This document shows, one piece after another, positions 1 through 64,000 of a DNA stretch of 64,000 nt. A model generated the notes under the pieces. It searched no databases and was not told the origin of the DNA. It saw only the letters and a program-made list of their open reading frames with translations. Position 1 is the first letter of the stretch. Every line of letters starts with the position of its first letter. Source of the DNA: Treponemataceae bacterium (GTDB taxonomy: Bacteria; Spirochaetota; Spirochaetia; Treponematales; Rectinemataceae); NCBI GenBank assembly GCA_963667725.2, contig CAXXHO010000004.1, forward strand, positions 1-64,000, read 5' to 3'. The position numbers were made by a program, and so were the translations under genes.

Positions 1-1
1 A

Positions 2-532
2 TTGCGAGAGACGGTCCTGGAGCCCTTCGGCCTTTCGAGCGTGCGCTACCTCTTCGAGGAGGACCTCGCCGCGGCGGGCGGTCCGGCGAACGGTTCCGCG
101 GGCGCTCCCGCCAGCCCGTCCGCGCAGGCCCTGCCCTGCGCGGACGGCGCGGTCGTGCCCTCGCAGCGGCGCCAGCGCTGCGGCCTCGGCCTCTACGGCA
201 CCGCCCGCGACCTTCTTTCCTTCGGCGAGCGCTGGCTGACGATGGCCGACGCCGCGGGCGCGCCCTGGATCGGCTCTGCCGCGCGCGACGAAATCTGGAC
301 GCCGCACTCGGTCCGCCCCTCGGATAATAGCGACTACGGCTACCTCTGGTGGCTCTTCGGCGACCTGGAGGGCGTGGTGGCGTCGGGCGCCTCCTTCGGG
401 CTCTGCGCCCTCCTGCCCCGGCAGGGGATCGCCGTGGCGGTGGCGCGCAACCACATCGGCCCGACCGCCAAACCCTTCGACTACCGCGCCGACAAGCGGC
501 GGATACTGGAATTGGCGAAGAATTTCGCCTAA
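2..532 (+). CDS. C-terminal part of a serine hydrolase / beta-lactamase-family protein (runs off window start)
   Basis: GLYGTARDLLSFG and YGYLWW motifs resemble the C-terminal half of AmpC-like serine hydrolases; N-terminus not in window. Confidence 0.55.
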   Translation: MRETVLEPFGLSSVRYLFEEDLAAAGGPANGSAGAPASPSAQALPCADGAVVPSQRRQRCGLGLYGTARDLLSFGERWLTMADAAGAPWIGSAARDEIWTPHSVRPSDNSDYGYLWWLFGDLEGVVASGASFGLCALLPRQGIAVAVARNHIGPTAKPFDYRADKRRILELAKNFA

Positions 533-652
533 GCCCATCGCGCGCCTCGCCGGCGATCACACGCAGCCCCGCCCCTTCCCCGCCCGCCCTTTCCCGCGGG
601 CGCGGCTTGATAGTATTCTTTCTATATAACACACGCTCATTAGGAGGCTGCC

Positions 653-1624
653 ATGTTCTATAGAAGGCTCGGCTCGGCCGGGATCAAGGTGTCGGTGCTG
701 TCGCTCGGGTCATGGGTGACCTACGGCAACCAGGTCCAGGTCGAGGACTCGGCCGACATGCTCAAGCTGGCCTACGAAGCCGGCGTCAACTTCTTCGACA
801 ACGCCGAGGTCTACTCGGCGGGCGAATCGGAAAAGATCATGGGCGAGGCGCTGCGCAGGCTCAACTGGCGCCGCGGCTCCTACCTCGTCTCCACCAAGCT
901 CTTCTGGGGCATCCACGAAGGCCCGAACGAGAAGAACACCCTGAACCGCAAATACCTGCTGGAGGCTATGGACGGCTCGCTGGAGCGCCTGGGAATGGAC
1001 CACGTCGACCTGGTCTACTGCCACCGCCCCGACCCCGAGACCCCCATGGAGGAGACCGTGCGCGCCATGCACGACATCGTCGCCTCGGGCAAGGCCTTCT
1101 ACTGGGGCACGAGCGAGTGGTCGGCCGAGCAGATCCGCGAGGCCTGGGACATCGCCGACCGGCGCAACCTGCACCGCCCGCAGATGGAGCAGCCCCTCTA
1201 CAACATGATCGCGCGCGCCAAGGTCGAGAAGGAGTTCGCCCGCCTCTACGACGGCATCGGGCTCGGGCTGACCACCTTCAGCCCCCTCGCCTCGGGGCTC
1301 CTCTCAGGCAAGTACAGGAACGGCATCCCCGCGGGCACGCGATTCGCCCTGCCAGGCTACGAATGGCTGCAGAAGCGCTATCTCCACGACGACATCCCCG
1401 CCATCGTGGCGAGGCTGGAACCCATCGCCGCCGAGCTCGGCTGCACGATGAGCCAGCTGGGCATCGCCTGGGTCGCCCGGAACCCGCGCGTCAGCTCGGT
1501 GATTACAGGAGCCTCGCGCCGCGAGCAGCTCGTCGAGAATCTGGGCGCCCTGGAGGTGATCCCCAGGCTCACGCCCGAGGTCCTGGCCCGCATCGACGAG
1601 ACGCTCAAGGGGATAATACAATAA
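653..1624 (+). CDS. Aldo/keto reductase (Kv-beta-like subfamily)
   Basis: [33 protein letters not shown] motifs; AGGAGG RBS upstream. Confidence 0.92.
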
Positions 1625-1651
1625 GCGGCTGAAACTGTTGCCAGTCCAAAT

Positions 1652-1690
1652 AAAAGGCCCCGGCGCGGAGAAGCGCCGGGGCCTTTCTTC
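1652..1690 (+). terminator. Intrinsic terminator
   Basis: aaaggccccggcgc-ggagaa-gcgccggggccttt hairpin followed by a T-rich tract. Confidence 0.75.
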
Positions 1691-1744
1691 TTCGTAAAGA
1701 AGGTGAGTCTGCGTAAGTGGCTGGCATCTGAGAAAACTTTACAG

Positions 1745-1774
1745 TACGTACAAGAACATATATACTTATACGTA
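1745..1774. promoter_or_regulatory. Probable TA operator (inverted repeat)
   Basis: tacgtacaag...cttatacgta just upstream of the antitoxin start. Confidence 0.45.
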
Positions 1775-1786
1775 GAGGGGCTTACT

Positions 1787-2026
1787 ATGGAAACGAAACT
1801 GACGTTGAAGCTCGACAAGGCTGTTATTCAATCAGTGAAGAAATATGCTCAAAACAATAATAAAAGCCTCTCAAAACTGGTCGAGCAGTACTTCCGGAAA
1901 TTAGTGTCCGAAGACGAGGAGAGAACGAAGTACTCGCCGTTGGTTGAGGAGCTCAGCGGCGTCGTTTCGGAGAAAGATCTGCGGGGAGTCGATTACCTCG
2001 GCTACTTGGAAAAGAAGTATGAGTAA
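1787..2026 (+). CDS. DUF6364-like ribbon-helix-helix antitoxin
   Basis: METKLTLKLDKAVIQSVKKYAQNNNKSLSKLVEQYF; overlaps a PIN gene; start moved to ATG 1787 after GAGGGG. Confidence 0.8.
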   Translation: METKLTLKLDKAVIQSVKKYAQNNNKSLSKLVEQYFRKLVSEDEERTKYSPLVEELSGVVSEKDLRGVDYLGYLEKKYE

Positions 2027-2432
2027 GGAAGTCTTCGTTGACGCCGACATACTCTTGGATCTTCTTTGCAAGCGCGAGCCATTTTATTCCTACGCCGCGG
2101 AAGTCTTTACCTTGGGCGACAATGGGACGCTCGCACTTATGACGACTCCGCTTGTATTCGCCGATGTCTTCTATATTTTGCGAAAACTGCTTGGGATAGA
2201 GAAAGCCAAAGAACTGCTTCGCAAAGTGCGTATAATTGTCGGTCTCGTCGAAACGAATGAGAAGATCGTCGATTTAGCCTTGAACTCGAGCTTCTCCGAT
2301 TTTGAGGATGGAATTCAGTACTTCGCGGCGCGGGAGCATGGCATCCAGCATTTGCTCACGAGGAATCTGCAAGATTACAAGGGCGCCGACCTCATTGTTC
2401 AAACCCCCGAAGAATACTTGAAGACCCTCTGA
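2019..2432 (+). CDS. PIN-domain toxin (VapC-like)
   Basis: VFVDADILLD, DFEDGIQY, LLTRNLQDY acidic PIN motifs. Confidence 0.85.
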   Translation: MSKEVFVDADILLDLLCKREPFYSYAAEVFTLGDNGTLALMTTPLVFADVFYILRKLLGIEKAKELLRKVRIIVGLVETNEKIVDLALNSSFSDFEDGIQYFAAREHGIQHLLTRNLQDYKGADLIVQTPEEYLKTL

Positions 2433-2556
2433 CGTTAACGCTAACCACGACTGTTTATATCAATGTCTGCCCACTTTAGCTATTTCAACGATAGCGCCTT
2501 GCGCGCGCGGCGGCGATGAATACGCTTAAGGCATCTCATGATACAAAGGAGCGCCT

Positions 2557-3369
2557 ATGCGGAAAATCGTCGTCGCGCTGGCTATCGCCCTGATAGCGCT
2601 TTCGGTCGTCTACGCGGCCCCGGCCAAGAACGTGCCCGCCGTGATAGGCATCCATGTCGGGCCGGCCCACCCGGCCTTTATCGAAAGCCTCTACCCCGAC
2701 CTTAAAATCTACTACCTGCCAGAGTACGAGGTGGCCATCACCCTGGACAAGAAAAACGTCGGGAACAGCAAGGCGTCGCTGACGGCCGGCCAGGGCGTTC
2801 TGGCGGACTGGTTCAACGAGAAGGGCGTGATGGCCTTCCCGCGCTACAAGTCCCTGCTCTTCGACAAGGCGGGAGTGTGCGCCTTCGAGGGCTGGCTGCA
2901 GACGAGCCCGAAATCGTCCACCGACGAAAAGTACAAGATGCAGAACGCCAGCATCAACTTCGGCGACAAGAAGCCGCTCAAGGATTCCTTCAACGACTAT
3001 GTGCAGAAGGGCAAGACCGCCAAGGCGAACGCCAAGAAGAACCTCGTCAAGGACAAGGATTACCTGGGAGGCGGCGTGCCCGACATCACGCTGGCGAACG
3101 CGGCGGGCGAGGCGAAAACGTTGGCCGACATCGTCGCGGAGGCGGGGCCGTCGCTGGTGTTCTTCTTCACCGTGCCGGCGGATGCCACGCCGGAATTCGT
3201 GTCGAGGAACGCGCAGTCCAATTCGATGGCGCAGAACGCGGGCAACGCGCCGACGCCGGGCGCCTTCCTGGGCGCCATGCTCGGGGCGCAGATCGGCTGG
3301 ACCTACACCGATCTGCTCGACCAGATCGAGTTGGATTTCTTCGGGTACCTGGTGAACAAGGCGCGCTGA
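2557..3369 (+). CDS. Secreted hypothetical protein
   Basis: Signal peptide ending VYA; AAGGAG RBS; host-like codon usage. Confidence 0.7.
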   Translation: MRKIVVALAIALIALSVVYAAPAKNVPAVIGIHVGPAHPAFIESLYPDLKIYYLPEYEVAITLDKKNVGNSKASLTAGQGVLADWFNEKGVMAFPRYKSLLFDKAGVCAFEGWLQTSPKSSTDEKYKMQNASINFGDKKPLKDSFNDYVQKGKTAKANAKKNLVKDKDYLGGGVPDITLANAAGEAKTLADIVAEAGPSLVFFFTVPADATPEFVSRNAQSNSMAQNAGNAPTPGAFLGAMLGAQIGWTYTDLLDQIELDFFGYLVNKAR

Positions 3370-3397
3370 GCGAAGCGGCGGAAACAGCCGCGAAATA

Positions 3398-3435
3398 GAA
3401 AGGGCCGCCGGGAGGGAACCTCCCGGCGGCCTTTT
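3398..3435. terminator. Bidirectional intrinsic terminator
   Basis: gaaagggccgccgggagg-gaa-cctcccggcggcctttt between convergent genes. Confidence 0.75.
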
Positions 3436-3467
3436 CGCGCTGCCCATTAGCGATGGCGACTTTCGCC

Positions 3468-4100
3468 CTAGTCGCCGGGAAGAAGCGCGGTGACGCTTTC
3501 GGGCTGGACGCCGTACGCGGCGGCGCAGAAGGAGCGCGCAACGTTGGCGAGGCCCTGCCGGATGCCGTCGCGCACGACGGGGTCGGAGAGCGAGGCGCGC
3601 GCCGCGGCCATGAGGTCGGCGGAAAGCTCGCCCCGCATCTTGGCGGCCTCCTCCTTGAGGCGGAAGGCCATGTTCGTCACGAGATTGGCGCCCTTGGCCG
3701 ACACTTCGATCGTGTCGGTGCGCACGGCGGGCGGCATGCAGTCGGGCTCGGGCGCGGCCACGGCGATGGCCCTGCGGCGGGCGTCCCACGAAATCGACCA
3801 ACGCTTGGGGTCGGTGACGTCGAGGTAATAGGCGACGTCAGCCCAGGCGGACACGGAGATCGAGGCGCGCAGGTTGACGATGGCGAGGAGCTTGGCCGCG
3901 AATTCCTTGGACGCCGCATAACGATGCTCTGAGGTGAGCACGACGAGCTTGCCGTCGGGCTTGAGCTTTTCCACATAGAGCGCCCAACGCGCGACCGGCG
4001 ACCTGGCCGCCGCCGAGGCCCTGCCCGCGAGGAAGACGCCCGCGAGAACAACGAGAACGCTCAACGCGACGATCGCCGCCGCCGCTAGCCCGCGCCTCAT
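3468..4100 (-). CDS. DUF4230-like membrane-anchored protein
   Basis: N-terminal hydrophobic anchor; pattern resembling DUF4230 (ADVAYYLDV...IAVAAPEP). Confidence 0.5.
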   Translation of the reverse strand: MRRGLAAAAIVALSVLVVLAGVFLAGRASAAARSPVARWALYVEKLKPDGKLVVLTSEHRYAASKEFAAKLLAIVNLRASISVSAWADVAYYLDVTDPKRWSISWDARRRAIAVAAPEPDCMPPAVRTDTIEVSAKGANLVTNMAFRLKEEAAKMRGELSADLMAAARASLSDPVVRDGIRQGLANVARSFCAAAYGVQPESVTALLPGD

Positions 4101-4107
4101 GCCGGGC

Positions 4108-5445
4108 CTAGATCCCGCAGTCCTGTTCCCAGCCCGCGATCACCGAGCCGGCCTCCTGGGCGAGCACCGGCAGGGAGGAGAGGTCCCCCGCCGACGTGAG
4201 GTCGGAGAGCGCCTTGCGCGCGATGGCCTCGAGCGATTCCTGGGCCTGGGACAGGCCCGCCGCGAAGGCTGGATCGGCCGCGCGCTCGAAGCCGCGGTTG
4301 TTCATGACCCAGTTACGGCAGCGCTTCCAGTAGGCGAGCGCGGCCTCGGAGCCCTCGGCGTAGTCGTAGTCGCTCCAGAGCAGGATGAACTCGCCCTTGA
4401 CGAGGAGGATGGGCTTGTAGAGGGACACGCAAGGGTACGGCGAGCCGGTGAACCAGATGATGGCCGCGTCGTCGCCCGCGTACTCCACCGCCATGGACGC
4501 GGTGGTGGCCGAGGCCGGAAAGCCGCCTGCGTGCACGCAGAGGCTCTCCATGTGGCGCTTCCAGGGGTGGAAGGGGTCGTAGGGGCCGTGGGAGCGGAGA
4601 ATGTCGAGGAAATTCGCGACATTCGTCGCGTTCGCGGCGGAGGAGGCCTGAGCGGTGTTCGCGGCGGGCGGCTTCGCGGCGCCGGCGAAGGCGCCGAGCT
4701 TGGCGAGGGAGAGGGCGCGGCGCTGCTCGCCCTTGGTGAAGCGAAGGTAGAAGCGGTTCTCGAACTGGACCTTGAAGGACTCCTTCTCGCCCTTGCGGCC
4801 GGGGTCGGCCTCGTCGGAGCAGGCGGCGCGCTCGTTGACGGGCGCGATTTCCTTGCGGGACTGGACGTCCAACCGCTTGTAGTCCAGGTCGATGCAGTAG
4901 GCGTTGGAGATCGCGTCGCGCGAGTCGGCCAGGCGCCAAGCCCAGCGATGGCCGGCCGTCTCGAGGATGTAGGCTTCGCGAGGGTCGGAGATGAGGAAGC
5001 TGTTGTCGTAATAGAGGGAGCCGCGGAAAGAGCCGTTGCCGCCCTGGTCGAAGCGCTCGACGAAGGCGCAGATGAAGTCCACGGCTTCCTTGGCGGTGGC
5101 GGCGAGGCCCAGGGCGGCCCTGAGGATGTCCATGCCGAGGACGCCGTCCTTGGCGGGCTTGAAGCGGGAGAACACCGCCTCGTTGCCGATGGCGACGCCC
5201 TTCTCGTTGACGCCCATCTCGCCGCCGGCCATCCAGGAGGGTTTGGAGAGGACGAAACAGAAGCCGCCGTTCTTCCAGGGTATCTGCTTATCGCCGACGC
5301 CCGCCGATTCGGAAGCGGGAACGGGATGCACCAGGCAGAGGGTTTGGGGCTCTTCGGGGCGGCGGTCGGAATTCTTGCCGAAAAAAGCCGCGCGCCCTTC
5401 GGGTTCGGCGGATCGGCCCAACGCGCAATAGAGACTATCGCACAT
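4108..5445 (-). CDS. C69 dipeptidase / secernin-like Ntn cysteine peptidase
   Basis: Likely start MCDS (N-terminal nucleophile Cys); FGKNSDR, GEMGVNEKGVAIGNEA, GMDILR, LETAG motifs. Confidence 0.85.
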   Translation of the reverse strand: MCDSLYCALGRSAEPEGRAAFFGKNSDRRPEEPQTLCLVHPVPASESAGVGDKQIPWKNGGFCFVLSKPSWMAGGEMGVNEKGVAIGNEAVFSRFKPAKDGVLGMDILRAALGLAATAKEAVDFICAFVERFDQGGNGSFRGSLYYDNSFLISDPREAYILETAGHRWAWRLADSRDAISNAYCIDLDYKRLDVQSRKEIAPVNERAACSDEADPGRKGEKESFKVQFENRFYLRFTKGEQRRALSLAKLGAFAGAAKPPAANTAQASSAANATNVANFLDILRSHGPYDPFHPWKRHMESLCVHAGGFPASATTASMAVEYAGDDAAIIWFTGSPYPCVSLYKPILLVKGEFILLWSDYDYAEGSEAALAYWKRCRNWVMNNRGFERAADPAFAAGLSQAQESLEAIARKALSDLTSAGDLSSLPVLAQEAGSVIAGWEQDCGI

Positions 5446-5593
5446 GTCGTATCTCCAGGCCCTCACTGTAAAGCCTTTGCCCCTTCCGCGCAAGCGAAAA
5501 CAGGCTATCGCGGCGCCACGCGCCGCGCGGCGCGCGCCTCCACGGCGCGATCCAGATTGACGCCCCACGAGGCCGCGGCATACTCTGGGGGAT

Positions 5594-6391
5594 ATGAAAA
5601 AAAGCCGAAGACCACAATTTGGCCGCGCCGCCGCGCTCGCCCTCGCCTTCGCATTCGCTTTCGCCGCCGCAGGGAAAGTTAAAGCCCAGGGGTCTGACCC
5701 CGCTTTGTTACTTTCAGCGAGCATGGACGCCCTGCGCGACGCCATGTACATGAGCCAGTCCCCTGAAACCGTTGAAAGCGAGGCCGGACGCCTGACCGCG
5801 GCCCTCCGCTCAGCGAACCTCCCCGAGGCCGAGCGGGCGCTGGCACTCGCCCGCGCGGAGTATTATGCCGCGCGGTCATGGAAGGAAGCGGAAGACAAGG
5901 CCAAGGCGATTCCCCACTACGAGGAGGCGATTGTCCAGGCGCGCGCCGCGCTGGCAGTGGGCGAGACGGCGGCACGCCTGATCGCCCTGATGAAGCCCCT
6001 CTCGGAACTCTGCCTCCTTAAAGACATGGCCTTTCTGGTGGTGAACGGTCCGAAAATAGGACAATACGCCAAACGCGCCCTCGTCCTGGAGCCGGGATAC
6101 CCCGCCGCCGTGATCGCCATCGCCGCCTCCAAGGCCTACCCGCCCGCGATCTTCGGCGGGAACCCCAAGGAGGCCCTCGCGGAGATGGAAGCCCTTTCCG
6201 CGAACGGCGCCGGATTGGCGAACGGCACAGGATTGGCGAAGGACGAGCTCTTCGACCTGCGCATGTGCGCGGGCACCGCCTGCGAAAAGCTCGGGCGCAA
6301 GGCCGAGGCCGCCGCCTGGTTCCGCAAAGCCCTCGAGCTCTACCCCGGCAACACCTACGCCCGCGAGCAGCTGAAAAAGGCAGCCCCATGA
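5594..6391 (+). CDS. Exported tetratricopeptide-repeat protein
   Basis: Signal peptide; TPR-like helices (AAAWFRKALELYPGN); contains an in-frame palindrome copy at 5674-5715. Confidence 0.7.
   Translation: MKKSRRPQFGRAAALALAFAFAFAAAGKVKAQGSDPALLLSASMDALRDAMYMSQSPETVESEAGRLTAALRSANLPEAERALALARAEYYAARSWKEAEDKAKAIPHYEEAIVQARAALAVGETAARLIALMKPLSELCLLKDMAFLVVNGPKIGQYAKRALVLEPGYPAAVIAIAASKAYPPAIFGGNPKEALAEMEALSANGAGLANGTGLAKDELFDLRMCAGTACEKLGRKAEAAAWFRKALELYPGNTYAREQLKKAAP
5674..5715 (+). repeat. Outlying copy of the GGGGTC(A/T)GACCCC palindrome inside a CDS
   Basis: gaaagttaaagccca-ggggtctgacccc-gctttgttactttc; core 5689-5701. Confidence 0.8.
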
Positions 6392-7545
6392 GCGGCGCGA
6401 ACCTGTTCAGCGCGGGAAACATCGCGCTGGCCCTGGCCATGTTCGCGGCGGCGGCGGGGGTCTGGATCACGGCGCTGACCATGCTCAACGCCATGTGGAT
6501 GCTGCACACCACCTTGATCAAGCCCAAGCGCGAGGGCCCGCTCGTGAGCATCCTGATTCCGGCGCGCGACGAGGAAGCCCGGATCGCGGCCTGCCTCGAT
6601 TCCCTCCTGGCCCAGGACTATCAGCGCACCGAGATCATCGTGTACGACGACGAATCGACCGACGAAACGCCCCGCATCCTGGCTGAATACCAAGCGCGCC
6701 ACCCCGGCAAGATCAAGGCCATCCGCGGAAAGCTGGAGGAAGGCTGGTACGGCAAGCCCCACGCCATGCAGCGCCTGTCCGAAGCCGCCTTAGGCAGCTG
6801 GCTCTTTTTCACGGACGCCGACACCGTCCACAAGCCGGACTCGGTGAGCCACGCCGCCGGCCTGGCCGAGCACTACCGCGCCGACCTGGTCTCGGGCTAC
6901 GCGCTGCACACGATCGAAAGCTTCGGCGAGGCGGTCACGGTGCCCTCGATCTACCTCCTCACCATGGCCCTGATGCCCGCCTGGCTCTCCCACCGCCGGC
7001 GGCTGCCCGCCCTGTCCCACGCCATCGGCCAGGTGATGTTCTTCAAAGCCGACACCTACCGGAAGATCGGCGGCTACGCCGCCGTCGCCCGCGAGGTCTC
7101 CGAGGACGTGCGCATCGCCAGGCTCGTCAAGCGCGCGGGCGGAAGGGCGCTCTTCGCCGACCTTAAGGAGCACATCTCCTGCAGGATGTACGAGGGCTAC
7201 CGCGCCGCCGTCGACGGCTTCTCCAAGAACGTCTACGACTACTTCAACAAGAAGTTCGCCCTCCTCCTCGCCGTGACGGCGCTCGTCCCGATCGTCTTTT
7301 TCTTGCCCCTCCTGGGCGCCGCCTGGCTGCCGAAAGCCCTCCTGGCCGCCCAGCCCTGGTGCAGGCTCGCGAGCCTCCTCGTCTTCTACGCCTGGGGCAT
7401 CGTGACCGTGGACCGCGGCCTGCCCTGGTACGTGCCCTTCGTGTACCCCCTCGTGTTCGTGAACACCCTCTCGGCGGCCTGGCGGGCCTTCCGCCTCTTC
7501 GCCACGGGGAGGGCCGTCGCCTGGAAGGGCAGGATGGTGAAGTAA
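6388..7545 (+). CDS. GT2 glycosyltransferase with TM helices (CrtQ/HpnB-like)
   Basis: SILIPARDE, VYDDES, GKPHA, FTDAD, SED motifs; ATGA overlap with upstream gene. Confidence 0.85.
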   Translation: MSGANLFSAGNIALALAMFAAAAGVWITALTMLNAMWMLHTTLIKPKREGPLVSILIPARDEEARIAACLDSLLAQDYQRTEIIVYDDESTDETPRILAEYQARHPGKIKAIRGKLEEGWYGKPHAMQRLSEAALGSWLFFTDADTVHKPDSVSHAAGLAEHYRADLVSGYALHTIESFGEAVTVPSIYLLTMALMPAWLSHRRRLPALSHAIGQVMFFKADTYRKIGGYAAVAREVSEDVRIARLVKRAGGRALFADLKEHISCRMYEGYRAAVDGFSKNVYDYFNKKFALLLAVTALVPIVFFLPLLGAAWLPKALLAAQPWCRLASLLVFYAWGIVTVDRGLPWYVPFVYPLVFVNTLSAAWRAFRLFATGRAVAWKGRMVK

Positions 7546-7546
7546 G

Positions 7547-8305
7547 ATGGCCTACAAACGCGGCGACCCCCTGGTCGAGCGGCGGCCAGCCTTCCTCGCC
7601 GCCTCGGCGGCGGTCACCTGGCTCGTCATCGCGCTAGGCAGGGTCGTGATCGGCCTGCTCTACGGCTTCCGCGTCCGGGGGCGGGAGAACTTGGCCGCGA
7701 TCAGGGGCAGACGGGCGGTTTTCGTGGCCAACCACGTGCTGCCTCTGGATCCCCTCTTCCAGGCCTGCGCCATCGTCCCGCGGCGAACCTACTACACCCT
7801 GCTGGAAGAGACCGTGCTCACGCCCGTTCTGGGCACCCTGGTGCGGCTCTTGGGCGGCATTCCCATACCGCCCGACCCCGAGCGCCTGTCCGCGGTGGAC
7901 GAGGCCATGCGGGCGGCGCTCGAAAGCCGCGGACTTGTGCACTTCTACCCCGAGGGGGAGTGCTTCCTCTTCAGCCAGGAGCTGAAGGATTTCAAGGCGG
8001 GCGCCTTCTATTACGCGATCAAGCACCGGGCAGCGATCGTGCCCCTGGCGACGGTGCTCAAGGCCGGCGGCGGGCTCGGCGGAAGGGGTCTGCCGGGAGG
8101 CGCCAAGGCGGAACTGCATATCCTGCCCGCCATCGAGCCGCCAGCGGCTTCGGGACGCGCGGCGCGCGACCTGCACGAAGCCCTGGCCCTGGCGAAAAGC
8201 GTCCGCGCGTCGATGCAGGCTTGCATCGACGAGTCGGGCGGCGATAAAAGCCTGTACCGCGGTCCCATGCCCCGCATCCGCGGCGTGAACGACAGGGAGC
8301 GCTGA
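7547..8305 (+). CDS. Lysophospholipid acyltransferase (PlsC-like)
   Basis: NHVLPLD (HX4D), FYPEGE, FKAGAF motifs. Confidence 0.85.
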   Translation: MAYKRGDPLVERRPAFLAASAAVTWLVIALGRVVIGLLYGFRVRGRENLAAIRGRRAVFVANHVLPLDPLFQACAIVPRRTYYTLLEETVLTPVLGTLVRLLGGIPIPPDPERLSAVDEAMRAALESRGLVHFYPEGECFLFSQELKDFKAGAFYYAIKHRAAIVPLATVLKAGGGLGGRGLPGGAKAELHILPAIEPPAASGRAARDLHEALALAKSVRASMQACIDESGGDKSLYRGPMPRIRGVNDRER

Positions 8306-8415
8306 CAGCGCGCCCCGCCGAGGCGCCGGGCAGCAAACGCTCCCTGCAACAAAAGATAACCGAACCATTGCGCCTGCCCCGGCGACGCCTATACTTAAGG
8401 AAAAAGGGGGCCGCA

Positions 8416-8958
8416 ATGTATAAGAAAGTCTCGAAATACGCCGTTCTCATCCTTTTCGCGACCATGACGATCCTCGCCTTTTCGGGCTGCGACCTGATCA
8501 TGAACCTTTTCGGAGGAGGGCCTGACGGCGACCCCGTCGAGCTGCTCGACTCCGTGGACGCCGACCCGGCTTACGCCACCCTCGAAAACGATTTCCTGAC
8601 CGCGATCAACACCGAGCGGACCGACCACAGCGCCGCCGCCCTGACGCGGGTGAGCAGCCTGGACGCCCTGGCCCGGCGGTACTCGAAGGCGGGCACGATC
8701 GACGTGGGCGACAACCTCTACGACAGGATCGAGACGGCCTACGGCAGCTGCGCCGAAGCGTGCGAATTCCAGCTCTCGAGCGATTCAGCCCCCAACGTGA
8801 CGACCGCCATAACCGCCTGGCTGAGCGAGACCGGAGGCGCCGCGTCCATGCGGGACACGGACTTCACCAAGGTGGGCATCGGCATCGTGACCGGCCCCGC
8901 GCCGCAGGGAATGCCCGGCACCTGGGTCTGGGTGACCGCGCTCCTCATGAAGCCGTAA
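8416..8958 (+). CDS. CAP-domain lipoprotein
   Basis: Lipobox LAFSGC; INTER...LDALARRYS...FTKVGIGI CAP pattern. Confidence 0.7.
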   Translation: MYKKVSKYAVLILFATMTILAFSGCDLIMNLFGGGPDGDPVELLDSVDADPAYATLENDFLTAINTERTDHSAAALTRVSSLDALARRYSKAGTIDVGDNLYDRIETAYGSCAEACEFQLSSDSAPNVTTAITAWLSETGGAASMRDTDFTKVGIGIVTGPAPQGMPGTWVWVTALLMKP

Positions 8959-8988
8959 GGCGCCCGCCGGCCGCAGCGCGCGGCAAAT

Positions 8989-9034
8989 AAAAAGCCCGCG
9001 CCCCGGGGAGAGATCCCCGAGGCGCGGGCTTTTT
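8989..9034. terminator. Bidirectional intrinsic terminator
   Basis: aaaaagcccgcgccccgggga-gaga-tccccgaggcgcgggcttttt between convergent genes. Confidence 0.8.
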
Positions 9035-9057
9035 CGCGGCTCGCCGCCTTAGCTTTA

Positions 9058-10014
9058 TCATCTTCTGCGGTAACGCGTCATCCGCCCAGTCCCCGATGAT
9101 TCCACGCGTCCTTCGAGCAGGAGCCGCTTTAAATCTCTGCTGGCGGTAGCCTCCGAAATTCCCTTATTAACGCTCACATACGCTTTCCTGTCAAACCAAT
9201 CGCCCAGCGACGCGAGCGCGCTATCGGCCCGTTTCTGAAAATCGAAGGCAGGTATTTTCGCGCTCCCGATTGTCTTGCGCAGGCTCTCTTCGATGGCCTC
9301 GAGCATGAATTCGATGAATTTCGTAGACCTTCCCGCGTTATCCGACTCCGCCAAAACAGCATAATAGCGTTCCTGGCTATTTTTGATAGTCTCCTCAATC
9401 GGAATGTATTCGAATATTGGATTCACTTCCATGAGAAGCCGGGTTTGCCATAATCTGCCTATTCTGCCGTTTCCATCCTCGAAAGGATGGATGAACTCCA
9501 TCTCGTAGTGGAAAACGCAGCTCTTGATAATGCCGGGATCATCATCCTTCTTTAAATAACCGAAGAGGTCCTTCATCAAGCCGGGCACCATGGCATATCC
9601 AGGCGCGATGTGCTGGATCTCCTTTCCCTTGAGTATCCCAACTTGTTTTCGCCTGAATTCTCCAGGATGTTCGATCAAGCCCTCCATCAAGAGCCCGTGG
9701 GCACGCAGAAAGTCGCGGATCGATCCCGCCGCAAAGGCACTCAGACTGTCATACGCTCGTATCGCGTTCTGCACTTCCAGTATTTCCTTGCGAGGACCTA
9801 AGACGCGAACGTTATCGACGAGAGCGGTGACTTGTCCGATATCGAGAGTATTGCCCTCGATCGCCAACGATGAATGAATTGTCTTTATCCGGTTGCGCCG
9901 ACGAAGCTTCGCTTCTGGCTTTGCCAAATTGAGGCTTTTGCATTGGCCTAACGCGTCGAGTATCTGGCCATAGAGGACGAGGATTCTCTTCGTTATCTCA
10001 TAAGGCGGCTTCAT
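9058..10014 (-). CDS. Fic-family protein with C-terminal HTH
   Basis: HPFEDGNGRIGR Fic motif; SLAIEGN inhibitory motif; ISEATASRDL HTH. Confidence 0.92.
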   Translation of the reverse strand: MKPPYEITKRILVLYGQILDALGQCKSLNLAKPEAKLRRRNRIKTIHSSLAIEGNTLDIGQVTALVDNVRVLGPRKEILEVQNAIRAYDSLSAFAAGSIRDFLRAHGLLMEGLIEHPGEFRRKQVGILKGKEIQHIAPGYAMVPGLMKDLFGYLKKDDDPGIIKSCVFHYEMEFIHPFEDGNGRIGRLWQTRLLMEVNPIFEYIPIEETIKNSQERYYAVLAESDNAGRSTKFIEFMLEAIEESLRKTIGSAKIPAFDFQKRADSALASLGDWFDRKAYVSVNKGISEATASRDLKRLLLEGRVESSGTGRMTRYRRR

Positions 10015-10020
10015 TCTGCT

Positions 10021-10052
10021 TTGATGATAGTATCATTTGATACTATCATCAA
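10021..10052. promoter_or_regulatory. Perfect 15-bp-arm palindrome, probable operator of fic
   Basis: ttgatgatagtatca-tt-tgatactatcatcaa, 6 bp upstream of the fic ATG. Confidence 0.6.
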
Positions 10053-10067
10053 GCTTCCAGCCAGCTG

Positions 10068-10095
10068 AAGTTGACTTTCGGAGTCAGGCTCCGGA
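10068..10095. repeat. Variant palindrome copy
   Basis: aagttgactttc-ggagtc-a-ggctcc-gga; same left-arm spacing as array copies; core 10080-10092. Confidence 0.6.
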
Positions 10096-10098
10096 TCG

Positions 10099-11886
10099 CT
10101 ACAAATACATCCTGCAGCTCAGCTCCAGCACATTCTTCCATTCCGGATCGGCGACCGATCCGCCGCCGCCTGTGCCATCCTCCTGCCAGGTGTAGGCAAG
10201 GCCGAGGCCGGCGCCCAGCTCCAAAGGCAGGGCGAGGCCGAAGAGGCGCGGGGCTTCGGCGGGCCGCCACGCCACGTTCGCCTTGGCCACGTGGCTGTAT
10301 TCATAAATGCCGTCGTGGAGGAAATCTTTGGTGGCGCCGATCTCGGTCGCGTAATTCATCCAGTCATCGACGCTGCCGCCGTCGCCCGTGCCGTGGCGGA
10401 TATAGGAATAGGACAGGGAGGCGCGCCAGCCCGGCGCGGGCATGGCCTGGAGGCGGACCAGGAATTCGTCGGAGTTGGGAGGCAGGTAGTAACCCAGGTT
10501 TTCGCCGTCCTGCGTGTAGGACGTGTCCACGCGGAGGCGGTAATCCGGATACCAGGTCGGATAATGCGCGTAGACGTAAGGCTCGATCTTGGTGTACTGG
10601 GCCGTGAGGACGAAGAAGGGCAGGCCCGGAAGCGGAATCTTGGCGCCGCCCTGCAGGGCGAACATGTTGCGCGCCTTGGTGAAGAGCTCGTCCGGGTGGG
10701 TGATCTCCATCTCGTCGGCGTAGAAGGAACCGTAAAACTTGCCCACGCGCGGGATCCGCACGCTGCCGTCCACCTGCACGCCCAGGTTGTCGATGTCGGC
10801 CAGCTGGTTCTGGTACATCACGGAGAACAATAGCGGCGAAAAGTACCCCAGCTCGAGGCGCTTGGCGCCGACCAGGGTGCTGGTGGCCGAAACCGTGAGC
10901 CAGTCGAAGGGGAAGAGCTCCATACGCTGCAGGCCGAGCATCTTCTGCCAGGAGAGGGCGGAATACTCGAGCTCGCCATCGTTATCGACATCGCCCAATG
11001 CCGTGCTGCGCTCATCGCTCGCCTTCTGCCAGTTCGTCAGCGAGCCGACGAGGCTGGACACCGCGAATAATTTGGAGGGCCGGAAGTTCATCTCCAGGCC
11101 GACGAAGGGCCGCGCCGTGCCCGACAGCGCGAAGGAACCCGAGCCGACGCCCCAGTCGCGGCGGTAGCGCGAGAGGCGCACGAGGAGGCTGCCCGAATCC
11201 GTGGCGGCGGCGATGTCCTGCCTGATGTCGTAGCTGAACGAGGGATAGTCCTTTTCGCCCAGGGAATAGCGCTCGTCGCTGAAGTCGATGTGGTTCGTGT
11301 CCCATTCCTTGGTGAACTCGTAGGGCAGGTAGAGGTCGCGCTCGATCTTGTCGATGTCGAAGCCCGCCTCGCCCTTGACGGAGAGCCAGGGCGCGATTTC
11401 GCCCTCCAGGTAGGGCACGACCCGCGAATTGATGTGCCAGAGGTCGGCCGCGGCCACGCTCCCCGTGCCGGCGATCAGGTCGGCCACGCCGCCCGGCGAG
11501 GTGCGGAAGGTGGCCTCGATCCGCGCGCCCACCGCGGCCTTGCCGTCGGCCGATTTCCAGATAGGGGCGCCCTCGAAGGCATCCGGCGCGAATTCGGCGG
11601 AAAAGGCGGTTATCATTTCCCGCTCGGCGGGCGAGAACTCGCCCATGCGCCCCGCGATGACGGCGAGAAAGTCGGCGACCTGGGCCCGCGTGTAGGGCTT
11701 AACCGAGGAAAGGCGATTGAGCACGCCGCGCAGCTCAGCCGTCTCGATGATGCCGTAGACCGGGTGCGCCAGCTCCACGGCCAGGCGGTCGGGCGCGGCC
11801 CAGGCGCCGGGCGCGGCGCCCCAGAGGAAGGCCGCGGCGAAAAGTCCCGCAATCGCGTGGGTAATGATCGATACTCGTTTTTTCAT
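10099..11886 (-). CDS. Capsule assembly Wzi-like outer-membrane protein
   Basis: Signal peptide; SVKPYTRAQV, RDWG..GSFALS, YxDE motifs; aromatic C-terminus; locus context. Confidence 0.6.
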   Translation of the reverse strand: MKKRVSIITHAIAGLFAAAFLWGAAPGAWAAPDRLAVELAHPVYGIIETAELRGVLNRLSSVKPYTRAQVADFLAVIAGRMGEFSPAEREMITAFSAEFAPDAFEGAPIWKSADGKAAVGARIEATFRTSPGGVADLIAGTGSVAAADLWHINSRVVPYLEGEIAPWLSVKGEAGFDIDKIERDLYLPYEFTKEWDTNHIDFSDERYSLGEKDYPSFSYDIRQDIAAATDSGSLLVRLSRYRRDWGVGSGSFALSGTARPFVGLEMNFRPSKLFAVSSLVGSLTNWQKASDERSTALGDVDNDGELEYSALSWQKMLGLQRMELFPFDWLTVSATSTLVGAKRLELGYFSPLLFSVMYQNQLADIDNLGVQVDGSVRIPRVGKFYGSFYADEMEITHPDELFTKARNMFALQGGAKIPLPGLPFFVLTAQYTKIEPYVYAHYPTWYPDYRLRVDTSYTQDGENLGYYLPPNSDEFLVRLQAMPAPGWRASLSYSYIRHGTGDGGSVDDWMNYATEIGATKDFLHDGIYEYSHVAKANVAWRPAEAPRLFGLALPLELGAGLGLAYTWQEDGTGGGGSVADPEWKNVLELSCRMYL

Positions 11887-12134
11887 GATTTTTCCTTCAT
11901 CCTGGCCAAATCTTCAAGCGTGGGCATTGCTGAGGGTTCGGAGAACGCCACCTCGATGCCAAGCTGATTTATTATAGCGAAGAAAACGCCCATTGAAAGG
12001 CCGGCCAGCATTCCGTTCTCCGCCTTGCTCAAGGTCACGCGGCTGATCTCCGCCGCCTTGGCGAGTTCAGCCTGCGTGAGACCTATCTCTTTTCGATAGG
12101 CCCTCAGGGCGGGACCAATATCGCTATATTTCAT
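11883..12134 (-). CDS. XRE/HTH antitoxin (HipB-like)
   Basis: GLTQAELAKAAEISRVTLSKAENG HTH; overlaps the HipA-like gene. Confidence 0.8.
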   Translation of the reverse strand: MKYSDIGPALRAYRKEIGLTQAELAKAAEISRVTLSKAENGMLAGLSMGVFFAIINQLGIEVAFSEPSAMPTLEDLARMKEKS

Positions 12135-13329
12135 TGGAACCATCCTTTCTTGGCTCGCCATCGAGAGCGGCGTTCCACGCAGCCATCATCCTTTCGCCGG
12201 TGCGAGCGAAACCCGGATTCACTGCGACGTACGAAGCCAGCTCGCCCAAGGTCTCCTTGACCGCGCGAGCGCATTCATCGTAGATCGCCCCGGCATCGGC
12301 CGAAGCAAGCCCGCATGAAGCGACGCCGAAATCCACCAGCTGCCGCCTTCCCGGCCAGTATTTCTTACCTTCGAAGGTCAACGCCGGGCGGTCCTTGAAA
12401 ATATAGGCCGTCGTCGTCACCACATCATAGACCGGCGCCAGGACGCGGTCAGTCTGGCCAGGGCCATAGAGAATCCCGAAGTTCTTCACGTGAGCGTCGC
12501 CATTCCGCACCAGAACCGAAAGGCACACCATCCCAAAGAGCCAGCGCATCGACTCGACGTGCCGCTCGGGTGAGGAAAACAATTCCACCGTCCTGGCGAC
12601 CTGCTCATAACTTCCTGAATATTTCCCGATCTTGTTCTTTCCCTGGAGGACGCATATTTCCTCGAAGCCGCGCCATTCGCTACCCTTCCCTTTATCGAAA
12701 CGCTCTACCACAAGAAACTTCCGGTCGTCCGAAAGATGAAAGGCGGGAACAGGCAGCCCCGCGCGTCTTGCGGCGCTCAGGCAGAAAAACTCGTTCTCGG
12801 CAAGGTTGGGATACTCGTCACCCCAGGTTTTAACGATATAGTCATCCGTCGCGAGCGCTGATTTATCGAAGAGCCTTGCCAGGACTTTCGGCTGCACGCC
12901 GGAAATAAAGGAACGCTCGAGATACAGCCCCAGCAGCTTGGCGAACAGATCTTCCTCGCCCGATCGCAGGATTTCATCCAGGGGAAGCGCCTGCGCTTCG
13001 GTTCGATTTCCCTTTTCACCCGCTATCCGATATTCAAGCCGACCTCGAATATTCGCCGCAAGCAGGCCAAGCAGGGAAAAATCATCGGCGACATCGTATT
13101 CCTTAAGCAGTTGGCGCCTTAGGAGTTCGAAAAGATACCCTTCCGGCAGGTTCATCTCGAAAATAGGGTGCAGAGCATTTTCCCAATTCCAACTACGGGG
13201 GCGAAACGGCATGGTGAGCGAGACCCAAGGAGCGGATGGTTCGGAGCTCTCGTAGGTGAAGGAATAGAGATTGCCGGTCTTTGACAGAGTACCACTACGC
13301 CGCCCCTCTGCATAAACCTCAATGGTCAC
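12124..13329 (-). CDS. hipA: HipA-family kinase toxin
   Basis: NLPEG, ISGVQPK, VERFD, NGDAHVKNF, LAPVYDVV motifs. Confidence 0.9.
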   Translation of the reverse strand: MTIEVYAEGRRSGTLSKTGNLYSFTYESSEPSAPWVSLTMPFRPRSWNWENALHPIFEMNLPEGYLFELLRRQLLKEYDVADDFSLLGLLAANIRGRLEYRIAGEKGNRTEAQALPLDEILRSGEEDLFAKLLGLYLERSFISGVQPKVLARLFDKSALATDDYIVKTWGDEYPNLAENEFFCLSAARRAGLPVPAFHLSDDRKFLVVERFDKGKGSEWRGFEEICVLQGKNKIGKYSGSYEQVARTVELFSSPERHVESMRWLFGMVCLSVLVRNGDAHVKNFGILYGPGQTDRVLAPVYDVVTTTAYIFKDRPALTFEGKKYWPGRRQLVDFGVASCGLASADAGAIYDECARAVKETLGELASYVAVNPGFARTGERMMAAWNAALDGEPRKDGSNEI

Positions 13330-13417
13330 CCGGGACTCCTTTGTAAACTACTATGAACATTTTCAGATCTCCCATCAGTATTGTTCACTTTAATTTACAT
13401 GTCAACCAGAAGAAATG

Positions 13418-13452
13418 CAAAAAAAGGCCGGCCGGAAGCCCGGCCGGCCTTA
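13418..13452 (-). terminator. Intrinsic terminator after MarR-like gene
   Basis: ggccggccgg-N3/4-ccggccggcc hairpin followed by poly-T on the minus strand. Confidence 0.7.
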
Positions 13453-14031
13453 TCGCACGCGGAGCATCCCGGGGAAGAGGATATCCGCCAGCGCCTCGGA
13501 GGAGGCCCTCGCCGGCGGCAATGCTCCCGGCGCGCCGAGCGCGGTTTCCGGAGCTTTCTGGCCGGAAACGAACATGGCAGAGGAATCCTGGGACAGCGTG
13601 GCGCGCAGCTCTTCGGAGGGCGAGGCGACCAGGGCCACGCCGCGGCGCGCGCAGGAATAGTCGAAGAGAAACTCGAGCTCCTTGGGGCCCTCGTAGACGA
13701 GGACGCGGAAACCCTTGCGCGCGATGCCGTGCACGTAATCGTCGATGCGCGCCCGGTAGTTGGTGGCGCTGCGCTCCGCGCGGGTGAAGTAGGCCATGGT
13801 GCGGCGCAGGACCTCCTCCACACCGCAGGGCGTGAGGATATAGCGCAGGCTGCGCCCGGAGATGTGCGTGAGCTTGACCCAGCCGCGCTCGGCGAAGCGG
13901 GAGAGAAGGGCATTCGTCATGCCCAGGGAGAGGCCAGCCTGCCCCGCCAGGGCGCGCTGACTATTCGCCTGGCCAGAGGTCTCCGAGGCGTAAATAGCTT
14001 CTAAAAGCTGCAATTCGCTGTCGTTGGTCAT
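13450..14031 (-). CDS. EPS-associated MarR/winged-helix regulator
   Basis: SQRALAGQAGLSLGMTNALLSRFAERGWV...YILTPCG; start at ATG 14031 overlapping the wecA-like stop. Confidence 0.8.
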   Translation of the reverse strand: MTNDSELQLLEAIYASETSGQANSQRALAGQAGLSLGMTNALLSRFAERGWVKLTHISGRSLRYILTPCGVEEVLRRTMAYFTRAERSATNYRARIDDYVHGIARKGFRVLVYEGPKELEFLFDYSCARRGVALVASPSEELRATLSQDSSAMFVSGQKAPETALGAPGALPPARASSEALADILFPGMLRVR

Positions 14032-15122
14032 TTTACCTTGGTTGAGCGGAGCGAAGCCGCGCCGAGCGAGGCCGCGTACCGGAAGAGTATCCCGGTGAGC
14101 AGGAAGCCGATCAGCTCCGCGAGAAAGGCGAACTGCGCGGACAGGCGGCTGGCCACGATGAAGACCGCCGCCTGCCAGAGCGTCGCCGAATAGAGGATGG
14201 CGAGTATGGAGATGGGCTTGTAGCCCGCGTCCCAGAAGAGGTGATGGATATGGAGGCGATCGGGCGTGGCGATGCTTACGCCCAAGCGCGTCCGCCGCCA
14301 GATCGCCCGCAGGGTGTCGTAGATCGGCACGAAAAGGAGGAGGGCCGCAGGAATCACGCCGACGGTTTCCGCCGTCGCGCCGCCCGCAGCGCCCGACTCG
14401 CCCATAAGGGGCATGGAAGCGAGGCAGAAGCCCAGGAAGAGGCTGCCCGAGTCGCCCATGAAAAGCTTGGCCTTGGGCGCGGGAAAGTTGACCGTGAGGA
14501 AGCCCGCGATGGCGCCGGCCAGGCAGAGGCAGATAAAGGCGCTCGCCTGGTCGCCCCCGAGGTAGTAGAAGACGGCGTAGGTCAGGGAGGCGATAAAGGA
14601 GATGCCTCCCGCCAAGCCGTCCATGCCGTCGATCAGGTTTATGGCGTTGGTGACCCCCACGATCCAGAAACAGGTGAGGGCGCTGGAAGCCCAATGCAGG
14701 GAACCCGAGAAACCGTCGGTCGAAAAGCCCAGGCCGCCGAAGCGGAGCCCCTGCCCCACTACGATGACCGCCGCCACGATCTGGACGATGAGCTTCCAGA
14801 TCGCCCGCACCTTGCCCCCGGTGAAATCGTCCCAGAGCCCGATGCCGTACACGAGGACAGCGCCGACCGCGAGGGGAACCAGGGTGTCGAGGCGGGCGCC
14901 CAGGGCGCCTGAAAGCCCGGCCTCCCCGAAAAAGGGAACGACGGCCGCGGCCAGGAAGAATGCGAGGAAGATCCCCATGCCGCCCAGGCGCGGCACCTGG
15001 CCGGAATGGATTTTCCTTTCGGCCACGCCATCGTAGAGCTGGCGCGCATCCGCGAAACGGATGATCGCCGGCATGGCGACCGCCGAAAGGACCGTCGACA
15101 CGAGCATCGACATCAACTGCAT
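14028..15122 (-). CDS. WecA/TagO/MraY-family polyprenyl-phosphate HexNAc-1-P transferase
   Basis: PRLGG, GLWDD, NLIDGMDGL, FMGDSG, DRLHIHH motifs; polytopic. Confidence 0.9.
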   Translation of the reverse strand: MQLMSMLVSTVLSAVAMPAIIRFADARQLYDGVAERKIHSGQVPRLGGMGIFLAFFLAAAVVPFFGEAGLSGALGARLDTLVPLAVGAVLVYGIGLWDDFTGGKVRAIWKLIVQIVAAVIVVGQGLRFGGLGFSTDGFSGSLHWASSALTCFWIVGVTNAINLIDGMDGLAGGISFIASLTYAVFYYLGGDQASAFICLCLAGAIAGFLTVNFPAPKAKLFMGDSGSLFLGFCLASMPLMGESGAAGGATAETVGVIPAALLLFVPIYDTLRAIWRRTRLGVSIATPDRLHIHHLFWDAGYKPISILAILYSATLWQAAVFIVASRLSAQFAFLAELIGFLLTGILFRYAASLGAASLRSTKVK

Positions 15123-15172
15123 ACGCTACCTTCTTTTTTCAATCGTTTTTACCGCCGCAATCCCGCCCCGAC

Positions 15173-18100
15173 TCAGGGCAGAAGGCTGATCACGAGCGCA
15201 ATCAGCGAGATGGCCGTGGACAGGACCGAAGTAACCTTAAGCAGGCTGTACATAAACGAGTTGGTATCAGCCACGATGTTGTCCTCGGGCATGATGACCC
15301 TGCCCTTAGACACGACTTTCTTGGAGGCGACATCGTAGATCGTCACCTTGTCGCCGGAATTCTTGTCGGAATCGAAGCCGCCGGCCAGGCCGACGTAGTA
15401 CTCCCAGGTGCGATCGGGCACGTAGGGATAGCGTCCGGCCAGCTTGACCGCTCCGGAGACCGTGACGAAGAACTGCCTAAAGGGCACGACGATCACGTCG
15501 TTAGCCTCGAGCGCCACATCGTAGAGCGTTTCGCGGTCGTAGAGGTACTTGGACAGGTCCACCGCGATGCGCTTGCCCTTGCGGGAGATATAGGAGGCCG
15601 ACAAGTCCGACACCTCGCTGAAGTTCTTGCGCATGGCCTGAGCTGCCTCGGACACGGTTTCGCCGGGGAAGAAGGTGTAGGCCACGCGCTTGGCGGACTC
15701 GAGCGTGGCGCCGCCCGTTCCCACGCCGATGGCTCCCTCGAACCAAGCCACGGGCAGGAGATCCTGCCAGGCGGGCACGGTGATCGAGTCGTATTGATTG
15801 AGCGAGAAGTCGGGGGCGACCTTATAGTCGAACTGGAGCTTTTCGCCGACCGCGGAGGCGGCGGACAATAGCCGCACCACCTGGATGCGCGTGGGATTGG
15901 CCTTTTCAGTGAAGCCGTCGGCATAGCGCTCGACTAAATCCTTCATGCCCTCGCCGGCCAGGAGCTGGTAGGTTCCGGGGCGGCGCACTTCGCCGCCGAT
16001 CGTCACGAGCCTCTCCAGGCGGTTGACGGTCACCACGTCGCCGGGGCGCAGGAAGGGATCCTGCGTCAAGTCGCCGTAGCGCTCGGCGCGGAAGAGGTCG
16101 TAGCGCTGCTCGACCCCGTTCCTCGATTTCACCGCGACGTCGCGCGTAGAGGACCAGCGGGTGAGATTCGCCGACACGATATCGCGGAGCCTGGTGAGCC
16201 CCGTAATGGCCACCCAGACCGACTTCTGCACCTCACCCGTCACGAAGACGTACATAGATCCGAGGGGAATCACGAGCCTGTCCTCGGGCTCGAGGGCCGG
16301 ATCGTAGGCGGGATCGTAAGAATAGAGGATCTTCTCGAGATCCACCTCGACGGGAACGTCGGCCGAGCTCTTGGTAATAAAAGCTTTCTTTAGGTCAGCC
16401 GTGGCGGGAATGCGGTCGCGCAACGGGCGGATGAGATCGGCCACGCGCATGCCATCGCGCCAGGCGACGCGCTGGACGGAATATTCGCCGGTAACCGCCC
16501 CCTCGATATAGACGACGGGCAGGTACTCGTCCATGGACGGCACCCGCACTTTGTCGCCATCGAAAAGCTCGGCCTTGGAATCCTTGGAGAGGGCGTCGAC
16601 CAGGGCTATGCCGCCCGCGGTCTTTGTATCCGAAGCTTTGCGCGTGATCTGAACGCGGTCGGCTTGGGCTGTGTCGCGCAGCCCCGCGCCCTGCACGGAA
16701 ATCAGCGCGCTGAAATCCTCCGTAGGAAGAAGCTCATAGATTCCGGGCCTGAAAACCTCGCCCTCGAGCACGACGACCCTGCCCGCGCGGCGCAGGGTGA
16801 TCGCATCGCCGGGCGCCACCACGGGATCCTGGGCGATTTGGCCGAAGCGCTCGGCCTTGAAGAGATCGTAGACCGTCTCCTTGCCGTCCGTCGAACGAAG
16901 CGCGACGGCGCGCGTGGAACTCGTGGGGAGGAGGAAGGCTTTGATCGCCTGGGAAAGGCGCAGTGTGCCGTCAGCCTGGACCCAGCCGGAGCGGGCCGCC
17001 TCGCCGGAGACGAAGACGTCGCGGGAGCCATAGGGCAGGATGATTCTGTCCCCCGCCCCGAGCACGCTGTCGAGCGCCGGATCGAAGGCGAAAAGGAGCT
17101 TTTCAAGATCGAGCTGAACCTCGGCGCCGTCTTTGGCGCGCACGAGTTTGGCCCTGCGCAGGTCGGCGGCCGCGGGCAGTGAGGCGGCGATCGGCTTGAG
17201 CGCCTGCGACACGAGGAGCCCCTCGCGCCAAAGCACGCGCTGGATACCGTAGCCGCCCGAGGCCATGGCGCCCTCGACATAGACCACAGGGAGGAATTCC
17301 TCCCTGGAAGGCACCGTAACGGTGTCCCCGTCCAGGAGGGCGGGAGCATCGGCCGCCTGGGCGCCTGACGCACCGGCGTCCACCACCAGAGATTCGCCCG
17401 AGGGCTTGCCGTCGGAAGCCCTGCGCGTTACGAGGATCCGGTCGCGCTTGGCGAATTCGCGCAGGCCGGCGCCCTGGACGGAAAGCAGTTCCGAAAGCCC
17501 CTCGCCGGGAAGCAGTTCGTAGGTGCCGGGACGATTGACCTCGCCCGCCAAGTTGACGACGCGGGTTGCCTTGGCAACGGCGACGCTGTCGCCTGGGCGC
17601 AACAGTGGATCCTGGGCGCTCTCGCCGAAACGCTCGGCGCGGAAGAGGTCATAGGCTGCGGGAACGCCTTCGGCGCTCGTCACCACGACGCTGCGGGTGG
17701 AGGACGAAGGAAGGAGGAAGGGCTTCAGCGCCTCCGAAAGGCGCTGGGCGCCCGATACGGGCGCGAAGCCCGACTTGGCCACCTCGCCCGTGATAAACAC
17801 CGCCTGGACTTTAAAGGGCAGCACGACACGGTCGTCCGCCTCCAGGGCCAAGTCCAGCGAGGCGTCGTGGGCGAAGAGAAGCCGTTCGAGATCGATCTTG
17901 ACCACCGACGTGTCGGCGGCGCGCACGACCATGGCGGAGCGGTAATCAGCCTGATCGGGGATTCCCGCCATGAGGATGGCCATGGTCTGCGAAACCAGGA
18001 GGCCCTTGCGCCACATCACGCGCTTTTCGCCGTATTTGGGCTCGGCTGGCGCCGCGCCCGCGGTTCCCACCGCGGCTGCTTCCGCCTTCTGCACCGCGCC

Positions 18101-21100
18101 TTCGACATAGACGACCGGCAAAAATTCTTCCTTCGAAGGAACCTTGACCGCATCACCGTCCAGAAGGGCGGGAGCGGCGGACGCGCCGGCGTCCAGGACC
18201 AGGGACTCGCCCTGGGGCTTGCCGTCCGACGCCCTGCGCGTAAGGAGTATCCTGTCGCGCTTTGCGAATTCGAGCAGGCCGCCGCCCTGGATCGAGAGGA
18301 GTTCGGAAAGGCCTTCTCCGGCGAGCAACTCATAGGCGCCCGGACGGTTCACCTCGCCCGACAGGACGACGATCCGCGCCGCCTTGGCGACGGCGACACT
18401 GTCGCCGGGGCGCAGCAGGGGATCCTGCGCCCGCTCACCGAAACGCTCGGCCTTGAAGAGATCATACGTATGCGCGATACCTTCCGCGCTCGTCACCACG
18501 ATGTTCCGGGTAGAAGATGTGGGGAGGAGGAAGGGTTTGAGCGCTTCCGAAAGGCGCTGCGACCCCGAAACGGGAGCGAAGCCGGATTTGACCACTTCGC
18601 CAGCGATGAAGACCGCCTGGGTCTTGAAGGGCAGCATCACGCGATCGTCGGACTCCAGGGCGAGGTCAAGCGAGGCGTCGTGGGCGAAAAGAAGCCTGTC
18701 GAGGTCCACTTTTACAACCGATTTATCGGCGGCGCGCATGACCACGGCGGCATGGAGATCGGCTTCGCCGGGGAAATTCCCCGCCAGCGGGGCGAGCGCC
18801 TGGGAGAGCAAGAGCCCCTTGCGCCACAGCAGGCGCTTTTCAGCGTACTTCGCCTCGGGAACGGGTTCCTTGGCAGCACCGGCCGCCGCGGTAGCTTCGG
18901 CTTTCTCCACCGCGCCCTCGACATAGATCACCGGCAGGTACTCTTCCCTGGACGGCACGCGGACGCGATCCCCATCGGCGAGCGCCGGGAGGTCTTTTCC
19001 CGCGAGGTCGAACACGAGGCTTTCGGACTCCGGCTTTTCGGCCGTGGCCCGGCGCGTGAGGACGGAGAGGTCTGTCTTGGCGCTTGCAAGGGGCTTGTCG
19101 CTGTAATAATTCATGAGTTCAGAAAGACCCTCGCCCGGAAGGAGCTGGTAGGTTCCCGGCCGCGAGACCTCGCCCTCCAGGCTGACGATGCGCCCGGCTT
19201 TCTTCACTTCCACCACGTCGCCGGGGCGGAGGTAGGGATCCTGCGAAAGGTCCCCTTCCCGCTCGGCCTTGAAGAGGTCGTAGGCGGCCGAAGAGCCGTC
19301 CTCGCTCCTCACCGCGACATCGCGCAGAGAGGAATACTTGGTGAGTAGGGGCTTAACCGCCTCCGACAGCCGTGTGAGGCCCGTGATCCCCACCCAGGCG
19401 GACTTGCCCACCTCGCCGGAGACGAAGGCGTACATCGAGCCGTAGGGAATGACGATGGTATCGTCGGCCGCGAGGGCCACATCGTCGGCGGGAGCGTAGC
19501 GGTAGAGGAGCTTTTCGAGGTCCACGGCCACCTGCGCCGCCTGGCCTTTCCTGACGATGAAGGCGCGCTTAAGGTCGGCGCGCGGGTCGATCTGATCGCG
19601 GATGCCGCGAAGGGCCTGGGAGAGGAGCTGCCCCTGGCGGTAGGCGAGCCGCACGACCCGGTACTGCTCCGCCACCACGGCGCCGGCGTTGCCGGCCTGG
19701 GCGTCCTTCTTGACGCCGAGTTCGGCGCCCGCCACGGCGCCCTGCACGTAGACGACGGGCAGGTATTCCTCGCGCGAGGGGACGCGAACGCGGTCGCCGT
19801 CGCCCAAGGCGGGAAGCGGAGACCCCGCGAGGTCGAACACGAGGCTCTCTCCCCCGGGGAGGGCGGCGGTCGCCTTCCGGGTCAACACTGCTAGATCGGT
19901 CTTGGCGCCTTCCACGGCGCCGTCGCCGTACTTGGCGACAAGCTCGGCCACGCCCTCGCCCGCGAGGAGCTGGTAGGAGCCCGGCTTGCGGACTTCGCCC
20001 TCAAGGGCGACGATGCGGTCGGCCTTGCCCACCTCGACCTGGTCGCCGGGGCGTAGGTAGGGGTCCTGGGTTAGGTCGCCCTGGCGCTCGGCCAGGAAGA
20101 GGTCGTAGCGCGCCAGGGCGCCGTCCGAACTCTTGACTGCGACGTCGCGCAGCGAGCTGAAGCGCGTGGCGAGGGGCTTTACGGCCTCCGAAAGCCGGGT
20201 GAGCCCCGTGACGCCAACCCAGGCCGACTTGGCGACTTCGCCTGTGACGAAGACATACTGGGAGCCGTAGGGGATGACGACCTTGTCGTCGGCGGCGAGG
20301 GCGATATCATCCTTGGAATCAAAGCGGTAGAGGAGCTTTTCCAGGTCCACTTCGACCTGGCCCGAGCCGCCAGCCTTGGCGATGAAGGCGCGCTTGAGGT
20401 CGGCGCGCGGGTCGATCTGGCCGCGGATGCCGCGCAGAGCCTCCGAAAGCATGGCGCCCTGGCGATACGGAATCCGGATAACGCGGTACTGCTGGGTTTC
20501 AACGGCCTCGGCGCCGCCCTGTAGGGCCTCGCGCTTGACGCCAAGCTCGGCGCCCGCGACGGCGCCCTCTATGGAGACTATCGGCAAATACTCTTCCCGC
20601 GAGGGCACGCGCAGGATGTCGCCGTCCGCGAGAACGGGGAACGTTTTTCCGCCAAGGTCGACGACGAGGCTCTCCGCTTCGGGCTTGTCTGCGGTCGCCT
20701 TGCGCGTGAGAAGGGCGCGGTCCGTCTTGGCGCCGTCCAGGGCGCCATCGCCATAGAAGGCGACAAGCTCGGGCAGGCCCTCGCCCGCGAGGAGCTGATA
20801 GGCGCCGACGCGCCGCACCTGGCCTTCGATGGCCACCGTCCGGTCGGCCTTCTTGAGCTCGACGACATCGCCGGGCTTGAGATAGGGATCCCGGGACAGG
20901 TCGCCCGAGCGCCGCGCCTTGAAGAGGTCGTAGGTTGCGGAGGCGCCATCGCGTGAGACAACGGAAACTTCGCGGAGGCTCGAATACTCGCCTGCGAAGG
21001 GAGCGATCACTTCCGAAAGCCTGGAGAGGCCCCAGGCGGTCGCGATGCCTGCCTGCTTCACCTCGCCCCTCACCGTGACCGGGAAGAGCCCCGTGGACGC

Positions 21101-21520
21101 GATGATGAGGGAAGGATTGGAGCCGGGGTAGGATGCCGCGACTTTCTTCTCAATTTGCGCCTTGAGCTGGCGAAAGGTGAGCCCGCGGGACGCGAAGGCA
21201 CCCAGGAAGCCCGCATTGATCGAGCCATCGCCCTCAACCACCAGGTTGATGGTGTCCAGCTGCGCCACCTTGAGGTAGACGAGCGTGTAGACATCGCCCG
21301 GCGTGGCGGGATAGTCCTCGGTGGCCATGGCCAGGAGGGTTTGGGCGCTCTGATCGGGGAGCGCGACGCTGTTCGAGCCTTGCTTGTTGGCCACGGTTCC
21401 GGAGAAGGATCCAGGCATCGTCTGGGCGGCGCCAATGGCTTGCGTAGCCTGGCCAAAGGCAGCGCCAGCCCCCGACAGGATTAGACAGGACGCAACTATG
21501 ATGAACAGGATTTTTCTCAT
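15173..21520 (-). CDS. Giant SLBB-repeat polysaccharide export protein (Wza/KpsD-like), 2115 aa
   Basis: Signal peptide, Poly_export-like N-terminus (PGDVY), seven ~270-aa repeats each with YDLF..GD..DP.L.PGD and GEV.RPG.Y, C-terminal hydrophobic helix. Confidence 0.85.
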   Translation of the reverse strand: MRKILFIIVASCLILSGAGAAFGQATQAIGAAQTMPGSFSGTVANKQGSNSVALPDQSAQTLLAMATEDYPATPGDVYTLVYLKVAQLDTINLVVEGDGSINAGFLGAFASRGLTFRQLKAQIEKKVAASYPGSNPSLIIASTGLFPVTVRGEVKQAGIATAWGLSRLSEVIAPFAGEYSSLREVSVVSRDGASATYDLFKARRSGDLSRDPYLKPGDVVELKKADRTVAIEGQVRRVGAYQLLAGEGLPELVAFYGDGALDGAKTDRALLTRKATADKPEAESLVVDLGGKTFPVLADGDILRVPSREEYLPIVSIEGAVAGAELGVKREALQGGAEAVETQQYRVIRIPYRQGAMLSEALRGIRGQIDPRADLKRAFIAKAGGSGQVEVDLEKLLYRFDSKDDIALAADDKVVIPYGSQYVFVTGEVAKSAWVGVTGLTRLSEAVKPLATRFSSLRDVAVKSSDGALARYDLFLAERQGDLTQDPYLRPGDQVEVGKADRIVALEGEVRKPGSYQLLAGEGVAELVAKYGDGAVEGAKTDLAVLTRKATAALPGGESLVFDLAGSPLPALGDGDRVRVPSREEYLPVVYVQGAVAGAELGVKKDAQAGNAGAVVAEQYRVVRLAYRQGQLLSQALRGIRDQIDPRADLKRAFIVRKGQAAQVAVDLEKLLYRYAPADDVALAADDTIVIPYGSMYAFVSGEVGKSAWVGITGLTRLSEAVKPLLTKYSSLRDVAVRSEDGSSAAYDLFKAEREGDLSQDPYLRPGDVVEVKKAGRIVSLEGEVSRPGTYQLLPGEGLSELMNYYSDKPLASAKTDLSVLTRRATAEKPESESLVFDLAGKDLPALADGDRVRVPSREEYLPVIYVEGAVEKAEATAAAGAAKEPVPEAKYAEKRLLWRKGLLLSQALAPLAGNFPGEADLHAAVVMRAADKSVVKVDLDRLLFAHDASLDLALESDDRVMLPFKTQAVFIAGEVVKSGFAPVSGSQRLSEALKPFLLPTSSTRNIVVTSAEGIAHTYDLFKAERFGERAQDPLLRPGDSVAVAKAARIVVLSGEVNRPGAYELLAGEGLSELLSIQGGGLLEFAKRDRILLTRRASDGKPQGESLVLDAGASAAPALLDGDAVKVPSKEEFLPVVYVEGAVQKAEAAAVGTAGAAPAEPKYGEKRVMWRKGLLVSQTMAILMAGIPDQADYRSAMVVRAADTSVVKIDLERLLFAHDASLDLALEADDRVVLPFKVQAVFITGEVAKSGFAPVSGAQRLSEALKPFLLPSSSTRSVVVTSAEGVPAAYDLFRAERFGESAQDPLLRPGDSVAVAKATRVVNLAGEVNRPGTYELLPGEGLSELLSVQGAGLREFAKRDRILVTRRASDGKPSGESLVVDAGASGAQAADAPALLDGDTVTVPSREEFLPVVYVEGAMASGGYGIQRVLWREGLLVSQALKPIAASLPAAADLRRAKLVRAKDGAEVQLDLEKLLFAFDPALDSVLGAGDRIILPYGSRDVFVSGEAARSGWVQADGTLRLSQAIKAFLLPTSSTRAVALRSTDGKETVYDLFKAERFGQIAQDPVVAPGDAITLRRAGRVVVLEGEVFRPGIYELLPTEDFSALISVQGAGLRDTAQADRVQITRKASDTKTAGGIALVDALSKDSKAELFDGDKVRVPSMDEYLPVVYIEGAVTGEYSVQRVAWRDGMRVADLIRPLRDRIPATADLKKAFITKSSADVPVEVDLEKILYSYDPAYDPALEPEDRLVIPLGSMYVFVTGEVQKSVWVAITGLTRLRDIVSANLTRWSSTRDVAVKSRNGVEQRYDLFRAERYGDLTQDPFLRPGDVVTVNRLERLVTIGGEVRRPGTYQLLAGEGMKDLVERYADGFTEKANPTRIQVVRLLSAASAVGEKLQFDYKVAPDFSLNQYDSITVPAWQDLLPVAWFEGAIGVGTGGATLESAKRVAYTFFPGETVSEAAQAMRKNFSEVSDLSASYISRKGKRIAVDLSKYLYDRETLYDVALEANDVIVVPFRQFFVTVSGAVKLAGRYPYVPDRTWEYYVGLAGGFDSDKNSGDKVTIYDVASKKVVSKGRVIMPEDNIVADTNSFMYSLLKVTSVLSTAISLIALVISLLP

Positions 21521-22776
21521 CGCGATACACCTTTACCGGAACTCAGGGCCTTGAACTTGGCCACGACTTCGGGATCATTTTTCATTTTTTCGAAGGACTC
21601 GACCACGAAGGCGAGGAGGATGGAAAGGAAGAAGCCCGCCATGGCGGCGACGACGCAGATCATGCCGCGGGAGGGGCCGGATTTCTTGTCGGGGACCTCG
21701 GCCATCTCCAGCACCTGGAAGACGGGATCCTGGCCGGCGGCGTTGAGCTTGGCCAGCTCGTACTGCTGGGTGAGGATCTTGAAAAGCTCGGTCTGCACGA
21801 GGAGGTCGCGCTGGATCTTGGCGTACTCGAAGGCGATGGCTGGCAGCTCCTTCTGGCTGGGCATGACCCGGCTGCCCGAACCCTTGCCCGTTTCGATCTC
21901 CTTGATCTTGGCGAGGAGCCCATCGCGCTCGCTCTTGAGCTGGAGCATCTGGGGGTCGGCCACGCGGGAGATCTTCTCGTAGTTGGAGATCTCCATTTCC
22001 TTAAGGATGAGCTCGCTGCGCAGCCGGGCGATGATGGTGATCTGCTCGGTGGCCAGGGCCTCGACCTGCGTGACGCCGTACTTGGTCTGGAATTCCTTGA
22101 CCTTGACCTCGAGCTCCTTGACCGAGTTGTCCACCTCGGCGAGCTTTTTCTCAAGAAGTTCTTTTTGCTGCAGGGTCTTGTCGCCGCTCAGGGTGGCGAA
22201 GCGGGCTTCCAGGATGCTCACGGTTTCATCGACGACTTTCTTGGCGAGGACGGGGTCGATATCTGTGAACGAGACGGTGAAGAGGTTCGTCTTAACATCC
22301 AGCTTGGCGCTGAGGTTTTTCTGTATGCCCTTGCGAACGTCGGAGACTAAGGGCTTTTTCTTCTGATTCTTCTTTCTCGTCGAAAAGCCATATTTGGCAT
22401 CGAGGGCATCGAGGGTGGTGTTGCTGGTGGCGAGCACTTCAGCGAGGGCGCCGTTTGTGTTGCCGCCCACGCCTACGCCCGCCATTCCCGCCAGGCTGGA
22501 GAGGCCGGAGGCCGCCAGCGCCGCGGAGACGCCACTCGAAGAGCTGCTCGTCTGGATGACCATCGTCGCCTTGGGCGTGTAGACGTTCGGGAGATAGCTT
22601 TTATCGGGGGGGAGGACCAAGGAGCCAATCGCGTAGAGTAAGACGCCAACCACGGCAAGGGCGGTGACGCCTATGATGATCCTTTTGCGTTTCCAAAGCA
22701 CCGCAGCCAGATCGAGCAGGCTGATCTCATCGTCGTCCTGGTTTTCGGGAATTTTCACACTCTCATTTTCGGCCAT
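21517..22776 (-). CDS. Wzz/Wzc-N polysaccharide co-polymerase (no kinase domain)
   Basis: DDEISLLDL, two TM helices, coiled coil, PDKKSGPSR motif. Confidence 0.88.
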   Translation of the reverse strand: MAENESVKIPENQDDDEISLLDLAAVLWKRKRIIIGVTALAVVGVLLYAIGSLVLPPDKSYLPNVYTPKATMVIQTSSSSSGVSAALAASGLSSLAGMAGVGVGGNTNGALAEVLATSNTTLDALDAKYGFSTRKKNQKKKPLVSDVRKGIQKNLSAKLDVKTNLFTVSFTDIDPVLAKKVVDETVSILEARFATLSGDKTLQQKELLEKKLAEVDNSVKELEVKVKEFQTKYGVTQVEALATEQITIIARLRSELILKEMEISNYEKISRVADPQMLQLKSERDGLLAKIKEIETGKGSGSRVMPSQKELPAIAFEYAKIQRDLLVQTELFKILTQQYELAKLNAAGQDPVFQVLEMAEVPDKKSGPSRGMICVVAAMAGFFLSILLAFVVESFEKMKNDPEVVAKFKALSSGKGVSR

Positions 22777-22818
22777 AGATCCTCACAAGATTTTTTTTGG
22801 TACTGCTTCTTAGCGATC

Positions 22819-22902
22819 AGTTGAAATACGGGGTCAGACCCCATTTTATTACTTCTAAGCTATCACAGTTGAAAATCGGGGTCAGACCCCGTTCTGTTAC
22901 TT
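22819..22902. repeat. Two tandem palindrome copies (48-bp period)
   Basis: ggggtcagacccc cores at 22830-22842 and 22878-22890, each preceded by agttgaaa. Confidence 0.9.
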
Positions 22903-22907
22903 CATAT

Positions 22908-23948
22908 TTATACGCCCGTGCAGCCTGATAAACAGGTGGGAACAGGCGATTTTTGGCTCTTTTTGGTTAAATATTCATCCAGACAGTCGCGCCAGGGATG
23001 CTGGAAGAGAACCATGGAATGGGCGAGCTTTTGCGCGGAGAGGTGCTGATGAAGGGGCCGAGCCGCCCTGCCGGGGAAAGCCGAGGCGGGCTGGGCAACG
23101 ATCTCGACGGGGCGATCGATCAGCTTGTGGTCCAGGGCGAGGCGGACCACTTCGGCGGCGAACTCGGGCAGGGCGGCACGGCCCCAGTCAGCGTAGTGAT
23201 AGAGGCCGCCGGGAGTCGGGTGATAGCTCGACGGAACGCCAGGGTAGACTTTGCCATCTTCCCCCACCACTTCAGGAGGGATGCGCTCGGCGAGGGTCAT
23301 GTCGAAAACAACGCGGGCGAGAGATTCGCCGAAGGTGGGCGAGACGATTTCGTCGTCGGGGACCTGGACGAGGCCCGAGCCGCCCTTGGCGCCGGCGCGA
23401 AGGATGGACTCGATTAGGGTGTCAGCCTCGGTGGGGGGCGCGAGGGACGCGAGGAGCGCAGGGGGTGCTGGGGGCGCGAGGGGCGCAGGGGGCGCGCCGT
23501 AGAGCCAGCCTGTCCGGAGCACGATAGCCCAGGGATCGGCCGAAAGGATGGCGCGCTCGGTTTCCAGCTGGACGCGGCCGAGGGCGCCAATGGGCGCGGC
23601 GGGAGACTTTTCCGTGTAGTCCCGCGAGGCGAGGGAGCCGGAAAATACGCAGGCAGAGCCGATTGCGATGAAGCGGGCATGCTGTTTCTTGGCGACGCGC
23701 AGCAGCGCAAGCGGCTGAGCGAAAGGCAACGCAAGCGGCTGAACAAGCTCGGGTTCGAGGGGCATGCCGCAATAGAATATCTGGGAGAAAGGACCTTCTC
23801 GAGCGGCAAAGGTATCGAGAACGACAGGATAAGCAGGATCGAAATCGGTGCGGCTTTCCGCCACCGAAAGGCCGGCGGACTGGAAGAAGACTGAGATGGC
23901 CCGGCCTAGGGGCGTATGGGCGCCGGCGATCCAGACGCGCTTGATCAT
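22908..23948 (-). CDS. RmlD-like sugar nucleotide-binding protein with degenerate catalytic motifs
   Basis: VLRTGWLYG, VPDDEIVSPT, GLYHY, RAARP are RmlD-like; GxxGxxG and YxxxK are missing. Confidence 0.75.
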   Translation of the reverse strand: MIKRVWIAGAHTPLGRAISVFFQSAGLSVAESRTDFDPAYPVVLDTFAAREGPFSQIFYCGMPLEPELVQPLALPFAQPLALLRVAKKQHARFIAIGSACVFSGSLASRDYTEKSPAAPIGALGRVQLETERAILSADPWAIVLRTGWLYGAPPAPLAPPAPPALLASLAPPTEADTLIESILRAGAKGGSGLVQVPDDEIVSPTFGESLARVVFDMTLAERIPPEVVGEDGKVYPGVPSSYHPTPGGLYHYADWGRAALPEFAAEVVRLALDHKLIDRPVEIVAQPASAFPGRAARPLHQHLSAQKLAHSMVLFQHPWRDCLDEYLTKKSQKSPVPTCLSGCTGV

Positions 23949-25120
23949 ACGGGGTCAGACCTTAGGTTAAAAATTGGGGTCAGACCCCGGTTTTTAACGG
24001 CGTAGTTTTTCTCTATCCAGGTGCGGTATTCGCCGGAACGGACGTGGGAGCACCATTCCTGATTATCCAGATACCAACGGACCGTGGCGCGAAGGCCGGT
24101 GTCGAAACTGTGGCGGCGGTCCCAGCCGAGCTCGGTCTTGAGCTTGGAGCAGTCGATGGCGTAGCGACGGTCGTGGCCGGGGCGATCCTTGACGTAGGTG
24201 ATGAGGGCTTCGAGCGAGGCTGGGGCGCGGCCGCTTTCCTCCGCGACAAGGGCGATGAGGCGGCGCAGGAGGGTGATGTTCTCCCACTCATTCTCGCCGC
24301 CGATGTTGTAGGTTTCGCCGGCGCGGCCGCGGTTCATGATCGACCAGACCGCCTCGTTGTGGTCCTCGACATAGACCCAGTCGCGAATATTTTTACCGTC
24401 GCCGTAAACGGGGAGCGGCTTGCCTTCCAGCATATTGAGGATCATCAAGGGGATGAGCTTTTCCGGGAACTGGTAGGGGCCGTAGTTATTGGAGCAGTTC
24501 GAGACGGTGACCGGGAGGCCATAGGTATGGAAATAGGCCTTGGCGAGGTGGTCGCTCGAGGCTTTGGACGCCGAATAAGGCGAGCGGGGATCGTAGGGTG
24601 TGGATTCGGTGAAGTAGCCCGAGTCGCCCAGAGAGCCGAAGACCTCGTCCGTGCTGACGTGGTGGAAGAGGACGTCGGCGCGGATGCCGCCGGCTGGATT
24701 AGCCCAGGCTTTGCGGGCGACATCGAGGAGGGTGTAGGTGCCCAGGACGTTGGTGCGGATGAAGGCTTCGGGGCCGAGAATCGAGCGGTCGACGTGGCTT
24801 TCAGCGGCGAAGTGGACGACGGTGTCGATGGCATAGTCGGCGAAGACTTTCTCGACGAGGGCACGATCGGTGATGTCGCCCTTGACGAAGGCGTAGCGAA
24901 GGGCGGGGGCAGAGGCGGCGCCAGGGACGGCAGAGGCTGCGCCGGGGCTGCCGAAGCGCGCGGCGATGTCGGCGAGGCTCTCGGGGTTGCCGGCATAGGT
25001 GAGGGCGTCGAGGTTGATGATGCGGCCGGAAAAATCGGACCGGGCGAAGAGCCAGTGGATGAAGTTCGAGCCGATGAAGCCCGAGCCGCCGGTGACTAGG
25101 ATGGAGGACAATTTTCTCAT
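23945..25120 (-). CDS. rmlB: dTDP-glucose 4,6-dehydratase
   Basis: VTGGSGFIGSN, DALTYAGN, HFAAESHVDRS, HVSTDEV, YSASK, DRPGHDRRYAID. Confidence 0.95.
   Translation of the reverse strand: MRKLSSILVTGGSGFIGSNFIHWLFARSDFSGRIINLDALTYAGNPESLADIAARFGSPGAASAVPGAASAPALRYAFVKGDITDRALVEKVFADYAIDTVVHFAAESHVDRSILGPEAFIRTNVLGTYTLLDVARKAWANPAGGIRADVLFHHVSTDEVFGSLGDSGYFTESTPYDPRSPYSASKASSDHLAKAYFHTYGLPVTVSNCSNNYGPYQFPEKLIPLMILNMLEGKPLPVYGDGKNIRDWVYVEDHNEAVWSIMNRGRAGETYNIGGENEWENITLLRRLIALVAEESGRAPASLEALITYVKDRPGHDRRYAIDCSKLKTELGWDRRHSFDTGLRATVRWYLDNQEWCSHVRSGEYRTWIEKNYAVKNRGLTPIFNLRSDPV
23951..23998. repeat. Partial plus full palindrome copy inside the rmlB 3' end
   Basis: ggggtcagacc (23951-23961), then gttaaaaatt-ggggtcagacccc-ggtttttaac (core 23976-23988). 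Confidence 0.92.
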
Positions 25121-25132
25121 TGGGATTCCTTG

Positions 25133-25171
25133 AAAGTTGAAATTTGGGGTCAGACCCCGATTTTTAACTTT
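25133..25171. repeat. Palindrome copy containing the RAYT stop codon
   Basis: aaagttgaaattt-ggggtcagacccc-gatttttaacttt; core 25146-25158. Confidence 0.95.
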
Positions 25172-25899
25172 ATATGCTTAGAGATGGCAGCTGGAGTGAG
25201 ACCAAGGTAGCGGGCGATCTGCGATTGGCTGTAGCCATCGCGAAGGGCGCTTTTAATGGCTTCATCACGAGCTGCGCGCTTTGCGCCATCGCGCTTACGC
25301 GCTAAATTCGCTACAAGAAAGTGTTGTGAGAGCGATTTGCACATGGCGGGCCTCAAGGCGGCAAGGGCTTCAGATCCGGCTTCAGCTCCGGCAACTTCGG
25401 CCTGCGGCAGAAACTTTGTACTGAAGAATTCCGTAAGTTGGGCGATTTCATCATGACTTAGCGCGGGGTCTTTCGTTGCCGAACTCGCCCAAGGGTATTC
25501 ACCGATCCGCGATGTCATGCCTTTTTTAATGGGATTACGCTCGATATATTTTATAAGAACATTAAGGTACTTTTCATCGTGCACAAACCAGGATTTGAAG
25601 CGGCCCTGCCATAGGGAACCGACGCGCTCATATTTACGGTTGAAATATTGCGTATAGTCCTGATCCAGGCGCTTGAGCGCGAACGAAAGATTCTCAAACC
25701 GCGTTTCCAACAACAAATGATAATGATTCGGCATGAGGCAATAAGCGACGACATCGAAATCGAAGGCCGCTTTCTGCTCATCGACCAAGCTTAAGAATCG
25801 CTGACGATCGGGATCATCCAGAAAGATTAACCTTTTTTCTACGCCCCTATTGATGACATGATAGAGGCCGATCCGATTCGTTCGCGGCAATCGCGACAT
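25150..25899 (-). CDS. RAYT-like HUH/Y1 tyrosine transposase with C-terminal HTH
   Basis: YHVINRG..IF, YCLMPNHYHL (HUH), LWQGRF, KYIERNP (catalytic Tyr), YPWAS; C-terminal GYSQSQIARYLGL HTH. Confidence 0.9.
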   Translation of the reverse strand: MSRLPRTNRIGLYHVINRGVEKRLIFLDDPDRQRFLSLVDEQKAAFDFDVVAYCLMPNHYHLLLETRFENLSFALKRLDQDYTQYFNRKYERVGSLWQGRFKSWFVHDEKYLNVLIKYIERNPIKKGMTSRIGEYPWASSATKDPALSHDEIAQLTEFFSTKFLPQAEVAGAEAGSEALAALRPAMCKSLSQHFLVANLARKRDGAKRAARDEAIKSALRDGYSQSQIARYLGLTPAAISKHIKLKIGV

Positions 25900-25964
25900 G
25901 ACCAGGCACCTCCGCGTACGCTATCTATGCGCGCGAAGGGTTGAGAAGCGATTCAAAGGCCAGG

Positions 25965-26010
25965 GCAAAAAGTTAAAATTTGGGGTCAGACCCCGATTGT
26001 TAACTTTTGC
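25965..26010. repeat. Palindrome copy containing the AbiEii stop codon
   Basis: gcaaaaagttaaaattt-ggggtcagacccc-gattgttaacttttgc; core 25982-25994. Confidence 0.95.
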
Positions 26011-26849
26011 AGGGCATCGGCGAGAATGGCTTGGAGGTAGAACCAATAATCGTTGGAGAGAGCGGTTTCGACAATCGGCCCCGAGGGGAGGAATCGACGC
26101 ATCTCGTTCCGGAAGTCTTCCCGGATCGAAGTACCAGCACTGATACGCTTGATACGCGACGTGAGCAAATCTAAAAACTCTGACGACGTTCTGTGATGAT
26201 CGACTATTTTGCGGGCAATAAAATCGGCATTCAGCGCAACACCCTGGCGCTCGAGCCAGGCGATGTCCCATAGATCGCGATTCTTGATTCTATTCGGCCT
26301 GAAGGCCAAAGCGATGAACTTATCAGCGAGGATTTCCTTCCGGCTCTGCGCGCGAAGTATAAGTCCCGCGGTTCCCATATCGACACCGTATTGATTGCGG
26401 AGCATCATAGGCCGCGCATCGTAACTGGGAATGGCACAAATATCGATATTGATGTGCTGAGCTTTCAGGTCTTTGCGCTCCGGCCGCGTCTGGATTTTGA
26501 CTTTCCAGGTATCGACATTTCCGGTTTCCCTGACCGGTTCCGATACATCGACCGGCAATCCGTACTTCTCCTGAAGGCCATTTACCAGCGCTTTGGCCAA
26601 TTCCGCGAGCTGGGAGGCATTGAAGTCGGCCCCGCCCGTAAGATCGAGGTCTTCACTGAGCCGCTCCGAACCGTAACACGCCCTGAGGCAGGTGCCTCCC
26701 ATAAAGGTCAGGTGGACCAGCAGCCCCGCATCGCTCATCAATCGAAGGATGTCGTGATGAAGCAGCTCTTTTTCGACCACGGGACGAAGCACCGCGAGTT
26801 CGGGACTATTGCGGATCGCTACGTCGACGAAGGCGTCAAAGAGACTCAT
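25986..26849 (-). CDS. abiEii: AbiEii nucleotidyltransferase toxin (type IV TA)
   Basis: EKELLH, FMGGTCLR.CYGSERLSEDLD, ADK..A, RDLWD; likely start ATG 26849. Confidence 0.9.
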   Translation of the reverse strand: MSLFDAFVDVAIRNSPELAVLRPVVEKELLHHDILRLMSDAGLLVHLTFMGGTCLRACYGSERLSEDLDLTGGADFNASQLAELAKALVNGLQEKYGLPVDVSEPVRETGNVDTWKVKIQTRPERKDLKAQHINIDICAIPSYDARPMMLRNQYGVDMGTAGLILRAQSRKEILADKFIALAFRPNRIKNRDLWDIAWLERQGVALNADFIARKIVDHHRTSSEFLDLLTSRIKRISAGTSIREDFRNEMRRFLPSGPIVETALSNDYWFYLQAILADALQKLTIGV

Positions 26850-27408
26850 TACGCGCCTTTTCACAATTTGGGGTCAGACCCCGAATTTTAACCAGATCCA
26901 TGGAACGTTTGGCCGAGCGCATATCGGCGAGCGCAAGGGCCGTGGACGCGCGCCAAAGCCGACATGGGCCGTCCCAGGTGAGTTCGGGAGCGAGCCGGTC
27001 GGGAGTCTTGTTCGTGTGGATGAATTCGATCGTGCCGAAACCCTCGCATTCGATGCGCCCGGATCGCCCGGAACTCATCAGCGTGATCCAGGAAAACGGT
27101 ATTTGAGAAATGATGCCGGCATCGGAGAGCACCGTTTCCAGGCTCAGATAATTGAAACACTCGGCGCGCAGGCGAGCCGCGGCATGGAAGAGCACTTTAT
27201 CACGCGGGTAATCCACCTTTTCATAGAGATAGAGATTCCTGCAAAGACGCCTCAGGGATCCTGCTTTCGTTGCCCTGGAAACGAGGGTCTTGAAGGTATC
27301 ATAGGACGACTCGGGCAGAAGCGCATGGAGATCCCGCAGCGAGAAAAGGTAGCGCTCGCGGCCGGCGAGCCGCGCAAGCGTCTCTGCAAAGATTCTGGCT
27401 GGCTGCAT
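26836..27408 (-). CDS. abiEi: AbiEi antitoxin (type IV TA)
   Basis: YLSLETVLSDAGIISQIP, GTIEFIH motifs; directly upstream of AbiEii. Confidence 0.85.
   Translation of the reverse strand: MQPARIFAETLARLAGRERYLFSLRDLHALLPESSYDTFKTLVSRATKAGSLRRLCRNLYLYEKVDYPRDKVLFHAAARLRAECFNYLSLETVLSDAGIISQIPFSWITLMSSGRSGRIECEGFGTIEFIHTNKTPDRLAPELTWDGPCRLWRASTALALADMRSAKRSMDLVKIRGLTPNCEKARNESL
26859..26892. repeat. Palindrome copy between antitoxin and toxin
   Basis: tttcacaattt-ggggtcagacccc-gaattttaac; core 26870-26882. Confidence 0.92.
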
Positions 27409-27440
27409 TTCCGCTCCAATCGACTGCCGATAGGCGGCAA

Positions 27441-27457
27441 GTTACACTAAGTGTAAC
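27441..27457. promoter_or_regulatory. Probable AbiE operator
   Basis: gttacact-a-agtgtaac inverted repeat upstream of abiEi. Confidence 0.5.
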
Positions 27458-27480
27458 CTAATGTCGATCAAAATGCAAGA

Positions 27481-27503
27481 AAGTTAAAAATTGGGGTCAG
27501 ACC
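27481..27503. repeat. Left half of palindrome copy split by IS110
   Basis: aagttaaaaattggggtcagacc; right half ccccgagttttaactt at 28894-28909. Confidence 0.9.
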
Positions 27504-27519
27504 TCTATGAGAATCCCCG

Positions 27520-28620
27520 TCAAGCGATTTTTTGAGAAAATAGAATTCTCTCAAATTTCCGTTTCTTGATCGAGAATGTTCCTTCCTGAAGGAACCAGTT
27601 CGGCTCCTTGTTCTTCAGGATGTAGAATATCTGCCTGATCGTCCGGCCTACTACGGCCGCACGAATCTTGTTCTTGGACTTGCCCACGGCATGCTTCGTG
27701 TAACGGAGCAGGTTCGGGTTTCCGTCGACCAGGTGGGCGACGCTCTGCAGGAGGATCTCGAAGGCCATTTTTCGCCCAGCTTTGTTGAGCCTGCCGATAT
27801 GGATCGTGTTGTTTGACGCATCGACGCGTGGAGCCGCCCGGAGATAGCTCACCAGGTTCTTGCTCGTATGGAAACGGTCGATAGTGATGATATCCGCCAT
27901 AATGCAGACGGCACCAAACACGCTGATTCCGCTGACCCCTATCAGCAGGCCTACTTGTTCACTGTAGCGGATGACTCCTATCGATTCGATCATCGAGCGC
28001 AACTGAGCCTTGAACGCGTCCAGTTCCTCATACCGATGCTTTTCCTGGCGGGCGATTATCCCAACTTCAGGTGGCAGTCGTGGGTGTTCCAGGTAGCGCT
28101 CCAAACGTTCAATGAGGAAGCCTTTGTCAACCTGCACGAGCCACTGGCGAAACAATGCGTAGAGATTGTTCTTGAGGGCTGTCATGTCGGCGTTCACGCG
28201 TTGGTATTGGCTAATGAGCATCCGTAGCCGTTGCGTGTCCTCGTCGGCAACCGTGACTTCAGGAAAGCCGTCGTTGGGATCGTTGTTCTCAAGATGCTGC
28301 TTCAGACAATCAGCCAGCTTCTTCGCATCGATGCTGTCCGTCTTCTTCGCTGTCATGAAGATCTGCGGCATGCTTAAAGGATTCACGACGAAGGCCCGAG
28401 CGCCTGCCGCAACAATCATTCGTGCCAGCGTATGCGACCCTGAGCCAGCCTCCACGCAGACGGCGCAACCCGGGTGCAGCGATCCGATGAAGTGTGTTTC
28501 CATCTGCTCCATCGGGTACTGGCTTTTCCTTCGCTCTACTTCCCCTTTCTCGCCGATAATGATCCGGTGCACCGTGACTTGCGTGGAATGGAGATCAACA
28601 CCGATAAATTCCTTGTCCAT
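27520..28620 (-). CDS. IS110-family DEDD recombinase/transposase
   Basis: IGVDLHS, CVEAG, KTDSIDA RuvC-like DEDD; GVSGIS..A..I.DI..IDRF and PRVDAS C-terminal domain. Confidence 0.92.
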   Translation of the reverse strand: MDKEFIGVDLHSTQVTVHRIIIGEKGEVERRKSQYPMEQMETHFIGSLHPGCAVCVEAGSGSHTLARMIVAAGARAFVVNPLSMPQIFMTAKKTDSIDAKKLADCLKQHLENNDPNDGFPEVTVADEDTQRLRMLISQYQRVNADMTALKNNLYALFRQWLVQVDKGFLIERLERYLEHPRLPPEVGIIARQEKHRYEELDAFKAQLRSMIESIGVIRYSEQVGLLIGVSGISVFGAVCIMADIITIDRFHTSKNLVSYLRAAPRVDASNNTIHIGRLNKAGRKMAFEILLQSVAHLVDGNPNLLRYTKHAVGKSKNKIRAAVVGRTIRQIFYILKNKEPNWFLQEGTFSIKKRKFERILFSQKIA

Positions 28621-28654
28621 CGATCCTCCTTCCCTAAAGGTGGTGGTTTCGACA

Positions 28655-28800
28655 GAAATGGATCGGGCGAATCCCCAGTCCTCTATTCGGGTTTCCGTGC
28701 TTAACAGCGCGGCCCCATTAGATCGTCCGGTGAAGGCTGGCTAATCCCCGAACGGGCTTACGTTCGCGCGTATCCCAGTCTGACCCCCAGCCTTCATCTT
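28655..28800 (-). ncRNA. Putative bridge/seek RNA in the IS non-coding end
   Basis: Stem tgaaggctgg/ccagccttca encloses GGGGUCAGAC and UUCGGGG (both strands of the target); AUAGAGG matches the donor junction. Confidence 0.65.
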
Positions 28801-28864
28801 TTATCCGTCGATTCCGATTTCCTTATGATACCTCCACCGGGCAATACCGCAAGTCAGCGAATCT

Positions 28865-29311
28865 TCACTGGCTTTCGATTGTTCTCATGATATCCCCGAG
28901 TTTTAACTTGGAAGGATCCATAAGGGAGAGGTCACGGAAATATTCGCGGTAGTAACCGCGGTCGCGAGCCAGGAGACGATCGGCATTCAAACGCGCGTGG
29001 GCAGCGATTAGAAAATCAGGCAGAATGCGTCGGGACTGGCCGCGGTTTTTCAGGTACGAAGCGTAGATCGAGCCTGCGAGCGTGGCGCTCTCAAGGGAGG
29101 AAGGCAGGAAGTCTAGGCCCACATCGCCCAGGAAGGCCGCGAGTTGCTGGTCGGAAGCCAACGCTGGCCTCAGTTCGGCGACAACCGATTCGCAGACAAC
29201 CAGCCTGCCCGAAGCTCGGGCTTCAGCTAACGCAGCTTCCGAATTCGCTGCGTGGCGCGGATCATCAGTGAGAATATCGAGAAGCACCGATGTGTCGACT
29301 GCGGTTGTCAT
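28865..29311 (-). CDS. vapC: VapC PIN-domain toxin (C-terminus altered by the IS)
   Basis: TAVDTSVLLD, VVAEL, LPDFLIAAHA, LLARDRGYY; start ATG 29311. Confidence 0.88.
   Translation of the reverse strand: MTTAVDTSVLLDILTDDPRHAANSEAALAEARASGRLVVCESVVAELRPALASDQQLAAFLGDVGLDFLPSSLESATLAGSIYASYLKNRGQSRRILPDFLIAAHARLNADRLLARDRGYYREYFRDLSLMDPSKLKLGDIMRTIESQ
28894..28909. repeat. Right half of the IS-split palindrome
   Basis: ccccgagttttaactt. Confidence 0.9.
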
Positions 29312-29532
29312 CCGCGAACCTCGTCCAAATACGCATCGACATCGGAGATGCCCCCAGGAAGATGCCCTTTGCCCCGCCATGTTCTCAGCGCGTCCTGAGG
29401 TTCTTTCTTGGTTCCGATGATTTTACCCTGTACCAACTCGAATTCGATGATCGTACCAGGACGTATACCCAGCTTGGTGCGGATAGTCTTGGGCAGGGTA
29501 ATTTGGCCTCGTTCAGATACGATGGTTTTCAT
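29308..29532 (-). CDS. AbrB/MazE-type antitoxin
   Basis: VSERGQITLPKTIRTKLGIRPG; ATGA overlap with vapC. Confidence 0.88.
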   Translation of the reverse strand: MKTIVSERGQITLPKTIRTKLGIRPGTIIEFELVQGKIIGTKKEPQDALRTWRGKGHLPGGISDVDAYLDEVRG

Positions 29533-29625
29533 ACTTTTAAGGTACGTATTCATACTTTAATTGTCAAGGCCAGCATCAGCACGCTGGCGCAGGGCACCGG
29601 GTACCGCGTGCCGCAGCCAGGGACT

Positions 29626-29655
29626 AAAAGTTAACAAATGGGGTCAGACCCCCTA
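29626..29655. repeat. Palindrome copy abutting the stop codon of the dehydratase
   Basis: aaaagttaacaaat-ggggtcagacccc-cta; core 29640-29652. Confidence 0.9.
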
Positions 29656-30843
29656 CATTTTGCTATCGAGGAATTTGCCGGTTTCTTTGTGGGCGAACTC
29701 GGGGATGGTGGCGTTGAAGAGATCGATGAGGTCGGCGCGCGTCCAGGTGCCACGAGCACGCATGGACGCGATCGAGGACTCGAAATGCTCAAGAGCAGCG
29801 GCGTTGTAGGTTGGAGCGTTCTTGATCACGCCGATCGATTCGAATCTTTGCATATCGAGCGTTTCGATATCGGTATAGAACTCTTCAAAGTCCTTTTCAC
29901 CCGTGGTGTCGCTGGCGAAGAAGTAGACCGGCCAGCGATGACATGCTTTAAGCTCAGAGACGCGGGCACGGGCTTCCTCTTCGGTGGCGCACTCGACGGG
30001 CTCGTAGCCGCGCGCCTTCAGGTAGCGCACCGCTATCTCGGAGAAGGTGATGAGATTGGCGCCAGCATCCAGCTTGGGGAAGAAGAGATCGCGGTTTTCC
30101 CCGAGGAGGGCGGACATGAGGCAGAGCTCGCCGGACTCCTTGGGCGTGACGAAATAGCGCCGGACATCGTTGGGCGCCGCGAGCGGCTGCTCCTTCTCCA
30201 TGCGCCGGTTGAAGCCATAGAGGAGACTGCCATCCGAAAAGGCCACGTTCGCGAAGCGCGCCGTGGACACCGACAGCTCGAGGCTCCGGCGCATCAGGAA
30301 ATACTCCATGATGCGCTTGGAGGCGCCCATCATGTTGACCGGGTTGGCTGCCTTGTCGGTGGAGACGCAGAAATACTTTTTCGCTCCCTTGGCGGCGGCC
30401 TGTCGCATGGTCCTGTCGGTGTTGAAGACATTGACATCCACCATGCGCATGAGCGTCCATGGATCCTTCTCCGAGCGCACATGCTTGAGGGCCGAGAGGT
30501 TGAGGACATAGTCGTAGCCCTGCCCCGAGGCCATGAAGGCGTCGAAGATATCGCTTCCCGCGTCGATGGCGAAGGTGGCGAACTCGCCAGCAGTGTAGCC
30601 AAGGGAGGAACGCAGATCACGCACCAGCTCGACCATGTTGTTCTCGCTGATATCCACCACATGGAGCAGCTTGGGATTGCGCCGGAATATTTCGCGCGTG
30701 ACCGCCTGGCCGATCGACCCCGCGCCGCCGATGACGAGGAAGCGTGATGCCGCTACTAGACGGGACAGATCGCTTTCGCGGGAATCGAGGTCGGCGGTGA
30801 AGAGTTCGGAATCCCGGCCAATATTAGTAAGTAATTTATCCAT
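29653..30843 (-). CDS. UDP-GlcNAc 4,6-dehydratase, soluble (LgaA-like)
   Basis: GGAGSIG, LSALKHVRSE, VSTDKAANP, GASK, ARFANVAFSDGS, GEK. Confidence 0.88.
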   Translation of the reverse strand: MDKLLTNIGRDSELFTADLDSRESDLSRLVAASRFLVIGGAGSIGQAVTREIFRRNPKLLHVVDISENNMVELVRDLRSSLGYTAGEFATFAIDAGSDIFDAFMASGQGYDYVLNLSALKHVRSEKDPWTLMRMVDVNVFNTDRTMRQAAAKGAKKYFCVSTDKAANPVNMMGASKRIMEYFLMRRSLELSVSTARFANVAFSDGSLLYGFNRRMEKEQPLAAPNDVRRYFVTPKESGELCLMSALLGENRDLFFPKLDAGANLITFSEIAVRYLKARGYEPVECATEEEARARVSELKACHRWPVYFFASDTTGEKDFEEFYTDIETLDMQRFESIGVIKNAPTYNAAALEHFESSIASMRARGTWTRADLIDLFNATIPEFAHKETGKFLDSKM

Positions 30844-30888
30844 TAATACTCCAAAACATTTCACAACTAAATAGTGAATTTTTAATAT

Positions 30889-31560
30889 TTAATCCTCATC
30901 AAGCTTCAACATTTCAGGAGGAGTGGGCATGTCTTTGAACCACCTCCGCCATAGAGTTGTGCGCGGGCAGACCAACGCCCACATAGTAAGAAAAATTACT
31001 TTAAAGTAATTTCCAATTGTATAATGATTGAACCACCAAAGCTCAAGTTCACCTTTGAAAGGAGCTATCACCATATCATGATTATATTCCCTATCCCCTC
31101 CAATTCTATCAAGAACACCCTCCTCATCCCGAAAAACTAGCGAAGCAATGCCTGTCAAGCCTGGTGTCATCCTCAATATTATTTCTCTTGTCTTCTCTGG
31201 ATAATACGCTAGATGCTGCACGACAATAGGCCGTGGCCCTACAACACTCATCTGGCCAATGAAAATATTAAGAAGTTGAGGTAATTCATTAATCTTTGTT
31301 TTTCGTAAAAAATGTCCCATTGGTAATACTCTAGGATCTCTTGATTGCGTTATAAAACCGCCTGGTAAATTTGGGCTATTTTTAAGCATCGTTGCAAATT
31401 TGTATACCTTAAATTTTACTCCGCCTTTTCCAACGCGAGTCTGCGAGTAAAAAATATAATGCTCTCCTGTAAGCTTTAGGCCTATCATGATTGGAATCAT
31501 AAAAGGAAATAAAATAACTATTGCAATACCAGAAAAAAGTATATCAAAAATACGTATCAT
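30889..31560 (-). CDS. Initiating sugar transferase (monotopic phosphoglycosyl transferase)
   Basis: RIFDI, FKVYKFATM, DPRV..G.FLRKTKINELPQL.NI..G.MS.VGPRP, PGLTG. Confidence 0.92.
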   Translation of the reverse strand: MIRIFDILFSGIAIVILFPFMIPIMIGLKLTGEHYIFYSQTRVGKGGVKFKVYKFATMLKNSPNLPGGFITQSRDPRVLPMGHFLRKTKINELPQLLNIFIGQMSVVGPRPIVVQHLAYYPEKTREIILRMTPGLTGIASLVFRDEEGVLDRIGGDREYNHDMVIAPFKGELELWWFNHYTIGNYFKVIFLTMWALVCPRTTLWRRWFKDMPTPPEMLKLDED

Positions 31561-33234
31561 AATAATTACTTCCTATTCTATAGTTTTTCATTATCCTTTG
31601 ATTCCTGATCAAAATAAAAGCTTTTCAATAATATTTGGCAACCAGATTTAATTTTTTCTTAATCAAGAACATTAATATATACTAATAAACCTTCAATTAT
31701 TTTCACCTTGTTCGGAATTTAGGTTTCAAATGATCTATTATTGAATATTTCTGATTTCGTCGATGAGATATCGAATTCGATATTTTCTTAAGTAGGGGTT
31801 CCTGAAGAACCCGCTTTTCAATCTTTCAGGCCGCACTTAACAGCCACATTGGTATAAAACTTAGCCGTTCTGCCATATCAATAATCGTATCAATAAGCGA
31901 CACAAAAAAGGCTTTCGCCTTTCTCCTCGCCACCACCATGAGGTTCATCACCAGGAATATCATCATAATTGACGTCTCGCTCGTCTCTTTGAGTTTTGTC
32001 CCAATTCTATCGAGCGTATAACGTCGCTTCCCTTCTCCAAACTTGCCCTCTACTGCAATTCTTGTACTCTCGTCTTCTCGCTCAATTCTTTTTTGCTCTC
32101 GTATTCTTTCTTTGTTCTTGCCGTTGTCCTTGAATGGCCTTCCCAATTTAGGCCCCGACAATCGTATCCCGTATTCTTGGCAGTACTGCAGATTCTCCCG
32201 CGTCCTATAGATCTTATCGGCGCATACAGCTTCTGGATATCTCCCATAGCGCTGCTTATAGCTTTCTATTTGCCCTTTCAGATCTTTGCATTCGTTGTAG
32301 GAATCCCACGAGAGCCTATAGACTTCCGCCATTCCATCAACAAGGCTTAAGGAAAGCTTCGCTCCAAACTCATACATCCCTCGGGCCTTCCCTCTCGCTA
32401 TAGGACGCACCCAAGGCTTGCTTATGCTTAAGATCCTTCCTTCTATCGACCAGGTGTCGCTGCGGTACAATTCTCTTTGCTGCCGTACCAATTCTCCGAT
32501 CACCCACAGATCCTGCCGCTGCTTTCTCGAAAGCAACGTTATTCCGACGTTGTCCTTGTATTCATTGATCAATCGCAGGTTCCGCTCAACATACTGGATC
32601 TGCGTTTTCAACGCCCTTCTGATTGTGTTCACTCTCGGCTTTCTATTCCGTATGAAGGTCAGAAACTCTTTTCTCGCCTTCTTCCTATACGTTCTTGGCT
32701 TCTCCCATCCTTCCGGCATTTCATTCTGGAGCGTATCAATGATACTTTCAGTCTTCCTTCTCGCTTCATCCAGCAAAGTCACATCATGGGGGAATCTCAT
32801 ATCTTCGGGAGCGCAGGTGGCATCAACGATCAATGTCCCTTTATTCTCCGGTTTCTTTGGCTCTCCGTCTCCAGAACTAGAACCGCTATTTTCGTCATCA
32901 TGGTGTTCATCGTCGGCTTTGCTTTTCTCGATGATCAACACATTCACTTCTTTCAGGATATCCGCCGACAGTCTCTTTCTGAAATGCACCATCATGCTCG
33001 GATCGAAAGGTATCTCATATTTGTAGCCTTCATATCCCAAGAAGTACTGGAGGTAGGGGCTCTCCCGAATATCCTCTACCAGCTCTTCATCGGAAAGATT
33101 CTTCTTTTCTTTTATTATGAGAGCGCCTAACGCGACTCTCACCGGTATCGCCGGCCTTCCATTATTGGCGACGAACAGCTTTGAATATTTCTCTTCGACA
33201 TCGTTCCAAGGTATCAGGCTTGCTAGGATTACCC

Positions 33235-34940
33235 CCTAATTTCCCGCAGAATTATAGCTAGGAATTGAATAAATCTATAAGATATATGCGAATAGACATT
33301 GACGTGACGGGAAAGCATAGCTACAATTACAGCTATGAAAGCAGGATTGCGCTAATGCCCTATCGCCTACATCATCTCAACAAGAAGACGGGCGTGACCT
33401 ATGTCTACGAATCGGTTTCCCGTTGGGACAAAGAAAAGCAGCAGGCACGCAGCACGCAAGTCTGCATAGGAAAGATTGATCCAGAAACTGGAACCTTCAT
33501 TCCATCAAAGCGCATAACGCAGGGAACTCTCCAAGAAGCAGAAGCTGCCGGCACGGCAACCGCGACGATCGTGGGGCCTTCGCTGATTCTCGATGAAATG
33601 TCCCGACGGCTGGGAATCGCAAGGCTTTTAAAAGTGGCATTCCCCGAGTGTTCAGCCCAAATTCTCACCATGGCCTATTACCTTGCCTGCCAAGGAGGTC
33701 CGTTAAGCCAAAGCGAATCCTGGACCAAGACCCATGAGCATCCCGCAATAAAACCGCTTACAAGCCAGAGGGTCAGCGAGATTCTTGGGTCCATATCGAC
33801 AGGAGCGAAACAGTCGTTTCTGTCGTCGTGGATGGATAAGATTCTCGAGGATGAGTATCTCTGCTATGATACCACGAGCATTTCATCCTACAGCGCATTC
33901 AACGAATACATCCGCTGGGGCCACAACCGCGACAGGGAGAAGCTTCCCCAGCTTAATTTGGCCATGCTGTTCGGACAGAAGAGCAAACTGCCTGCTTACT
34001 ACCACAGGGTTCCCGGCAATATTACTGACGTGCAGACCGTCCATAATCTTCTGGCGACCTTCAAGAAATTGGACATTAAAAACCTGCACTATGTACTCGA
34101 TAAAGGATTCTACAGCAAGAAGAACGTCGATGAAATGCTGGAACGGAAGGATCATTTCACGCTGTCGGTGCCCTTGAATAATCTATGGATTCAGCAGGCC
34201 ATTGATGAGATTTACGATACGATTCAGGGGCCCGAACGCTACAGGATGATCGACGATGAGGTGCTGTATGTACACTCGACGCTCCATCCTTGGGGAGAAG
34301 ATCGGCGACGCTGTTATCTGCACCTGTACTACAACGCAGAGATGAAAGCCCATGCGGTCGATCGGTTCAATCGGGAACTCATAGCCTACAAGGAAGAGCT
34401 GGAGTCGGGGAAACCGAAGGCCGAAAACAAGGAACAGTATGATGCCTTTTTCATCATCACAACGACGCCGAAGCGGGGGATGAAGGTTTCCTACAACAAC
34501 GAAGCGGTCGATCACTATATAAAACGCTACGCGGGGTTCCAGGCAATTTTCACGACACGCTTTAAGGATCCTGTTGAAGCGCTCCAAGTATATCGCGACA
34601 AGGATATCGTTGAGAAATGCTTCGATGACCTAAAGAACAGCCTTGATATGAAACGTCTTCGCATGCACACCATTGAAACCGTTGACGGCAGGCTCTTCGT
34701 GCAATTCATTGCCCTTATTTTCACGAGCGCCCTGCGAAGAGAAATGCGGAAGTCGAAGCTCATTGAAAAGTATACCGTTCGAGAACTGCTGCTCGAAATG
34801 GATCCACTTACCAAGATTCGGTATGCGGGAAAGTATGGTCAGATTCTCACTGAGATTACAAAGCCGCAGCGAGAGATCTTGGAGCTCTTAAGCATTGAGT
34901 CGCCGGTTGTCGCCTAGCTACAATTTGCCGGGAATTCAGG
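33235..34940 (+). mobile_element. IS1634-family element
   Basis: 28-bp imperfect IRs cctaatttcccgcagaattatagctagg / cctagctacaatttgccgggaattcagg; 6-bp TSD TTACCC. Confidence 0.9.
33355..34917 (+). CDS. IS1634 transposase
   Basis: YDTTSISSY, GNITD, LDKGFYS, YRDKDIVEKCFDDLK motifs. Confidence 0.9.
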   Translation: MPYRLHHLNKKTGVTYVYESVSRWDKEKQQARSTQVCIGKIDPETGTFIPSKRITQGTLQEAEAAGTATATIVGPSLILDEMSRRLGIARLLKVAFPECSAQILTMAYYLACQGGPLSQSESWTKTHEHPAIKPLTSQRVSEILGSISTGAKQSFLSSWMDKILEDEYLCYDTTSISSYSAFNEYIRWGHNRDREKLPQLNLAMLFGQKSKLPAYYHRVPGNITDVQTVHNLLATFKKLDIKNLHYVLDKGFYSKKNVDEMLERKDHFTLSVPLNNLWIQQAIDEIYDTIQGPERYRMIDDEVLYVHSTLHPWGEDRRRCYLHLYYNAEMKAHAVDRFNRELIAYKEELESGKPKAENKEQYDAFFIITTTPKRGMKVSYNNEAVDHYIKRYAGFQAIFTTRFKDPVEALQVYRDKDIVEKCFDDLKNSLDMKRLRMHTIETVDGRLFVQFIALIFTSALRREMRKSKLIEKYTVRELLLEMDPLTKIRYAGKYGQILTEITKPQREILELLSIESPVVA

Positions 34941-35351
34941 TTACCCATCGATTGTCCGCTTTCAGGCTGCCGCCGAACACCATGTCAAATTGATCAAACT
35001 CAGGCGTATACTTTGGTATTCTGTACATCTTCGCCTTCCAAGTGCACGACTTTTTCATGCTTTTTTTCAATTTCCGTGCACTTTTCCGGTCCATTATACC
35101 ATATATTCCTTTGTCAGATTTAACTTTATTACTTTTTCAGGAGTCCCTAAGTATATCAATAAGCTTTCTTCTTATAAGCATGATAGTGAATTTGCTATTT
35201 CTTTTCGAATGAAAAAAATAGAAATATGTAACTTTCTCAATATATTTTTTCATGCTTTATTACTGGCTATTGTAATATATATTACTCTTCTTAATTATTT
35301 ATATATTAGTTTTATAGCCATATTTATACTTATTGAAATTATTATATGGTT

Positions 35352-36245
35352 TTACAATATAAAATTTGAAAGTACATCAGTTGGTATATAGCCTAATTCT
35401 TTTTTAATTTTTTCATTTGAAAAAGTCAATGTATTTGTTAGTTTTTCAAGTTTTTTGGTATCTATAGGCAAGTAGCCACAAGATATATCACCTAATATAG
35501 CTAGATATTTAGCTGTAAAGAAAGAAATTGACATAGGAAGCTTTTTCTTAAGCTGAGAGCTTATTAAAATTTCAAGTTCTCTATAAGAAGGATGTTTATC
35601 ATCACAAATATTAAATATTCCTTCTTTTTGTGATGCTAATAAAATAACCTTAGCTAAATCTTGAACCATTACAATACTTCTTCTTGAAGAACCATCACCT
35701 ACACTCAAATATCTGTTTGTTTTTATCCCATTAATCATAGAGCCTAGATTCCCTGGCGGATTCGGACCTGCAATCAGTGATGGCCTAATAATTGAAAGCA
35801 TTACTTTATTTTTTTTGCACCATTCTAATAATAGTGTTTCTGCTTCGATCTTACTTCTAGCATAAGCAGAATCTCCAAGTAAGGGTGTACTTTCTTCGAT
35901 CATCTCACCTCTAGATATCCCATAAACTGCTACAGTACTTATATATATTAGAGACTTAAGACTTTTAACATTTTCTAGTGCGTAACATAAGTTTCTAGTG
36001 CCGTTTAGATTTACATCATAAAACTGTTTTTCTTCTTCTTTACTTTTTGGTATTGAATGAGCTTTTCCAGCCGCATGTACTACAACATCAATGCTTGTAT
36101 TTATCTTAGGGACATCAAGAGCTAAATTTACATAATAATTAGGATTACCCAATAGATCCAATGTGAATATTTCACACTCTTTTTTAAGAAGAGGAATAAC
36201 ATTACGTCCAAGAAAGCCACCTGAACCAGTAAATAATATTTTCAT
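35352..36245 (-). CDS. NAD-dependent epimerase / 4-reductase (WbpV/CapN-like)
   Basis: TGSGGFLG, HAAGKAH, STVAVYG, YARSK. Confidence 0.85.
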   Translation of the reverse strand: MKILFTGSGGFLGRNVIPLLKKECEIFTLDLLGNPNYYVNLALDVPKINTSIDVVVHAAGKAHSIPKSKEEEKQFYDVNLNGTRNLCYALENVKSLKSLIYISTVAVYGISRGEMIEESTPLLGDSAYARSKIEAETLLLEWCKKNKVMLSIIRPSLIAGPNPPGNLGSMINGIKTNRYLSVGDGSSRRSIVMVQDLAKVILLASQKEGIFNICDDKHPSYRELEILISSQLKKKLPMSISFFTAKYLAILGDISCGYLPIDTKKLEKLTNTLTFSNEKIKKELGYIPTDVLSNFIL

Positions 36246-37441
36246 AATATATCCATGAATTTTTTTAATGATTCCTTCTGAGAATATTTGGTCTCGGCTA
36301 TTTTCCGAGATTTAGTACCCATTCTTATAAATTTCCATTTTTTGTCATCACTTATATTATTAAGAAAATTTATTATCTCTATACTTTGACTAAACAAGAA
36401 AGAATATCCTATCCCGTTTTCGTTAATCATTCTAGATACTTCACTCCTTTTGCTGCCAATATACAACACTGGTTTCCCAGCTGCCATAATATTATAAACT
36501 TTAGAAGGAACACCAAATCCTTCCATTTGTTCATCTAAAGATACAACTCCAATGTTACAGTCATTAAGTATTTTATTTTCATCACTTCTCGAGTAAGATC
36601 CTAATATCTTAATGTTTTTAATTTTTTTTGCTATTATTATTTCTTCCAATTCTTTCTTTATCGCTCCAGAGCCTTGAAATATAAACAATAGTTTCTGGTT
36701 ATTCACTTCACTGATAATATCAAATAATTTTTTTAATCCTTGTACTCTTCCGAAATTTCCAGCATATTTAAGTATAATTTTTTCTTGCATTACTTGCTGT
36801 GGTAAAGGATAGATTCGTTCTATATCTGCCCAATTTGTTATGCATTTTACGATAGCTTTAGAATTTTTTCTAACTTTTTTTTCTATATATTCATTCATAT
36901 CACGTCCACAAGTAATTATGATATCTGCTTGTCTATATGCAATGTCGTATATATACTTTAATAATATATAAAACAAATTCTTATTATTTTTAAATATTTT
37001 TGCCGCGATAGAATTTTCTGGAAATACATCATGAACCAAAATGCAAAACTTAAAATGCTTAACTTTCTTAAGAATTGCGATAAGCACAATTAAATTGGGA
37101 GGATTTGTCACAGCTAATATACTTTGTCCAGGTAAAACATTTTGATATATTTCTTTCATCATCATAAAACTTAAATATAATGCTCTTTTTGTTCTTTTTA
37201 AAAGGTCATCTTTATTGATATATTTATATACAATTTTCTTTATATTAATATCAGTATTTGGTTTTTCAACTGGCTTACCATTTTTATCAGTAAAGTAAAC
37301 TGGACTACCCGTAATAACATTAACATAGTATTTTTCACTAAGTTTATTTGCAATTTGTAAAAGAATTAATGATGTAGAAGTCTCTTCTGGATAGAAAAGT
37401 TCAGTAAAGATCCATAATTTATTTTTATTCTTTTTATTCAT
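36242..37441 (-). CDS. GT4 glycosyltransferase (WbuB/CapL-like)
   Basis: ELFYPE, TNPP, HDVFPE, NWAD, YAGNFGRVQG, VPSKVY..MAAGKP. Confidence 0.88.
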   Translation of the reverse strand: MNKKNKNKLWIFTELFYPEETSTSLILLQIANKLSEKYYVNVITGSPVYFTDKNGKPVEKPNTDINIKKIVYKYINKDDLLKRTKRALYLSFMMMKEIYQNVLPGQSILAVTNPPNLIVLIAILKKVKHFKFCILVHDVFPENSIAAKIFKNNKNLFYILLKYIYDIAYRQADIIITCGRDMNEYIEKKVRKNSKAIVKCITNWADIERIYPLPQQVMQEKIILKYAGNFGRVQGLKKLFDIISEVNNQKLLFIFQGSGAIKKELEEIIIAKKIKNIKILGSYSRSDENKILNDCNIGVVSLDEQMEGFGVPSKVYNIMAAGKPVLYIGSKRSEVSRMINENGIGYSFLFSQSIEIINFLNNISDDKKWKFIRMGTKSRKIAETKYSQKESLKKFMDIL

Positions 37442-37789
37442 ATATATATTTCAAATTTTGATATTAAACATAACATCTCTTATTTATCATGAATCACTTA
37501 AATCTTTTTCTTTATAGATATTCTTTAAGAACACGCTTTTCTTAATTCTAGGTTCTTTTATACTGCTATGTTTTAATATTTTAATCTTTTCCTATATCAA
37601 TAATCTTTTTAATTAACAACATAAAACGGCTTTCTCATTTCTACTCACCAAAACCATGAGACAAGTCACTAGGAAAACTTTAATAATCGAGCCTAGCATA
37701 TTCTTTTATTCTGATTAAGATAATTTCTATTTTTAATATTCTCTACTTGTATTAAAGTACTATTTCACTTCTTTAGATACTATATATAC

Positions 37790-39124
37790 CTAATTACTAT
37801 TAAAATTATTAATTATGCCTTTAATTATCAAATATCTTTTTTGATCCGACTCTTCCTTTTTATGTTTTGCTATTGTTTCCCAATCTCTTATAAAATATTT
37901 ATTTCGCAAGAAATTACTTTTTATTGAGAAACCATAGTTTATATATAGAAATTGGTAAATATTTTTAATAATATATTTAATTATTCTCATATTTTCAATT
38001 AAATATTTTACTCTTTTTATTCTAAAAGATTCTTCATATTTGTACTTCCTATTCATTACAATATTTTCGATTACATTTGTTATTCGAATAAAAGCAGGCT
38101 CTTCTTCTATTGAGTAATACTTTCTTAATTTTTCGTAATCAAATATAAAGGCTTTTTTAACACTATCCTTATCGATAGAACACTTAAATTCATCGTAATT
38201 TTCTATACCTTCTTCGTTAACATAAAAACTCATATCAGTATAGGGATTTGCTCTATAAGGTCTTAATAAATAGAATGGTTTTTTTGCTGCATATGTTTCT
38301 GCAACAGAAGTGCTAAACCAAGTTGTTACAACATCACATACTTTTATCCATTGCTTAATATTAAATTCGCAAATATTATAAAATCTATTTGGATATTTTT
38401 TCGCTAACTCATCTACTAATATATTTTCTTTTTCAACAGGATGTTTTCTGTATATTAATACAATTTCTTCGTTTTCGTTTACAATTTTTGTAAACCAGCT
38501 CAATATTTCATCTCTAGATCGACATTCATAATCAAAGAATTGTTTCCATAACCCATCACTATCAGTATTATTATTATATTTCACAATCACTGGGTTATTA
38601 TCGCTAGTAAAATCTGATATGAATAGAACCCACCTTTTTAACTCATCAATTTTATACTTCTTCGCAATTTCACTTTTTGGTAAATAGTAATTACTAAATT
38701 CTTTTCTTAAGAAATCAAGTTGGATTGCACCACATACATGTAATTTATCTTCATTTACATCTTTTTTAATTAATTTTTCTTTTTTGTATTTACCCCAACA
38801 TATAGTATCTATATCTTTTGCTTTTCCAAACAAGTCACCAATCCCAAGGTTATCAGTTCTTTCTGTAAACACTTGCTCATATTGTAATGAAACCATAGGG
38901 TTATTATTATTATTTAGAGAATATCTATAACTATCAATATCTTTAGTATTATAGCTATTAGGTACAACAAATATTGCATTTAATCTCTTGAATATATAAT
39001 CCATTTTATATTGAATAATTACCTTATATCCTCTCTTTTCGAACTCAGCTTTTAATAGTAATGCATTTTCATATTCTCTTTGTAAAACTTCATATACAAT
39101 AACAATTTCATTATATTTATTCAT
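37790..39124 (-). CDS. Surface carbohydrate biosynthesis protein (candidate nonulosonate transferase)
   Basis: E...RE, ICWG, G..QLD, RKHPVE, STSVAE pattern; context with the CMP-nonulosonate pathway. Confidence 0.65.
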   Translation of the reverse strand: MNKYNEIVIVYEVLQREYENALLLKAEFEKRGYKVIIQYKMDYIFKRLNAIFVVPNSYNTKDIDSYRYSLNNNNNPMVSLQYEQVFTERTDNLGIGDLFGKAKDIDTICWGKYKKEKLIKKDVNEDKLHVCGAIQLDFLRKEFSNYYLPKSEIAKKYKIDELKRWVLFISDFTSDNNPVIVKYNNNTDSDGLWKQFFDYECRSRDEILSWFTKIVNENEEIVLIYRKHPVEKENILVDELAKKYPNRFYNICEFNIKQWIKVCDVVTTWFSTSVAETYAAKKPFYLLRPYRANPYTDMSFYVNEEGIENYDEFKCSIDKDSVKKAFIFDYEKLRKYYSIEEEPAFIRITNVIENIVMNRKYKYEESFRIKRVKYLIENMRIIKYIIKNIYQFLYINYGFSIKSNFLRNKYFIRDWETIAKHKKEESDQKRYLIIKGIINNFNSN

Positions 39125-39215
39125 ATAATATTATCCTTAAGGAAAATTTAATTTCTTTGTATATAACAATATTTGCTTATGTTGTATTTATATCTTGTAG
39201 TAACTGATTTCTATA

Positions 39216-40655
39216 TTAGCTAAATTTTAGTATTTTACTTAATATTTTATCTTTCTTAAAATATATTAGCCATAATACTGATAATGTTGAATATACTAAT
39301 ATACCAATAATTATTTCAATTATTGTAGTCCATAATGGATAGAGATTAACAATGTTTGAAACTAACCTAATCACTAGAACCATTACTACTGCAAATAATA
39401 CATATGGTATTGTTTCAATAATTACTTTTTTTAATCTTATTTCATCCTTTAAATAATATACTTGCAATACTAAAACAATTGTATATGAAATCACCGTGCC
39501 CCAAACAACTCCTACAGCACTAAATTTTTTAACTAAAACAAAGCCCACTATAATATTTACTAATCCTCCAATTAGTATAGATTTAAAATATATAATATCT
39601 TTTTCTTTCGGAATTAAATATTGTGTCCTAATTATTTCTGAAAAACCTCCTATAAATATTGAAATACTTAATACTTCTATTAAATCTGCGGTTCTGACAT
39701 AATTCTTGCCTAAGAACCAAGGAATAAAAGTATTTACAACACTTAGCAAACCGAATGCTAATCCAATATTTATTATATTAATATACCTTAACGATATTTG
39801 AATTACTTCACTTAATTTTTTTTCTTTATTATTAGCAACCAAGCTAGAACAATAAGACATCATTACTGTTCCTAAAGCAATTATCATATTTAATGGTAGT
39901 GATACAATATTATCTGCTGAACTGAAGTATCCAATTTCTTCTGAAGTCGAAAATATACCTAAAAGAATTTTATCAATCTGTTGATATATACTCATTGCAA
40001 TACTAGGTAAAAACAGTATAATAATTGGTCTGATATGTACTTGCATGCTTTTTATATTAGGAGGCTTAAATTTTATAGTTTTAAATACTAATGGCCAAAC
40101 TAAAATGCATGATACAATATTACCACCATTAATTAGTACTGTATATTTCCACAAGTCAGTAGGCTTTTTAACAAATAAAAATATTAATAATACAATTAAT
40201 AGTCTTGTTATTGTGCTTCTAATAGTTACAAAACGAAATTTTTCTAGTCCATTTGGAAACCACTCGATTTCTAATCCAGCAGATATTACATATAATATTT
40301 GCAAGATGAATATATTTTTATCTTGATTATGAATTTGGCTAATTAATACAAAAAATGTGAAAGAAAATATTATAGTCAAGAAAAATTGAATATAGTATAT
40401 ATTCCAAAAAGTACTTGTTAACTCTAAACTATCATTCCTAACTTTTGCAATTTTCCTGGTTCCATATGTATTTATGCCAAGTAGCGAAAATAAGTAAAAA
40501 TAGTAGGCAATCGAATTTGCATATGTGTAAATACCTATCTTCCCTGGGCCAAGTACTCTAGCAATATATGGAGAAGTAGCAATAGGTATTAATATCACTA
40601 TTACTCTATATATTATATTATATAAAATATTTTGGCCTAAACTATTTTTTTCCAA
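39216..40655 (-). CDS. wzx: Wzx flippase
   Basis: PYIARVLGP..IG.Y, WF..GLEKF, IDKILLG; about 12-14 TM segments. Confidence 0.9.
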   Translation of the reverse strand: MEKNSLGQNILYNIIYRVIVILIPIATSPYIARVLGPGKIGIYTYANSIAYYFYLFSLLGINTYGTRKIAKVRNDSLELTSTFWNIYYIQFFLTIIFSFTFFVLISQIHNQDKNIFILQILYVISAGLEIEWFPNGLEKFRFVTIRSTITRLLIVLLIFLFVKKPTDLWKYTVLINGGNIVSCILVWPLVFKTIKFKPPNIKSMQVHIRPIIILFLPSIAMSIYQQIDKILLGIFSTSEEIGYFSSADNIVSLPLNMIIALGTVMMSYCSSLVANNKEKKLSEVIQISLRYINIINIGLAFGLLSVVNTFIPWFLGKNYVRTADLIEVLSISIFIGGFSEIIRTQYLIPKEKDIIYFKSILIGGLVNIIVGFVLVKKFSAVGVVWGTVISYTIVLVLQVYYLKDEIRLKKVIIETIPYVLFAVVMVLVIRLVSNIVNLYPLWTTIIEIIIGILVYSTLSVLWLIYFKKDKILSKILKFS

Positions 40656-41983
40656 CTGCTTTCTCCAATTACATCATTAAGTTTTATAATTTTTTTTTTT
40701 TTTTTAATCAATTTGCTAATCATAACAGCAGTAATAATCCAAATAATTACTGATGAAGATCTAAGAAAGAATCCGTTGTGCATTGTAAATATAATTATTA
40801 CAGAAATACCTAATAAGGTAATATCACTAACATTTAACCTTTTTGTTACATTTTTATAAATTTTACCAGAAAATATAGCAATAATAGCAGTCCATATTAT
40901 TGTTCCGCTAATACCAAGGTCTTCGTATGGCTGTAATAAGTATGTACTTACATTAAATGCGCCAATATTATTATTTACTTCAGAAAATCCAGACATTTTT
41001 TCTGGTGAAATGAATATACTCCATATTGCTTGCGTAGTATAAAGCATCGAATATTTCGGAGTAAATGAAAATACTGTTGTTTGAAAATTAAGAAAATTTG
41101 GAGCGATATATAGATATAATATTGTTAGGGTATAAATAATTGCTTTAGTAATTGACATATACGTTTTTGTTCGTGTTATAGCAATAATTGCAATAAACAA
41201 CACTGCTATAATAGAATATTTTACAATTCTTTTATTATTATTTTTAATTTCATTCTTGTTTTTGATATTTACTAATAGCAATTGTCCAATCATAAAAAAA
41301 AGAAATATCTGGAATAAATATCCTCTCCATCCCGTTAAGCCTTCAAATATACCAAGAAGAATGCTTAAAATAATAATAATAGTTTTTTGTTTTCCTTTAG
41401 AAAAATATATTCCAAGTGGCACTAAGCTAAAAATAAACCTACTAATATTTATAATAGAATAGAAACCAGTAGTAACAAATGATTGCCGAAGAAAATTTAC
41501 ATTACTTGATAGTTGTGGTATATATCCAAATTGTATTGTATTAAGTATATATGCAAAACAAGCTGTAACTAGAATAGTTATTATAATATTATTTAATAGC
41601 ATCCTGTTTATCTTCATTTCCTTTACATCAATATTTATCTTTTCTTTTGAACCTATTGATGCAAACCAAAAAAATAAATAAAATGTAATTGTGTTAATAA
41701 CTATTATATTTTTTAACTCATTTGACCATGTTGTACCAAATATATAGATACCTAAATCAATTCTTCCTATAGAAATAGGTATCAACCAAAATATGTACCA
41801 AAATAATATTGGAGACCAAAAATTTTTAATTCTCTTTATCTCAATAATTATTATAAAGATAACATTAACTACTAACATTGCTGTCGATAATAATGAGTCT
41901 TTATTAGGAAATGTGATTTCATACGATATAATAAATATCGTAAATAGTACAGACTCAAAAAATAAATATACATTATTTTTCAT
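40637..41983 (-). CDS. wzy: Wzy polysaccharide polymerase
   Basis: Polytopic; GWRG and FNVSTYL.QPYEDLG..G motifs; next to wzx. Confidence 0.8.
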   Translation of the reverse strand: MKNNVYLFFESVLFTIFIISYEITFPNKDSLLSTAMLVVNVIFIIIIEIKRIKNFWSPILFWYIFWLIPISIGRIDLGIYIFGTTWSNELKNIIVINTITFYLFFWFASIGSKEKINIDVKEMKINRMLLNNIIITILVTACFAYILNTIQFGYIPQLSSNVNFLRQSFVTTGFYSIINISRFIFSLVPLGIYFSKGKQKTIIIILSILLGIFEGLTGWRGYLFQIFLFFMIGQLLLVNIKNKNEIKNNNKRIVKYSIIAVLFIAIIAITRTKTYMSITKAIIYTLTILYLYIAPNFLNFQTTVFSFTPKYSMLYTTQAIWSIFISPEKMSGFSEVNNNIGAFNVSTYLLQPYEDLGISGTIIWTAIIAIFSGKIYKNVTKRLNVSDITLLGISVIIIFTMHNGFFLRSSSVIIWIITAVMISKLIKKKKKIIKLNDVIGESSWKKIV

Positions 41984-42079
41984 TGTTTTTTTCCAAATAT
42001 TATATAGTATATTAATAACACTTTTTCAATTTTAAACAATTAAACGAATATTTAATTGTTCTATATGTGTCTAGTAGAT

Positions 42080-42634
42080 TCAATTTTCAATTAAATAATC
42101 TCCAGATTTTAAATGACGTTCAGCGTAATCTCTAGTATCGCATAAAACTTTTGATGGATTACCATATACAACACTATTACTAGGAATATTCCCTCTTATT
42201 ACCGTACAAGCTCCAATAATACAGTTATCTCCAATATTTGAACCACCAAGTATTGTCGTTCGAGCTCCAATGAAACAATTATCACCAATTTTTATAATTC
42301 TAATTTGAGATAATTCTCCCATACCTCTTTCTATTCTCCTACCAAGCGATGCTACAGCTGTTGTAAGCGAATAATCATGTGTCAAGAACATTACTTCTCG
42401 TGAGATAGTAATGTTATCACCAATCTGTATTTTTGTATAATCACTTCCATCAAAATATACATTTGATGAAATATATTTAGGAATTCCTTCAATTTTAATA
42501 CCAAGGCTTTTAAGGAATTTTAACTTGTACTTCATATACCCTTTAATATTAATATAATTATATAATTCTCCGAAAATTCCACTTACTGGAATTGCTAAAA
42601 TCTGTTGAATTATTTTTCTTATTATTTTTTTCAC
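42080..42634 (-). CDS. Hexapeptide-repeat O-acyltransferase
   Basis: IGDNITIS..V.FLTHD, IGDNCFIG, IGDNCIIG, GNP. Confidence 0.88.
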   Translation of the reverse strand: MKKIIRKIIQQILAIPVSGIFGELYNYINIKGYMKYKLKFLKSLGIKIEGIPKYISSNVYFDGSDYTKIQIGDNITISREVMFLTHDYSLTTAVASLGRRIERGMGELSQIRIIKIGDNCFIGARTTILGGSNIGDNCIIGACTVIRGNIPSNSVVYGNPSKVLCDTRDYAERHLKSGDYLIEN

Positions 42635-43821
42635 AATTTACTCACTTCTAAATAGACTTGAATATATTTTTTTATAGTCTTTGATATATTAAATATTTCA
42701 TTTTCAAATATTATTTCACTTTTATTCTTTACAATATTTTTAATTACTTTAACTAACTTATCAATATCTCCCTTGCATACAACATTAGCTTTTGGAACAG
42801 ATTCAATACTTCCACCAGTAGCAAATGTTATACATGGCGTCCCACAAGCTTGAGCCTCTAAATTAGTTGTTGGATAGTTATCTTCTAGAGTCGTATTAAC
42901 AAATACATCAGAAAGTGTATACCATTTTGCTAATTCTTCTTTACTATTAATTCTAGGTAAAGTGAGTATATTTTTAGGAAAAATATTTTGCATTTTTTTT
43001 TCAACACCAATTAAGACTATCGTAAAGTTTTCAGGTAATCTTGAAGAAAGCTTAATAAAGTAATCTACTCCTTTTCGCTTATCCCACACCGCAGCAACCC
43101 CTAATATAACAAATTTATCATTTAATTGATATTTTTCCCTTAAACTGCTTTTCGTAGGAGAAAACGTTGTTACATTAATACCATTTTGTATTACTCGAAT
43201 TGGTACATTCTTTAAATAGCTTTTCTTTACCAAATTTGCAAGCCAATAGCTAGGAGTAATTATTGTTAAATTTTTTAATTCAGAAAACAAATATTTTTTT
43301 ATTTTAAAATTTCTTTTGACTCGACTAATTCCATATAATTTGGGATACTCAGTTCTATTTTTACATCTTCTGCATTCAGTTTTCCATTGCTCACAACCTA
43401 AATAGTCGAAATAGCAGCAATGCCCTGTGAATGCCCAACAATCATGAAGAGTCCAAATAATAGGCTTATTACAATCTTTTAGATAATCAAATAATTCTTT
43501 TATATTAATATAATACCCATGTAAATTATGAAGATGAATAATATCTGGATTAAAATATTTTATCCACTCAACAAATTTTTTAGTAGTATATTTGCTTCCG
43601 AATCCCATACCATCAAAAAGCCTAGCATTTATTCCATGTATTTTACATATAAAATCATTACCAATTTTAACTGAATATTTTAGATACTTTTGCGGTACTT
43701 GCTCTCTACCATACGCAATTTTACATTCGTATCCAAATTTGGATAATTCTTCTGCAAGATCGACACAAATTTTTCCTGTACTTTTAATTCCACATACTGA
43801 ATTAATAAATAGTATTTTCAT
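42631..43821 (-). CDS. GT4 glycosyltransferase (WcaC-like)
   Basis: STG, HLHNLHG, TLHDCWAFTG, PS.WL, EDNYPTTNLEAQACGTP. Confidence 0.9.
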   Translation of the reverse strand: MKILFINSVCGIKSTGKICVDLAEELSKFGYECKIAYGREQVPQKYLKYSVKIGNDFICKIHGINARLFDGMGFGSKYTTKKFVEWIKYFNPDIIHLHNLHGYYINIKELFDYLKDCNKPIIWTLHDCWAFTGHCCYFDYLGCEQWKTECRRCKNRTEYPKLYGISRVKRNFKIKKYLFSELKNLTIITPSYWLANLVKKSYLKNVPIRVIQNGINVTTFSPTKSSLREKYQLNDKFVILGVAAVWDKRKGVDYFIKLSSRLPENFTIVLIGVEKKMQNIFPKNILTLPRINSKEELAKWYTLSDVFVNTTLEDNYPTTNLEAQACGTPCITFATGGSIESVPKANVVCKGDIDKLVKVIKNIVKNKSEIIFENEIFNISKTIKKYIQVYLEVSKL

Positions 43822-43879
43822 TACTATATATCTCCAAGAATATTAGTAAGCGTCCAATTCTCCCCGTCTTGACCAGCGA

Positions 43880-45460
43880 CTAGTACGCCGAAGGGTTAAG
43901 CCGGTAGGGAAGCAGTGAAAGTCTCTCTTCAAGCGTCTTTGCTTTCGGCAACATATCAAACAGGTAGCAAAGATATTTATAAGGCTCATGGCCATTGGCC
44001 TTCGCCGTCTCAATGAGGCTGTAGAGCCCCGCGCTCGTGTGAGCTCCTGCCGGCGTATTCGAAAAGAGCCAATTCTTTCTGCCAAGGACAAAGGGCCGAA
44101 TCGCATTCTCAACCGCATTGTTGTCAGGCGTCAAAAGCGCATGCTCAAGGTAGCGCACAACCTGGTCCCATTGCCCCAATGCATAAGAGATTGCTTTCCC
44201 GAGAGCGCTCGAGGGTGTAACGCTTTGGCTTCGCGCAGTGAGCCATTCATGCATTACCGCAAGCTGTGGTTCCTGCAATCTTTTCCGTTCAGCAATAAAT
44301 GAACTTTCATCGTGTTCTTTATTTTCATACCGTTGCCGCAGGAGCGTTTCGGTATGGTAAAGGCTAGCAATCATCGAGAGGAACTCGGCAGCGTCCCCTG
44401 AGCCCCCAGAAACCTTGTCGGCGTCGAAGAATTTCCTCCGGATATGTGCCATGCAACCAACATGGATAATCCCCGGAGCTTCTCCTACCTGCGAATAGCC
44501 TGAATAGCCATCGGTTTGAAGATAGCCAGAATAGCCTTTTAAGAACTCAAGTGCCACGCTTCCTGATCGTGTTGGGTGGTAGTGGAAGAAGAGGAGCTTC
44601 TTTCCTTCCCTGAATCCGGAAGCCACCCACATGTATGACTTTGCCGTGGCGCTTCGATTCTTTTCATGCAGCACCTGTAATGGCGTTTCATCCATCCCGA
44701 TCACGGGCGACGCTTTTAGATCATCCCTGATCGCTTGGACTAAATCGCCCACTGCGCGCCCTGCGCTCATGGCAAGCGAACACAAGGTTGAACGCCCAGT
44801 GTCCACGCCCCAACGGGCCAGAATTCCTTCCATGCGGTAGAAGGGCTGCGCGTCGACGAACTTGCTCGTTAGGAAGAAGGCGATCGTTCCGTTCGAGAAT
44901 CTGGAGCCGGGAACGATCTTCGCGTTCCCCGGAGCCTGGATAATCGGCGCCGTTTCGGTTCCCTGGCACTCTTTGCAGGGGCAGGGTCCATACTTCTTCA
45001 TGACGTGGACGTCGATCACTGCCTTGGCGGGAATGAGCCTTAATTCTTCCTTGCGCTCTTCGCCGATTTCCGGCCGCAAGGAACCGCAGCAAGGGCAGGC
45101 TCGCTCTTCGTCGCTTAAAGAGTGGACGATTTCATTGCGCTCGAGATTGTCCGGGAAGGGCTTCCTTCCTGCCTTCTTGCGCTCATGCTGGCCGACCATT
45201 ATCGTGGCAGGCTTTCGGTCGGGAGCATCGAAGAAGGTTTCAGCTTCGTTGAATAAGAGATCCTGTTTTGGATTCTCTTTCTGGTGCTTTTCGCTCTTAG
45301 GGCTGAATATCAGGCGCTGCAGCGCCGCGTATTTCTCTTGCTCAATAGTGAGCTTGCTCTGCAGATCCCTCACTTCCTTGGCATGTTCGGCCGCCATTTC
45401 TTTGACCATTTTTTTGAGGCTGGCCACGTCGTCAGGAAGGTTTTCAAGCACGCTTACCAT
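43880..45460 (-). CDS. tnpC: IS66 transposase TnpC
   Basis: CPCCG zinc finger, MDET, LQTDGYSGY, CMAHIRRKF, DNNAVENAIR..LGRKNWLF. Confidence 0.93.
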   Translation of the reverse strand: MVSVLENLPDDVASLKKMVKEMAAEHAKEVRDLQSKLTIEQEKYAALQRLIFSPKSEKHQKENPKQDLLFNEAETFFDAPDRKPATIMVGQHERKKAGRKPFPDNLERNEIVHSLSDEERACPCCGSLRPEIGEERKEELRLIPAKAVIDVHVMKKYGPCPCKECQGTETAPIIQAPGNAKIVPGSRFSNGTIAFFLTSKFVDAQPFYRMEGILARWGVDTGRSTLCSLAMSAGRAVGDLVQAIRDDLKASPVIGMDETPLQVLHEKNRSATAKSYMWVASGFREGKKLLFFHYHPTRSGSVALEFLKGYSGYLQTDGYSGYSQVGEAPGIIHVGCMAHIRRKFFDADKVSGGSGDAAEFLSMIASLYHTETLLRQRYENKEHDESSFIAERKRLQEPQLAVMHEWLTARSQSVTPSSALGKAISYALGQWDQVVRYLEHALLTPDNNAVENAIRPFVLGRKNWLFSNTPAGAHTSAGLYSLIETAKANGHEPYKYLCYLFDMLPKAKTLEERLSLLPYRLNPSAY

Positions 45461-45506
45461 GCAGGATAGTATAGCATGAAAGGCCCTGTTTGCAGCCTAT
45501 AATCGC

Positions 45507-45851
45507 TTATGCTACCGCTGAATATTCAAGCTTTCGATGCTCCCGGAAGATATCAATTCCCCGCACCAGGAGCTTGAATTTGTCATGCTCTATTTCAATG
45601 ACGCCTTTCTGTTTTCCCGTCCAAGGGAAGGTTTCTTCTTCGAGCCTTTTGCTCCACATGCAGAAGCCGCTCTTGTCCCAGTAGAGGATCTTCATGACTT
45701 TTCTTGTCTTCCCGAGGAACACGAAATAGCTTCCCGAAAAGATTTTTTCCGGCTGTTTGTCTTGCGCCAGCGCTGAAAGCCCGTTGATTTGCTTTCGCAT
45801 GTCCGTGATTCCGGCGACGATATAAATGGTTCGATCTTTTCTTAAGTACAT
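45507..45851 (-). CDS. tnpB: IS66 accessory protein TnpB
   Basis: TDMRK..GL, FVF, KILYWD..GF....KRLE..F.W. Confidence 0.9.
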   Translation of the reverse strand: MYLRKDRTIYIVAGITDMRKQINGLSALAQDKQPEKIFSGSYFVFLGKTRKVMKILYWDKSGFCMWSKRLEEETFPWTGKQKGVIEIEHDKFKLLVRGIDIFREHRKLEYSAVA

Positions 45852-46108
45852 CGATGATCCCTCCCCTTGCAAGAAGGATAATCGAATTTCCTATGCTGTC
45901 AGCATGGGGAGAATTGGACGCTTACGAATATTACAAAGTACATCTTGCTTAATAGTTCTAAATAATAATATTTTGCAATTATATTAAAATGGTTTTATAA
46001 CTCTATTAATAATAAATTTTAGAATATATTTTTACGACTTTTAAAACATATAGTATTTCTGTTAATACCTGATGATTTCTCAGAATCTATAATAACTTAA
46101 CTAATATT

Positions 46109-46891
46109 TTATAGCGTAAACCCATCATCTACTACAATATTTTGTCCATTTATATATTTAGACTCATCAGATAGAAGGAAACGTACAGTTCCTGTTATAT
46201 CAACAGGTTCAAGCATTCCCTTGTTAATACAATACTTATTATACGATTCTAAGAATGATTTTGGTTGGTTATTTATCAATCCACCGAGGCTTATACAGTT
46301 TACTCTTATTTTTTTACCAGCAAAATACTTTGTCATATACTTTGTGAGATTTATAATACCAGCTTTAATTACAGCATATTCAACAGGCATAGTCATTTCA
46401 GTACCTTCATATAGTTCGAATCGAGGCGGAATTACTCCATATACTGACGATATATTAATCAAACAACCCCCGCCATTATTTTTAAAATAATCAAGAATTT
46501 TTTGGGATACAAGGAAATATCCTCCGAGATGGAGGTTAACATTTTCACAAAAATCTTGATATGTTACATACTCAAATTTTTTCCCATAATTACTATTCCT
46601 AGGATAAGAAGTATTTACAAGCCCATCGATACCTCCAAGTATCTCATGGCAATACGTAATCATTTTTACCACTGATACTTCTTCTGTAATAGAAACTTCA
46701 ACTATTGGTATTGATTTATCTTCAATAGTTTCTATTTTTTTTGCTACAATTTCCGCTGATTTAAGTGACTTATCAGCAATTATTAAATTCGCTCCATGTA
46801 ATATTAGTTCGAGACAAATTTTTGATCCAAGCAGACCGCCACCACCAACAACAACAATTCGCTTACCAAACAGAGAATTATACTGACTCAT
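46109..46891 (-). CDS. SDR oxidoreductase (PtmA/ElaC-like)
   Basis: GGGGLLG, YPRN..YG, NISSVYG, EYAVIK, GQNIVVDDG. Confidence 0.85.
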   Translation of the reverse strand: MSQYNSLFGKRIVVVGGGGLLGSKICLELILHGANLIIADKSLKSAEIVAKKIETIEDKSIPIVEVSITEEVSVVKMITYCHEILGGIDGLVNTSYPRNSNYGKKFEYVTYQDFCENVNLHLGGYFLVSQKILDYFKNNGGGCLINISSVYGVIPPRFELYEGTEMTMPVEYAVIKAGIINLTKYMTKYFAGKKIRVNCISLGGLINNQPKSFLESYNKYCINKGMLEPVDITGTVRFLLSDESKYINGQNIVVDDGFTL

Positions 46892-47625
46892 TGCTTCCTG
46901 TCCTTTATGAAATTGTAGGTAGCTCTAATTTCAGTGCAACGCTCTTTATTTACATCACAACAAAATATTCCTTCAGAGGAGCCACATTCTAAGTAAGTTT
47001 CTCCAGAAGGTCCAAATACAACGCTATCACCAGAAAATGTAGATGTAGGATCTTTTCCAATACGGTTCACACCAATAAAATAACTTTGGTTTTCTATAGC
47101 TCTAGCCTTTAGCAAAGATAACCAATGATCCCTACGTACTTCTGGCCAGCTAGCAATTACAATGAAACCATCACACTGTTGCGCATTATTCCAAAAATGA
47201 TATGGGAAACGAAGATCATAACAGATAGCGAGTGAATATTTCATACCTAATATACTTAAAATAGCACTTTCAGTTCCTGGCATATAGTATTGGTTTTCAC
47301 CCCCATAAGAGAATAGGTGCCGCTTCCTATATTCTGTTTTCTTGACGCCTCTAGCATCAATCGAAAATATACAATTGAAGCCATTTTCTACTCCCCCATA
47401 TAGCACCAGTGCATTTCTTTTAGAGGCAATTTCACCAAAATATTCATGATCGCTCTTATCAAGGCAAGTAGCTTCATTCTTCATTGAAAAGCCAGAAAGT
47501 GCCATTTCTGGAAAAATAAAACAATCAGCCCAATCATCCCAATTATCTAATATATGAGCTATTCTGGCTTTTGTTCTAAGGCGATTTTCCCATTGACAAT
47601 CAATTTGACATATTCCTATCTTCAT
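46888..47625 (-). CDS. Nitrilase-superfamily amidohydrolase (omega-amidase-like)
   Basis: FPEM, YRKRHLF, ICYDLRFP triad; KARAIENQ. Confidence 0.88.
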   Translation of the reverse strand: MKIGICQIDCQWENRLRTKARIAHILDNWDDWADCFIFPEMALSGFSMKNEATCLDKSDHEYFGEIASKRNALVLYGGVENGFNCIFSIDARGVKKTEYRKRHLFSYGGENQYYMPGTESAILSILGMKYSLAICYDLRFPYHFWNNAQQCDGFIVIASWPEVRRDHWLSLLKARAIENQSYFIGVNRIGKDPTSTFSGDSVVFGPSGETYLECGSSEGIFCCDVNKERCTEIRATYNFIKDRKQ

Positions 47626-47635
47626 AATCTTAGCT

Positions 47636-48928
47636 TTAGTTATACTTTCTAAACACGGGACGTATCACTCGCCCTTTTAGGTAATTTGAGATTCCATTTT
47701 CAAGAGCCTTTTTATATATTAAAAGGCTTTCCCTAACAGCATCCATGGTAATTTCAAGCTCAATCTCGCCATGCTCTCTGCATAATGCAATCCATGGCAT
47801 CAATACTCCATTTTTAATCATTTCTTGTGAAAAAAGAGTTCTAAAATCTAAAGAAATTTCGCCTTCAGAATTCTTAGTAATATAATTTGGATGGCATGCA
47901 TAGCCTTCAGCATAGAAATATTTGTCGATTCCTAATCCTTTTGAAATTGCATTCATTCCAGAAATGAGTTTTTCGCCATATGACCAGAGATGCTCAACCA
48001 CACCAAGCTCTTTATAAACTTCTACAGTTTTTACAAAAGCACCGAGGCCGCACATTTCAGCACCATGGGTTGTAGACACAAGAAATGTGCGCTCCATTCC
48101 TTCTTTGTCTATTCCACCAAGTTCCATTAACTCTCTTTTCCCTGCCAATGCTGCAACAGAAAAACCATTTGCCATGCCTTTCCCGAATGTACATAGATCT
48201 GGCTCAATATTAAAATATTTAGAAGCACCTTGTAGGTGGAACCTAAAACCAGTTAACATTTCATCAAGAATAAAAACAGCCTTATACTTTACACATAATG
48301 CTTTCACTTTATGTAGAAAGTCGTTTTGTGGACCAATAGTCGTAGCAGGCTCAAGTATAACGCATGATATTTCATCGGGGTGAGCAATAAACAAAGCCTC
48401 AAGTGAGGCTATGTCATTATAGTTGAACTTTAATGATAGTTGGCTTATTTCGTTAGGAACCCCTTTACTAACCACTGTCGAACCGATGAACCAGTCATCA
48501 TAAGAGAAAAACGGATGCTGAGCACAAATAGCAACAAATTTTTTTTTATTATATGCACGTGCTATTTTTACTGCAGCCGTCGTAACTAATGATCCATTTT
48601 TACCAAATTTAACCATCTCTGCCCATGGGATGATACTTGTGAAAAGTTCAGCAGCCTCTAGCTCAATGGATGATGGCCTTGTAAGATTATTACCATACAT
48701 GGCCTGCTCCATGGCTGCTAATACAATTGGCTCATATCCATAGCCTACTGTGACTGCTCGTAAAGCCATACCATAATCTAGATACTTATTACCTTCTGGA
48801 TCCCAAATATAAGCGCCTTTTCCTTTTTTTAGTATCTGTGGAGCATTCTCAGGGTACTGATCTGCACCACGGCTATAAGTATGCGCTCCTCCAGGAATAA
48901 CGTGTGCAAGCCGTTCATTATAATTCAT
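47636..48928 (-). CDS. Class III PLP aminotransferase (GSA-aminomutase-like)
   Basis: IPGGAHTYSRG, KFGKNGS, ILDEMLTGFR, TFGKGMANG, STTHG. Confidence 0.88.
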   Translation of the reverse strand: MNYNERLAHVIPGGAHTYSRGADQYPENAPQILKKGKGAYIWDPEGNKYLDYGMALRAVTVGYGYEPIVLAAMEQAMYGNNLTRPSSIELEAAELFTSIIPWAEMVKFGKNGSLVTTAAVKIARAYNKKKFVAICAQHPFFSYDDWFIGSTVVSKGVPNEISQLSLKFNYNDIASLEALFIAHPDEISCVILEPATTIGPQNDFLHKVKALCVKYKAVFILDEMLTGFRFHLQGASKYFNIEPDLCTFGKGMANGFSVAALAGKRELMELGGIDKEGMERTFLVSTTHGAEMCGLGAFVKTVEVYKELGVVEHLWSYGEKLISGMNAISKGLGIDKYFYAEGYACHPNYITKNSEGEISLDFRTLFSQEMIKNGVLMPWIALCREHGEIELEITMDAVRESLLIYKKALENGISNYLKGRVIRPVFRKYN

Positions 48929-49047
48929 ATTACCCTCCTATAAAATATTGAAAATGCAATTAATTTGCAAATGAATGCTATTTTATAAATGGCAACTAAA
49001 ATCTCTTTTTTTTGTTTTTAATTTTAAAAACTAATTTTCATATGTTT

Positions 49048-49785
49048 TTAATCTATCACTAAGTTTTTCCATGGTGAGATATCTATAATATTTTTTTCAA
49101 CACAATACTCTGCAAACATTAAATTAGTCATACTATCAATTTCAATTGATTGTTCATTTGACATAATATATGGATAACTCTTTATTGCCTGAAATGTTCT
49201 GTATAGTTTTAAATATTCAATTCTTGCAAGATAAAAACAACCGTTCATTGTATATTCAGCTTTTTGGTCTTGCCTCCTGATAGAAGACAAATTTGCCATA
49301 GACCTATAAAATTTTGACATTCGACCTTTATTATCTAATTTATTTATAAAACATTTCGCAACATCAACCTCCCTAACACTTAGTACTGTGTCAGCTTTTT
49401 TTTCTATTATTAAGTCAATAGCTTTTTTTAGGTCAATTGGCGTCGCAAATGGAGAAGATGGCTCAAGTAAGCATAAGTATTTATATATTTTACTATCATT
49501 TTTTTCAACCCAATCAATTGTATGTAAAACAACATCAATACTACTTGCAATATCGGAAGCTAAGTAATCAGGCCTTACAAAAGGAACCTCTGCATTATAT
49601 AATTTAGATATCTCAGCAATTTCAAGATCATCAGTAGAGACAATTATACGTCCTTCATGAGCACATTTTTGAGCAGTGATAATTTTATATGCTACTAATG
49701 GTATTCCACCAATTCTTCGAATATTTTTTCTAGGTACCCCTTTTGAACCACCTCGAGCAGCGATTAGAAATAGTATATTGTCCAT
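49048..49785 (-). CDS. neuA: CMP-nonulosonate synthetase (NeuA/LegF)
   Basis: ARGGSKGVPRKN, VSTD, RP..LA.D, SIEID. Confidence 0.9.
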   Translation of the reverse strand: MDNILFLIAARGGSKGVPRKNIRRIGGIPLVAYKIITAQKCAHEGRIIVSTDDLEIAEISKLYNAEVPFVRPDYLASDIASSIDVVLHTIDWVEKNDSKIYKYLCLLEPSSPFATPIDLKKAIDLIIEKKADTVLSVREVDVAKCFINKLDNKGRMSKFYRSMANLSSIRRQDQKAEYTMNGCFYLARIEYLKLYRTFQAIKSYPYIMSNEQSIEIDSMTNLMFAEYCVEKNIIDISPWKNLVID

Positions 49786-49834
49786 ATCTTCTCCTAAATA
49801 TTCATTATCATATTATAGTATAAAATAATCAACA

Positions 49835-50376
49835 ACCTCGCAGCAAGCTGCGAGGTATGAAGACAATTTACTCGAATAGCTTTAGCTGTTTATTCTCGTA
49901 CAGTTGCTCGTACTCTTTGGGATCTCTTCCCTGATTCTTTACATATTCCATTATTGTGTCTTCATTCCCATATTTCCCGACACTCCCTACATAGTAGCCG
50001 CTTGTCCAAAATTCTCCACCCCATAGTATCTTCTTTACTTCCGGTCGTCGCTTGAATACTTCTCTAGCCGTTATACTTTTTATAATTTGTATCACTTGCT
50101 TCGGGCTCATCATTGGCACTGCTTGTACCAGAAAATGCACATGATTCTTTTCTGTTCCTATTTCCAAGAAATTTATTTCGTACCGATCTGCTATCTCCAG
50201 ACATATTTGCTTTATTGCTTCATCTACTTCTTTCGTTATTACTACTTTTCGATACTTTGCAGGACATACGATGTGATAAATCAATACTGACACATTATGA
50301 CTCTTATGGATGAATTCGCTCATTCTAGATTATACCAGACGCAGCAAGCTGCGAGGAATTAGACCTACAGAGATTA
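49835..50376 (-). mobile_element. IS200-like element (ends approximate)
   Basis: Subterminal hairpins cctcgcagcaagctgcgagg at 49836-49855 and cgcagcaagctgcg at 50340-50353 flank a TnpA. Confidence 0.8.
49868..50323 (-). CDS. tnpA: IS200/IS605 TnpA (Y1 HUH transposase)
   Basis: YHIVCPAKYR, NHVHFL, KS.TAR, FWTSGYY, YVKNQ. Confidence 0.93.
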   Translation of the reverse strand: MSEFIHKSHNVSVLIYHIVCPAKYRKVVITKEVDEAIKQICLEIADRYEINFLEIGTEKNHVHFLVQAVPMMSPKQVIQIIKSITAREVFKRRPEVKKILWGGEFWTSGYYVGSVGKYGNEDTIMEYVKNQGRDPKEYEQLYENKQLKLFE

Positions 50377-50391
50377 ATGCCAAAGTAAGTA

Positions 50392-50603
50392 GAGGTTCCT
50401 GAATAACCCGCTTTAATATTTTTCAGTCCGCTCTCAATCGCCCCATTGGTATTATTCAGGCGTATACTTTGATATTCTGTACATGTTCGCCTTCTAAGTG
50501 CACAACTTATTCATGCTTTTCTTCAATTTCCATACACTTTTCTGGTCTATTATACCATATATTTATTTGTCTGACTTGACTTTATTACTTTTTCAGGAGT
50601 CCC
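50392..50603 (-). mobile_element. MITE / internal-deletion derivative of the IS5 at 31795-35147
   Basis: Both IS5 ends (gaggttcctgaataacccgc... and ...tttttcaggagtccc) joined in 212 bp with only the first transposase codons. Confidence 0.85.
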
Positions 50604-50625
50604 TATTTAATCTACTTCTGTTCTA

Positions 50626-51770
50626 GTGTCCTGTCTTTTACAAATTGCCTAATCTATAGAAGCAACAGCAATGCTATCCATGATCTTGTCTGCTGACTTT
50701 ACCCATTTGAAACGGCGGCCTGAAGCATTCCACGTCTTTATGAAATCGCCTATAGCCTTTTCAAGTTCATCGACACTCGTCCAGCTGTCCCGGCGAATTC
50801 TCTTATTCGTGATTTCTCCAAACCAACGCTCTACAAGATTTAGCCATGACGAATGTGTCGGTATAAAATGTTCAACAAACCGCCCATTCATGGACTCAAG
50901 ATATTCCCGAACTTCTTTGGTTTTATGCGCTGAATAGTTATCAGCGATGATGTGAAGTGTCTTTCCCTTCGGACTTTTTCGGCTGACCATCTTCAAGAAT
51001 GAAATATAGTCAGCAGCCTTATGCTGTTCTTTGCAGTCACCGATTACTTTGCCACTTAAGACATTCAATGCTGCAAATAGTGTTGTCGTGCCATGGCGGT
51101 AATAATCATGCGTCTGTCGTTCCAGAACCCCGGGCAACAGGGGCAGAATCGGCTGTGACCGCTCCAATGCCTGTATCTGTGATTTTTCATCAACACAAAG
51201 GATTACCGAGTTCTCAGGAGGATTGAGATACAGGCCAACCACATCCTCGAGCTTCTTTTCAAAATCAGGATCAGTGCTGATTTGAAACTGCTTTACCAAA
51301 TGTGGCTTTAGTCCCCGATCACGAAGAATGGTATTTACTGATGAATGCCCAATACCAAGCCGTTTCCCTAATTCCCGCGTACTCCAATGCGTCCCTGATT
51401 CGGGCTTTTCATTGCAGACGATTCTGCTCAATTCGTTTTTCACTTCATCTGAGATTGGTTGTTTCCCTGGAAGCCTGGTCTTATCGCTAAGGAGCGCGTT
51501 TATTCCGCCTTCATTGAATCGCCTGACATACCGGCTTACCGTAATGACGTTGATTCCAATAAATGCAGCGGTGTCATTGGTTGATCGATTTTTCGCTCTG
51601 CTTAAAACCGTTTGGAGCCTGACGGCGTATTTATGCTGAATTGAACCGACCGCCAAGATCTTTTCCATGAGCGCAATTTCATCTTCGGTGATATTCGGCT
51701 TTACTTCTTTTCCCATGAGCTGAGTATAGCATGAATTCTCTATTTATGCTATCTGTTTTGGACAGAACAC
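50626..51770 (-). mobile_element. IS630-family element
   Basis: IRs gtgtcctgtc / gacagaacac flanked by TA. Confidence 0.88.
50649..51716 (-). CDS. IS630 transposase
   Basis: CVDEKSQIQAL, ADNYSAHK, SWLNLVERWF. Confidence 0.93.
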   Translation of the reverse strand: MGKEVKPNITEDEIALMEKILAVGSIQHKYAVRLQTVLSRAKNRSTNDTAAFIGINVITVSRYVRRFNEGGINALLSDKTRLPGKQPISDEVKNELSRIVCNEKPESGTHWSTRELGKRLGIGHSSVNTILRDRGLKPHLVKQFQISTDPDFEKKLEDVVGLYLNPPENSVILCVDEKSQIQALERSQPILPLLPGVLERQTHDYYRHGTTTLFAALNVLSGKVIGDCKEQHKAADYISFLKMVSRKSPKGKTLHIIADNYSAHKTKEVREYLESMNGRFVEHFIPTHSSWLNLVERWFGEITNKRIRRDSWTSVDELEKAIGDFIKTWNASGRRFKWVKSADKIMDSIAVASID

Positions 51771-51852
51771 TAGCAATATTAATACATAGCTAATTAAAGT
51801 ATTTATTAGTTCTTATTTACTTTTACATATAATACTTTAGCATAAATGATGC

Positions 51853-52944
51853 TCAATTTTCATATACAGCTTTAGCGTTTAATCTATCAATTGTGTTTCT
51901 GTATTCTTCCCATTGACCTATATCAATATACTCATTCTCATTAACAGGATAGGTAACAACTGTTTTGCCAGCTTTAATAAGCTCTTCAATAAGGTTTGTC
52001 ATATGAAAAACTTGATTATGCTTAATAAATGCTAAACATTCCTTTTGAAGAATATACACGCCAGTATTAATACAAAAAGAGTATTCAGGCTTCTCTAATA
52101 TTTTATTAACAATACCACCATTCCTGTATTCAATGACACCATAAGGGATAGTTTGATGTTGAATAGAAGATATTATTGTCAAAACTGCATTTGTCTCTTT
52201 ATGGAATTTTAGCACGTTTGCATAATCTGCTTTAACAATAATATCACAATTTGACACAATAAATGTATTATTAATATTTTCAGGAAGTAGGGTAAGGCTG
52301 CCTGCAGTACCATAAAATTCAGGTTCCTTTAAGTAGGTTATTTTATAGCTTTTTTTGATCCCATCAAAATACGCCCTGATCATTTCTCCACGATAGTTTA
52401 TTGTAAAATAGTAATTCTTTATACCATAAAGATAGAAACCATTAATAATATGTTCAAGTATTGTCTTATCATCTATTGGTACTAGTGGTTTTGGTAGAAC
52501 AGCAGTAAATGGTGCCATTCTTGTACCTTTCCCACCAGCCATAATTACCACTGGTATATTAAGCTTTTTCTTCTTTTTAATTATGATAGAACCAGTAGTC
52601 GTCTTCCGAACATAAATATCAATGATTTGCTTCTTTTCATTAACTATAGGAGAATATATAATATTATGTTGTGCCATTCTTTGTAGTAAATCAGATTCTT
52701 TCTCACTTTGAGAAGAAAATATTGTATTTTTATTACAGACATTTTCAATAGCTTCTTGCAAAGAGCCATTCTTAAGTATCCACCGTCGCACATCACCATC
52801 TGTTAACGAACCTATTAGTTTTGTATTCTCATCTATAACAAATAAAATTTTTGATGCTACTTTATCTAGCTGTTTTAATGAATCTTTTACAGTTGCACTT
52901 TTATTTATCAGTAAGTCATCAAGGTTAATACTGCTCATATCCAA
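51853..52944 (-). CDS. CBS-domain nucleotidyltransferase (PtmE/LegX-like)
   Basis: GSLTDGDVRR; MAGGKGTR, PKPL, GTAGSL, SNCD, DIG. Confidence 0.88.
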   Translation of the reverse strand: MDMSSINLDDLLINKSATVKDSLKQLDKVASKILFVIDENTKLIGSLTDGDVRRWILKNGSLQEAIENVCNKNTIFSSQSEKESDLLQRMAQHNIIYSPIVNEKKQIIDIYVRKTTTGSIIIKKKKKLNIPVVIMAGGKGTRMAPFTAVLPKPLVPIDDKTILEHIINGFYLYGIKNYYFTINYRGEMIRAYFDGIKKSYKITYLKEPEFYGTAGSLTLLPENINNTFIVSNCDIIVKADYANVLKFHKETNAVLTIISSIQHQTIPYGVIEYRNGGIVNKILEKPEYSFCINTGVYILQKECLAFIKHNQVFHMTNLIEELIKAGKTVVTYPVNENEYIDIGQWEEYRNTIDRLNAKAVYEN

Positions 52945-53603
52945 ACATCCTTAAGTATTACAAATGCTTCAGCATATTGTCGTCCTATAAAGCTTCCTCT
53001 TAAAGTTGCAAATGCACGGAGGATTTCTTTGCTTCTAGGAAATGGAGCAATTCCATACTCTGATTCGTAAATTTTCATTGCTCTTAATTTTCCTTCAAAA
53101 GTATCTGTAATATCTACATAGTAATTCGGAGAAAAACATTTTTCTGATGGAAAGCAATAATCTGTTTCACTTGGGGTTTCCATCATTAATGCTTTCTTTA
53201 CTGAAGGACATCGGAATGACTTCAAGCAAGAAATTGATGCTTCAAATACCATCCTGTGATCAGATTGAGCATCTCCATAGAACGGCAAATATAAAACCTC
53301 TGGCTGAAACTTACTAACGGCATCAAATATTGCTCCTACCAATTTTCTTTGTCCAATCATATCAAGACAGGTCGTAGGTAATCCAAGCCTTGTTACCTCA
53401 CAAAATTTATAAAATGATTTCACTTTTCGTATTTCAACTTCTCGTTTAGCCATAGTATTTTCAGAAAACCCTAGTTCATTTTTCATATCTGTAACAATGA
53501 GCCAGGAAACTTTATCTTTAGCCGCTATGTGTTTGAGAATTGTCCCTCCGCATCCTAAAGTCTCATCATCAGGATGCACAGCTATACACATTATTCGTTT
53601 CAT
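52935..53603 (-). CDS. PIG-L family N-deacetylase
   Basis: HPDDETLGCGG, D..SDH, AEAF. Confidence 0.9.
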   Translation of the reverse strand: MKRIMCIAVHPDDETLGCGGTILKHIAAKDKVSWLIVTDMKNELGFSENTMAKREVEIRKVKSFYKFCEVTRLGLPTTCLDMIGQRKLVGAIFDAVSKFQPEVLYLPFYGDAQSDHRMVFEASISCLKSFRCPSVKKALMMETPSETDYCFPSEKCFSPNYYVDITDTFEGKLRAMKIYESEYGIAPFPRSKEILRAFATLRGSFIGRQYAEAFVILKDVWI

Positions 53604-54072
53604 ACTTTCCTTTTTTTGACCATATTTTTTTGAAAGTGGTAGAGTAGTAGATATAAATCTAGATTAATATTTTGAAAACATTACAGTTATTCTTAATAAG
53701 AGTATGGATATTTTCCTTGTTGATTCTATTAATTTATCTAAAATTTATTTTGTGTAAAATATTTTCCATTTTAGTAATAATATTCTATGCATTAACGGAA
53801 AAACAAATTTTTTTTATTGAGTAGCAATTTAATACGATACCATTTAATACATTGTAGTAATAATATAAATTTATACAAGCAATGCGTTCTAACTTTATTT
53901 TTCAAGATATTCCATTAACCAAGATATATAACTCAGTATTATTTATAAAATTACTATATTTTACGTCGTTAAAATATATTATTTTAACTGCACTACTTAG
54001 CTTGCTTTTTTATTACTATTTATTCTACATACCTTATTAATGGGTTAAAGCACAAATTATATAGCCACATTT

Positions 54073-54969
54073 TTATAATAAATAGTCCCCAACAGAGATT
54101 GAGTTAGGCAATTCATGTTTGCAGATCCTTACTATGCTATCATATGAAGCAACATCGATAATATTTTTCACTCTATCAATTGCTAGCACTTTTCCAGGTT
54201 CAATATTTTTTGGTTTTAAAATACTTGATAGTGCGGCGTCCCAGACTTTAAATGACTCTCCAGATATTACAACAAGTGCTCCAGGATAGGGGTGTGATAA
54301 TGCTTTAACAAGCCTAACAATTGCTATCCCATTCATACGCCAATCTATTACGCCATCTCTAACATCACGTTTTCTCCATTCATTTCCTTCACCAGGAAGC
54401 TGCGGTCGAAATTTTATTGTCCCAGACTCTATTTTAGATAAAGTACTAATTAGTTGATTTGGTAAAACATCAAGTATCCGATTATATAATGTACAAGCAG
54501 TATCATTTTCAGCAATTTTAATGATCTTTTGGTCAAGAATATCACCAAAATCAGCTCTCTCTACAAGTTTGAATATTGTCGATGCAGTTGCTTGAAGTCC
54601 AAGGAATAATGCCCAGATCAATGGATGTCTTCCACGATTCATCGGTAGCTGAGCAGGATGAAACCCAATAAAACCGAATGGAGGAATATCCAATATATTT
54701 TTACCTAACAACTGTGACCAACCTATGCATATACCAATATCCGGTTTTTTTATTTTTATCCATTCTTCTAGTACGGAACTTTCTTTTCTATTCCAATAAG
54801 TAAAAGAAATGTTATTCTCTATACATATCTTCGTAAGATCAATATAATCACTATTATTTAATGAATTTGATCGAGTGATAACTCCGACAATTTCATGATG
54901 TTCATCTTTAATAAGTGAAGAAAGACAGACAAATGAGGATTCTACACAACCAATAAAAATAATTTTCAT
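54073..54969 (-). CDS. Sugar N-formyltransferase (Fmt-like)
   Basis: GFHPAQLP.NRGRHP, DFGDI, IDW, LSHPYPGA. Confidence 0.88.
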   Translation of the reverse strand: MKIIFIGCVESSFVCLSSLIKDEHHEIVGVITRSNSLNNSDYIDLTKICIENNISFTYWNRKESSVLEEWIKIKKPDIGICIGWSQLLGKNILDIPPFGFIGFHPAQLPMNRGRHPLIWALFLGLQATASTIFKLVERADFGDILDQKIIKIAENDTACTLYNRILDVLPNQLISTLSKIESGTIKFRPQLPGEGNEWRKRDVRDGVIDWRMNGIAIVRLVKALSHPYPGALVVISGESFKVWDAALSSILKPKNIEPGKVLAIDRVKNIIDVASYDSIVRICKHELPNSISVGDYLL

Positions 54970-56150
54970 TATAAGCTAATCCCTTGTATATCATTTAGAT
55001 CAAAGAATTCCTTTTGTACACTTGGAACTGGAGAATCTCTTAAGAATTGCATTATTTTTAAACATGCTCCTCCTTGCCAGTAAGGATTAGATTCCAATAT
55101 TACAGTATTACTATTCCTAAATTTTAAAGCCTTCTCTATCGCCTCTGCAATTGATGTGCACTCAGCATTACAGTGAAATACTGTTGAAGGAGCTACTCTT
55201 CCCCATTGTCGATAGCCAATATCGACCGATGGTATCCCAAGGGCCGGAGCTTCTAGCAATCCAGATGATGAATTACCAATAACAATATCAACCTTTCGTA
55301 AAAGCCCTAGATATAAATAAGAACCAAGAGATATAGAAAAGAAAAAATTAATTCGAGTTCGGCAAAATTCTTTTAGTCTTTTATTAATTTTTCTGCCTTC
55401 AGAATCTGCATTACTACCCGTAATTATTATTGCCGTATCCCTATATAAATCAAGCTGTGGAAGAAGTACATCTAGGATGCGATCTGATTCACCTTCATTA
55501 AGTGTTTCTGGATGTACTGTAACCAAGAAAATACTTGAATATTTTTTTAAAATAGGTATAGTAATATTTAGTTCTTCATAACTAGCATAAGCACTATTTA
55601 AAATTGCATCAATACCGAGTGCACCTACAAGCTTTACTGATTTAGGGCTTTCTCCCATTTGAATTACTCTTTTACGATATTGCTCCGTAGATACAAAGTG
55701 TAAACTAGCCATTTTTGTGATTGAATGTCGAATGGGATCGTCAATAAGCCCTTGTGTTAATTCACCACCATGAATATGCGCAATTGGAATCCTTTCTACA
55801 GTTGCGGCAATTGCGGCAGCCAGCATTTCGAAACGATCACCAAGAAGAACCAAGATATCCGGTTTTTTTCTCTGAAATGCATCTGCAAAACCTGAAATAC
55901 CCAAGCTAATTGATTTTGCAACTCCTATAGGTGTATCAGAGCTAAGAAGAATTTCAACTTTTTCAGATATATAAAAGCCATCTTCTTCAATTTTTCTGTA
56001 TGTGGATCCAAACTCTGGAGACAAGTGCATACCTGTAACATATAGTAGTAGCTCTACTTTTGGATCTTCCTTAAGAAGTGAAAGCAACGGCGACAGCAAG
56101 CCATACTCTGCTCTAGTCCCAGTTACAACTCCTATTCGTCGAATTACCAT
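54969..56150 (-). CDS. neuC: Hydrolysing NDP-diNAc-bacillosamine 2-epimerase (NeuC/LegG)
   Basis: TGTRAEYG, TGMHL, LGDRFE, HIHGGE, GNSSSG. Confidence 0.92.
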   Translation of the reverse strand: MVIRRIGVVTGTRAEYGLLSPLLSLLKEDPKVELLLYVTGMHLSPEFGSTYRKIEEDGFYISEKVEILLSSDTPIGVAKSISLGISGFADAFQRKKPDILVLLGDRFEMLAAAIAATVERIPIAHIHGGELTQGLIDDPIRHSITKMASLHFVSTEQYRKRVIQMGESPKSVKLVGALGIDAILNSAYASYEELNITIPILKKYSSIFLVTVHPETLNEGESDRILDVLLPQLDLYRDTAIIITGSNADSEGRKINKRLKEFCRTRINFFFSISLGSYLYLGLLRKVDIVIGNSSSGLLEAPALGIPSVDIGYRQWGRVAPSTVFHCNAECTSIAEAIEKALKFRNSNTVILESNPYWQGGACLKIMQFLRDSPVPSVQKEFFDLNDIQGISL

Positions 56151-57148
56151 TCAATAGCCTCGCCTTCATCATATTCACGACTGGCCTCTCTTCCAATAAC
56201 CCTATCCCATTCCATTGGACTAATTCCTGTGGCAGGGCGTTTGGCAGTAAGGTTATTGATAGAAAATTTTTCACCTGTATTAATCTTTCTTGCCGCTACA
56301 ATCGATTTGCGAACAACTACTCTATTCTGGAGTTCTGATTTCATAGGGCGCTTAATTCCATCTCCGAGAGAGACTTGAACTGCTCGAATACCAGAAACCA
56401 TTTCTTTGAGCTCTTTTGGTTCGAGACTAGCTCTATGATCTGGGCCTTCCATTTTTTTATCAAGTGTAAAATGCTTCTCAATAAGAACAGCTCCGAGCGC
56501 AGTTGCGGCTATCGGTATTGCAATTCCTGGGGTGTGATCAGAGTATCCGAAATCGACCCCGAAGGCTTTGCCCATTATTACCATTGCATTAAGATTCACC
56601 TCATTGAAAGGTGTAGGGTACTCTGTTGTACAATGAAGAATCGTAATCTTTTTACGCGGCGTTCCCGATTCTTCTAATGCCAACAATGCTGACTCAACAT
56701 CAGCGAGGCACGCCATTCCCGTTGAAAGTATTATCGGCTTATTAAAAGAACCAATCTTTCTCAAAAAAGGAAGATTGGTGATTTCACCAGAGGGAATTTT
56801 CCAGATACGAACACCTATATTATTAAGCAAATCGATACTTTCTAAGTCGAAAGCTGTAGATAAAAATTCTATTTTTTTTTTCTCACAATATCTCGCAAGA
56901 ATATAAAATGCTTCTCGACTCAGTTCTAGATTCTTTATCATCTCAAACTGATTCTCTTTTGTCCCAGTTGAGATCTTTTGATACGCTGCTTTATCTGTAT
57001 TAGTGTTTAATAACTTATCTGCTTTAAATGTTTGGAATTTTACTGCATCAGCACCTGATTCTTTCGCTACATCAATGAGACGCTTCGCAATCTCTATGCT
57101 CCCATTATGATTAACGCCTGCTTCTGCGATGATGTATACCTTTTTCAT
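56144..57148 (-). CDS. neuB: Nonulosonate synthase (NeuB/LegI)
   Basis: IAEAGVNHNG, KFQ, KIPSGE, LHCTTEYP, GYSDHT, IEKHFTLD, SAF domain. Confidence 0.95.
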   Translation of the reverse strand: MKKVYIIAEAGVNHNGSIEIAKRLIDVAKESGADAVKFQTFKADKLLNTNTDKAAYQKISTGTKENQFEMIKNLELSREAFYILARYCEKKKIEFLSTAFDLESIDLLNNIGVRIWKIPSGEITNLPFLRKIGSFNKPIILSTGMACLADVESALLALEESGTPRKKITILHCTTEYPTPFNEVNLNAMVIMGKAFGVDFGYSDHTPGIAIPIAATALGAVLIEKHFTLDKKMEGPDHRASLEPKELKEMVSGIRAVQVSLGDGIKRPMKSELQNRVVVRKSIVAARKINTGEKFSINNLTAKRPATGISPMEWDRVIGREASREYDEGEAIEW

Positions 57149-57777
57149 CCAATCTTCCTCGCAGGACAACCTACATAGGTACCACTTTCTATTAAGTCAG
57201 ATACCACTATGGAACCTGCACCAAGAATTATACTGTCTCCGACAGTCACGCCATTACAGAGAACAGCTCCACTCCCTAGAAAACATCCTTCTCCTATGTG
57301 GCATCCTCCGTTGGTAATCACTCCGGTAGAAATGTGGCAATGAGAACCAATTGTAGTATCGTGTTCCACAATTGCACCAGTATTGATAATACAATTAACG
57401 CCGATATGAACATTCGCATTTATAAAAACATTATGGAGAACAATTGTTCCATCCCCGAGTTCTGTATAGTGAGATACTCTAGCAGTTGATGCAACTATTG
57501 TCGGTAATTTAAAGCCTGCATCAATTAATTTTAAATACAACTGTTGGCGAATTTTTACAGACTTAATTTGTCCTACCGTGATAATTGCTGCATTACATCG
57601 CTTTACCAAAGATTTTAAGTCGTTGTCGGAACCGATGATCTTATAACCGAGTACAGTTTCACCAATCCGTTCAACATTATCTACTATACCGATAATATCC
57701 CATTCCTTAGTAGATTCGATCGCCTCTATGCAAGAAATGCAATGTCCCCCGCCACCAACTAAGACAATCCTTCTCAT
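57145..57777 (-). CDS. NeuD/PglD-type acetyltransferase
   Basis: GGGGH, NTGAIVEHD, hexapeptide repeats. Confidence 0.9.
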   Translation of the reverse strand: MRRIVLVGGGGHCISCIEAIESTKEWDIIGIVDNVERIGETVLGYKIIGSDNDLKSLVKRCNAAIITVGQIKSVKIRQQLYLKLIDAGFKLPTIVASTARVSHYTELGDGTIVLHNVFINANVHIGVNCIINTGAIVEHDTTIGSHCHISTGVITNGGCHIGEGCFLGSGAVLCNGVTVGDSIILGAGSIVVSDLIESGTYVGCPARKIG

Positions 57778-58928
57778 GGAATTCTCACACTGCTAGGGAT
57801 ATTAACTATTCGATCCTCAAGCCATTCTGCGTTTGGTACTTCTATACGGTAACATTTGGCATAAGGTGGCAACTTATGCATTAATGTCCATACAGGTCTA
57901 GTCTGCACACCATGATCATTTGAATATTCTAGGAAAGCTTCTCGTTCATTACGGTCCGAAAGAATGATCGCATTGAGCCAGTAATTTGACCGGGCACCAA
58001 CTGGCTCTGTAAAAAAAGACTGCCCGATTGAATTAAAAAAAGTTTTATACTTTACTGCTGTCTCGCGCTTGTTTTCTATTGTTTGCCTTAGGTACTCCAT
58101 TTGTGCACACCCAATTGCAGCATTAACATTAGGAAGCCTTAGGTTGTATCCAACTTCTGTGTGGTAGAATTCCCAACGATGTTTACGCTTTGCAGTAGTG
58201 CTTATATAACGAGTTCGCTCAGCAAGATCATCATCATTTGTGATGACCATACCGCCACCGCCAGTCGTAACAGGCTTATTGCCATTAAACGATAAGATAG
58301 CTGCCCGCCCGAAAAGGCCTGTATGTTTACCAGAATACATACTACCTAATGATTCAGCCGCATCCTCAATAAGCTGAATACCATATTCTGAACATATGGA
58401 TACTATCTCATCGATTCGCACTGGATGACCAAAAGTATGCATCGGTATAACTGCGGCAATGCGACGGCCGGTATTTCTATTATAGACTCCATCTTTATTA
58501 CGTTCACCATTCTCTTCAAGATACAAGTGCAAACTGTCAGGACTCATACCGAGAGTAGTAAGATCCACATCAACAAAGGCAGGGTCAGCTCCAACATGCC
58601 TAATACTTGCCGCGGTCGCTGCGAATGTAAGGGTCTGAGTAATTACTTCATCACCAGACTTCACTCCAGCAGCAATAAGAAGCATTTGTAACGCTGCTGT
58701 ACCGTTTACCATAGCGACCGCATTTCGTGCTCCTGTCACACTTTTTATATGCTCTTCAAAATCAGAGACAAATCTTCCCACATAAGAAACATATGTACTG
58801 TCTATGCATTCTGCCAAATATTTATTTTCATTTCCAAGAAATCTTGGAGCATGAAGCGGAACAGGATTATCTGTGGGATATAATGTTTTAATAAAATATA
58901 GAATGTCTTTGATCTTTTTTTCTGTCAT
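57774..58928 (-). CDS. legC: LegC-family DegT aminotransferase
   Basis: PLHAP, NGTAAL, HTFGHP, EDAAESLG, SFNGNK..TTGGGG. Confidence 0.9.
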   Translation of the reverse strand: MTEKKIKDILYFIKTLYPTDNPVPLHAPRFLGNENKYLAECIDSTYVSYVGRFVSDFEEHIKSVTGARNAVAMVNGTAALQMLLIAAGVKSGDEVITQTLTFAATAASIRHVGADPAFVDVDLTTLGMSPDSLHLYLEENGERNKDGVYNRNTGRRIAAVIPMHTFGHPVRIDEIVSICSEYGIQLIEDAAESLGSMYSGKHTGLFGRAAILSFNGNKPVTTGGGGMVITNDDDLAERTRYISTTAKRKHRWEFYHTEVGYNLRLPNVNAAIGCAQMEYLRQTIENKRETAVKYKTFFNSIGQSFFTEPVGARSNYWLNAIILSDRNEREAFLEYSNDHGVQTRPVWTLMHKLPPYAKCYRIEVPNAEWLEDRIVNIPSSVRIP

Positions 58929-60052
58929 TTTCCCCTCCAAATATTTATATCAACAATTTTAGCATAGCTCTGGATTATTTTTACAATCTTTGCCGAAACA
59001 TTCTCATCCTTATAATCCTGCGAAGTTTCTGTTAATTCATTATTTTCCCACATTGCCCTGCACATTTCGACTGCCTGTAGAATATCACATTCATAAATTC
59101 CACCAATGACAATGGTTCCTTTATCCAATACTTCCGGCCTTTCCGTCGATGTGCGAATAAGAACCGCAGGAAAACCCAACATAGCTGATTCTTCAGAGAG
59201 GGTTCCCGAGTCAGAAAGTACACAAAAAGCATCTTTCTGGAGTCTATTGTATTCAAAGAAGCCAAAAGGCTTGAGTTGCCTGACTAATTTGTGAAACTTG
59301 AAACCTCTTTCCTCGATGCGTTTCCATGAACGAGGATGTGTTGAATAAACTACTGGGAGGCCATAAGTATCTGCAACTTTATTGACCGCATTCATCAGTG
59401 ACAAGAAGTGTTCCTCGTTATCAACATTCTCTTCGCGGTGCGCTGATACGACGATATATTTACCTGGTTTCAGTCCGAGCTCTTGAAGCACTTTACTTGC
59501 TTCGATTTTTTCTTTATTCTTCGTTAGCACCTCCGCCATTGGAGAGCCTGTTACGAATATATACTCTTTTTGTATTCCTTCTGAAAGAAGATAACGCCTC
59601 GAATGCTCGGTATACGGCAAGTTAATGTCACTTATATGATCTACTATCTTTCTATTGATTTCTTCCGGCACATTTTGGTCAAAACAACGATTCCCTGCTT
59701 CCATGTGAAAGATTGGTATCTTTAATCGCTTCGCCGATATTGCGCACAAAGCGCTATTTGTGTCTCCAAGAATTAGGAGCGCATTGGGTGCTTCCGCTTT
59801 AAGCACCTCATATGATTTTGCAATAATATTCCCCATCGTCTCACCAAGGTGAGCGCCAACAGCATCTAAATAGTAATCTGGGGCCCTCAACCCAAGTTCT
59901 TCGAAAAATATTTGATTCAACGTATAATCATAATTTTGTCCGGTATGAACAAGGATATGATTAAAGTACCTATCACATGCTTTTATGCACTCAGAGAGAC
60001 GAATAATCTCAGGGCGAGTGCCAATAATGGTCATTACTTTAAGCTTTTCCAC
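58925..60052 (-). CDS. fnlC: UDP-L-FucNAc pathway 2-epimerase (FnlC/WbjD/CapG)
   Basis: GTRPEIIRLS, HTGQNYD, HMEAGNR, PEEINR, SDSGT; GTG start 60052. Confidence 0.92.
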   Translation of the reverse strand: MEKLKVMTIIGTRPEIIRLSECIKACDRYFNHILVHTGQNYDYTLNQIFFEELGLRAPDYYLDAVGAHLGETMGNIIAKSYEVLKAEAPNALLILGDTNSALCAISAKRLKIPIFHMEAGNRCFDQNVPEEINRKIVDHISDINLPYTEHSRRYLLSEGIQKEYIFVTGSPMAEVLTKNKEKIEASKVLQELGLKPGKYIVVSAHREENVDNEEHFLSLMNAVNKVADTYGLPVVYSTHPRSWKRIEERGFKFHKLVRQLKPFGFFEYNRLQKDAFCVLSDSGTLSEESAMLGFPAVLIRTSTERPEVLDKGTIVIGGIYECDILQAVEMCRAMWENNELTETSQDYKDENVSAKIVKIIQSYAKIVDINIWRGK

Positions 60053-61169
60053 ATTCAACCTCGAGGTAGTACGTGTCAGGAGCAGTAGGATTAAATACCT
60101 CATCAGCCCAGAATAGGGTTACAAGTTCAGAACTGCCAATATTCGTTATCGAATGAGTATATCCGACAGGAATATCGATAACTCGCAGTTCATCACCTGA
60201 TACCGGGTATTCCAGTATCTTATCATCGTCAATCTTTCTAAATCGAATCAATGCCTGCCCCTCAACAACCAGGAATTTCTCCACCTTCGTGTGATGCCAG
60301 TGATTCCCTCTGGTGATACCGGGCTTAGTTTTCGATACGAATATTTGTCCGAATGATTGAGACTTGATGAATTCCGCAAGCCATCCTCTATCATCCCGCT
60401 TCATCGCAAGTGGATAACCAAATTCTTCCTCTGGCAGATAGGAAAGCCATGTAGCATAAAGTGCCCGGGCAAAGTCATCATCTAGAGAGGGTATAACAAG
60501 TGTCTTTCGACTCTCCAAGAAAGATTCCAGCATGGCTGCAATCTTTCCGAGCGTTACCTTGAATGTCCGAGACACATAACAGAATCCTGTCTCATCAGGG
60601 TACTTGACCCCATCGAGCGCAGCAAGAAAAGCCTCAGCGACATCATCTATATAAACCAGATGCAGTTCTGTAGATGGATCATTAATCTGGATGGGCAGAC
60701 CATGCGTCGTATTATAGCACCAGGTAGCGATTACAGAATTGTAATTGGGACGACACCATTTACCGAATACATTCGGAAGCCTAAATATAAACACCGGTGC
60801 ACTTGAGGCCTTGGCGTATTCACGAATAGCTTCTTCTGCGCCCAGCTTGCTCTTACCATATGGATTATCAAGGCCGGCCTGAATAGATGAAGAAATGAGA
60901 ATCGGAACTTTTTTATCGCTCAACGAAAGCAACTCAATGAGTTCTTCAGTCAGTCCTCTATTCCCTCTCTCGAACTCAGAAATATCTTTTGGACGATTCA
61001 CTCCAGCTAGGTGAAAGATAAAATCGGCTTTCTTTACCGCCGCAGTCAATTCTTCCTTAGTATTATCAATATCTATACAGATCAGCCGAACATCTTCCCG
61101 CCTCTCCAGGTGCGTACAGAGGTTGCGGCCAATGAAGCCACCAGCACCAGTAACTAAGGCAGTTTTCAT
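60039..61169 (-). CDS. fnlB: FnlB/WbjC/CapF (reductase + cupin)
   Basis: HLAGVNRP, YGKSK, FGKWCRPNYNS, RGNHWHHTK. Confidence 0.93.
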   Translation of the reverse strand: MKTALVTGAGGFIGRNLCTHLERREDVRLICIDIDNTKEELTAAVKKADFIFHLAGVNRPKDISEFERGNRGLTEELIELLSLSDKKVPILISSSIQAGLDNPYGKSKLGAEEAIREYAKASSAPVFIFRLPNVFGKWCRPNYNSVIATWCYNTTHGLPIQINDPSTELHLVYIDDVAEAFLAALDGVKYPDETGFCYVSRTFKVTLGKIAAMLESFLESRKTLVIPSLDDDFARALYATWLSYLPEEEFGYPLAMKRDDRGWLAEFIKSQSFGQIFVSKTKPGITRGNHWHHTKVEKFLVVEGQALIRFRKIDDDKILEYPVSGDELRVIDIPVGYTHSITNIGSSELVTLFWADEVFNPTAPDTYYLEVECGKA

Positions 61170-62191
61170 GATTTCAGGCCCGCAGGAATGAGTTCTTCCT
61201 TTATAAAGTCAAGTTTCAAGAGAAGCTCTTTTACCTCATTCACATCGAGCCGTTTCGTGTTTTCTGAGGTATACTCCCATCCTTGGGAAATCTGCTCTTC
61301 GCCATTAACGAAATACTTATCATAGTTGAGATCGCGGGTATCGGCGGGAATCCGGTAGTAGCCGCCAAGGTCTTCAGCCTTGACCATTTCTTCTCGGGTA
61401 AGCAACGTTTCGTGCAATTTCTCGCCATGCCTCGTCCCTATCACCTTGATCTCATTCGGTGCCTTGAAAAGCTCTTTTACTGCCTGCGCGAGATCAGCGA
61501 TCGTCGAAGCTGGAGCCTTCTGCACGAAAACATCACCAGGGATTGCATTTTTAAATGCGAACACCACCAACTCCACCGCATCTTCGAGCGACATGAGATA
61601 TCGTGTCATATTTGGATCAGTGATGGTGAGCGGCTGCCCGGCTTTGATTTGCTGAACAAACAGAGGGATCACCGAGCCCCGAGAAGCCATGACATTGCCA
61701 TATCTCGTACCACAGATAGTCGTTCGATCGGCAGTCACCGTCCTCGATTTGGCAACCATCACCTTTTCCATCATAGCTTTCGAGATACCCATAGCATTGA
61801 TCGGGTATACCGCTTTGTCGGTGGAAAGGCAGATTACTTTCTTAACGCCATAGTGCACCGCCGCAGTGAGCACGTTGTCGGTACCAATCACATTCGTCCT
61901 TACCGCTTCCATCGGGAAGAACTCGCACGAAGGGACTTGCTTGAGCGCCGCTGCGGAAAAGACATAATCAACACCATGCATCGCGCTCGCGATGCTGGTA
62001 TAATCCCTTACATCACCAATATAAAACTTTATCTTATCATCATGGTAAAGCTTTCTCATGTCATCCTGTTTCTTCTCATCACGGGAGAAAATTCGGATTT
62101 CCTTAATCTCCGTCTTGAGAAAGCGGCGCAATACTGCATTACCGAAGGATCCAGTACCACCAGTAATAAGAAGTGTTTTTCCAGAAAACAT
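61166..62191 (-). CDS. fnlA: FnlA/WbjB/CapE UDP-GlcNAc 4,6-dehydratase/epimerase
   Basis: TGGTGSFG, SRDEKKQ, KQVPSCEF, STDKAVYP, RHGEK, RDLNY. Confidence 0.95.
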   Translation of the reverse strand: MFSGKTLLITGGTGSFGNAVLRRFLKTEIKEIRIFSRDEKKQDDMRKLYHDDKIKFYIGDVRDYTSIASAMHGVDYVFSAAALKQVPSCEFFPMEAVRTNVIGTDNVLTAAVHYGVKKVICLSTDKAVYPINAMGISKAMMEKVMVAKSRTVTADRTTICGTRYGNVMASRGSVIPLFVQQIKAGQPLTITDPNMTRYLMSLEDAVELVVFAFKNAIPGDVFVQKAPASTIADLAQAVKELFKAPNEIKVIGTRHGEKLHETLLTREEMVKAEDLGGYYRIPADTRDLNYDKYFVNGEEQISQGWEYTSENTKRLDVNEVKELLLKLDFIKEELIPAGLKS

Positions 62192-62303
62192 TTATATCTC
62201 CAATACGAATAGTTTTGTTGCTTTATTTATTATCAAAGATATCGGCCTGGCAGGCGCTCAATACGAGTCTTACATAGCCAGTTTCTATGAAGGCGATTGA
62301 TAC

Positions 62304-62374
62304 AATTTAACAAGATGACAGTAAGAACAGGATTTACAGGTTAATCTTGTAGATCCTGTTATCTTGTCGAAATT
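62304..62374. repeat. ACAGGAT-type long imperfect hairpin
   Basis: aacaggatttacagg / cttgtagatcctgtt with outer acaagat / atcttgt; related inverted copy at 62663-62684. Confidence 0.6.
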
Positions 62375-62922
62375 TATGCTATCAAAAAATTTTCAAGGCG
62401 ACATATTCCCTTTCGGGGCAATTCGTCACCAACCTGAGAAAACTGGCTGCACCACAAACCACTTTTTTAGCTCAGTTTGAATACTCGAGGGCAGAGCAAC
62501 CGCCCCGCCCGCGATCGAGCGCATTATCGATCGTAAGATTCACTCGCGGAGAAGGACATGCGCTGGATCCTCGGCTCCGCGGGAATGCAGGATATAAACC
62601 GTCCCGTACGGTGTGCCGCGCTTGGCCTTAGCGCTAATCATGGCCTATCACTTTTTGAAAAGAAATTCGACAGGATTTCAGGATTATTGGGAACGCCGGC
62701 TGCCCTATGGAAAGAAAATCTCGAAGCCGAAAAAGCCTAGTCATCTTTATTTTTTACTGATTTTATCAAGATTAAAAGCATCCGAGCCACATAAACGCCT
62801 CTCCAATCGCGGGGATTGGATTCGCTCTATAGAGGCGGGGACGCCGAGGACGATCCCATCGCGGCCGGAACTCGCTGACGGACTCGCTGCAGGGCTCTTT
62901 GAACAGTATTGAGAAATTCCCA

Positions 62923-62947
62923 AGAATGTTCAAACTTTGAACATTCT
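62923..62947. promoter_or_regulatory. Perfect palindrome, possible operator upstream of the locus
   Basis: agaatgttcaaa-c-tttgaacattct. Confidence 0.45.
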
Positions 62948-63201
62948 ACGATCAGTATCGGCAGGGCACAAGGGAGGTTGCACGAGAAAAATACATCTCC
63001 ACAAAAGAATCTGAAAGATTATTACAAGCATGTTTCATGCCAAAGCTCAATTTCAGCATAAAAGCATTACTTTTTAGCGAAAACTTAATCAATACTGAAC
63101 ACTCTTGCTTCGTGAGAGGTCTCAATGTTTCAAGAAAGCCGCATCAATAACTGAGAAAAAAAGTCGCCTATTCCAGGCCCGCGGAAGAACACCCCTAGCT
63201 C

Positions 63202-63963
63202 CTACCGCTTGAAGCTCGAAATCCGGTAGAAAGGCAGTCCCACGTACTCGTGGAGGGCGGCATAGGAAGTCTCCATGGCGGAGACGCTCGGCAGCCAGTC
63301 CGCCCAGGTGCGGGGCGAGCGCCTAGCCCGATAGTCGGTGGGCGCGGCGACGACCTCCATCCCCGCTTTCTGGAACGCGAGCATCGAGCGCGGCATGTGG
63401 AAGGCGCTCGTAACAAGAATGACGCGCTTGCTTTGCACGAGCCCGGCCACGCCCGAGGCGTTCATCTTGGTGTCGAGGCTCGCCGACTCCAGGGCAATGC
63501 CGGATTTCGGGACGCCCAGGCTCAGCCAGAGGCGCTCGGCGGCCTCGGCCTCGCTGCCTTTCGTCGTTACCGCGTAGGAGGCTCCGCCCGAGTAGATGAG
63601 GGGAAGCTTGAAGCGCCGGGAGAGCTCCAGACCGTAGACGGCCCGCTTTTCGGCCGCCGGCGCCAGGGCGGGCTGGCCGCCGTACTCGGGGGAGACATCG
63701 TTGTAGCCCCCGCCCAGGACGATGACCACCTGCGCCCCTTGGGCGTCCACGAGCGGCGGGTACTTGTCCTCCAGCGGCGCGATGAGGAAGCTTGAAACCG
63801 CTGAGGTCGACAGGAAATACAGGATGAGGACATCGAACACGGCGATCAGGAGGGCCGTTTTGCGCCTTTTAAGGATGAGGAGCAGGACCGCCAGCAGGGC
63901 GAGGGAGAGGAAGAGCCCCGGGGGAAAGGCGAGCGCGCCCAAAATCTTGCCGAGCAGGAACAT
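63202..63963 (-). CDS. YdcF/ElyC-family (DUF218) protein
   Basis: IVLGGG, SGG, E..S.DT..NA, LVTSAFHMPRS, HEYVG; two N-terminal TM helices. Confidence 0.9.
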   Translation of the reverse strand: MFLLGKILGALAFPPGLFLSLALLAVLLLILKRRKTALLIAVFDVLILYFLSTSAVSSFLIAPLEDKYPPLVDAQGAQVVIVLGGGYNDVSPEYGGQPALAPAAEKRAVYGLELSRRFKLPLIYSGGASYAVTTKGSEAEAAERLWLSLGVPKSGIALESASLDTKMNASGVAGLVQSKRVILVTSAFHMPRSMLAFQKAGMEVVAAPTDYRARRSPRTWADWLPSVSAMETSYAALHEYVGLPFYRISSFKR

Positions 63964-64000
63964 GGGTGTAGCATAGAGTACGCTGATGGCTGGAAACAAG

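Follow-up and report, generated by a model that had tools for sequence, protein, structure and literature searches.

Same-Orientation Palindromes at Gene Junctions of Spirochaete Surface-Polysaccharide Clusters: Putative Sites of a Y1 HUH Enzyme Encoded among Them

Nearly every gene junction in two spirochaete surface-polysaccharide clusters carries the same palindrome. The best explanation, which as a whole is given even chances of being right, is that the palindromes are DNA sites of an enzyme encoded among them, seeded in cis, and that they make up arrays in which modules are exchanged. Enzymes of this class, and the GGGG[AT][CG]A[CG] motif in their flanks, were known before; what is unusual here is the clustering, the single direct sites and the module differences bounded by the core. 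One of the two arrays lies in the window, that is, the whole 64-kb stretch of DNA analysed here, and the other on contig C5 of the same genome.

Palindromic Sites in the Window

A search of the 64-kb window for GGGGTCWGACCCC, allowing up to one mismatch, returned nine matches against 0.02 expected, a number not reached in any of 100 shuffles. Eight of them fall inside the 22.8–29.7 kb span, at 22830, 22878, 23976, 25146, 25982, 26870, 27493 and 29640; the copy at 27493 has one mismatch and is split by an insertion sequence, its right half resuming at 28894. The ninth match, at 5689, is outside this span and has T at its centre on the + strand. A partial core at 23951 is visible in the sequence and scores weakly in the profile search (23944–23961).

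The site is about 40 bp long and consists of a 13-nt core, GGGGTC-A-GACCCC, between mutually complementary AT-rich arms (GTTRA...TYAAC). The central base is A on the + strand in the eight copies of the span and in the partial copy, and the family end motif GGGGTCA is found in the core on one strand only. The core positions and single orientation, which an earlier note had read from the sequence, are thus borne out, and Pfam upholds its gene names, from wzz to dehydratase. The T...G pair that it described immediately outside the core is present in five of five copies from 23976 to 27493. Its statement that one strand folds better is weakly true: the + strand was favoured in three of the four sites folded (by 0.1, 1.2 and 2.0 kcal/mol) and the opposite strand, by 0.1 kcal/mol, at site 22816.

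The location of the sites at gene boundaries, also claimed earlier, is correct in general, but site 26870 lies within the AbiEi/AbiEii overlap and not between modules, and site 23976 is within the rmlB reading frame, in its extended 3´ part. The former is missing from the equivalent AbiEi/AbiEii spot in the related array of G020. The RAYT and AbiEii frames stop at a TGA formed, on the coding strand, by the core centre. The features are:

5675..5716, no strand: outlying palindrome, centre T on + (pattern and profile search; outside the span of the finding)
21517..22776, − strand: Wzz/GNVR chain-length determinant gene (Pfam PF13807, PF02706)
22816..22856, + strand: site 1, core 22830–22842; weak arms; first of a 48-bp tandem pair
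22864..22904, + strand: site 2, core 22878–22890
22908..23948, − strand: RmlD-like reductase gene, containing a 27-bp tandem repeat (Pfam PF04321)
23944..23961, + strand: partial core, ending after GACC; 2 nt from the rmlD-like start codon
23964..23999, + strand: site 3, core 23976–23988; in the extended rmlB 3´ end
23945..25120, − strand: RmlB-type dTDP-glucose 4,6-dehydratase gene (Pfam PF16363, 294.7 bits)
25132..25172, + strand: site 4, core 25146–25158; the enzyme frame stops at the core-centre TGA
25150..25899, − strand: predicted Y1 HUH enzyme gene, TIRYT/RAYT type, 249 aa, C-terminal helix-turn-helix (weak match) (Pfam Y1_Tnp, 50 bits)
25967..26008, + strand: site 5, core 25982–25994; the AbiEii frame stops at the core TGA
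25986..26864, − strand: AbiEii nucleotidyltransferase toxin gene (Pfam PF08843)
26862..26894, + strand: site 6, core 26870–26882; in the AbiEi/AbiEii junction; poor left arm
26836..27408, − strand: AbiEi antitoxin gene (NCBIfam NF047376, 183 bits; Pfam)
27480..27503, + strand: site 7 as far as the insertion sequence that splits it: left arm and start of the core
27502..28893, − strand: IS110-family element, 1392 bp; transposase 27520–28620 (Pfam DEDD; NCBIfam NF033542, 155 bits)
28894..28909, + strand: site 7, remaining core and right arm
28865..29380, − strand: PIN (VapC-type) toxin gene; the listed frame extends into the end of the insertion sequence (Pfam PF01850)
29308..29553, − strand: MazE/AbrB-type antitoxin gene (Pfam PF04014)
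29625..29657, + strand: site 8, core 29640–29652; left arm and core only
29653..30864, − strand: Polysacc_synt_2 (CapD-like) dehydratase gene (Pfam PF02719)
30889..31560, − strand: Bac_transf initiating sugar transferase gene (Pfam PF02397)

The junction between the last two genes, Polysacc_synt_2 (29653..30864) and Bac_transf (30889..31560), has no site.

The Y1 HUH Enzyme

The enzyme contains a Y1_Tnp domain at residues 13–122 (50.0 bits, against a Pfam cut-off of 23). In an alignment with PDB 4er8, a weak similarity (E 0.0016), its H-Y-H stands opposite the H-M-H of TnpA-REP, and the tyrosine of its Y-I-x-x-N-P, which we take to be the catalytic one, opposite Y-I-Y-I-N-P. The C-terminus matches HTH_38 and Sigma70_r4_2 at E 4.7e-4, both under the Pfam cut-offs, and PF13384 (HTH_23) is present in several homologues. 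Judged from its sequence, the protein is a Y1 HUH enzyme of the TIRYT type (RAYT group 1, TnpA-Y1 subclass 2.1). It was rejected as an E. coli-type REP-associated tyrosine transposase, scoring 68.5 bits with the NCBIfam model REP_Tyr_transpos (NF047646), under the equivalog cut-off of 80.

The genome holds two copies of the enzyme gene, 82% identical in DNA and syntenic, beside rmlB in paralogous loci; G020, L074 and L075 also have the gene at this place. An IS200/IS605 insertion sequence would have many near-identical copies at varied sites, bounded by left and right hairpins that are distinct; the low copy number, this divergence and the shared position led to its rejection. The dN/dS between the two copies is 0.13, which indicates that the gene is kept by purifying selection.

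The flanks of distant homologues carry the motif of the core. GGGGTCA upstream with its complement downstream was found at 42 of 77 distant homologue loci, against three of 77 for the opposite arrangement and none in the backwards control, and the strict GGGG[AT][CG]A[CG], in inverted arrangement, flanks 17 of the 77 (controls, 0). Every full core contains GGGGTCAG, an instance of the strict motif. Both this flank motif and the enzyme class have been published, as the accessible text of the two papers indicates (Di Nocera 2013, PMC3733652; Quentin 2018, PMC6006769).

Distribution of Sites and Enzyme

The sites are concentrated around the enzyme genes. In the genome-wide count (nhmmer, E ≤ 0.01), 29 of 32 copies lie no more than 65 kb, a distance picked after inspection of the data, from the two enzyme genes, in 5.2% of the genome. 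Paralogous sugar clusters on contigs C2 and C6, which have no enzyme gene, contain no site, even with a relaxed pattern. The sites occupy two paralogous surface-polysaccharide clusters and a nearby accessory-gene island.

Among 69 genomes of the family, the armed element is present in five and the enzyme clade in three, all of which are among those five; none of the 64 genomes lacking the armed element has the clade, and none of 400 other genomes of the phylum has the element. The tie between the sites and the RAYT clade, one of the points that the earlier note had left to be checked in relatives, is therefore upheld by the clustering, by the survey and by the GGGGTCA flanks of the homologues. 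Two observations count against the sites belonging to the enzyme. Enzyme of this clade was not detected in two element-bearing genomes, G005 (94% complete) and G069 (97% complete), and the same 13-nt core occurs without arms and without a close enzyme in G012 (53 dispersed copies) and G018 (eight copies). The core was also found in an unrelated metagenome array, adjoining an IS200 with hairpins of its own.

Module Turnover

The gene content between sites differs among related arrays. Seven arrays, drawn from six sources, differ by entire modules (TA, Abi or ATPase), with breaks at the core. The window array and the C5 array share blocks of about 82% identity that start and stop at sites, and C5 has additional Bac_transf, PIN–Phd and AAA_14 modules, each bounded by sites. 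Three of the C5 extra modules are missing from G020, the L075 array has an extra VapBC module, and in G005 and L074 the PIN–MazE module is at a different position. A contig 95–98% identical to the C5 array carries AbiH in place of the C5 AAA_14–DUF4143 gene; one limit of this strain-level swap is immediately after the core and the other in the last 2–3 bases of the left arm, adjoining the core. In a genome of the same genus that lacks the enzyme, rmlB is followed by a single decayed site and then by Bac_transf and Polysacc_synt_2, with no modules between them. Modules between sites are thus present in some related arrays and absent, moved or replaced in others, with breaks at the sites, as the earlier note had proposed to check, and AbiE, the VapBC-type pairs (PIN with MazE/AbrB or Phd), AbiH, the AAA_14 ATPase and the enzyme gene behave as modules. 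A site alone is not the mark of a mobile module, since ordinary sugar-pathway genes, too, have sites between them and one site lies inside a TA operon (AbiEi/AbiEii).

Within the window array, a close strain (runs X1 and X4) has the same modules and differs only in small changes at sites and in the insertion sequence. Its contigs have a single copy of the 48-bp tandem site pair (joint 22817→22866), ten bases directly behind 29652 that match the missing right arm of site 8, and a precise joint at site 7 free of the insertion sequence. In our genome the IS110-family element, which is single-copy, interrupts the site 7 core, the overlap being 2 nt (CC). Six raw reads (one run) and the contigs, which hide rare forms, gave no excised circle, no polymorphism for an empty site and no rare junction.

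Chimeric Sites and the Proposed Mechanism

The arms of the sites fall into three co-varying types. In the C5 array, a block of three modules lies between S5 (c|b´) and S8 (b|c´), two sites that are reciprocal chimeras of each other, and in L075 a matching intact c|c´ site stands between these same flanks. On sequence grounds, S5 and S8 form an attL/attR-like pair, with the c|c´ site of L075 as the corresponding empty site. Only one such clean case was found, and the signature was not seen at the window's own PIN–MazE module; a simple core crossover would restore c|c´ at the G020 junction, which is c|b´ instead. The one-armed sites listed in G000 all keep the left arm on the + strand (8/8; centre A in five, T in two and C in one), and the sequence break immediately follows the last C of the core.

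It is proposed that the palindromes serve as DNA sites for the Y1 HUH enzyme whose gene lies among them, and that seeding would take place mainly in cis, within about 60 kb of the enzyme genes. Because the array sites are single and share one orientation, recombination between two cores would remove or insert the intervening DNA, turning clusters into arrays. The enzyme may nick single-stranded DNA where the core ends on its 3´ side, and join it to another site, the product being a one-site circle or an integration, and the sites could double as two-way transcription stops. Enzyme-driven cassette exchange, as judged from these comparisons, is plausible but unproven. The narrower claim that a domesticated TIRYT-class Y1 HUH enzyme is a single-stranded DNA site-specific recombinase, inserting, excising and swapping modules at the 13-nt core, is tentative and on balance doubtful. 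If true, it would represent an integron-like cassette platform built from a different enzyme family, inside surface-polysaccharide clusters and alongside true integrons in one cell.

Several results weaken the proposal of enzyme sites and module exchange: the lack of module-level change in the close strain, the single clean attL/attR-like case, the c|b´ junction of G020, and the fact that direct repeats of about 40 bp could yield site-bounded deletions without a dedicated enzyme. The main alternative takes the palindromes for ordinary REP- or TIR-type repeats, seeded by the enzyme or inherited; hypervariable polysaccharide loci would then undergo general recombination and be exchanged horizontally, with the repeats as portable homology and with no cassette reaction. 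This is a serious possibility, although the less probable account. Sites between housekeeping sugar genes and inside the TA operon agree with it, as does REP seeding at gene 3´ ends, which the earlier note had ranked as the weaker alternative and which fits those same sites. The small site indels and the 48-bp tandem duplication resemble repeat instability, the G020 junction fits a crossover in the right arm rather than in the core, and the enzyme clade is missing from two genomes that have the element. RAYT group 1 has also been reported with low-copy flanking repeats, in the text available of PMC5581495.

On the other side, only the 13-nt core is identical between differing sites, and it is at the core that the breaks of the AbiH/ATPase swap and of the reciprocal chimeras lie. 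Identity over 13 nt is short for RecA-type recombination. The array sites stand singly and in direct orientation throughout (12/12 in C5, 8/8 in the window), which is atypical of REP clusters, described in the published text available as pairs or inverted dimers.

Terminators, Integrons and IS110

It would be improbable that the palindromes are mainly two-way intrinsic terminators or RNA-stability hairpins, kept by selection on expression and with no part in DNA mobility. Whichever strand is read, a simple terminator scan does match the sites, each giving an A-rich tract, then a GC stem, then a T-rich tail, and the sites are at stop codons or a few bases from them. Termination, however, needs neither 13 identical core bases nor common arms at 32 places, and no Rfam match was found in the region. 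This reading also leaves unexplained the confinement to 5% of the genome near the enzyme genes, the absence from the paralogous clusters, the site within the AbiEi/AbiEii overlap and the core motif common to the flanks of distant homologues.

The sites could also be attC-like, forming a cluster of attC sites with no integrase nearby on which the integron integrases of the genome act in trans. Three integrases score above the TIGR02249 cut-off, at C7:37069, C1:34408 and C5:550880, and the TA and small defence cargo and the uniform orientation recall cassette arrays. The statement of the earlier note that no tyrosine integrase is present in the window extends to its whole contig, on which no integron integrase was found, but not to the genome. 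An attC site begins with an ...AAC box, ends with a GTT... box, contains unpaired bases and measures 55–140 bp. Those beside the genome's integrases follow this box order over 115–130 bp and have no sequence in common with the palindrome, a nearly perfect hairpin of about 40 bp with no unpaired bases and with the GTT and AAC boxes reversed in order; the three integron regions contain no palindrome copies. The attC reading is thus very improbable, and the array was rejected as an integron, having no integrase on its contig and a site unlike the true attC sites. As for the integron-like capture system run by an HUH enzyme that had been suggested, the sites do go with the enzyme and modules do break at sites, but the enzyme as shuffler is unproven and there is no relation to integrons. 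Least credible is that an IS110-family RNA-guided recombinase targeting the core made the rearrangements: an IS110 element lies precisely in a core and the family is known, from the accessible text of PMC1525189 and PMC12288879, to target REP sequences, but the element is single-copy and absent from the module-variable C5, G020, L075 and L166 arrays and from the close strain.

Comparison with Known Systems

The nearest kin of the enzyme and its sites appears to be the TIRtron/TIRYT (PMC3733652), equivalent to TnpA-Y1 subclass 2.1 (PMC6006769) and RAYT group 1 (Bertels 2017, PMC5581495), as far as the available text of these papers goes. Common to both are a long Y1 HUH protein (249 aa here), GGGG[AT][CG]A[CG] flanks (here GGGGTCAG), a low-copy repeat family and a patchy distribution that suggests horizontal transfer. 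TIRYT proteins carry a C-terminal helix-turn-helix of the Bac_DnaA_C, HTH_23 or HTH_28 type, of which the weak C-terminal matches found here may be the counterpart. For RAYT group 1, the commonest 16-mer of the flanking repeats is given about 12 occurrences in the portion available of PMC5581495, and some published TIR families, in the text seen, are self-complementary and clustered, as here. Unlike in TIRYT, the motif here forms part of a perfect 13-nt palindrome whose AT arms pair, single sites in direct orientation mark nearly all gene junctions of two polysaccharide clusters, and the TA and Abi modules between them vary among relatives with breaks at the core. Cargo modules or arrays are not described in the accessible parts of PMC3733652, PMC6006769 or PMC5581495.

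The REPtron (E. coli TnpA-REP; Ton-Hoang 2012, PMC3333891; Corneloup 2021, PMC8266576) shares a Y1 HUH gene bracketed by its own hairpin sites, which are extragenic, at gene ends and terminator-like. In vitro, E. coli TnpA-REP cuts and joins single-stranded REPs just outside the hairpin, according to the available text of PMC8266576. The array was rejected as a REPtron, which has a GT[AG]G foot and, usually, inverted pairs and high copy number: here GTTR...YAAC replaces the GTAG foot, 32 copies lie mostly near the gene instead of hundreds genome-wide, and the arrays contain no inverted pairs (BIME/REPIN).

In IS200/IS605 elements, the Y1 enzyme excises a single-stranded circle between two hairpins of like orientation. 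The likeness to these elements and to their derivatives without a gene is a Y1 enzyme acting, here putatively, on hairpins of one strand. The differences are that the two syntenic enzyme genes, at 82% DNA identity, have not multiplied as a unit, and that the left and right ends are the same site, common to neighbouring modules.

With integrons, and with attC clusters that have no integrase, the arrays share small TA-rich modules bounded by folded-DNA sites of one orientation, one site per module plus one extra, and sites targeted by insertion sequences. In contrast to integrons, the candidate enzyme is an HUH tyrosine nuclease and not a tyrosine recombinase, and the sites are nearly perfect, about 40 bp long and free of unpaired bases, with the apparent break at the central core rather than at the site end. 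No attI or common promoter was identified here, the array stands among essential pathway genes, and it coexists with true integrons in the same genome.

The Palindromic Sites and Their Enzyme

The analysis of this locus shows a Y1 HUH enzyme of the TIRYT type with a cognate, locally seeded family of palindromes. It also shows that the accessory modules of these clusters (toxin–antitoxin (TA), Abi or ATPase gene units between two sites) differ between relatives, with the breaks at the palindrome core. The features of the window needed here are the following:

15173-21520, − strand: polysaccharide export protein of 2115 aa with many SLBB repeats
22819-29655: span of oriented sites reported in the earlier note
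25150-25899, − strand: gene of the enzyme, amid the sites
27502-28893: IS110 element

A search with GGGGTCWGACCCC gave nine matches in the window at no more than one mismatch, against 0.02 expected. Eight of the nine lie in the reported span where the earlier note had placed them, and all eight carry the centre A of the 13-nt core GGGGTC-A-GACCCC on the + strand, which bears out both the copies and their shared orientation. The gene names it had proposed are each backed by Pfam. The ninth copy, at 5689, has a centre T. On inspection of the sequence, a partial copy is visible at 23951 and the copy at 27493 is interrupted after GACC; both of these cores (23951-23962 and 27493-27503) stop after GACC, the second being cut by the IS110 element and the first, possibly the trace of an earlier event at this position, directly preceding a new complete site.

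On either side of every core stand AT-rich arms that pair mutually (left consensus AAAGTTAAAAAT-, right -ATTTTTAACTTT), the whole element being a hairpin of about 40 bp. DNA folding of the + strand at three sites gave −9.7 to −11.0 kcal/mol (z-scores −4.1 to −4.9). The proposal that one strand folds better is only weakly borne out: the + strand has the advantage at these three (by 0.1 to 2.0 kcal/mol), and at the outermost site (22816), where the fold is weak on either strand, the − strand has it by 0.1 kcal/mol. No Rfam family matched at E<=1 between 21 and 32 kb. GC skew was dropped as a guide to replication direction, because it tracks local gene orientation.

The IS110 element is the single copy found in the source genome. 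The IS110 family is described as preferring REPs (PMC1525189, PMC12288879). Its insertion in a core agrees with this preference and speaks for a REP-like site. If the element encodes a guide RNA that matches the palindrome core, the 272 bp ahead of the transposase gene would be where to expect it. A lake-water metagenome run has the element as a separate contig of 1399 nt that is about 99% identical, with 13 differences, and eight further runs from other studies each contain 0.12-0.15 of the words of the window stretch, about the IS110 share.

In the enzyme, which has 249 aa, Pfam recognises a Y1_Tnp domain at 50 bits and, weakly, a helix-turn-helix at the C-terminus. It scores 68.5 bits with the NCBI model of E. 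coli-type RAYTs, under the cut-off of 80, and aligns to TnpA-REP (4er8) at only E 0.0016, yet this alignment spans the HUH motif and the tyrosine. A protein search returned 913 relatives at E<=1e-10, several of them named RayT or REP-associated tyrosine transposase at source; the closest named one belongs to a Rectinemataceae genome. In a scan of genome contigs, only 2 of the best 80 loci held close relatives.

Around distant homologues (77 loci in diverse phyla, with catalytic domains about 38-49% identical), GGGGTCA stands upstream and its complement downstream at 42 loci, the opposite arrangement occurs at 3 and the backwards motif at none. The strict published consensus was found at 17 of the 77, versus 0 in the control. 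This consensus, GGGG[AT][CG]A[CG], is described by Di Nocera 2013 (PMC3733652) for the terminal inverted repeats that enclose TIRYT genes. The flanking GGGGTCA is this terminal motif, and in the core of the site the same end motif is folded back on itself. The centre base leaves the exact heptamer on one strand only, so that the orientation emphasised in the earlier note is meaningful. The relevant passages of Quentin 2018 (PMC6006769) treat TIRYT as equivalent to subclass 2.1, with long proteins and a C-terminal HTH, report that REP-like sequences were not found near subclass 2.1 genes, and map RAYT group 1 of Bertels to this subclass. For group 1, low-copy flanking 16-mers with about 12 occurrences are described in the corresponding passage of Bertels 2017 (PMC5581495).

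Clustering of the Sites in the Source Genome

The source assembly comprises 4.22 Mb in 8 contigs and has only 29 exact cores. A profile search found 32 copies at E<=0.01, restricted to four areas: C4, the contig whose positions 1-64000 are the window, at 5.7-85 kb; C5 at 693.6-706.4 kb, with two more copies near 752-756 kb; C6, with two; and C3, with one. Of these copies, 29 lie within 65 kb of either of two Y1 enzyme genes, a region amounting to 5.2% of the genome (binomial P about 3e-34, with the 65-kb distance picked after the data were seen).

The second enzyme gene lies in a paralogous polysaccharide cluster on C5, whose order is SLBB exporter, RmlD, RmlB, enzyme, Bac_transf, AbiEii (truncated), AbiEi, PIN-Phd, AAA_14 ATPase, PIN-MazE, Polysacc_synt_2, DDE insertion sequence, AAA_14-DUF4143, M78 peptidase with HTH, DegT fragment and nucleotidyl transferase. 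Twelve sites, in a single orientation, occupy its junctions from rmlD/rmlB on. Neither the enzyme gene nor, even when the pattern was relaxed, any site occurs in two further paralogous sugar clusters, on C2 and C6. The paralogous clusters begin with shorter and longer versions of the SLBB export protein.

The two enzyme copies show a dN/dS of 0.13, which indicates purifying selection. Their dS is 0.56 (window 25150-25899 versus C5 694837-695589), compared with 1.02 for rmlB, 1.09 for AbiEi and 1.64 for Polysacc_synt_2; this low value could come from a later exchange of the enzyme module between the arrays, or from codon-usage effects only.

A second, unrelated repeat of the genome is MITE-like, about 170 bp long, with terminal inverted repeats GACAGGAYGACAGGA...TCCTGTCRTCCTGTC and at least 16 aligned copies. 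The copies are interspersed among AAA_14-DUF4143, PRiA4_ORF3 and HicAB genes; one of them adjoins the palindrome site at 66300. They include:

C4 65233-65397: MITE-like copy
C4 66120-66284: MITE-like copy
C4 69286-69453: MITE-like copy
C4 70831-70995: MITE-like copy
C4 75196-75366: MITE-like copy
C4 76429-76593: MITE-like copy
C6 9695-31676: MITE-like copies

Module Turnover at the Sites

The comparison covered seven arrays, drawn from six sources. Aligned with each other, the C4 and C5 arrays are about 82% identical in blocks that begin and end at sites; Bac_transf, PIN-Phd and AAA_14, each bounded by sites, are additional modules in C5, and the IS110 element is additional in C4. In G020, a relative, the order is rmlB / site / enzyme / site / Bac_transf (cut by an insertion) / site / AbiE / site / Polysacc_synt_2, without any of the three modules that stand between AbiE and the dehydratase in C5. 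Locus L075 carries an additional VapBC-type module between rmlB and the enzyme gene, with sites on either side. PIN-MazE is found beside the exporter, not beside the dehydratase, in the relative G005 and at locus L074, and G005 has PIN-Phd and AAA_14 past the dehydratase. In G002, a genome of the same genus with no enzyme, rmlB, one decayed palindrome, Bac_transf and Polysacc_synt_2 follow in a row, and the modules are absent.

A further comparison involves the metagenome contig L166, which is 95-98% identical to the C5 array and has AbiH (170 bits) in place of AAA_14-DUF4143. At the right break, the two are identical from the core on, and the left arm differs in its final 2-3 bases; at the left break, divergence begins with the first base past the core. 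C5 also differs from L166 by a 4.5-kb insertion beside site 706336 (706323-710794), accompanied by a second copy, 383 bp long, of the 3' end of the following DegT gene (705919-706323).

The arms fall into three co-varying types (a, b and c), and sites are either matched (a/a', b/b', c/c') or chimeric. The C5 block of PIN-Phd, AAA_14 and PIN-MazE is bounded by c/b' on one side and b/c' on the other, and L075 has an intact c/c' site at the same junction with the same outer flanks. This is the pattern expected if a circle with a b/b' site had crossed over with a c/c' site inside the core, and it is the one clean case. The G020 junction (c/b') and the PIN-MazE module of the window fit a simple core crossover poorly. 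A 'trans' pairing of arms at the ends of single modules, tested for every C5 module, fits the three-module block only. Among the six raw reads of run X24 that matched, no rare excision joint was seen. A contig joint (23396->27352) was judged unreliable, with 24 letters only on one side. The 3' tails of AbiEii and Bac_transf resemble each other.

Polarity and Small Changes at the Sites

Eight one-armed sites were listed in the source genome. The arm retained is always the left one on the + strand, and unrelated sequence starts right after the last C of the core; the centre base is A in five, T in two and C in one.

Contigs of a close strain from two metagenome runs have an intact palindrome in place of the 1392-bp IS110 element of the window, with a 2-nt overlap, and one site where the window has a 48-bp tandem pair. 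They also have 10 extra bases just behind 29652, corresponding to the right arm missing from the window, and small indels adjoining two other sites. No module-level difference was seen between these contigs and the window. At the AbiEi/AbiEii junction, a site is seeded in the window and absent from G020, which indicates that the sites spread by themselves in a REP-like manner. Within the RmlD-like gene, a 27-bp tandem repeat (window 23434-23496, 2.3 copies) varies in length between strains, since 27 bases are missing in the contig of one run.

Distribution among Relatives

The bare core occurs in 13 of 41 relatives; in G018 it is armless and in G012 its arms have another sequence. The armed element was found in 5 of 69 family genomes (the source genome, G005, G020, G046 and G069) and was absent from all 400 genomes sampled elsewhere in the phylum. 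Members of the enzyme clade (E<=1e-40) are present in 3 of the 69 (the source genome, G020 and G046), all with the armed element; these family counts come from akin genomes and are not independent. In G005 and G069, both incomplete genomes, the armed element is present and no enzyme of the clade was found. Metagenome matches to the armed pattern are mostly single sites, of which, on a rough estimate, dozens could arise by chance alone in so large a collection, and were left out of the membership.

The same 13-nt core appears in other settings. G003 has it in head-to-tail runs, many at 21 bp spacing (C17:40268-40626), and G012 has 53 dispersed cores on about 45 contigs, in both orientations, many with GTCAA...TTGAC arms; no close homologue of the enzyme was found in either genome, which represent other genera of the family. 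On the metagenome contig L157 (10001-12700), from an unrelated organism, four same-orientation cores part three units: an IS200-type Y1 gene with its own different hairpins, a BrnA antitoxin gene, and an unassigned 218-aa gene with a 70-aa gene. Past the fourth core lies a gene resembling AbiEii, as judged by eye. The layout is like that of the arrays described here, but the Y1 gene has no significant similarity to the enzyme.

Origin of the Module Joints

The enzyme itself may make the module joints by acting on single-stranded DNA. This proposal is drawn by analogy from the chemistry of the superfamily, and from the lack of any other recombinase common to the variable arrays. In IS200/IS605 elements, circles are excised between like-oriented hairpins. 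TnpA-REP, according to the parts of Corneloup 2021 (PMC8266576) dealing with its activity, cleaves single-stranded REPs and joins them immediately beyond the hairpin. The cassette reading of the earlier note, in which the enzyme moves modules, is bold but unproven. Its main rival holds that the repeats are passive and that general recombination does the rest. A role of the sites as terminators would probably be an added one and not a competing explanation.

The palindromes were rejected as attC sites. Three integron integrases of the source genome score above the TIGR02249 cut-off:

C7:37069-37989: integron integrase
C1:34408-35331: integron integrase
C5:550880-551806: integron integrase

The arrays adjoining them have ordinary attC sites of 115-130 bp, with the ...AAC box first and the GTT... 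box last (in a crude scan, 14 on C1 at 10-60 kb, 7 on C5 at 530-575 kb and 2-3 on C7). Nothing in these attC sites resembles the 40-bp palindrome, and genome-wide core and profile searches placed no palindrome in the three integron regions. Integron arrays and palindrome arrays are therefore distinct kinds that coexist in this genome.

Comparison with Known Systems

The enzyme class and the flank motif are already in print. The literature search (REPtron, RAYT/cassette and HUH/hairpin topics) returned no paper with the exact core sequence. In the titles, abstract openings and passages it covered, there was no mention of enzyme-linked cassette arrays of this kind, of the palindromic form of the site, of direct-orientation arrays in polysaccharide clusters, of TA and Abi cargo, or of core-level breakpoints. 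For TIRYT enzymes, a large class (RAYT group 1, subclass 2.1), the locus offers a defined 40-bp site, a polarity, in which arm and core are retained and the final C of the core precedes the break, and natural 'filled', 'empty' and 'swapped' states, which make the role of TIRYT enzymes testable by oligonucleotides and PCR. If the enzyme does not move modules, this is a clear case of a low-copy repeat family spreading only near its enzyme gene. If it does, phage-defence and TA modules would be tied to clusters for the cell surface, which phages often recognise, and the arrays would represent a second, independent bacterial route, beside integrons, to cassette arrays on folded single-stranded DNA.

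Follow-up and report, generated by a model that had tools for sequence, protein, structure and literature searches.

In a gene cluster for the sugar coat of a spirochaete, sites of one kind overlap the final codons of many unrelated genes, and the question raised by this locus is how such genes come to share an ending, and whether the shared stop codon is the purpose of the site or a consequence of where it can survive. The window is the whole stretch of 64,000 nucleotides of Treponemataceae DNA that was analysed. The palindrome at issue has 39 bases with the layout box-N5-GGGGTCTGACCCC-N5-box, that is, a 13-bp core between two inverted boxes. A single base at the centre of the core is asymmetric: the strand with T reads TGA there, and the strand with A has no TGA. 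The arm contributes a further stop codon, TAA. The core has 19 matches in the window (at most two mismatches, both strands) against 0.82 expected, and none of 100 shuffles reached 19. In 4.2 Mb there are 28 exact cores, mostly in single sites and with no GTAG in the arm consensus; an Rfam search of positions 22500-31700 gave no match. The sites of the window are as follows.

25133..25171, minus strand: full two-armed site 3' of the RAYT gene (core 25146-25158, TGA 25152-25150; DNA hairpin z -3.7).
25969..26007, minus strand: full two-armed site 3' of AbiEii, also the upstream end of the RAYT unit (core 25982-25994; hairpin z -4.0).
26865..26892, minus strand: site with both arms clipped, within the 3' end of AbiEi (core 26870-26882).
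27480..27501, minus strand: right half of the vapC site, TCTGACCCC and the right arm, left over after IS110 insertion.
28894..28909, minus strand: left half of the vapC site, arm and GGGG.
29627..29652, minus strand: site 3' of the dehydratase gene, left arm absent in the window (core 29640-29652).
23951..23998, minus strand: site 3' of rmlB (main core 23976-23988) with a partial second core, 23951-23963.
22817..22905, minus strand: two tandem sites 3' of an rmlD-like gene (cores 22878-22890 and 22830-22842).

Covariation offers weak proof of the putative hairpin for the G000 type, where the left and right arm spacers show weak complementarity (24 pairs, p about 0.07); it is modest in G012 and G031 (35 pairs, p 0.014) and absent in Rectinema (8 pairs). 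The genes that end at or near these sites are:

25150..25899, minus strand: TIRYT/RAYT gene, 249 aa, the final 6 codons and the stop being site-derived (KLKIGV).
25986..26849, minus strand: AbiEii nucleotidyltransferase toxin, 287 aa (Pfam PF08843), ending in the site with KLTIGV.
26836..27408, minus strand: AbiEi antitoxin, 190 aa (Pfam AbiEi_4, slightly below the cut-off).
28865..29553, minus strand: vapB (MazE/AbrB-type, 29308-29553) and vapC (PIN, from 29311); Pfam PF04014 and PF01850.
29653..30843, minus strand: Polysacc_synt_2 dehydratase, whose stop, at the native position, adjoins the site.
23945..25120, minus strand: rmlB-like dTDP-glucose dehydratase (Pfam), whose site-free alleles end in IEKNYAAR.

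A sequence-only reading of this DNA had proposed that RAYT, AbiEii and VapC freed of its insertion end in the central TGA of the palindrome, and this is borne out by the minus strand as written. With the IS110 element skipped (joint 27501/28894), VapC has 140 aa and ends in KLKLGV; it shows 3 mismatches to the database protein P0241, which has the same ending. Ends in GV are found in 11 of 120 RAYT, 10 of 120 AbiEii and 7 of 120 VapC homologues, all of them close homologues; distant AbiEii homologues carry other tails, such as PRFKM, and shorter GV tails also occur among homologues (PSNGV, PSAGV, ADAQHGV, SKRAGV). In the homologue alignment that the reading had suggested as a check, proteins without the palindrome end in other residues, and the match is therefore not a coincidence, an explanation ruled out both by the core count against the shuffles and by the homologue ends of the three genes. 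The alignments indicate that site-derived tails replace the native C-termini of RAYT, AbiEii and VapC. AbiEii homologues stop in three different frames of the site, dehydratase homologues without a site stop at the same KM/RM position, and DegT genes are interrupted mid-gene by a site, with fragments remaining.

The remaining ends described in that reading fared unevenly. The read-through of AbiEi (VKIRGLTPN) is seen in the sequence; its clipped site is present in the window and in G025 and absent from the C5, L236 and G020 alleles. The read-through of rmlB (VKNRGLTPIFN) stands in the window assembly but not in short-read contigs of three runs, which have 7 extra bases behind 23997; with these bases, translated by hand, rmlB ends in YAARS at the arm TAA, and the X22 contig with the addition has 0 other differences over 1418 nt. 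Likewise, the window has the dehydratase TAG directly against the core at 29653, whereas 10 more bases in X1 and X3 make an intact left arm, so that the abutting TAG is probably an eroded state.

The vapC site is split by a mobile element:

27502..28893, minus strand: IS110-family element inserted in the core (transposase 27520-28620; Pfam PF01548, PF02371).

Two near-identical strains, X1 and X3, are free of it at exactly the joint 27501/28894, a skip of 1392 nt with 2 shared letters. In the RNA fold of its upstream non-coding region, a loop (28787-28746) contains GGGGTCAGAC and TCGGGG, matching both site strands, and in the IS110 copies of G021 the loop changes along with the target. Insertions of the element into such sites are seen in G000, G025 and G002. 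Among the 69 family genomes searched it was found in 8, several as short or weak matches only, and not in G005, G020, G080, G012 or G031.

The origin of the palindrome is suggested by the enzyme encoded between two copies of it. The RAYT matches Y1_Tnp (PF01797, E 4e-13), with weak HTH_38 and Sigma70_r4_2 matches below the cut-off at residues 213-244, and its catalytic residues H59, H61 and Y118 (NHYH motif) are invariant in 32 aligned homologues. The AF2 model (pLDDT 82.7) has three helices in 206-247, the last of which (236-247) extends into the site-coded KLKI; its best Foldseek match is 4er8, the E. coli RAYT. GGGGWSAS inverted repeats flank the gene: GGGGTCAG on the opposite strand at the downstream end and, at the upstream end, GGGGTCTG with one mismatch to GGGGWSAS, which stands on the gene strand because the site is a palindrome. 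From length, HTH and motif the enzyme is assigned to TIRYT / TnpA-Y1 subclass 2.1.

Across this family, TGACCC lies within -25 to +60 of the stop in 52 of the 69 TIRYT loci with complete 3' ends, against 2 of 580 in-gene control windows, and is the gene's own stop in 26 of the 69, mostly distant ones. GGGTCA is found at most 200 nt upstream of the gene in 42 of 54, and a box precedes TGACCC by 11 nt, as in the window site, in 8 distant and own TIRYT ends. The motif follows TIRYT gene ends across phyla, and an actinobacterial RAYT has a site with the same core on either side. The comparison indicates that the palindrome is a two-sided form of the TIRYT / TnpA-Y1 subclass 2.1 terminal repeat. 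No Y1 gene was found in the fragmented, 88-94% complete genomes G005, G012 and G031, which have 16-53 exact cores. G080 has many sites, yet only distant RAYT-like genes, with the site absent from their ends; among 13 loci of the distant RAYT-like genes of the family, a site stands at the stop only in L158, and the two full sites of L338 lie away from the gene.

TIRtrons (Di Nocera et al. 2013, PMC3733652; Quentin et al. 2018, PMC6006769) likewise combine an HUH-Y1 enzyme and a C-terminal HTH with flanking GGGGWSAS repeats. Sections of PMC3733652 describe TIRs that are self-complementary, families of dispersed TIRs and repeats overlapping the 3' end of the transposase gene, and leave it to future work whether the enzyme binds or cleaves the repeat; cargo exchange and C-terminal replacement at TIRs do not appear in those sections. 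In contrast, the ends seen here are near-perfect palindromes common to adjacent units, which gives the RAYT direct copies on its flanks in addition to inverted ones. They mark off a series of up to 12 modules, and numerous host and cargo genes have had their C-termini replaced by them. A literature search, with most subscription journals outside its range, turned up no report of cargo being exchanged at TIR sites, and found the term TIRYT only in PMC3733652 and PMC6006769. REP/BIME elements with TnpA-REP (RAYT; PMC3333891, PDB 4ER8) share the fold and have a repeat at gene 3' ends that forms a hairpin; the TAG stop of flanking ORFs often comes from GTAG REP termini, according to a passage of PMC3733652, and REPs are targeted by IS110-family elements, according to passages of PMC11187229 and PMC12288879. 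Here, however, there is an extra HTH domain, modules are swapped between sites, and the sites are mostly single; a classical REP/REPIN-RAYT assignment was rejected, its GTAG-tagged hairpin, doublets and high copy number being replaced by untagged single sites in tens rather than hundreds of copies.

Among the related loci compared, those numbered X come from short-read contigs of sequencing runs with a share of at least 0.2. C5 and L236 are 98% identical to 20 nt beyond a site and then carry an ATPase and AbiH, respectively. The dehydratase site is followed by vapBC, AbiE or MazEF, depending on the locus, and the vapBC unit occupies two different positions among loci. In X1, two copies of the dehydratase site enclose about 2 kb of additional sequence, X1 and X3 lack one 48-bp unit of the tandem rmlD-like sites, and X3 has a 9-nt in-frame loss at the RAYT junction; the site-free alleles of G002, G005 and C6 are a plain dehydratase-sugar transferase operon. 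Site orientation is uniform in C5 (11 of 11) and L236 (11 of 11) and nearly so in L315 of G080 (12 of 13), sites whose TGA is unused by genes included. Neighbouring sites agree in 45 of 59 pairs, and orientation is mixed in C4b, G031 L177 and G080 L318. Many sites in G012, G031, G080 and Ilumatobacteraceae are dispersed rather than arrayed. These alleles indicate that related loci differ by gain, loss and exchange of toxin-antitoxin, Abi and ATPase modules at the sites, and, as in integrons, the exchanges fall at same-orientation sites. X22 joints with short sides (e.g. 26892-29666) reflect the C5-type locus mapped through the repeat rather than rearrangements. No circle joint was seen among the listed joints of assembled contigs.

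The position of stop codons was then compared over many loci. A scan of genome contigs gave at least 127 stretches with sites, and the DNA of 80 of these 127 was taken in; 20 regions each from G012 and G031, 12 from G014 and none from G003 were analysed. Exact cores without an arm box (63 of 182) were left out of the counts as likely chance, and genes were called by a simple codon-score caller, so that single ends may be wrong. A stop lies within 25 nt in 66 of 119 arm-bearing sites (28.1 expected), and a start in 8 (27.7 expected). The 74 gene ends left after deduplication comprise 13 at the central TGA, 12 at the arm TAA, 22 at other arm stops, 16 at native upstream stops and 11 read-throughs; genes approach from the two sides about equally (38 vs 36), 36 of them on the strand without TGA. 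Thirteen unrelated families end in the central TGA, and in the T orientation the GV frame (13 families) exceeds the arm TAA (7) and read-through (3). Convergent genes end at both arms of a site. Of 36 gene ends in the actinobacterial set, 18 have their stop exactly 2 nt ahead of the box (14 TGA, 3 TAG, 1 TAA). Stop and core are about 9-11 nt apart in three lineages.

The proposal that exchange at the core always restores a stop codon is contradicted by the 13 of 74 ends at the central TGA, the three AbiEii frames and the DegT genes cut mid-gene. Its narrower form stands: exchange within a pair of sites of the same orientation would keep the central TGA. Strand-fixed restoration was rejected, since genes arrive from both sides and only the T-centred strand has TGA. 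The keeping of stops looks like a filter on surviving junctions together with an old habit of TIRYT right ends, not a design rule.

The explanation we favour, and hold to be on balance probable, is a TIRtron-derived site that would be placed and recombined by its HUH nuclease and survive only in dispensable last codons, the action of the enzyme being putative. It draws on the link to the TIRYT family, the clustering of stops near sites, the replaced native ends, the module exchange and the mostly uniform orientation in arrays. One copy of the site serves both as the right end of the upstream unit (box-N11-TGACCCC) and as the left end of the downstream unit, the ends of the two units sharing the 13-bp core. 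The TIRYT would bind the boxes or the hairpin and nick one strand at or near the central C-T. The nicked end may then be joined to another same-strand site, so that the intervening module is excised or inserted, or to a new target that shares a few homologous bases with the arm. A junction newly made in a packed polysaccharide operon would survive only where it meets a stop codon or falls in last codons that are dispensable, and would later be eroded by small deletions, as suggested by the 9-nt loss in X3 and the shorter GV tails. Most surviving genes would end in the site because it has a stop both in the core and in the arm, and stop donation would be a by-product kept by selection, not a restoring mechanism. 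Part of PMC3333891 describes how the E. coli TnpA-REP cuts at CT and recombines its REP substrates; the authors propose flanking-gene capture. Against this explanation stand the site-bearing genomes G005, G012 and G031, in which no Y1 gene was found, the many G080 sites alongside only distant RAYT-like genes, and the loci of mixed orientation; moreover, enzyme-free deletion between 39-bp direct repeats can explain most order differences of the window (W), C5 and G020; arm spacers vary among orthologous sites, so that the crossover point is not fixable at the core; and the GV-frame excess in the T orientation is not plainly predicted by a neutral filter.

Some of the same evidence fits a quite different account, which we regard as possible but considerably less probable: a miniature repeat of the REP kind would be retained at 3' ends because it serves the RNA as a terminator, attenuator or mRNA stabiliser. 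Modules would be lost and swapped passively, through slippage or through the host's homologous recombination acting on short direct repeats, and the RAYT would at most spread the repeat. The GC hairpin with T-rich tails on both strands, the convergent genes ending at both arms, the dispersed sites noted above, the actinobacterial ends and the similar stop-to-core distance in three lineages are consistent with it, as is E. coli REP325, both 3'UTR stabiliser and terminator in the portion of 10.64898/2026.03.23.713779 that describes it. Moreover, 6 of 13 terminator-like matches in the region are the sites themselves, and RNA-level selection may therefore set their position. However, the ATPase-AbiH replacement, the two positions of vapBC and the 2-kb unit of X1 are unexplained by deletion alone, a hairpin over a stop codon within an operon would be a poor terminator, and the two spacers of one site are only weakly complementary in the G000 type.

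The strong form of the sequence-only reading, a dedicated cassette system with a crossover core built to supply every cassette's stop, could draw on the 13 unrelated families ending in the central TGA, on a frame often preserved through erosion and on uniform orientation in operon arrays; it is nevertheless very improbable, as 61 of the 74 ends do without the central TGA, 36 lie on the TGA-less strand, AbiEii alone ends in three frames and sites cut DegT genes mid-gene. Scarcely more credible is the action of another recombinase, either a tyrosine recombinase of the host, in the manner of dif modules and with direction set by the central T/A, or IS110 with a core-targeting RNA. Inverted boxes round a core with one asymmetric base, direct orientation in arrays and 10 tyrosine recombinases encoded in the bin would suit the former, and the guide loop matching the core and the insertions in three genomes the latter; against them stand the lack of a tyrosine recombinase on the window's contig C4, the tracking of TIRYT gene ends by the motif, and the presence of IS110 in so few family genomes. 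The pdif/dif modules (XerCD) are toxin-antitoxin and accessory modules bounded by short two-armed sites that alternate in orientation, unlike the mostly direct 39-bp palindrome with a symmetric 13-bp core described here, which is tied to an HUH gene. This near-palindromic core is also unlike a dif spacer, which counts against a tyrosine recombinase.

Integrons, with which the restoring of stops had been compared, do have arrays of short modules, often for toxin-antitoxin or defence functions, between same-orientation hairpin sites, and their site can give a stop, the TAG in the GTTRRRY core that ends ORF-11 (both from passages of PMC8876359). The known family recognised here is nevertheless the TIRtron: an IntI-type tyrosine recombinase (PF00589) gave no match on contig C4, the 10 matches lying elsewhere in the bin. 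Unlike in integrons, the array includes core biosynthetic genes, some of its modules may comprise several genes or be inverted, and its junctions reach to varying depths into coding sequence. The attC consensus is RYYYAAC...GTTRRRY with extrahelical bases; compared with this consensus, rather than with an attC model, the site GTTAA...TTAAC has the opposite polarity and a fixed 13-bp core.

The locus bears on the role of domesticated RAYT-like enzymes. Subclass 2.1 is present in 14.9% of surveyed strains, and the survey authors found no REP-like partner, according to a section of PMC6006769. Here a defined substrate (box, spacer, core and one asymmetric base) comes with natural alleles from before and after, and with the direct prediction that defence modules are excised and integrated from site to site. 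The locus also shows how mobile-element ends can rewrite the C-termini of many unrelated families, among them the last helix of the transposase itself. We put forward, tentatively and as a doubtful extension, that subclass 2.1 HUH-Y1 transposases with a palindromic shared end may be single-strand cassette recombinases that build integron-like toxin-antitoxin and anti-phage arrays in surface-polysaccharide operons, integrate in register with stop codons and rewrite their neighbours' C-termini. If so, this would be a cassette system of an HUH nuclease, not of a tyrosine or serine recombinase, and a first function for the large subclass 2.1; if the enzyme is inactive on the site, the locus would be an unusually clean case of REP-like stop-codon donation.

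Phage or viral occurrences amounted to 2 loci, and plasmid matches to 26 records, all partial and below 60% identity.

Genes that end inside copies of one palindrome are real and non-random. Two of them are intact in the window:

25150-25899, minus strand: RAYT gene (TIRYT, or TnpA-Y1 subclass 2.1), ending KLKIGV; its stop is the central TGA of GGGGTCTGACCCC
25986-26849, minus strand: AbiEii gene, ending KLTIGV; its stop is the central TGA of GGGGTCTGACCCC

VapC is interrupted by an IS110 element, and joining 27501 to 28894 across the insertion gives the end KLKLGV. This is also the end of database protein P0241, and the element is absent from the same joint in two near-identical strains. The sequence-only reading that all three genes finish in the central TGA is thus borne out by the minus-strand sequence, by P0241 and by the IS-less strains. 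It had also taken rmlB to read through the palindrome and the dehydratase stop to abut its core. Short-read contigs from three runs carry 7 extra bases at the rmlB end, so that rmlB there stops at the arm TAA (YAARS, by hand translation) without reading through; the deletion in the window may stem from an assembly error or represent a minor variant. Nor does the dehydratase stop abut the core in strains X1 and X3, in which the left arm is intact. The short deletions relative to short-read contigs, at 23997 and 29652-29653, lie right at the hairpin arms.

The site is about 39 bp long and consists of AAAGTTAA, a variable 5-nt spacer, the core GGGGTC-T-GACCCC, a second spacer and TTAACTTT; among 48 arms of the site type in this genome, 45 have a spacer of 5 nt. 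Only one strand, denoted T, has the central TGA; the other is denoted A. The window holds 19 core matches at ≤2 mismatches (both strands counted), against 0.82 expected, and the genome 35 at ≤1 mismatch, grouped in sugar and accessory loci on the window's contig (C4) and on C5 and C6. Contamination of the bin stands at 6.3% and, in run X22, C5-type contigs reach about half the depth; C5 was therefore treated as a related locus and not as a paralogue in the strict sense. Of 61 genomes searched, 18 contain the exact core; the reversed pattern gave ≤2 matches in any genome. Rectinema is among the members of the host family, and actinobacterial, clostridial and proteobacterial bins contain this core with different arms.

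Several variants of this arrangement were seen. Cores stand in tandem, with a period of ~21 bp, in G003 (contigs C17, C45, C49) and, with different flanks, in G014 (C29). In genomes G012 and G031 (loci L176-L215), 41-53 sites are scattered, with AAGTCAA as arm and spacers of 3 or 5 nt; on the A strand several genes there read through the site and finish as GSDPxx where the far arm lies. In Ilumatobacteraceae and Acidimicrobiales records (L018-L088) this core has GTTAC boxes and spacers of 4 nt and is dispersed at gene ends; L021, L022, L025 and L026 have a RAYT flanked by two such sites. The same bases, GCCC, follow the right arm at window 25969, C5 700524 and 695662, L236 2625 and L140 2094, where the sites open different modules (RAYT, vapB, AbiH and one other gene), a hint that a single donor end is the source from which new sites are copied.

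The protein adjoining the site combines an HUH-Y1 nuclease with a C-terminal HTH, and fits TIRYT (PMC3733652) and subclass 2.1 (PMC6006769), whose flanking repeats have GGGGWSAS in common. Relatives were surveyed in 79 metagenome loci, 69 with complete 3' ends. TGACCC lies within -25 to +60 of the stop in 52 of these 69, its TGA being the stop itself in 26, compared with 2 of 580 in-gene control windows; stop donation is therefore of long standing at the right end in this family. Most of the distant loci have a one-sided end, in which the box is followed by 4, 9 or 11 nt and then TGACCCC. In the present locus the end is palindromic, so one copy would, judging by its sequence, both close the upstream unit and open the downstream one.

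Gene ends, from our own gene calls, were collected within -30 to +60 of the centre of 162 arm-bearing sites. The 97 ends found (67 families) were reduced to 74 by family, orientation and class; related genomes are not independent. They comprise 13 at the core TGA, 12 at an arm TAA, 22 at other arm stops, 11 read-throughs and 16 native upstream stops. The earlier proposal that exchange at the core always restores a stop codon fails, as the central TGA serves only 13 of the 74 and 36 (against 38 on T) come on the A strand, where no stop stands at the centre. The 3' bias of the sites is strong: a stop lies ≤25 nt away in 66 of 119, against 28.1 expected from non-coding positions, and a start is near in 8 of 119, against 27.7 expected. 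In Ilumatobacteraceae-type loci (87 arms examined), the stop codon lies exactly 2 nt from the box, on its upstream side, at 18 of 36 gene ends, and all three stop codons are used. AbiEii homologues end variously in LTIGV, RGLTPIFNF, KTGSGPIY or IRGQTP, and in DegT the right arm is joined inside the gene, at two different depths, so that fragments are left.

The comparison with homologues suggested by the sequence-only reading confirmed that native C-termini are replaced by site tails. Ends at the central TGA (GV ends) occur in 11 of 120 RAYT, 10 of 120 AbiEii and 7 of 120 VapC matches (queries included); they are confined to close homologues, and the remainder end natively. Allele pairs show the same: PPDALKL versus PPAELKIGV in the sugar transferase, SLEKNLLLAIQE versus SLKSHLGV in DegT, DLVAQGENR versus DLVKIRGLTPNCEKARNESL in AbiEi, and NYAAR versus site-linked ends in rmlB. 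The new tail frequently resembles the residues it replaced.

Site-free alleles (G002, G005, C6) are a plain operon of dehydratase then sugar transferase. Site-bearing loci have accessory units between the sites: VapBC, AbiE, Phd-PIN, MazEF, AbiH, HTH-IrrE and AAA_14 ATPases. After the dehydratase site comes vapBC in the window, C5 and L236, AbiE in G020 and MazEF in G025; AbiEii is followed by RAYT in the window and by a sugar transferase in C5, L236, G020 and G025. C5 and L236 are 98% identical until 20 nt beyond one site, where an ATPase in one faces AbiH in the other. Strain X1 differs from the window by 0-15 positions per piece from RAYT to vapBC, yet in this strain ~2 kb separates two copies of the dehydratase site, and the dehydratase upstream is 91% identical. 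Sites are uniformly oriented in operon arrays, even where their TGA serves no gene, and 45 of 59 neighbouring pairs overall share an orientation.

Site anatomy, the TIRYT family link, 3' register, tail replacement and module exchange are established, as is continuing erosion (9 nt lost in frame at the RAYT junction in X3). We consider it somewhat probable that the enzyme itself acts at the site. TIRYT would nick one strand close to the C-T at the centre, and this strand would then be joined either to a second site on the same strand or to a fresh target sharing short homology with the arm. As the operon has hardly any intergenic space, only junctions at last codons would survive, their frames closed by the several stops of the site. 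E. coli TnpA-REP cuts at CT and recombines REP substrates, and flanking-gene capture has been proposed (PMC3333891). Within the T orientation the GV frame, with 13 families, exceeds arm TAA (7) and read-through (3), an excess not plainly predicted by a neutral filter.

The main rival, in which the site is a REP-like RNA element of 3' ends and recombination is passive, seems to us distinctly less probable. In its favour, the site is terminator-like in shape, its copies are dispersed, and a search of the site-bearing assemblies G005, G012 and G031 found no Y1 gene. Many module differences could be explained by deletion between direct repeats; the replacements and the gain in X1 are harder to explain in this way.

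By every feature tested the locus is a TIRtron, the element of the TIRYT. In module exchange it behaves as an integron does, but it does not qualify as one, since no tyrosine recombinase, which integrons require, was found on C4 and the site lacks attC polarity; an integron-like cassette system run by an HUH enzyme is a tentative reading, and a rather doubtful one. Stop codons from REPs, and terminal repeats (TIRs) overlapping TIRYT 3' ends, are already described in PMC3733652. We found no published account of shared palindromic TIR sites bounding exchangeable defence modules, a statement to which figure or supplementary content in PMC3733652 and PMC6006769 may be relevant; further comparison literature is PMC5581495, 10.1101/2021.07.10.451892, 10.64898/2026.03.23.713779, PMC8876359 and PMC11187229.

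A pRiA4b ORF-3-like gene (446 aa) occurs twice on C4 of this genome (66062-67701 and 72134-73743; 86% identity). The two copies have different neighbours; each is flanked by a pair of sites in opposite orientation and stops at an arm TAA. Another dispersed repeat, ~165 bp long and with inverted ends of GACAGGA type, gave 60 motif matches in the bin when ≤1 mismatch was allowed. It is found among AAA_14/DUF4143 ATPase and PDDEXK_3 genes at C4 65225-90770, C5 ~743-754 kb and on C6, and beside sites in L138, L150 and L234. It often adjoins the palindrome and likewise supplies stop codons (protein ends RTG and IKTG).

The IS110 non-coding region (28796-28732, minus strand) forms a hairpin whose internal loop contains GGGGTCAGAC and TCGGGG. 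These match both strands of the palindrome core, as would a seek or bridge RNA. The element is inserted in such sites here, in G025 (L352) and in G002 (L349); a G021 copy (L351) has an altered loop, and its target matches the alteration. Two more transposase-like ORFs (31826-33142 and 33265-34917, minus strand) lie upstream of the sugar transferase, and an 88-90% identical copy of the former adjoins the C5 array. A 2115-aa ORF with internal repeats of ~275 aa (15173-21520, minus strand) presumably resembles SLBB-repeat polysaccharide export proteins.

Follow-up and report, generated by a model that had tools for sequence, protein, structure and literature searches.

An IS1111-type insertion sequence with a predicted two-loop bridge RNA upstream of its recombinase gene, inserted in a palindromic repeat of a Treponemataceae bacterium

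The first 64,000 nucleotides of contig CAXXHO010000004.1 of a Treponemataceae bacterium (assembly GCA_963667725.2), referred to here as the window, contain an insertion element whose recombinase gene lies on the minus strand, between the halves of a palindrome. The element, its flanks, and its ends comprise the following features.

27504 to 28895, minus strand: insertion sequence, including one copy of the 2-bp core; its excision restores the palindrome, and it is single-copy by blastn and tblastn
27520 to 28620, minus strand: IS110-family recombinase, 366 aa (NF033542, 155 bits against a cut-off of 140; PF01548 and PF02371)
27481 to 27503, no strand: half of the target palindrome with the core; right flank in the transposase direction
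28896 to 28909, no strand: remaining half of the palindrome; left flank in the transposase direction
28882 to 28888, minus strand: left subterminal inverted repeat, offset by 7 nt from the end, core included
27507 to 27513, minus strand: right subterminal inverted repeat, offset by 3 nt
27518 to 27523, minus strand: -35 hexamer TTGACG of the junction promoter, which is formed only when the ends are joined
28887 to 28892, minus strand: -10 hexamer TATCAT of the junction promoter

An earlier note on this DNA, made from the sequence alone, had placed the element exactly within the palindrome, with CC at both junctions. Both points held: removal of 27504-28895 leaves a complete palindrome with AT-rich arms, and CC is found at 27502-27503 and 28894-28895. 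The core reads GG on the transposase strand, with its second copy at 27502-27503, and there is no target duplication beyond this short core, a trait of the IS110 superfamily. The element is intact and occurs once in the 4.2-Mb genome, where blastn, tblastn, and a covariance model found neither further copies nor solo RNAs. Non-coding sequence amounts to 273 nt upstream of the transposase gene and 16 nt downstream. Rfam gave no match up to an E value of 1 in window positions 24000-32000, and neither a relative nor the junction motif was found in viral contigs. Two unrelated DDE transposase genes (window 31826-33142 and 33265-34917) lie 3 to 6 kb away in the same polysaccharide locus.

The recombinase combines an N-terminal DEDD RuvC domain with a C-terminal Tnp domain containing the catalytic serine, the architecture by which the IS110 superfamily is recognized. 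Residues D9, E57, D95, D98, and S269 are invariant across 26 aligned relatives, as is the pair S269-N270; the GL-P----S(t)G motif typical of the IS1111 group is absent, the serine being followed by asparagine and not by glycine. The predicted structure (pLDDT, 85.7) gave IS621 as its best match. The clade described below has serine-asparagine at residue 270 where IS621 has serine-glycine; in IS621, the glycine after the catalytic serine contacts the third acidic residue.

The subterminal inverted repeats begin 7 and 3 nt from the ends, exactly the offsets of IS1111 elements. They share 7 exact positions, and 9 of 13 over a longer stretch, a length inside the range of 7 to 17 bp given by PMC11208160 but under the 11 to 13 bp described as usual by PMC11187229. 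Joining the ends brings TTGACG to a 17-nt spacer from TATCAT, a predicted sigma-70 promoter on the transposase strand with 10 of 12 consensus matches, and all 33 junctions built in silico carried 8 to 11 of the 12. A scan of the integrated element returned one weak promoter-like site, against 1.3 expected, and no terminator. No circle junction or empty site was present among the assembled contigs of three sequencing runs, and a fourth run, of raw reads, yielded no reads mapping to the element. The contigs of the RNA run belong to relatives; one, of 232 nt, covers 28725-28898 and enters a foreign flank, and its strand is not readable.

The non-coding end upstream of the recombinase gene contains two predicted loops with the following segments.

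28731 to 28796, minus strand: target-binding loop, with closing stem 28796-28787/28740-28731 and an inner hairpin from UGGG (28777-28774) to CCCG (28756-28753)
28778 to 28787, minus strand: 5' target guide, a complement of the right flank (transposase-sense strand) and the second core base
28746 to 28752, minus strand: 3' target guide, a complement of the left flank (antisense strand) and the core
28744 to 28745, minus strand: target-loop handshake dinucleotide AU, which covaries with bases 1 and 2 of the element's left end
28720 to 28724, minus strand: 5' donor guide GAUCU, complementary at 4 of 5 positions to the 5-nt left-end extension
28680 to 28686, minus strand: 3' donor guide AUAGAGG, matching the right end and the core
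28678 to 28679, minus strand: donor-loop handshake dinucleotide AC, which covaries in relatives with the two target bases immediately to the right of the core

The two loops are alike, each running from a 5' guide through UGGG, a hairpin, and CCCG to a 3' guide and a handshake pair, and the guide-UGGG-hairpin-CCCG-guide build is common to all 36 relatives that could be parsed. The 10-bp stem at 28787-28796/28731-28740 and the two target matches that had been read from the sequence, GGGGUCAGAC at 28787-28778 and UUCGGGG at 28752-28746 on the transposase strand, were confirmed. The donor match first reported as AUAGAGGA stands as AUAGAGG (28686-28680), but its last A (28679) belongs to the handshake dinucleotide, which tracks the target in relatives. 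A second donor guide, called not convincing in the earlier note, does exist: GAUCU at 28724-28720 tracks its cognate DNA in relatives. At most 10 consecutive nucleotides of the 22-nt target are matched exactly in the non-coding end, and 16 of 2,000 dinucleotide shuffles produced a match at least as long.

Over 29 sequences, 86.7% of the cells were paired, and 12 of 22 pairs had changed on both sides. The structure score was 0.290, against 0.145 for shuffled and at most 0.131 for slid controls, with 14 of the scored pairs taken from RNAalifold on the same alignment and 8 from the window stem, a choice that favors the score. The opposite strand folds better, as had been suspected (z = -3.42 for the plus strand and -1.93 for the transposase strand), and when no constraint is applied, the predicted fold has the guides pairing with one another. 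The U-G pairs that close the inner hairpins are conserved (26 of 29 and 29 of 29) and would become C-A on the opposite strand. Since these pairs are valid only on the transposase strand, they point, together with the junction promoter, to a predicted RNA on that strand. An additional hairpin (28845-28879) precedes the target loop on its 5' side. It can form on either strand, is freely variable in the relatives, and is a possible counterpart of the 5' stem-loop of the IS621 RNA.

Guides and flanks were then compared across relatives. Of 133 loci examined, 60 matched the protein at an E value of ≤1e-20 and 36 of these were parsed; the remaining 24 comprised 10 duplicates, 12 loci without an upstream end, 1 that was disrupted, and 1 without the scaffold. 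One representative was used per target class, giving 18 to 21 rows depending on the test, and each guide was scored against its own flank and those of the others. The 5' target guide matched the complement of the right flank at 5.83 of 8 positions in cognate pairs and 2.07 in non-cognate pairs (n = 18), the 3' target guide matched the left flank at 4.4 of 5 positions versus 1.18 (n = 20), and the 3' donor guide tracked the variable core base in 18 of 18 rows. For the 5' donor guide, in a register chosen by scanning five shifts, the match to the left-end extension was 3.75 of 5 versus 2.66 (n = 20); the four alternative registers were at background. The handshake dinucleotides were related crosswise: that of the target loop agreed with the donor in 38 of 42 comparisons and with the target in 7 of 38, that of the donor loop agreed with the target in 26 of 38 and with the donor in 8 of 38, and the low value in each case was background. 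None of 100,000 permutations reached the cognate value for any of the six segments, a figure that is not a strict probability because the relatives share ancestry. The reverse assignment, in IS110 guide order, was near background, with a weak signal for one guide (2.35 versus 1.74; 2722/100,000 permutations) and 82,396/100,000 permutations for the other.

Because the anchors had first been set by hand (for L020 and L016 at the left end and for L015 at the right end, among others), the comparison was repeated on columns of a flank-blind alignment of 17 rows, with L020 left out. All six RNA segments held (0 to 3 of 100,000 permutations). The values were 5.18 versus 2.06 for the 5' target guide and 4.41 versus 1.18 for the 3' target guide (n = 17 for both), 3.88 versus 2.66 for the 5' donor guide, 17 of 17 for the core base read by the 3' donor guide, and 3/100,000 permutations for the target-loop handshake. 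In the closest retargeted pair, L001 and L007, each of the three guide differences has a matching difference in the flank. The 5' target guide fits poorly in L131, L055, L060, and L076 (2, 3, 4, and 4 of 8), and in L016, L073, and L076 the second core base is not the same on the left as on the right. A bridge RNA is recognized by a target loop whose two guides cross the core on opposite strands, a donor loop with two guides, and crosswise handshake dinucleotides; all three are found here, the 5' donor guide being short and imperfect. The covariation of guides with flanks, together with the abundance of the target repeat (below), supports the original suggestion of an RNA-programmed IS110/IS1111 element aimed at a repeat family.

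By guide order and end geometry, the element is of the IS1111 type. The complement of the top strand precedes that of the bottom strand, as in IS1111 elements, and the traits of the IS110 group (IS621 and ISEc21), a bottom-strand complement that comes first and subterminal repeats of only 2 to 3 bp, are not seen. Two usual IS1111 features are missing, namely, the RNA position, given by a long non-coding region downstream of the transposase gene, and the SG motif; ISWpi14 lacks both too. A few IS1111 elements with upstream regions exist, for example, ISMtsp17 (PMC11187229); ISPa11 was considered as another but, according to the same paper, does not have its RNA upstream. We conclude from these sequence features that the element is an IS1111-type bridge-RNA element within the IS110 superfamily, which narrows the IS110/IS1111 membership first proposed to an IS1111 type with an upstream RNA.

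About 117 protein clusters match the profile at an E value of 1e-30. In a quick tree of 107 rows, 33 form one clade (SH-aLRT, 100), with the RNA upstream in 29 and 4 not scorable. In 14 more distant loci, a model built from the clade detected related RNAs that lie downstream of the gene (87 sources; E values, 2e-6 to 0.09); by eye these have the same polarity, and the target loop could be parsed in 20 of 29 such loci, using a pattern that already assumes some of the result. The trees hold ISEc11, IS5708, ISAtu7, and ISWpi14 from the IS1111 side and no IS110-group reference, and their deep forks are weak. ISWpi14 is represented by L174, whose protein reads as identical to the ISWpi14 entry, labelled IS1111, in the source data of PMC11187229; it joins the clade with weak support (SH-aLRT, 84). 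By eye, ISWpi14 resembles the window element in its long upstream non-coding end, a -35 hexamer in the right end, the SN motif, and a donor guide that matches the right end in the same polarity, but it differs in protein sequence (25% identity), host phylum, and target. No description of its guides was found in the available part of PMC11187229. Supplementary Table 1 of PMC11208160 includes spirochaete proteins that look clade-like by eye and have no ISfinder name.

The IS1111 elements described with seekRNAs (ISEc11, ISPa11, ISKpn4, and IS4321; PMC11187229) share with the window element the subterminal repeats 7 and 3 nt in, the junction promoter, the top-strand-first guide order, and the use of repeats, or of the termini of other mobile elements, as targets. 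Unlike in those elements, the RNA here is upstream, the repeats are short, SN replaces S/T-G, and the protein has 366 aa, compared with the typical 330 to 350; identity to the ISEc11 protein is about 22%. With IS621 and ISCro4 (PMC11208160, PMC11208158, and PMC13626964), the element shares the upstream RNA, two simple internal loops, a repeat-family target, and the fold (TM score to IS621, 0.62), and the scaffold order of IS621, guide-TGGG-hairpin-guide-handshake (PMC11208160 supplementary file 7), is the order found here. In contrast to both, the guide polarity is mirrored, the core is xG on the transposase strand, and the subterminal repeats are longer; protein identity to IS621 is 17%.

We put the probability that this IS1111-type member of the IS110 superfamily moves by bridge-RNA-guided recombination at roughly 0.88. 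The element would leave as a circle, the joined ends of which would form a sigma-70 promoter driving the left end and the transposase gene. The left end would yield the two-loop RNA, whose structure is indicated by covariation and whose expression is proposed; covariation shows that its first loop reads about 14 bp of target across the 2-bp core and its second the joined ends. Strands would be exchanged by a recombinase tetramer with composite DEDD/S269 sites, as modeled on IS621, and the target guides of the sub-lineage would be set to a TIRYT-type palindrome, an intergenic multi-copy site. Under the handshake rule of PMC11208158 and PMC13626964, the element would have one handshake pair before the exchange and three after it, as in wild-type IS621, and such a rise would favor insertion. 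As the guides mirror the polarity of IS621, the transposase-antisense strand should exchange first.

A short RNA with the target loop only (∼28730-28800) might instead suffice; the protein would then use the subterminal repeats to recognize the ends, and the donor loop would be dispensable or left over. The 82-nt seekRNA of ISEc11 is sufficient, and more efficient than the long form (PMC11187229), and the window element has IS1111-type subterminal repeats and a weak 5' donor guide; there are also truncated copies with the target loop only, such as L148 in genome G006, which has kept just the left end and that loop. However, the donor loop tracks the core base in every row, the left-end extension, and, via the handshake, two target bases. 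Because this tracking persists down to 27% protein identity, it argues for selection on the donor loop, and we consider target-only guidance unlikely.

Eight close copies have both flanks (L001, L002, L003, L007, L015, L049, L051, and X5, the last from a sequencing run). All copies had been expected to sit at the same site. This was true of six, which lie at the core followed by TC(A/T)GACCC, L015 having the alternative central base in guide and site alike; it was not true of the other two, both from genome G061, where the guides have changed and the sites, though different, match them. The two retargeted copies have 93 to 95% identical transposases, and G061 contains only one copy of the palindrome. 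A second repeat family as the aim of the two retargeted copies was not supported (8 matches versus 7 in the control). X5 is nearly identical to the window element (14 differences), with unrelated outer flanks and a site that matches its guide, and is, by these flanks, an independent insertion at a guide-matching site. On the evidence of paired guide and site sequences, the lineage is reprogrammable.

The choice of site could be shared between RNA pairing and the palindrome itself, acting as a hairpin or cruciform or through a bound Y1 protein. The window copy, L003, L008/L010, and L015 lie in palindromes, several known relatives use structured targets (PMC11187229), and the guide of L003 fits its own site at only 7 of 10 positions. 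Yet the sites of X5, L049, and L051 match the guide without being full palindromes, and those of L002 and L007 are non-palindromic and match their changed guides. Given these sites, the retargeted pair and X5 among them, the site appears to be set by the guide more than by the hairpin, and a contribution from the palindrome seems improbable. That the matches are remnants or chance, arising by flank copying or G-rich coincidence under protein-only targeting, is hardly credible: target and guides are G-rich, and DNA-level exchange does occur in a truncated copy (L153 in G006) joined to the right half of its target exactly at the 5' target guide, but the matches fall at fixed scaffold positions in one polarity, with targets that are unrelated and often AT-rich, and crosswise handshake covariation is not expected from flank copying.

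The palindrome GGGGTC(A/T)GACCCC has 28 intact copies in the genome, against none for the reversed control, and was found in 27 of the 69 genomes of the family, with five or more copies in 19, in keeping with the prediction of an abundant and conserved site. The element occupies 1 of 29 palindrome sites in the genome; two unoccupied sites match the guides at 14 of 14 positions. The copies are clustered and mostly co-oriented, bounding modules of one or two genes, and there are two paralogous arrays, one on the window's contig, C4 (22.8-29.7 kb), and one on C5 (693-706 kb). Around the element, three neighboring features belong to this setting.

25150 to 25899, minus strand: Y1 HUH transposase with a weak C-terminal helix-turn-helix (PF01797, E = 4e-13; helix-turn-helix below the cut-off)
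25986 to 27408, minus strand: AbiEi/AbiEii toxin-antitoxin pair, in an adjoining repeat-bounded module
28865 to 29553, minus strand: PIN-domain toxin and MazE-type antitoxin, in an adjoining module

The arrays (window 22830-29652 and G000:C5:693662-705930) differ in module content; the modules include a Y1 transposase, an AbiE pair, a PIN pair, and sugar enzymes. They are like a cassette array with TIRYT-type repeats as the joints. The end of the PIN ORF overlaps the left end of the element, and the true PIN start probably lies inside the annotated ORF.

The Y1 gene is flanked by two intact repeat copies (25146 and 25982), and its C5 paralogue, 86% identical, is flanked by repeat copies too; this Y1 HUH transposase, which scored 68.5 bits against NF047646, under the cut-off of 80, is likely the source of the target repeat family. 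TIRYT repeats have the consensus GGGGWSAS (PMC3733652 and PMC6006769), and a TIRYT is recognized by such repeats around a Y1 gene with a C-terminal helix-turn-helix, an arrangement present here with a helix-turn-helix match below the cut-off. By sequence, the target repeat agrees with the TIRs that accompany TIRYT-type Y1 transposases. It shares GGGGWSAS and the flanking of such a Y1 gene with TIRYT/TIRtron repeats (PMC3733652; TnpA-REP subclass 2.1, PMC6006769), and some published TIR families are likewise self-complementary and clustered; unlike those, the copies here have AT-rich arms, share one orientation for the most part, and delimit modules of one or two genes. The available parts of PMC3733652 and PMC6006769 contained no mention of IS110/IS1111 insertion into TIRYT repeats.

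A broader reading, to which as a whole we give slightly less than even odds, is that the clade is an unnamed IS1111-side lineage in which the RNA has switched ends while polarity was kept, so that the order of the guides would be a matter of descent and not of where the RNA lies. The bridge RNA of IS1111-type elements would then have both loops in full, under handshake control that mirrors that of IS621. One branch would have specialized on TIRYT repeats, here bounding shuffled toxin-antitoxin and other modules and perhaps forming the joints in a cassette array driven by Y1, on which the element would ride.

The basic mechanism, and RNA-guided targeting of repeats by the IS110/IS1111 family, are already established; the element adds a full guide map and a target repeat family for which no precedent was found in the literature searched. 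In the literature and supplements covered, as far as accessible and with subscription papers outside the scope, we found no account of the clade RNA, of handshake pairs in IS1111 polarity, or of TIRYT insertion. For IS1111-type elements the two founding papers differ, a short target-only RNA being sufficient in one and donor-binding nucleotides being predicted in the other; the simple loops and many natural targets of the clade supply evidence, one position at a time, for handshake pairs and donor guides with IS1111 polarity. An upstream RNA without the IS110 order also matters for automatic guide prediction, and a clade of candidate bridge recombinases is added, with cores GG, AG, CG, and TG.

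Other branches lie in other sites. One (L005, L054, L057-L059, and L062-L066) is in what we take, by eye, to be attC-like ends of integron cassettes, and two others (L020 and L073) are in what is presumably a different REP-like repeat, which suggests that more than one repeat family has served the clade as a target. Elements of a distant group whose RNA lies downstream (L101, L096, L104, L110, L120, L125, and their kin) are inserted at GG a few bases before ATG, apparently between the ribosome-binding site and the start codon, and their 5' guide starts with CAU. Finally, a 46-bp miniature element (L150; G050:C6, ∼1500-1550, reverse strand) consists of the two ends only, with GG at both junctions, and sits in a variant palindrome with the same AT-rich arms, which suggests a minimal donor.
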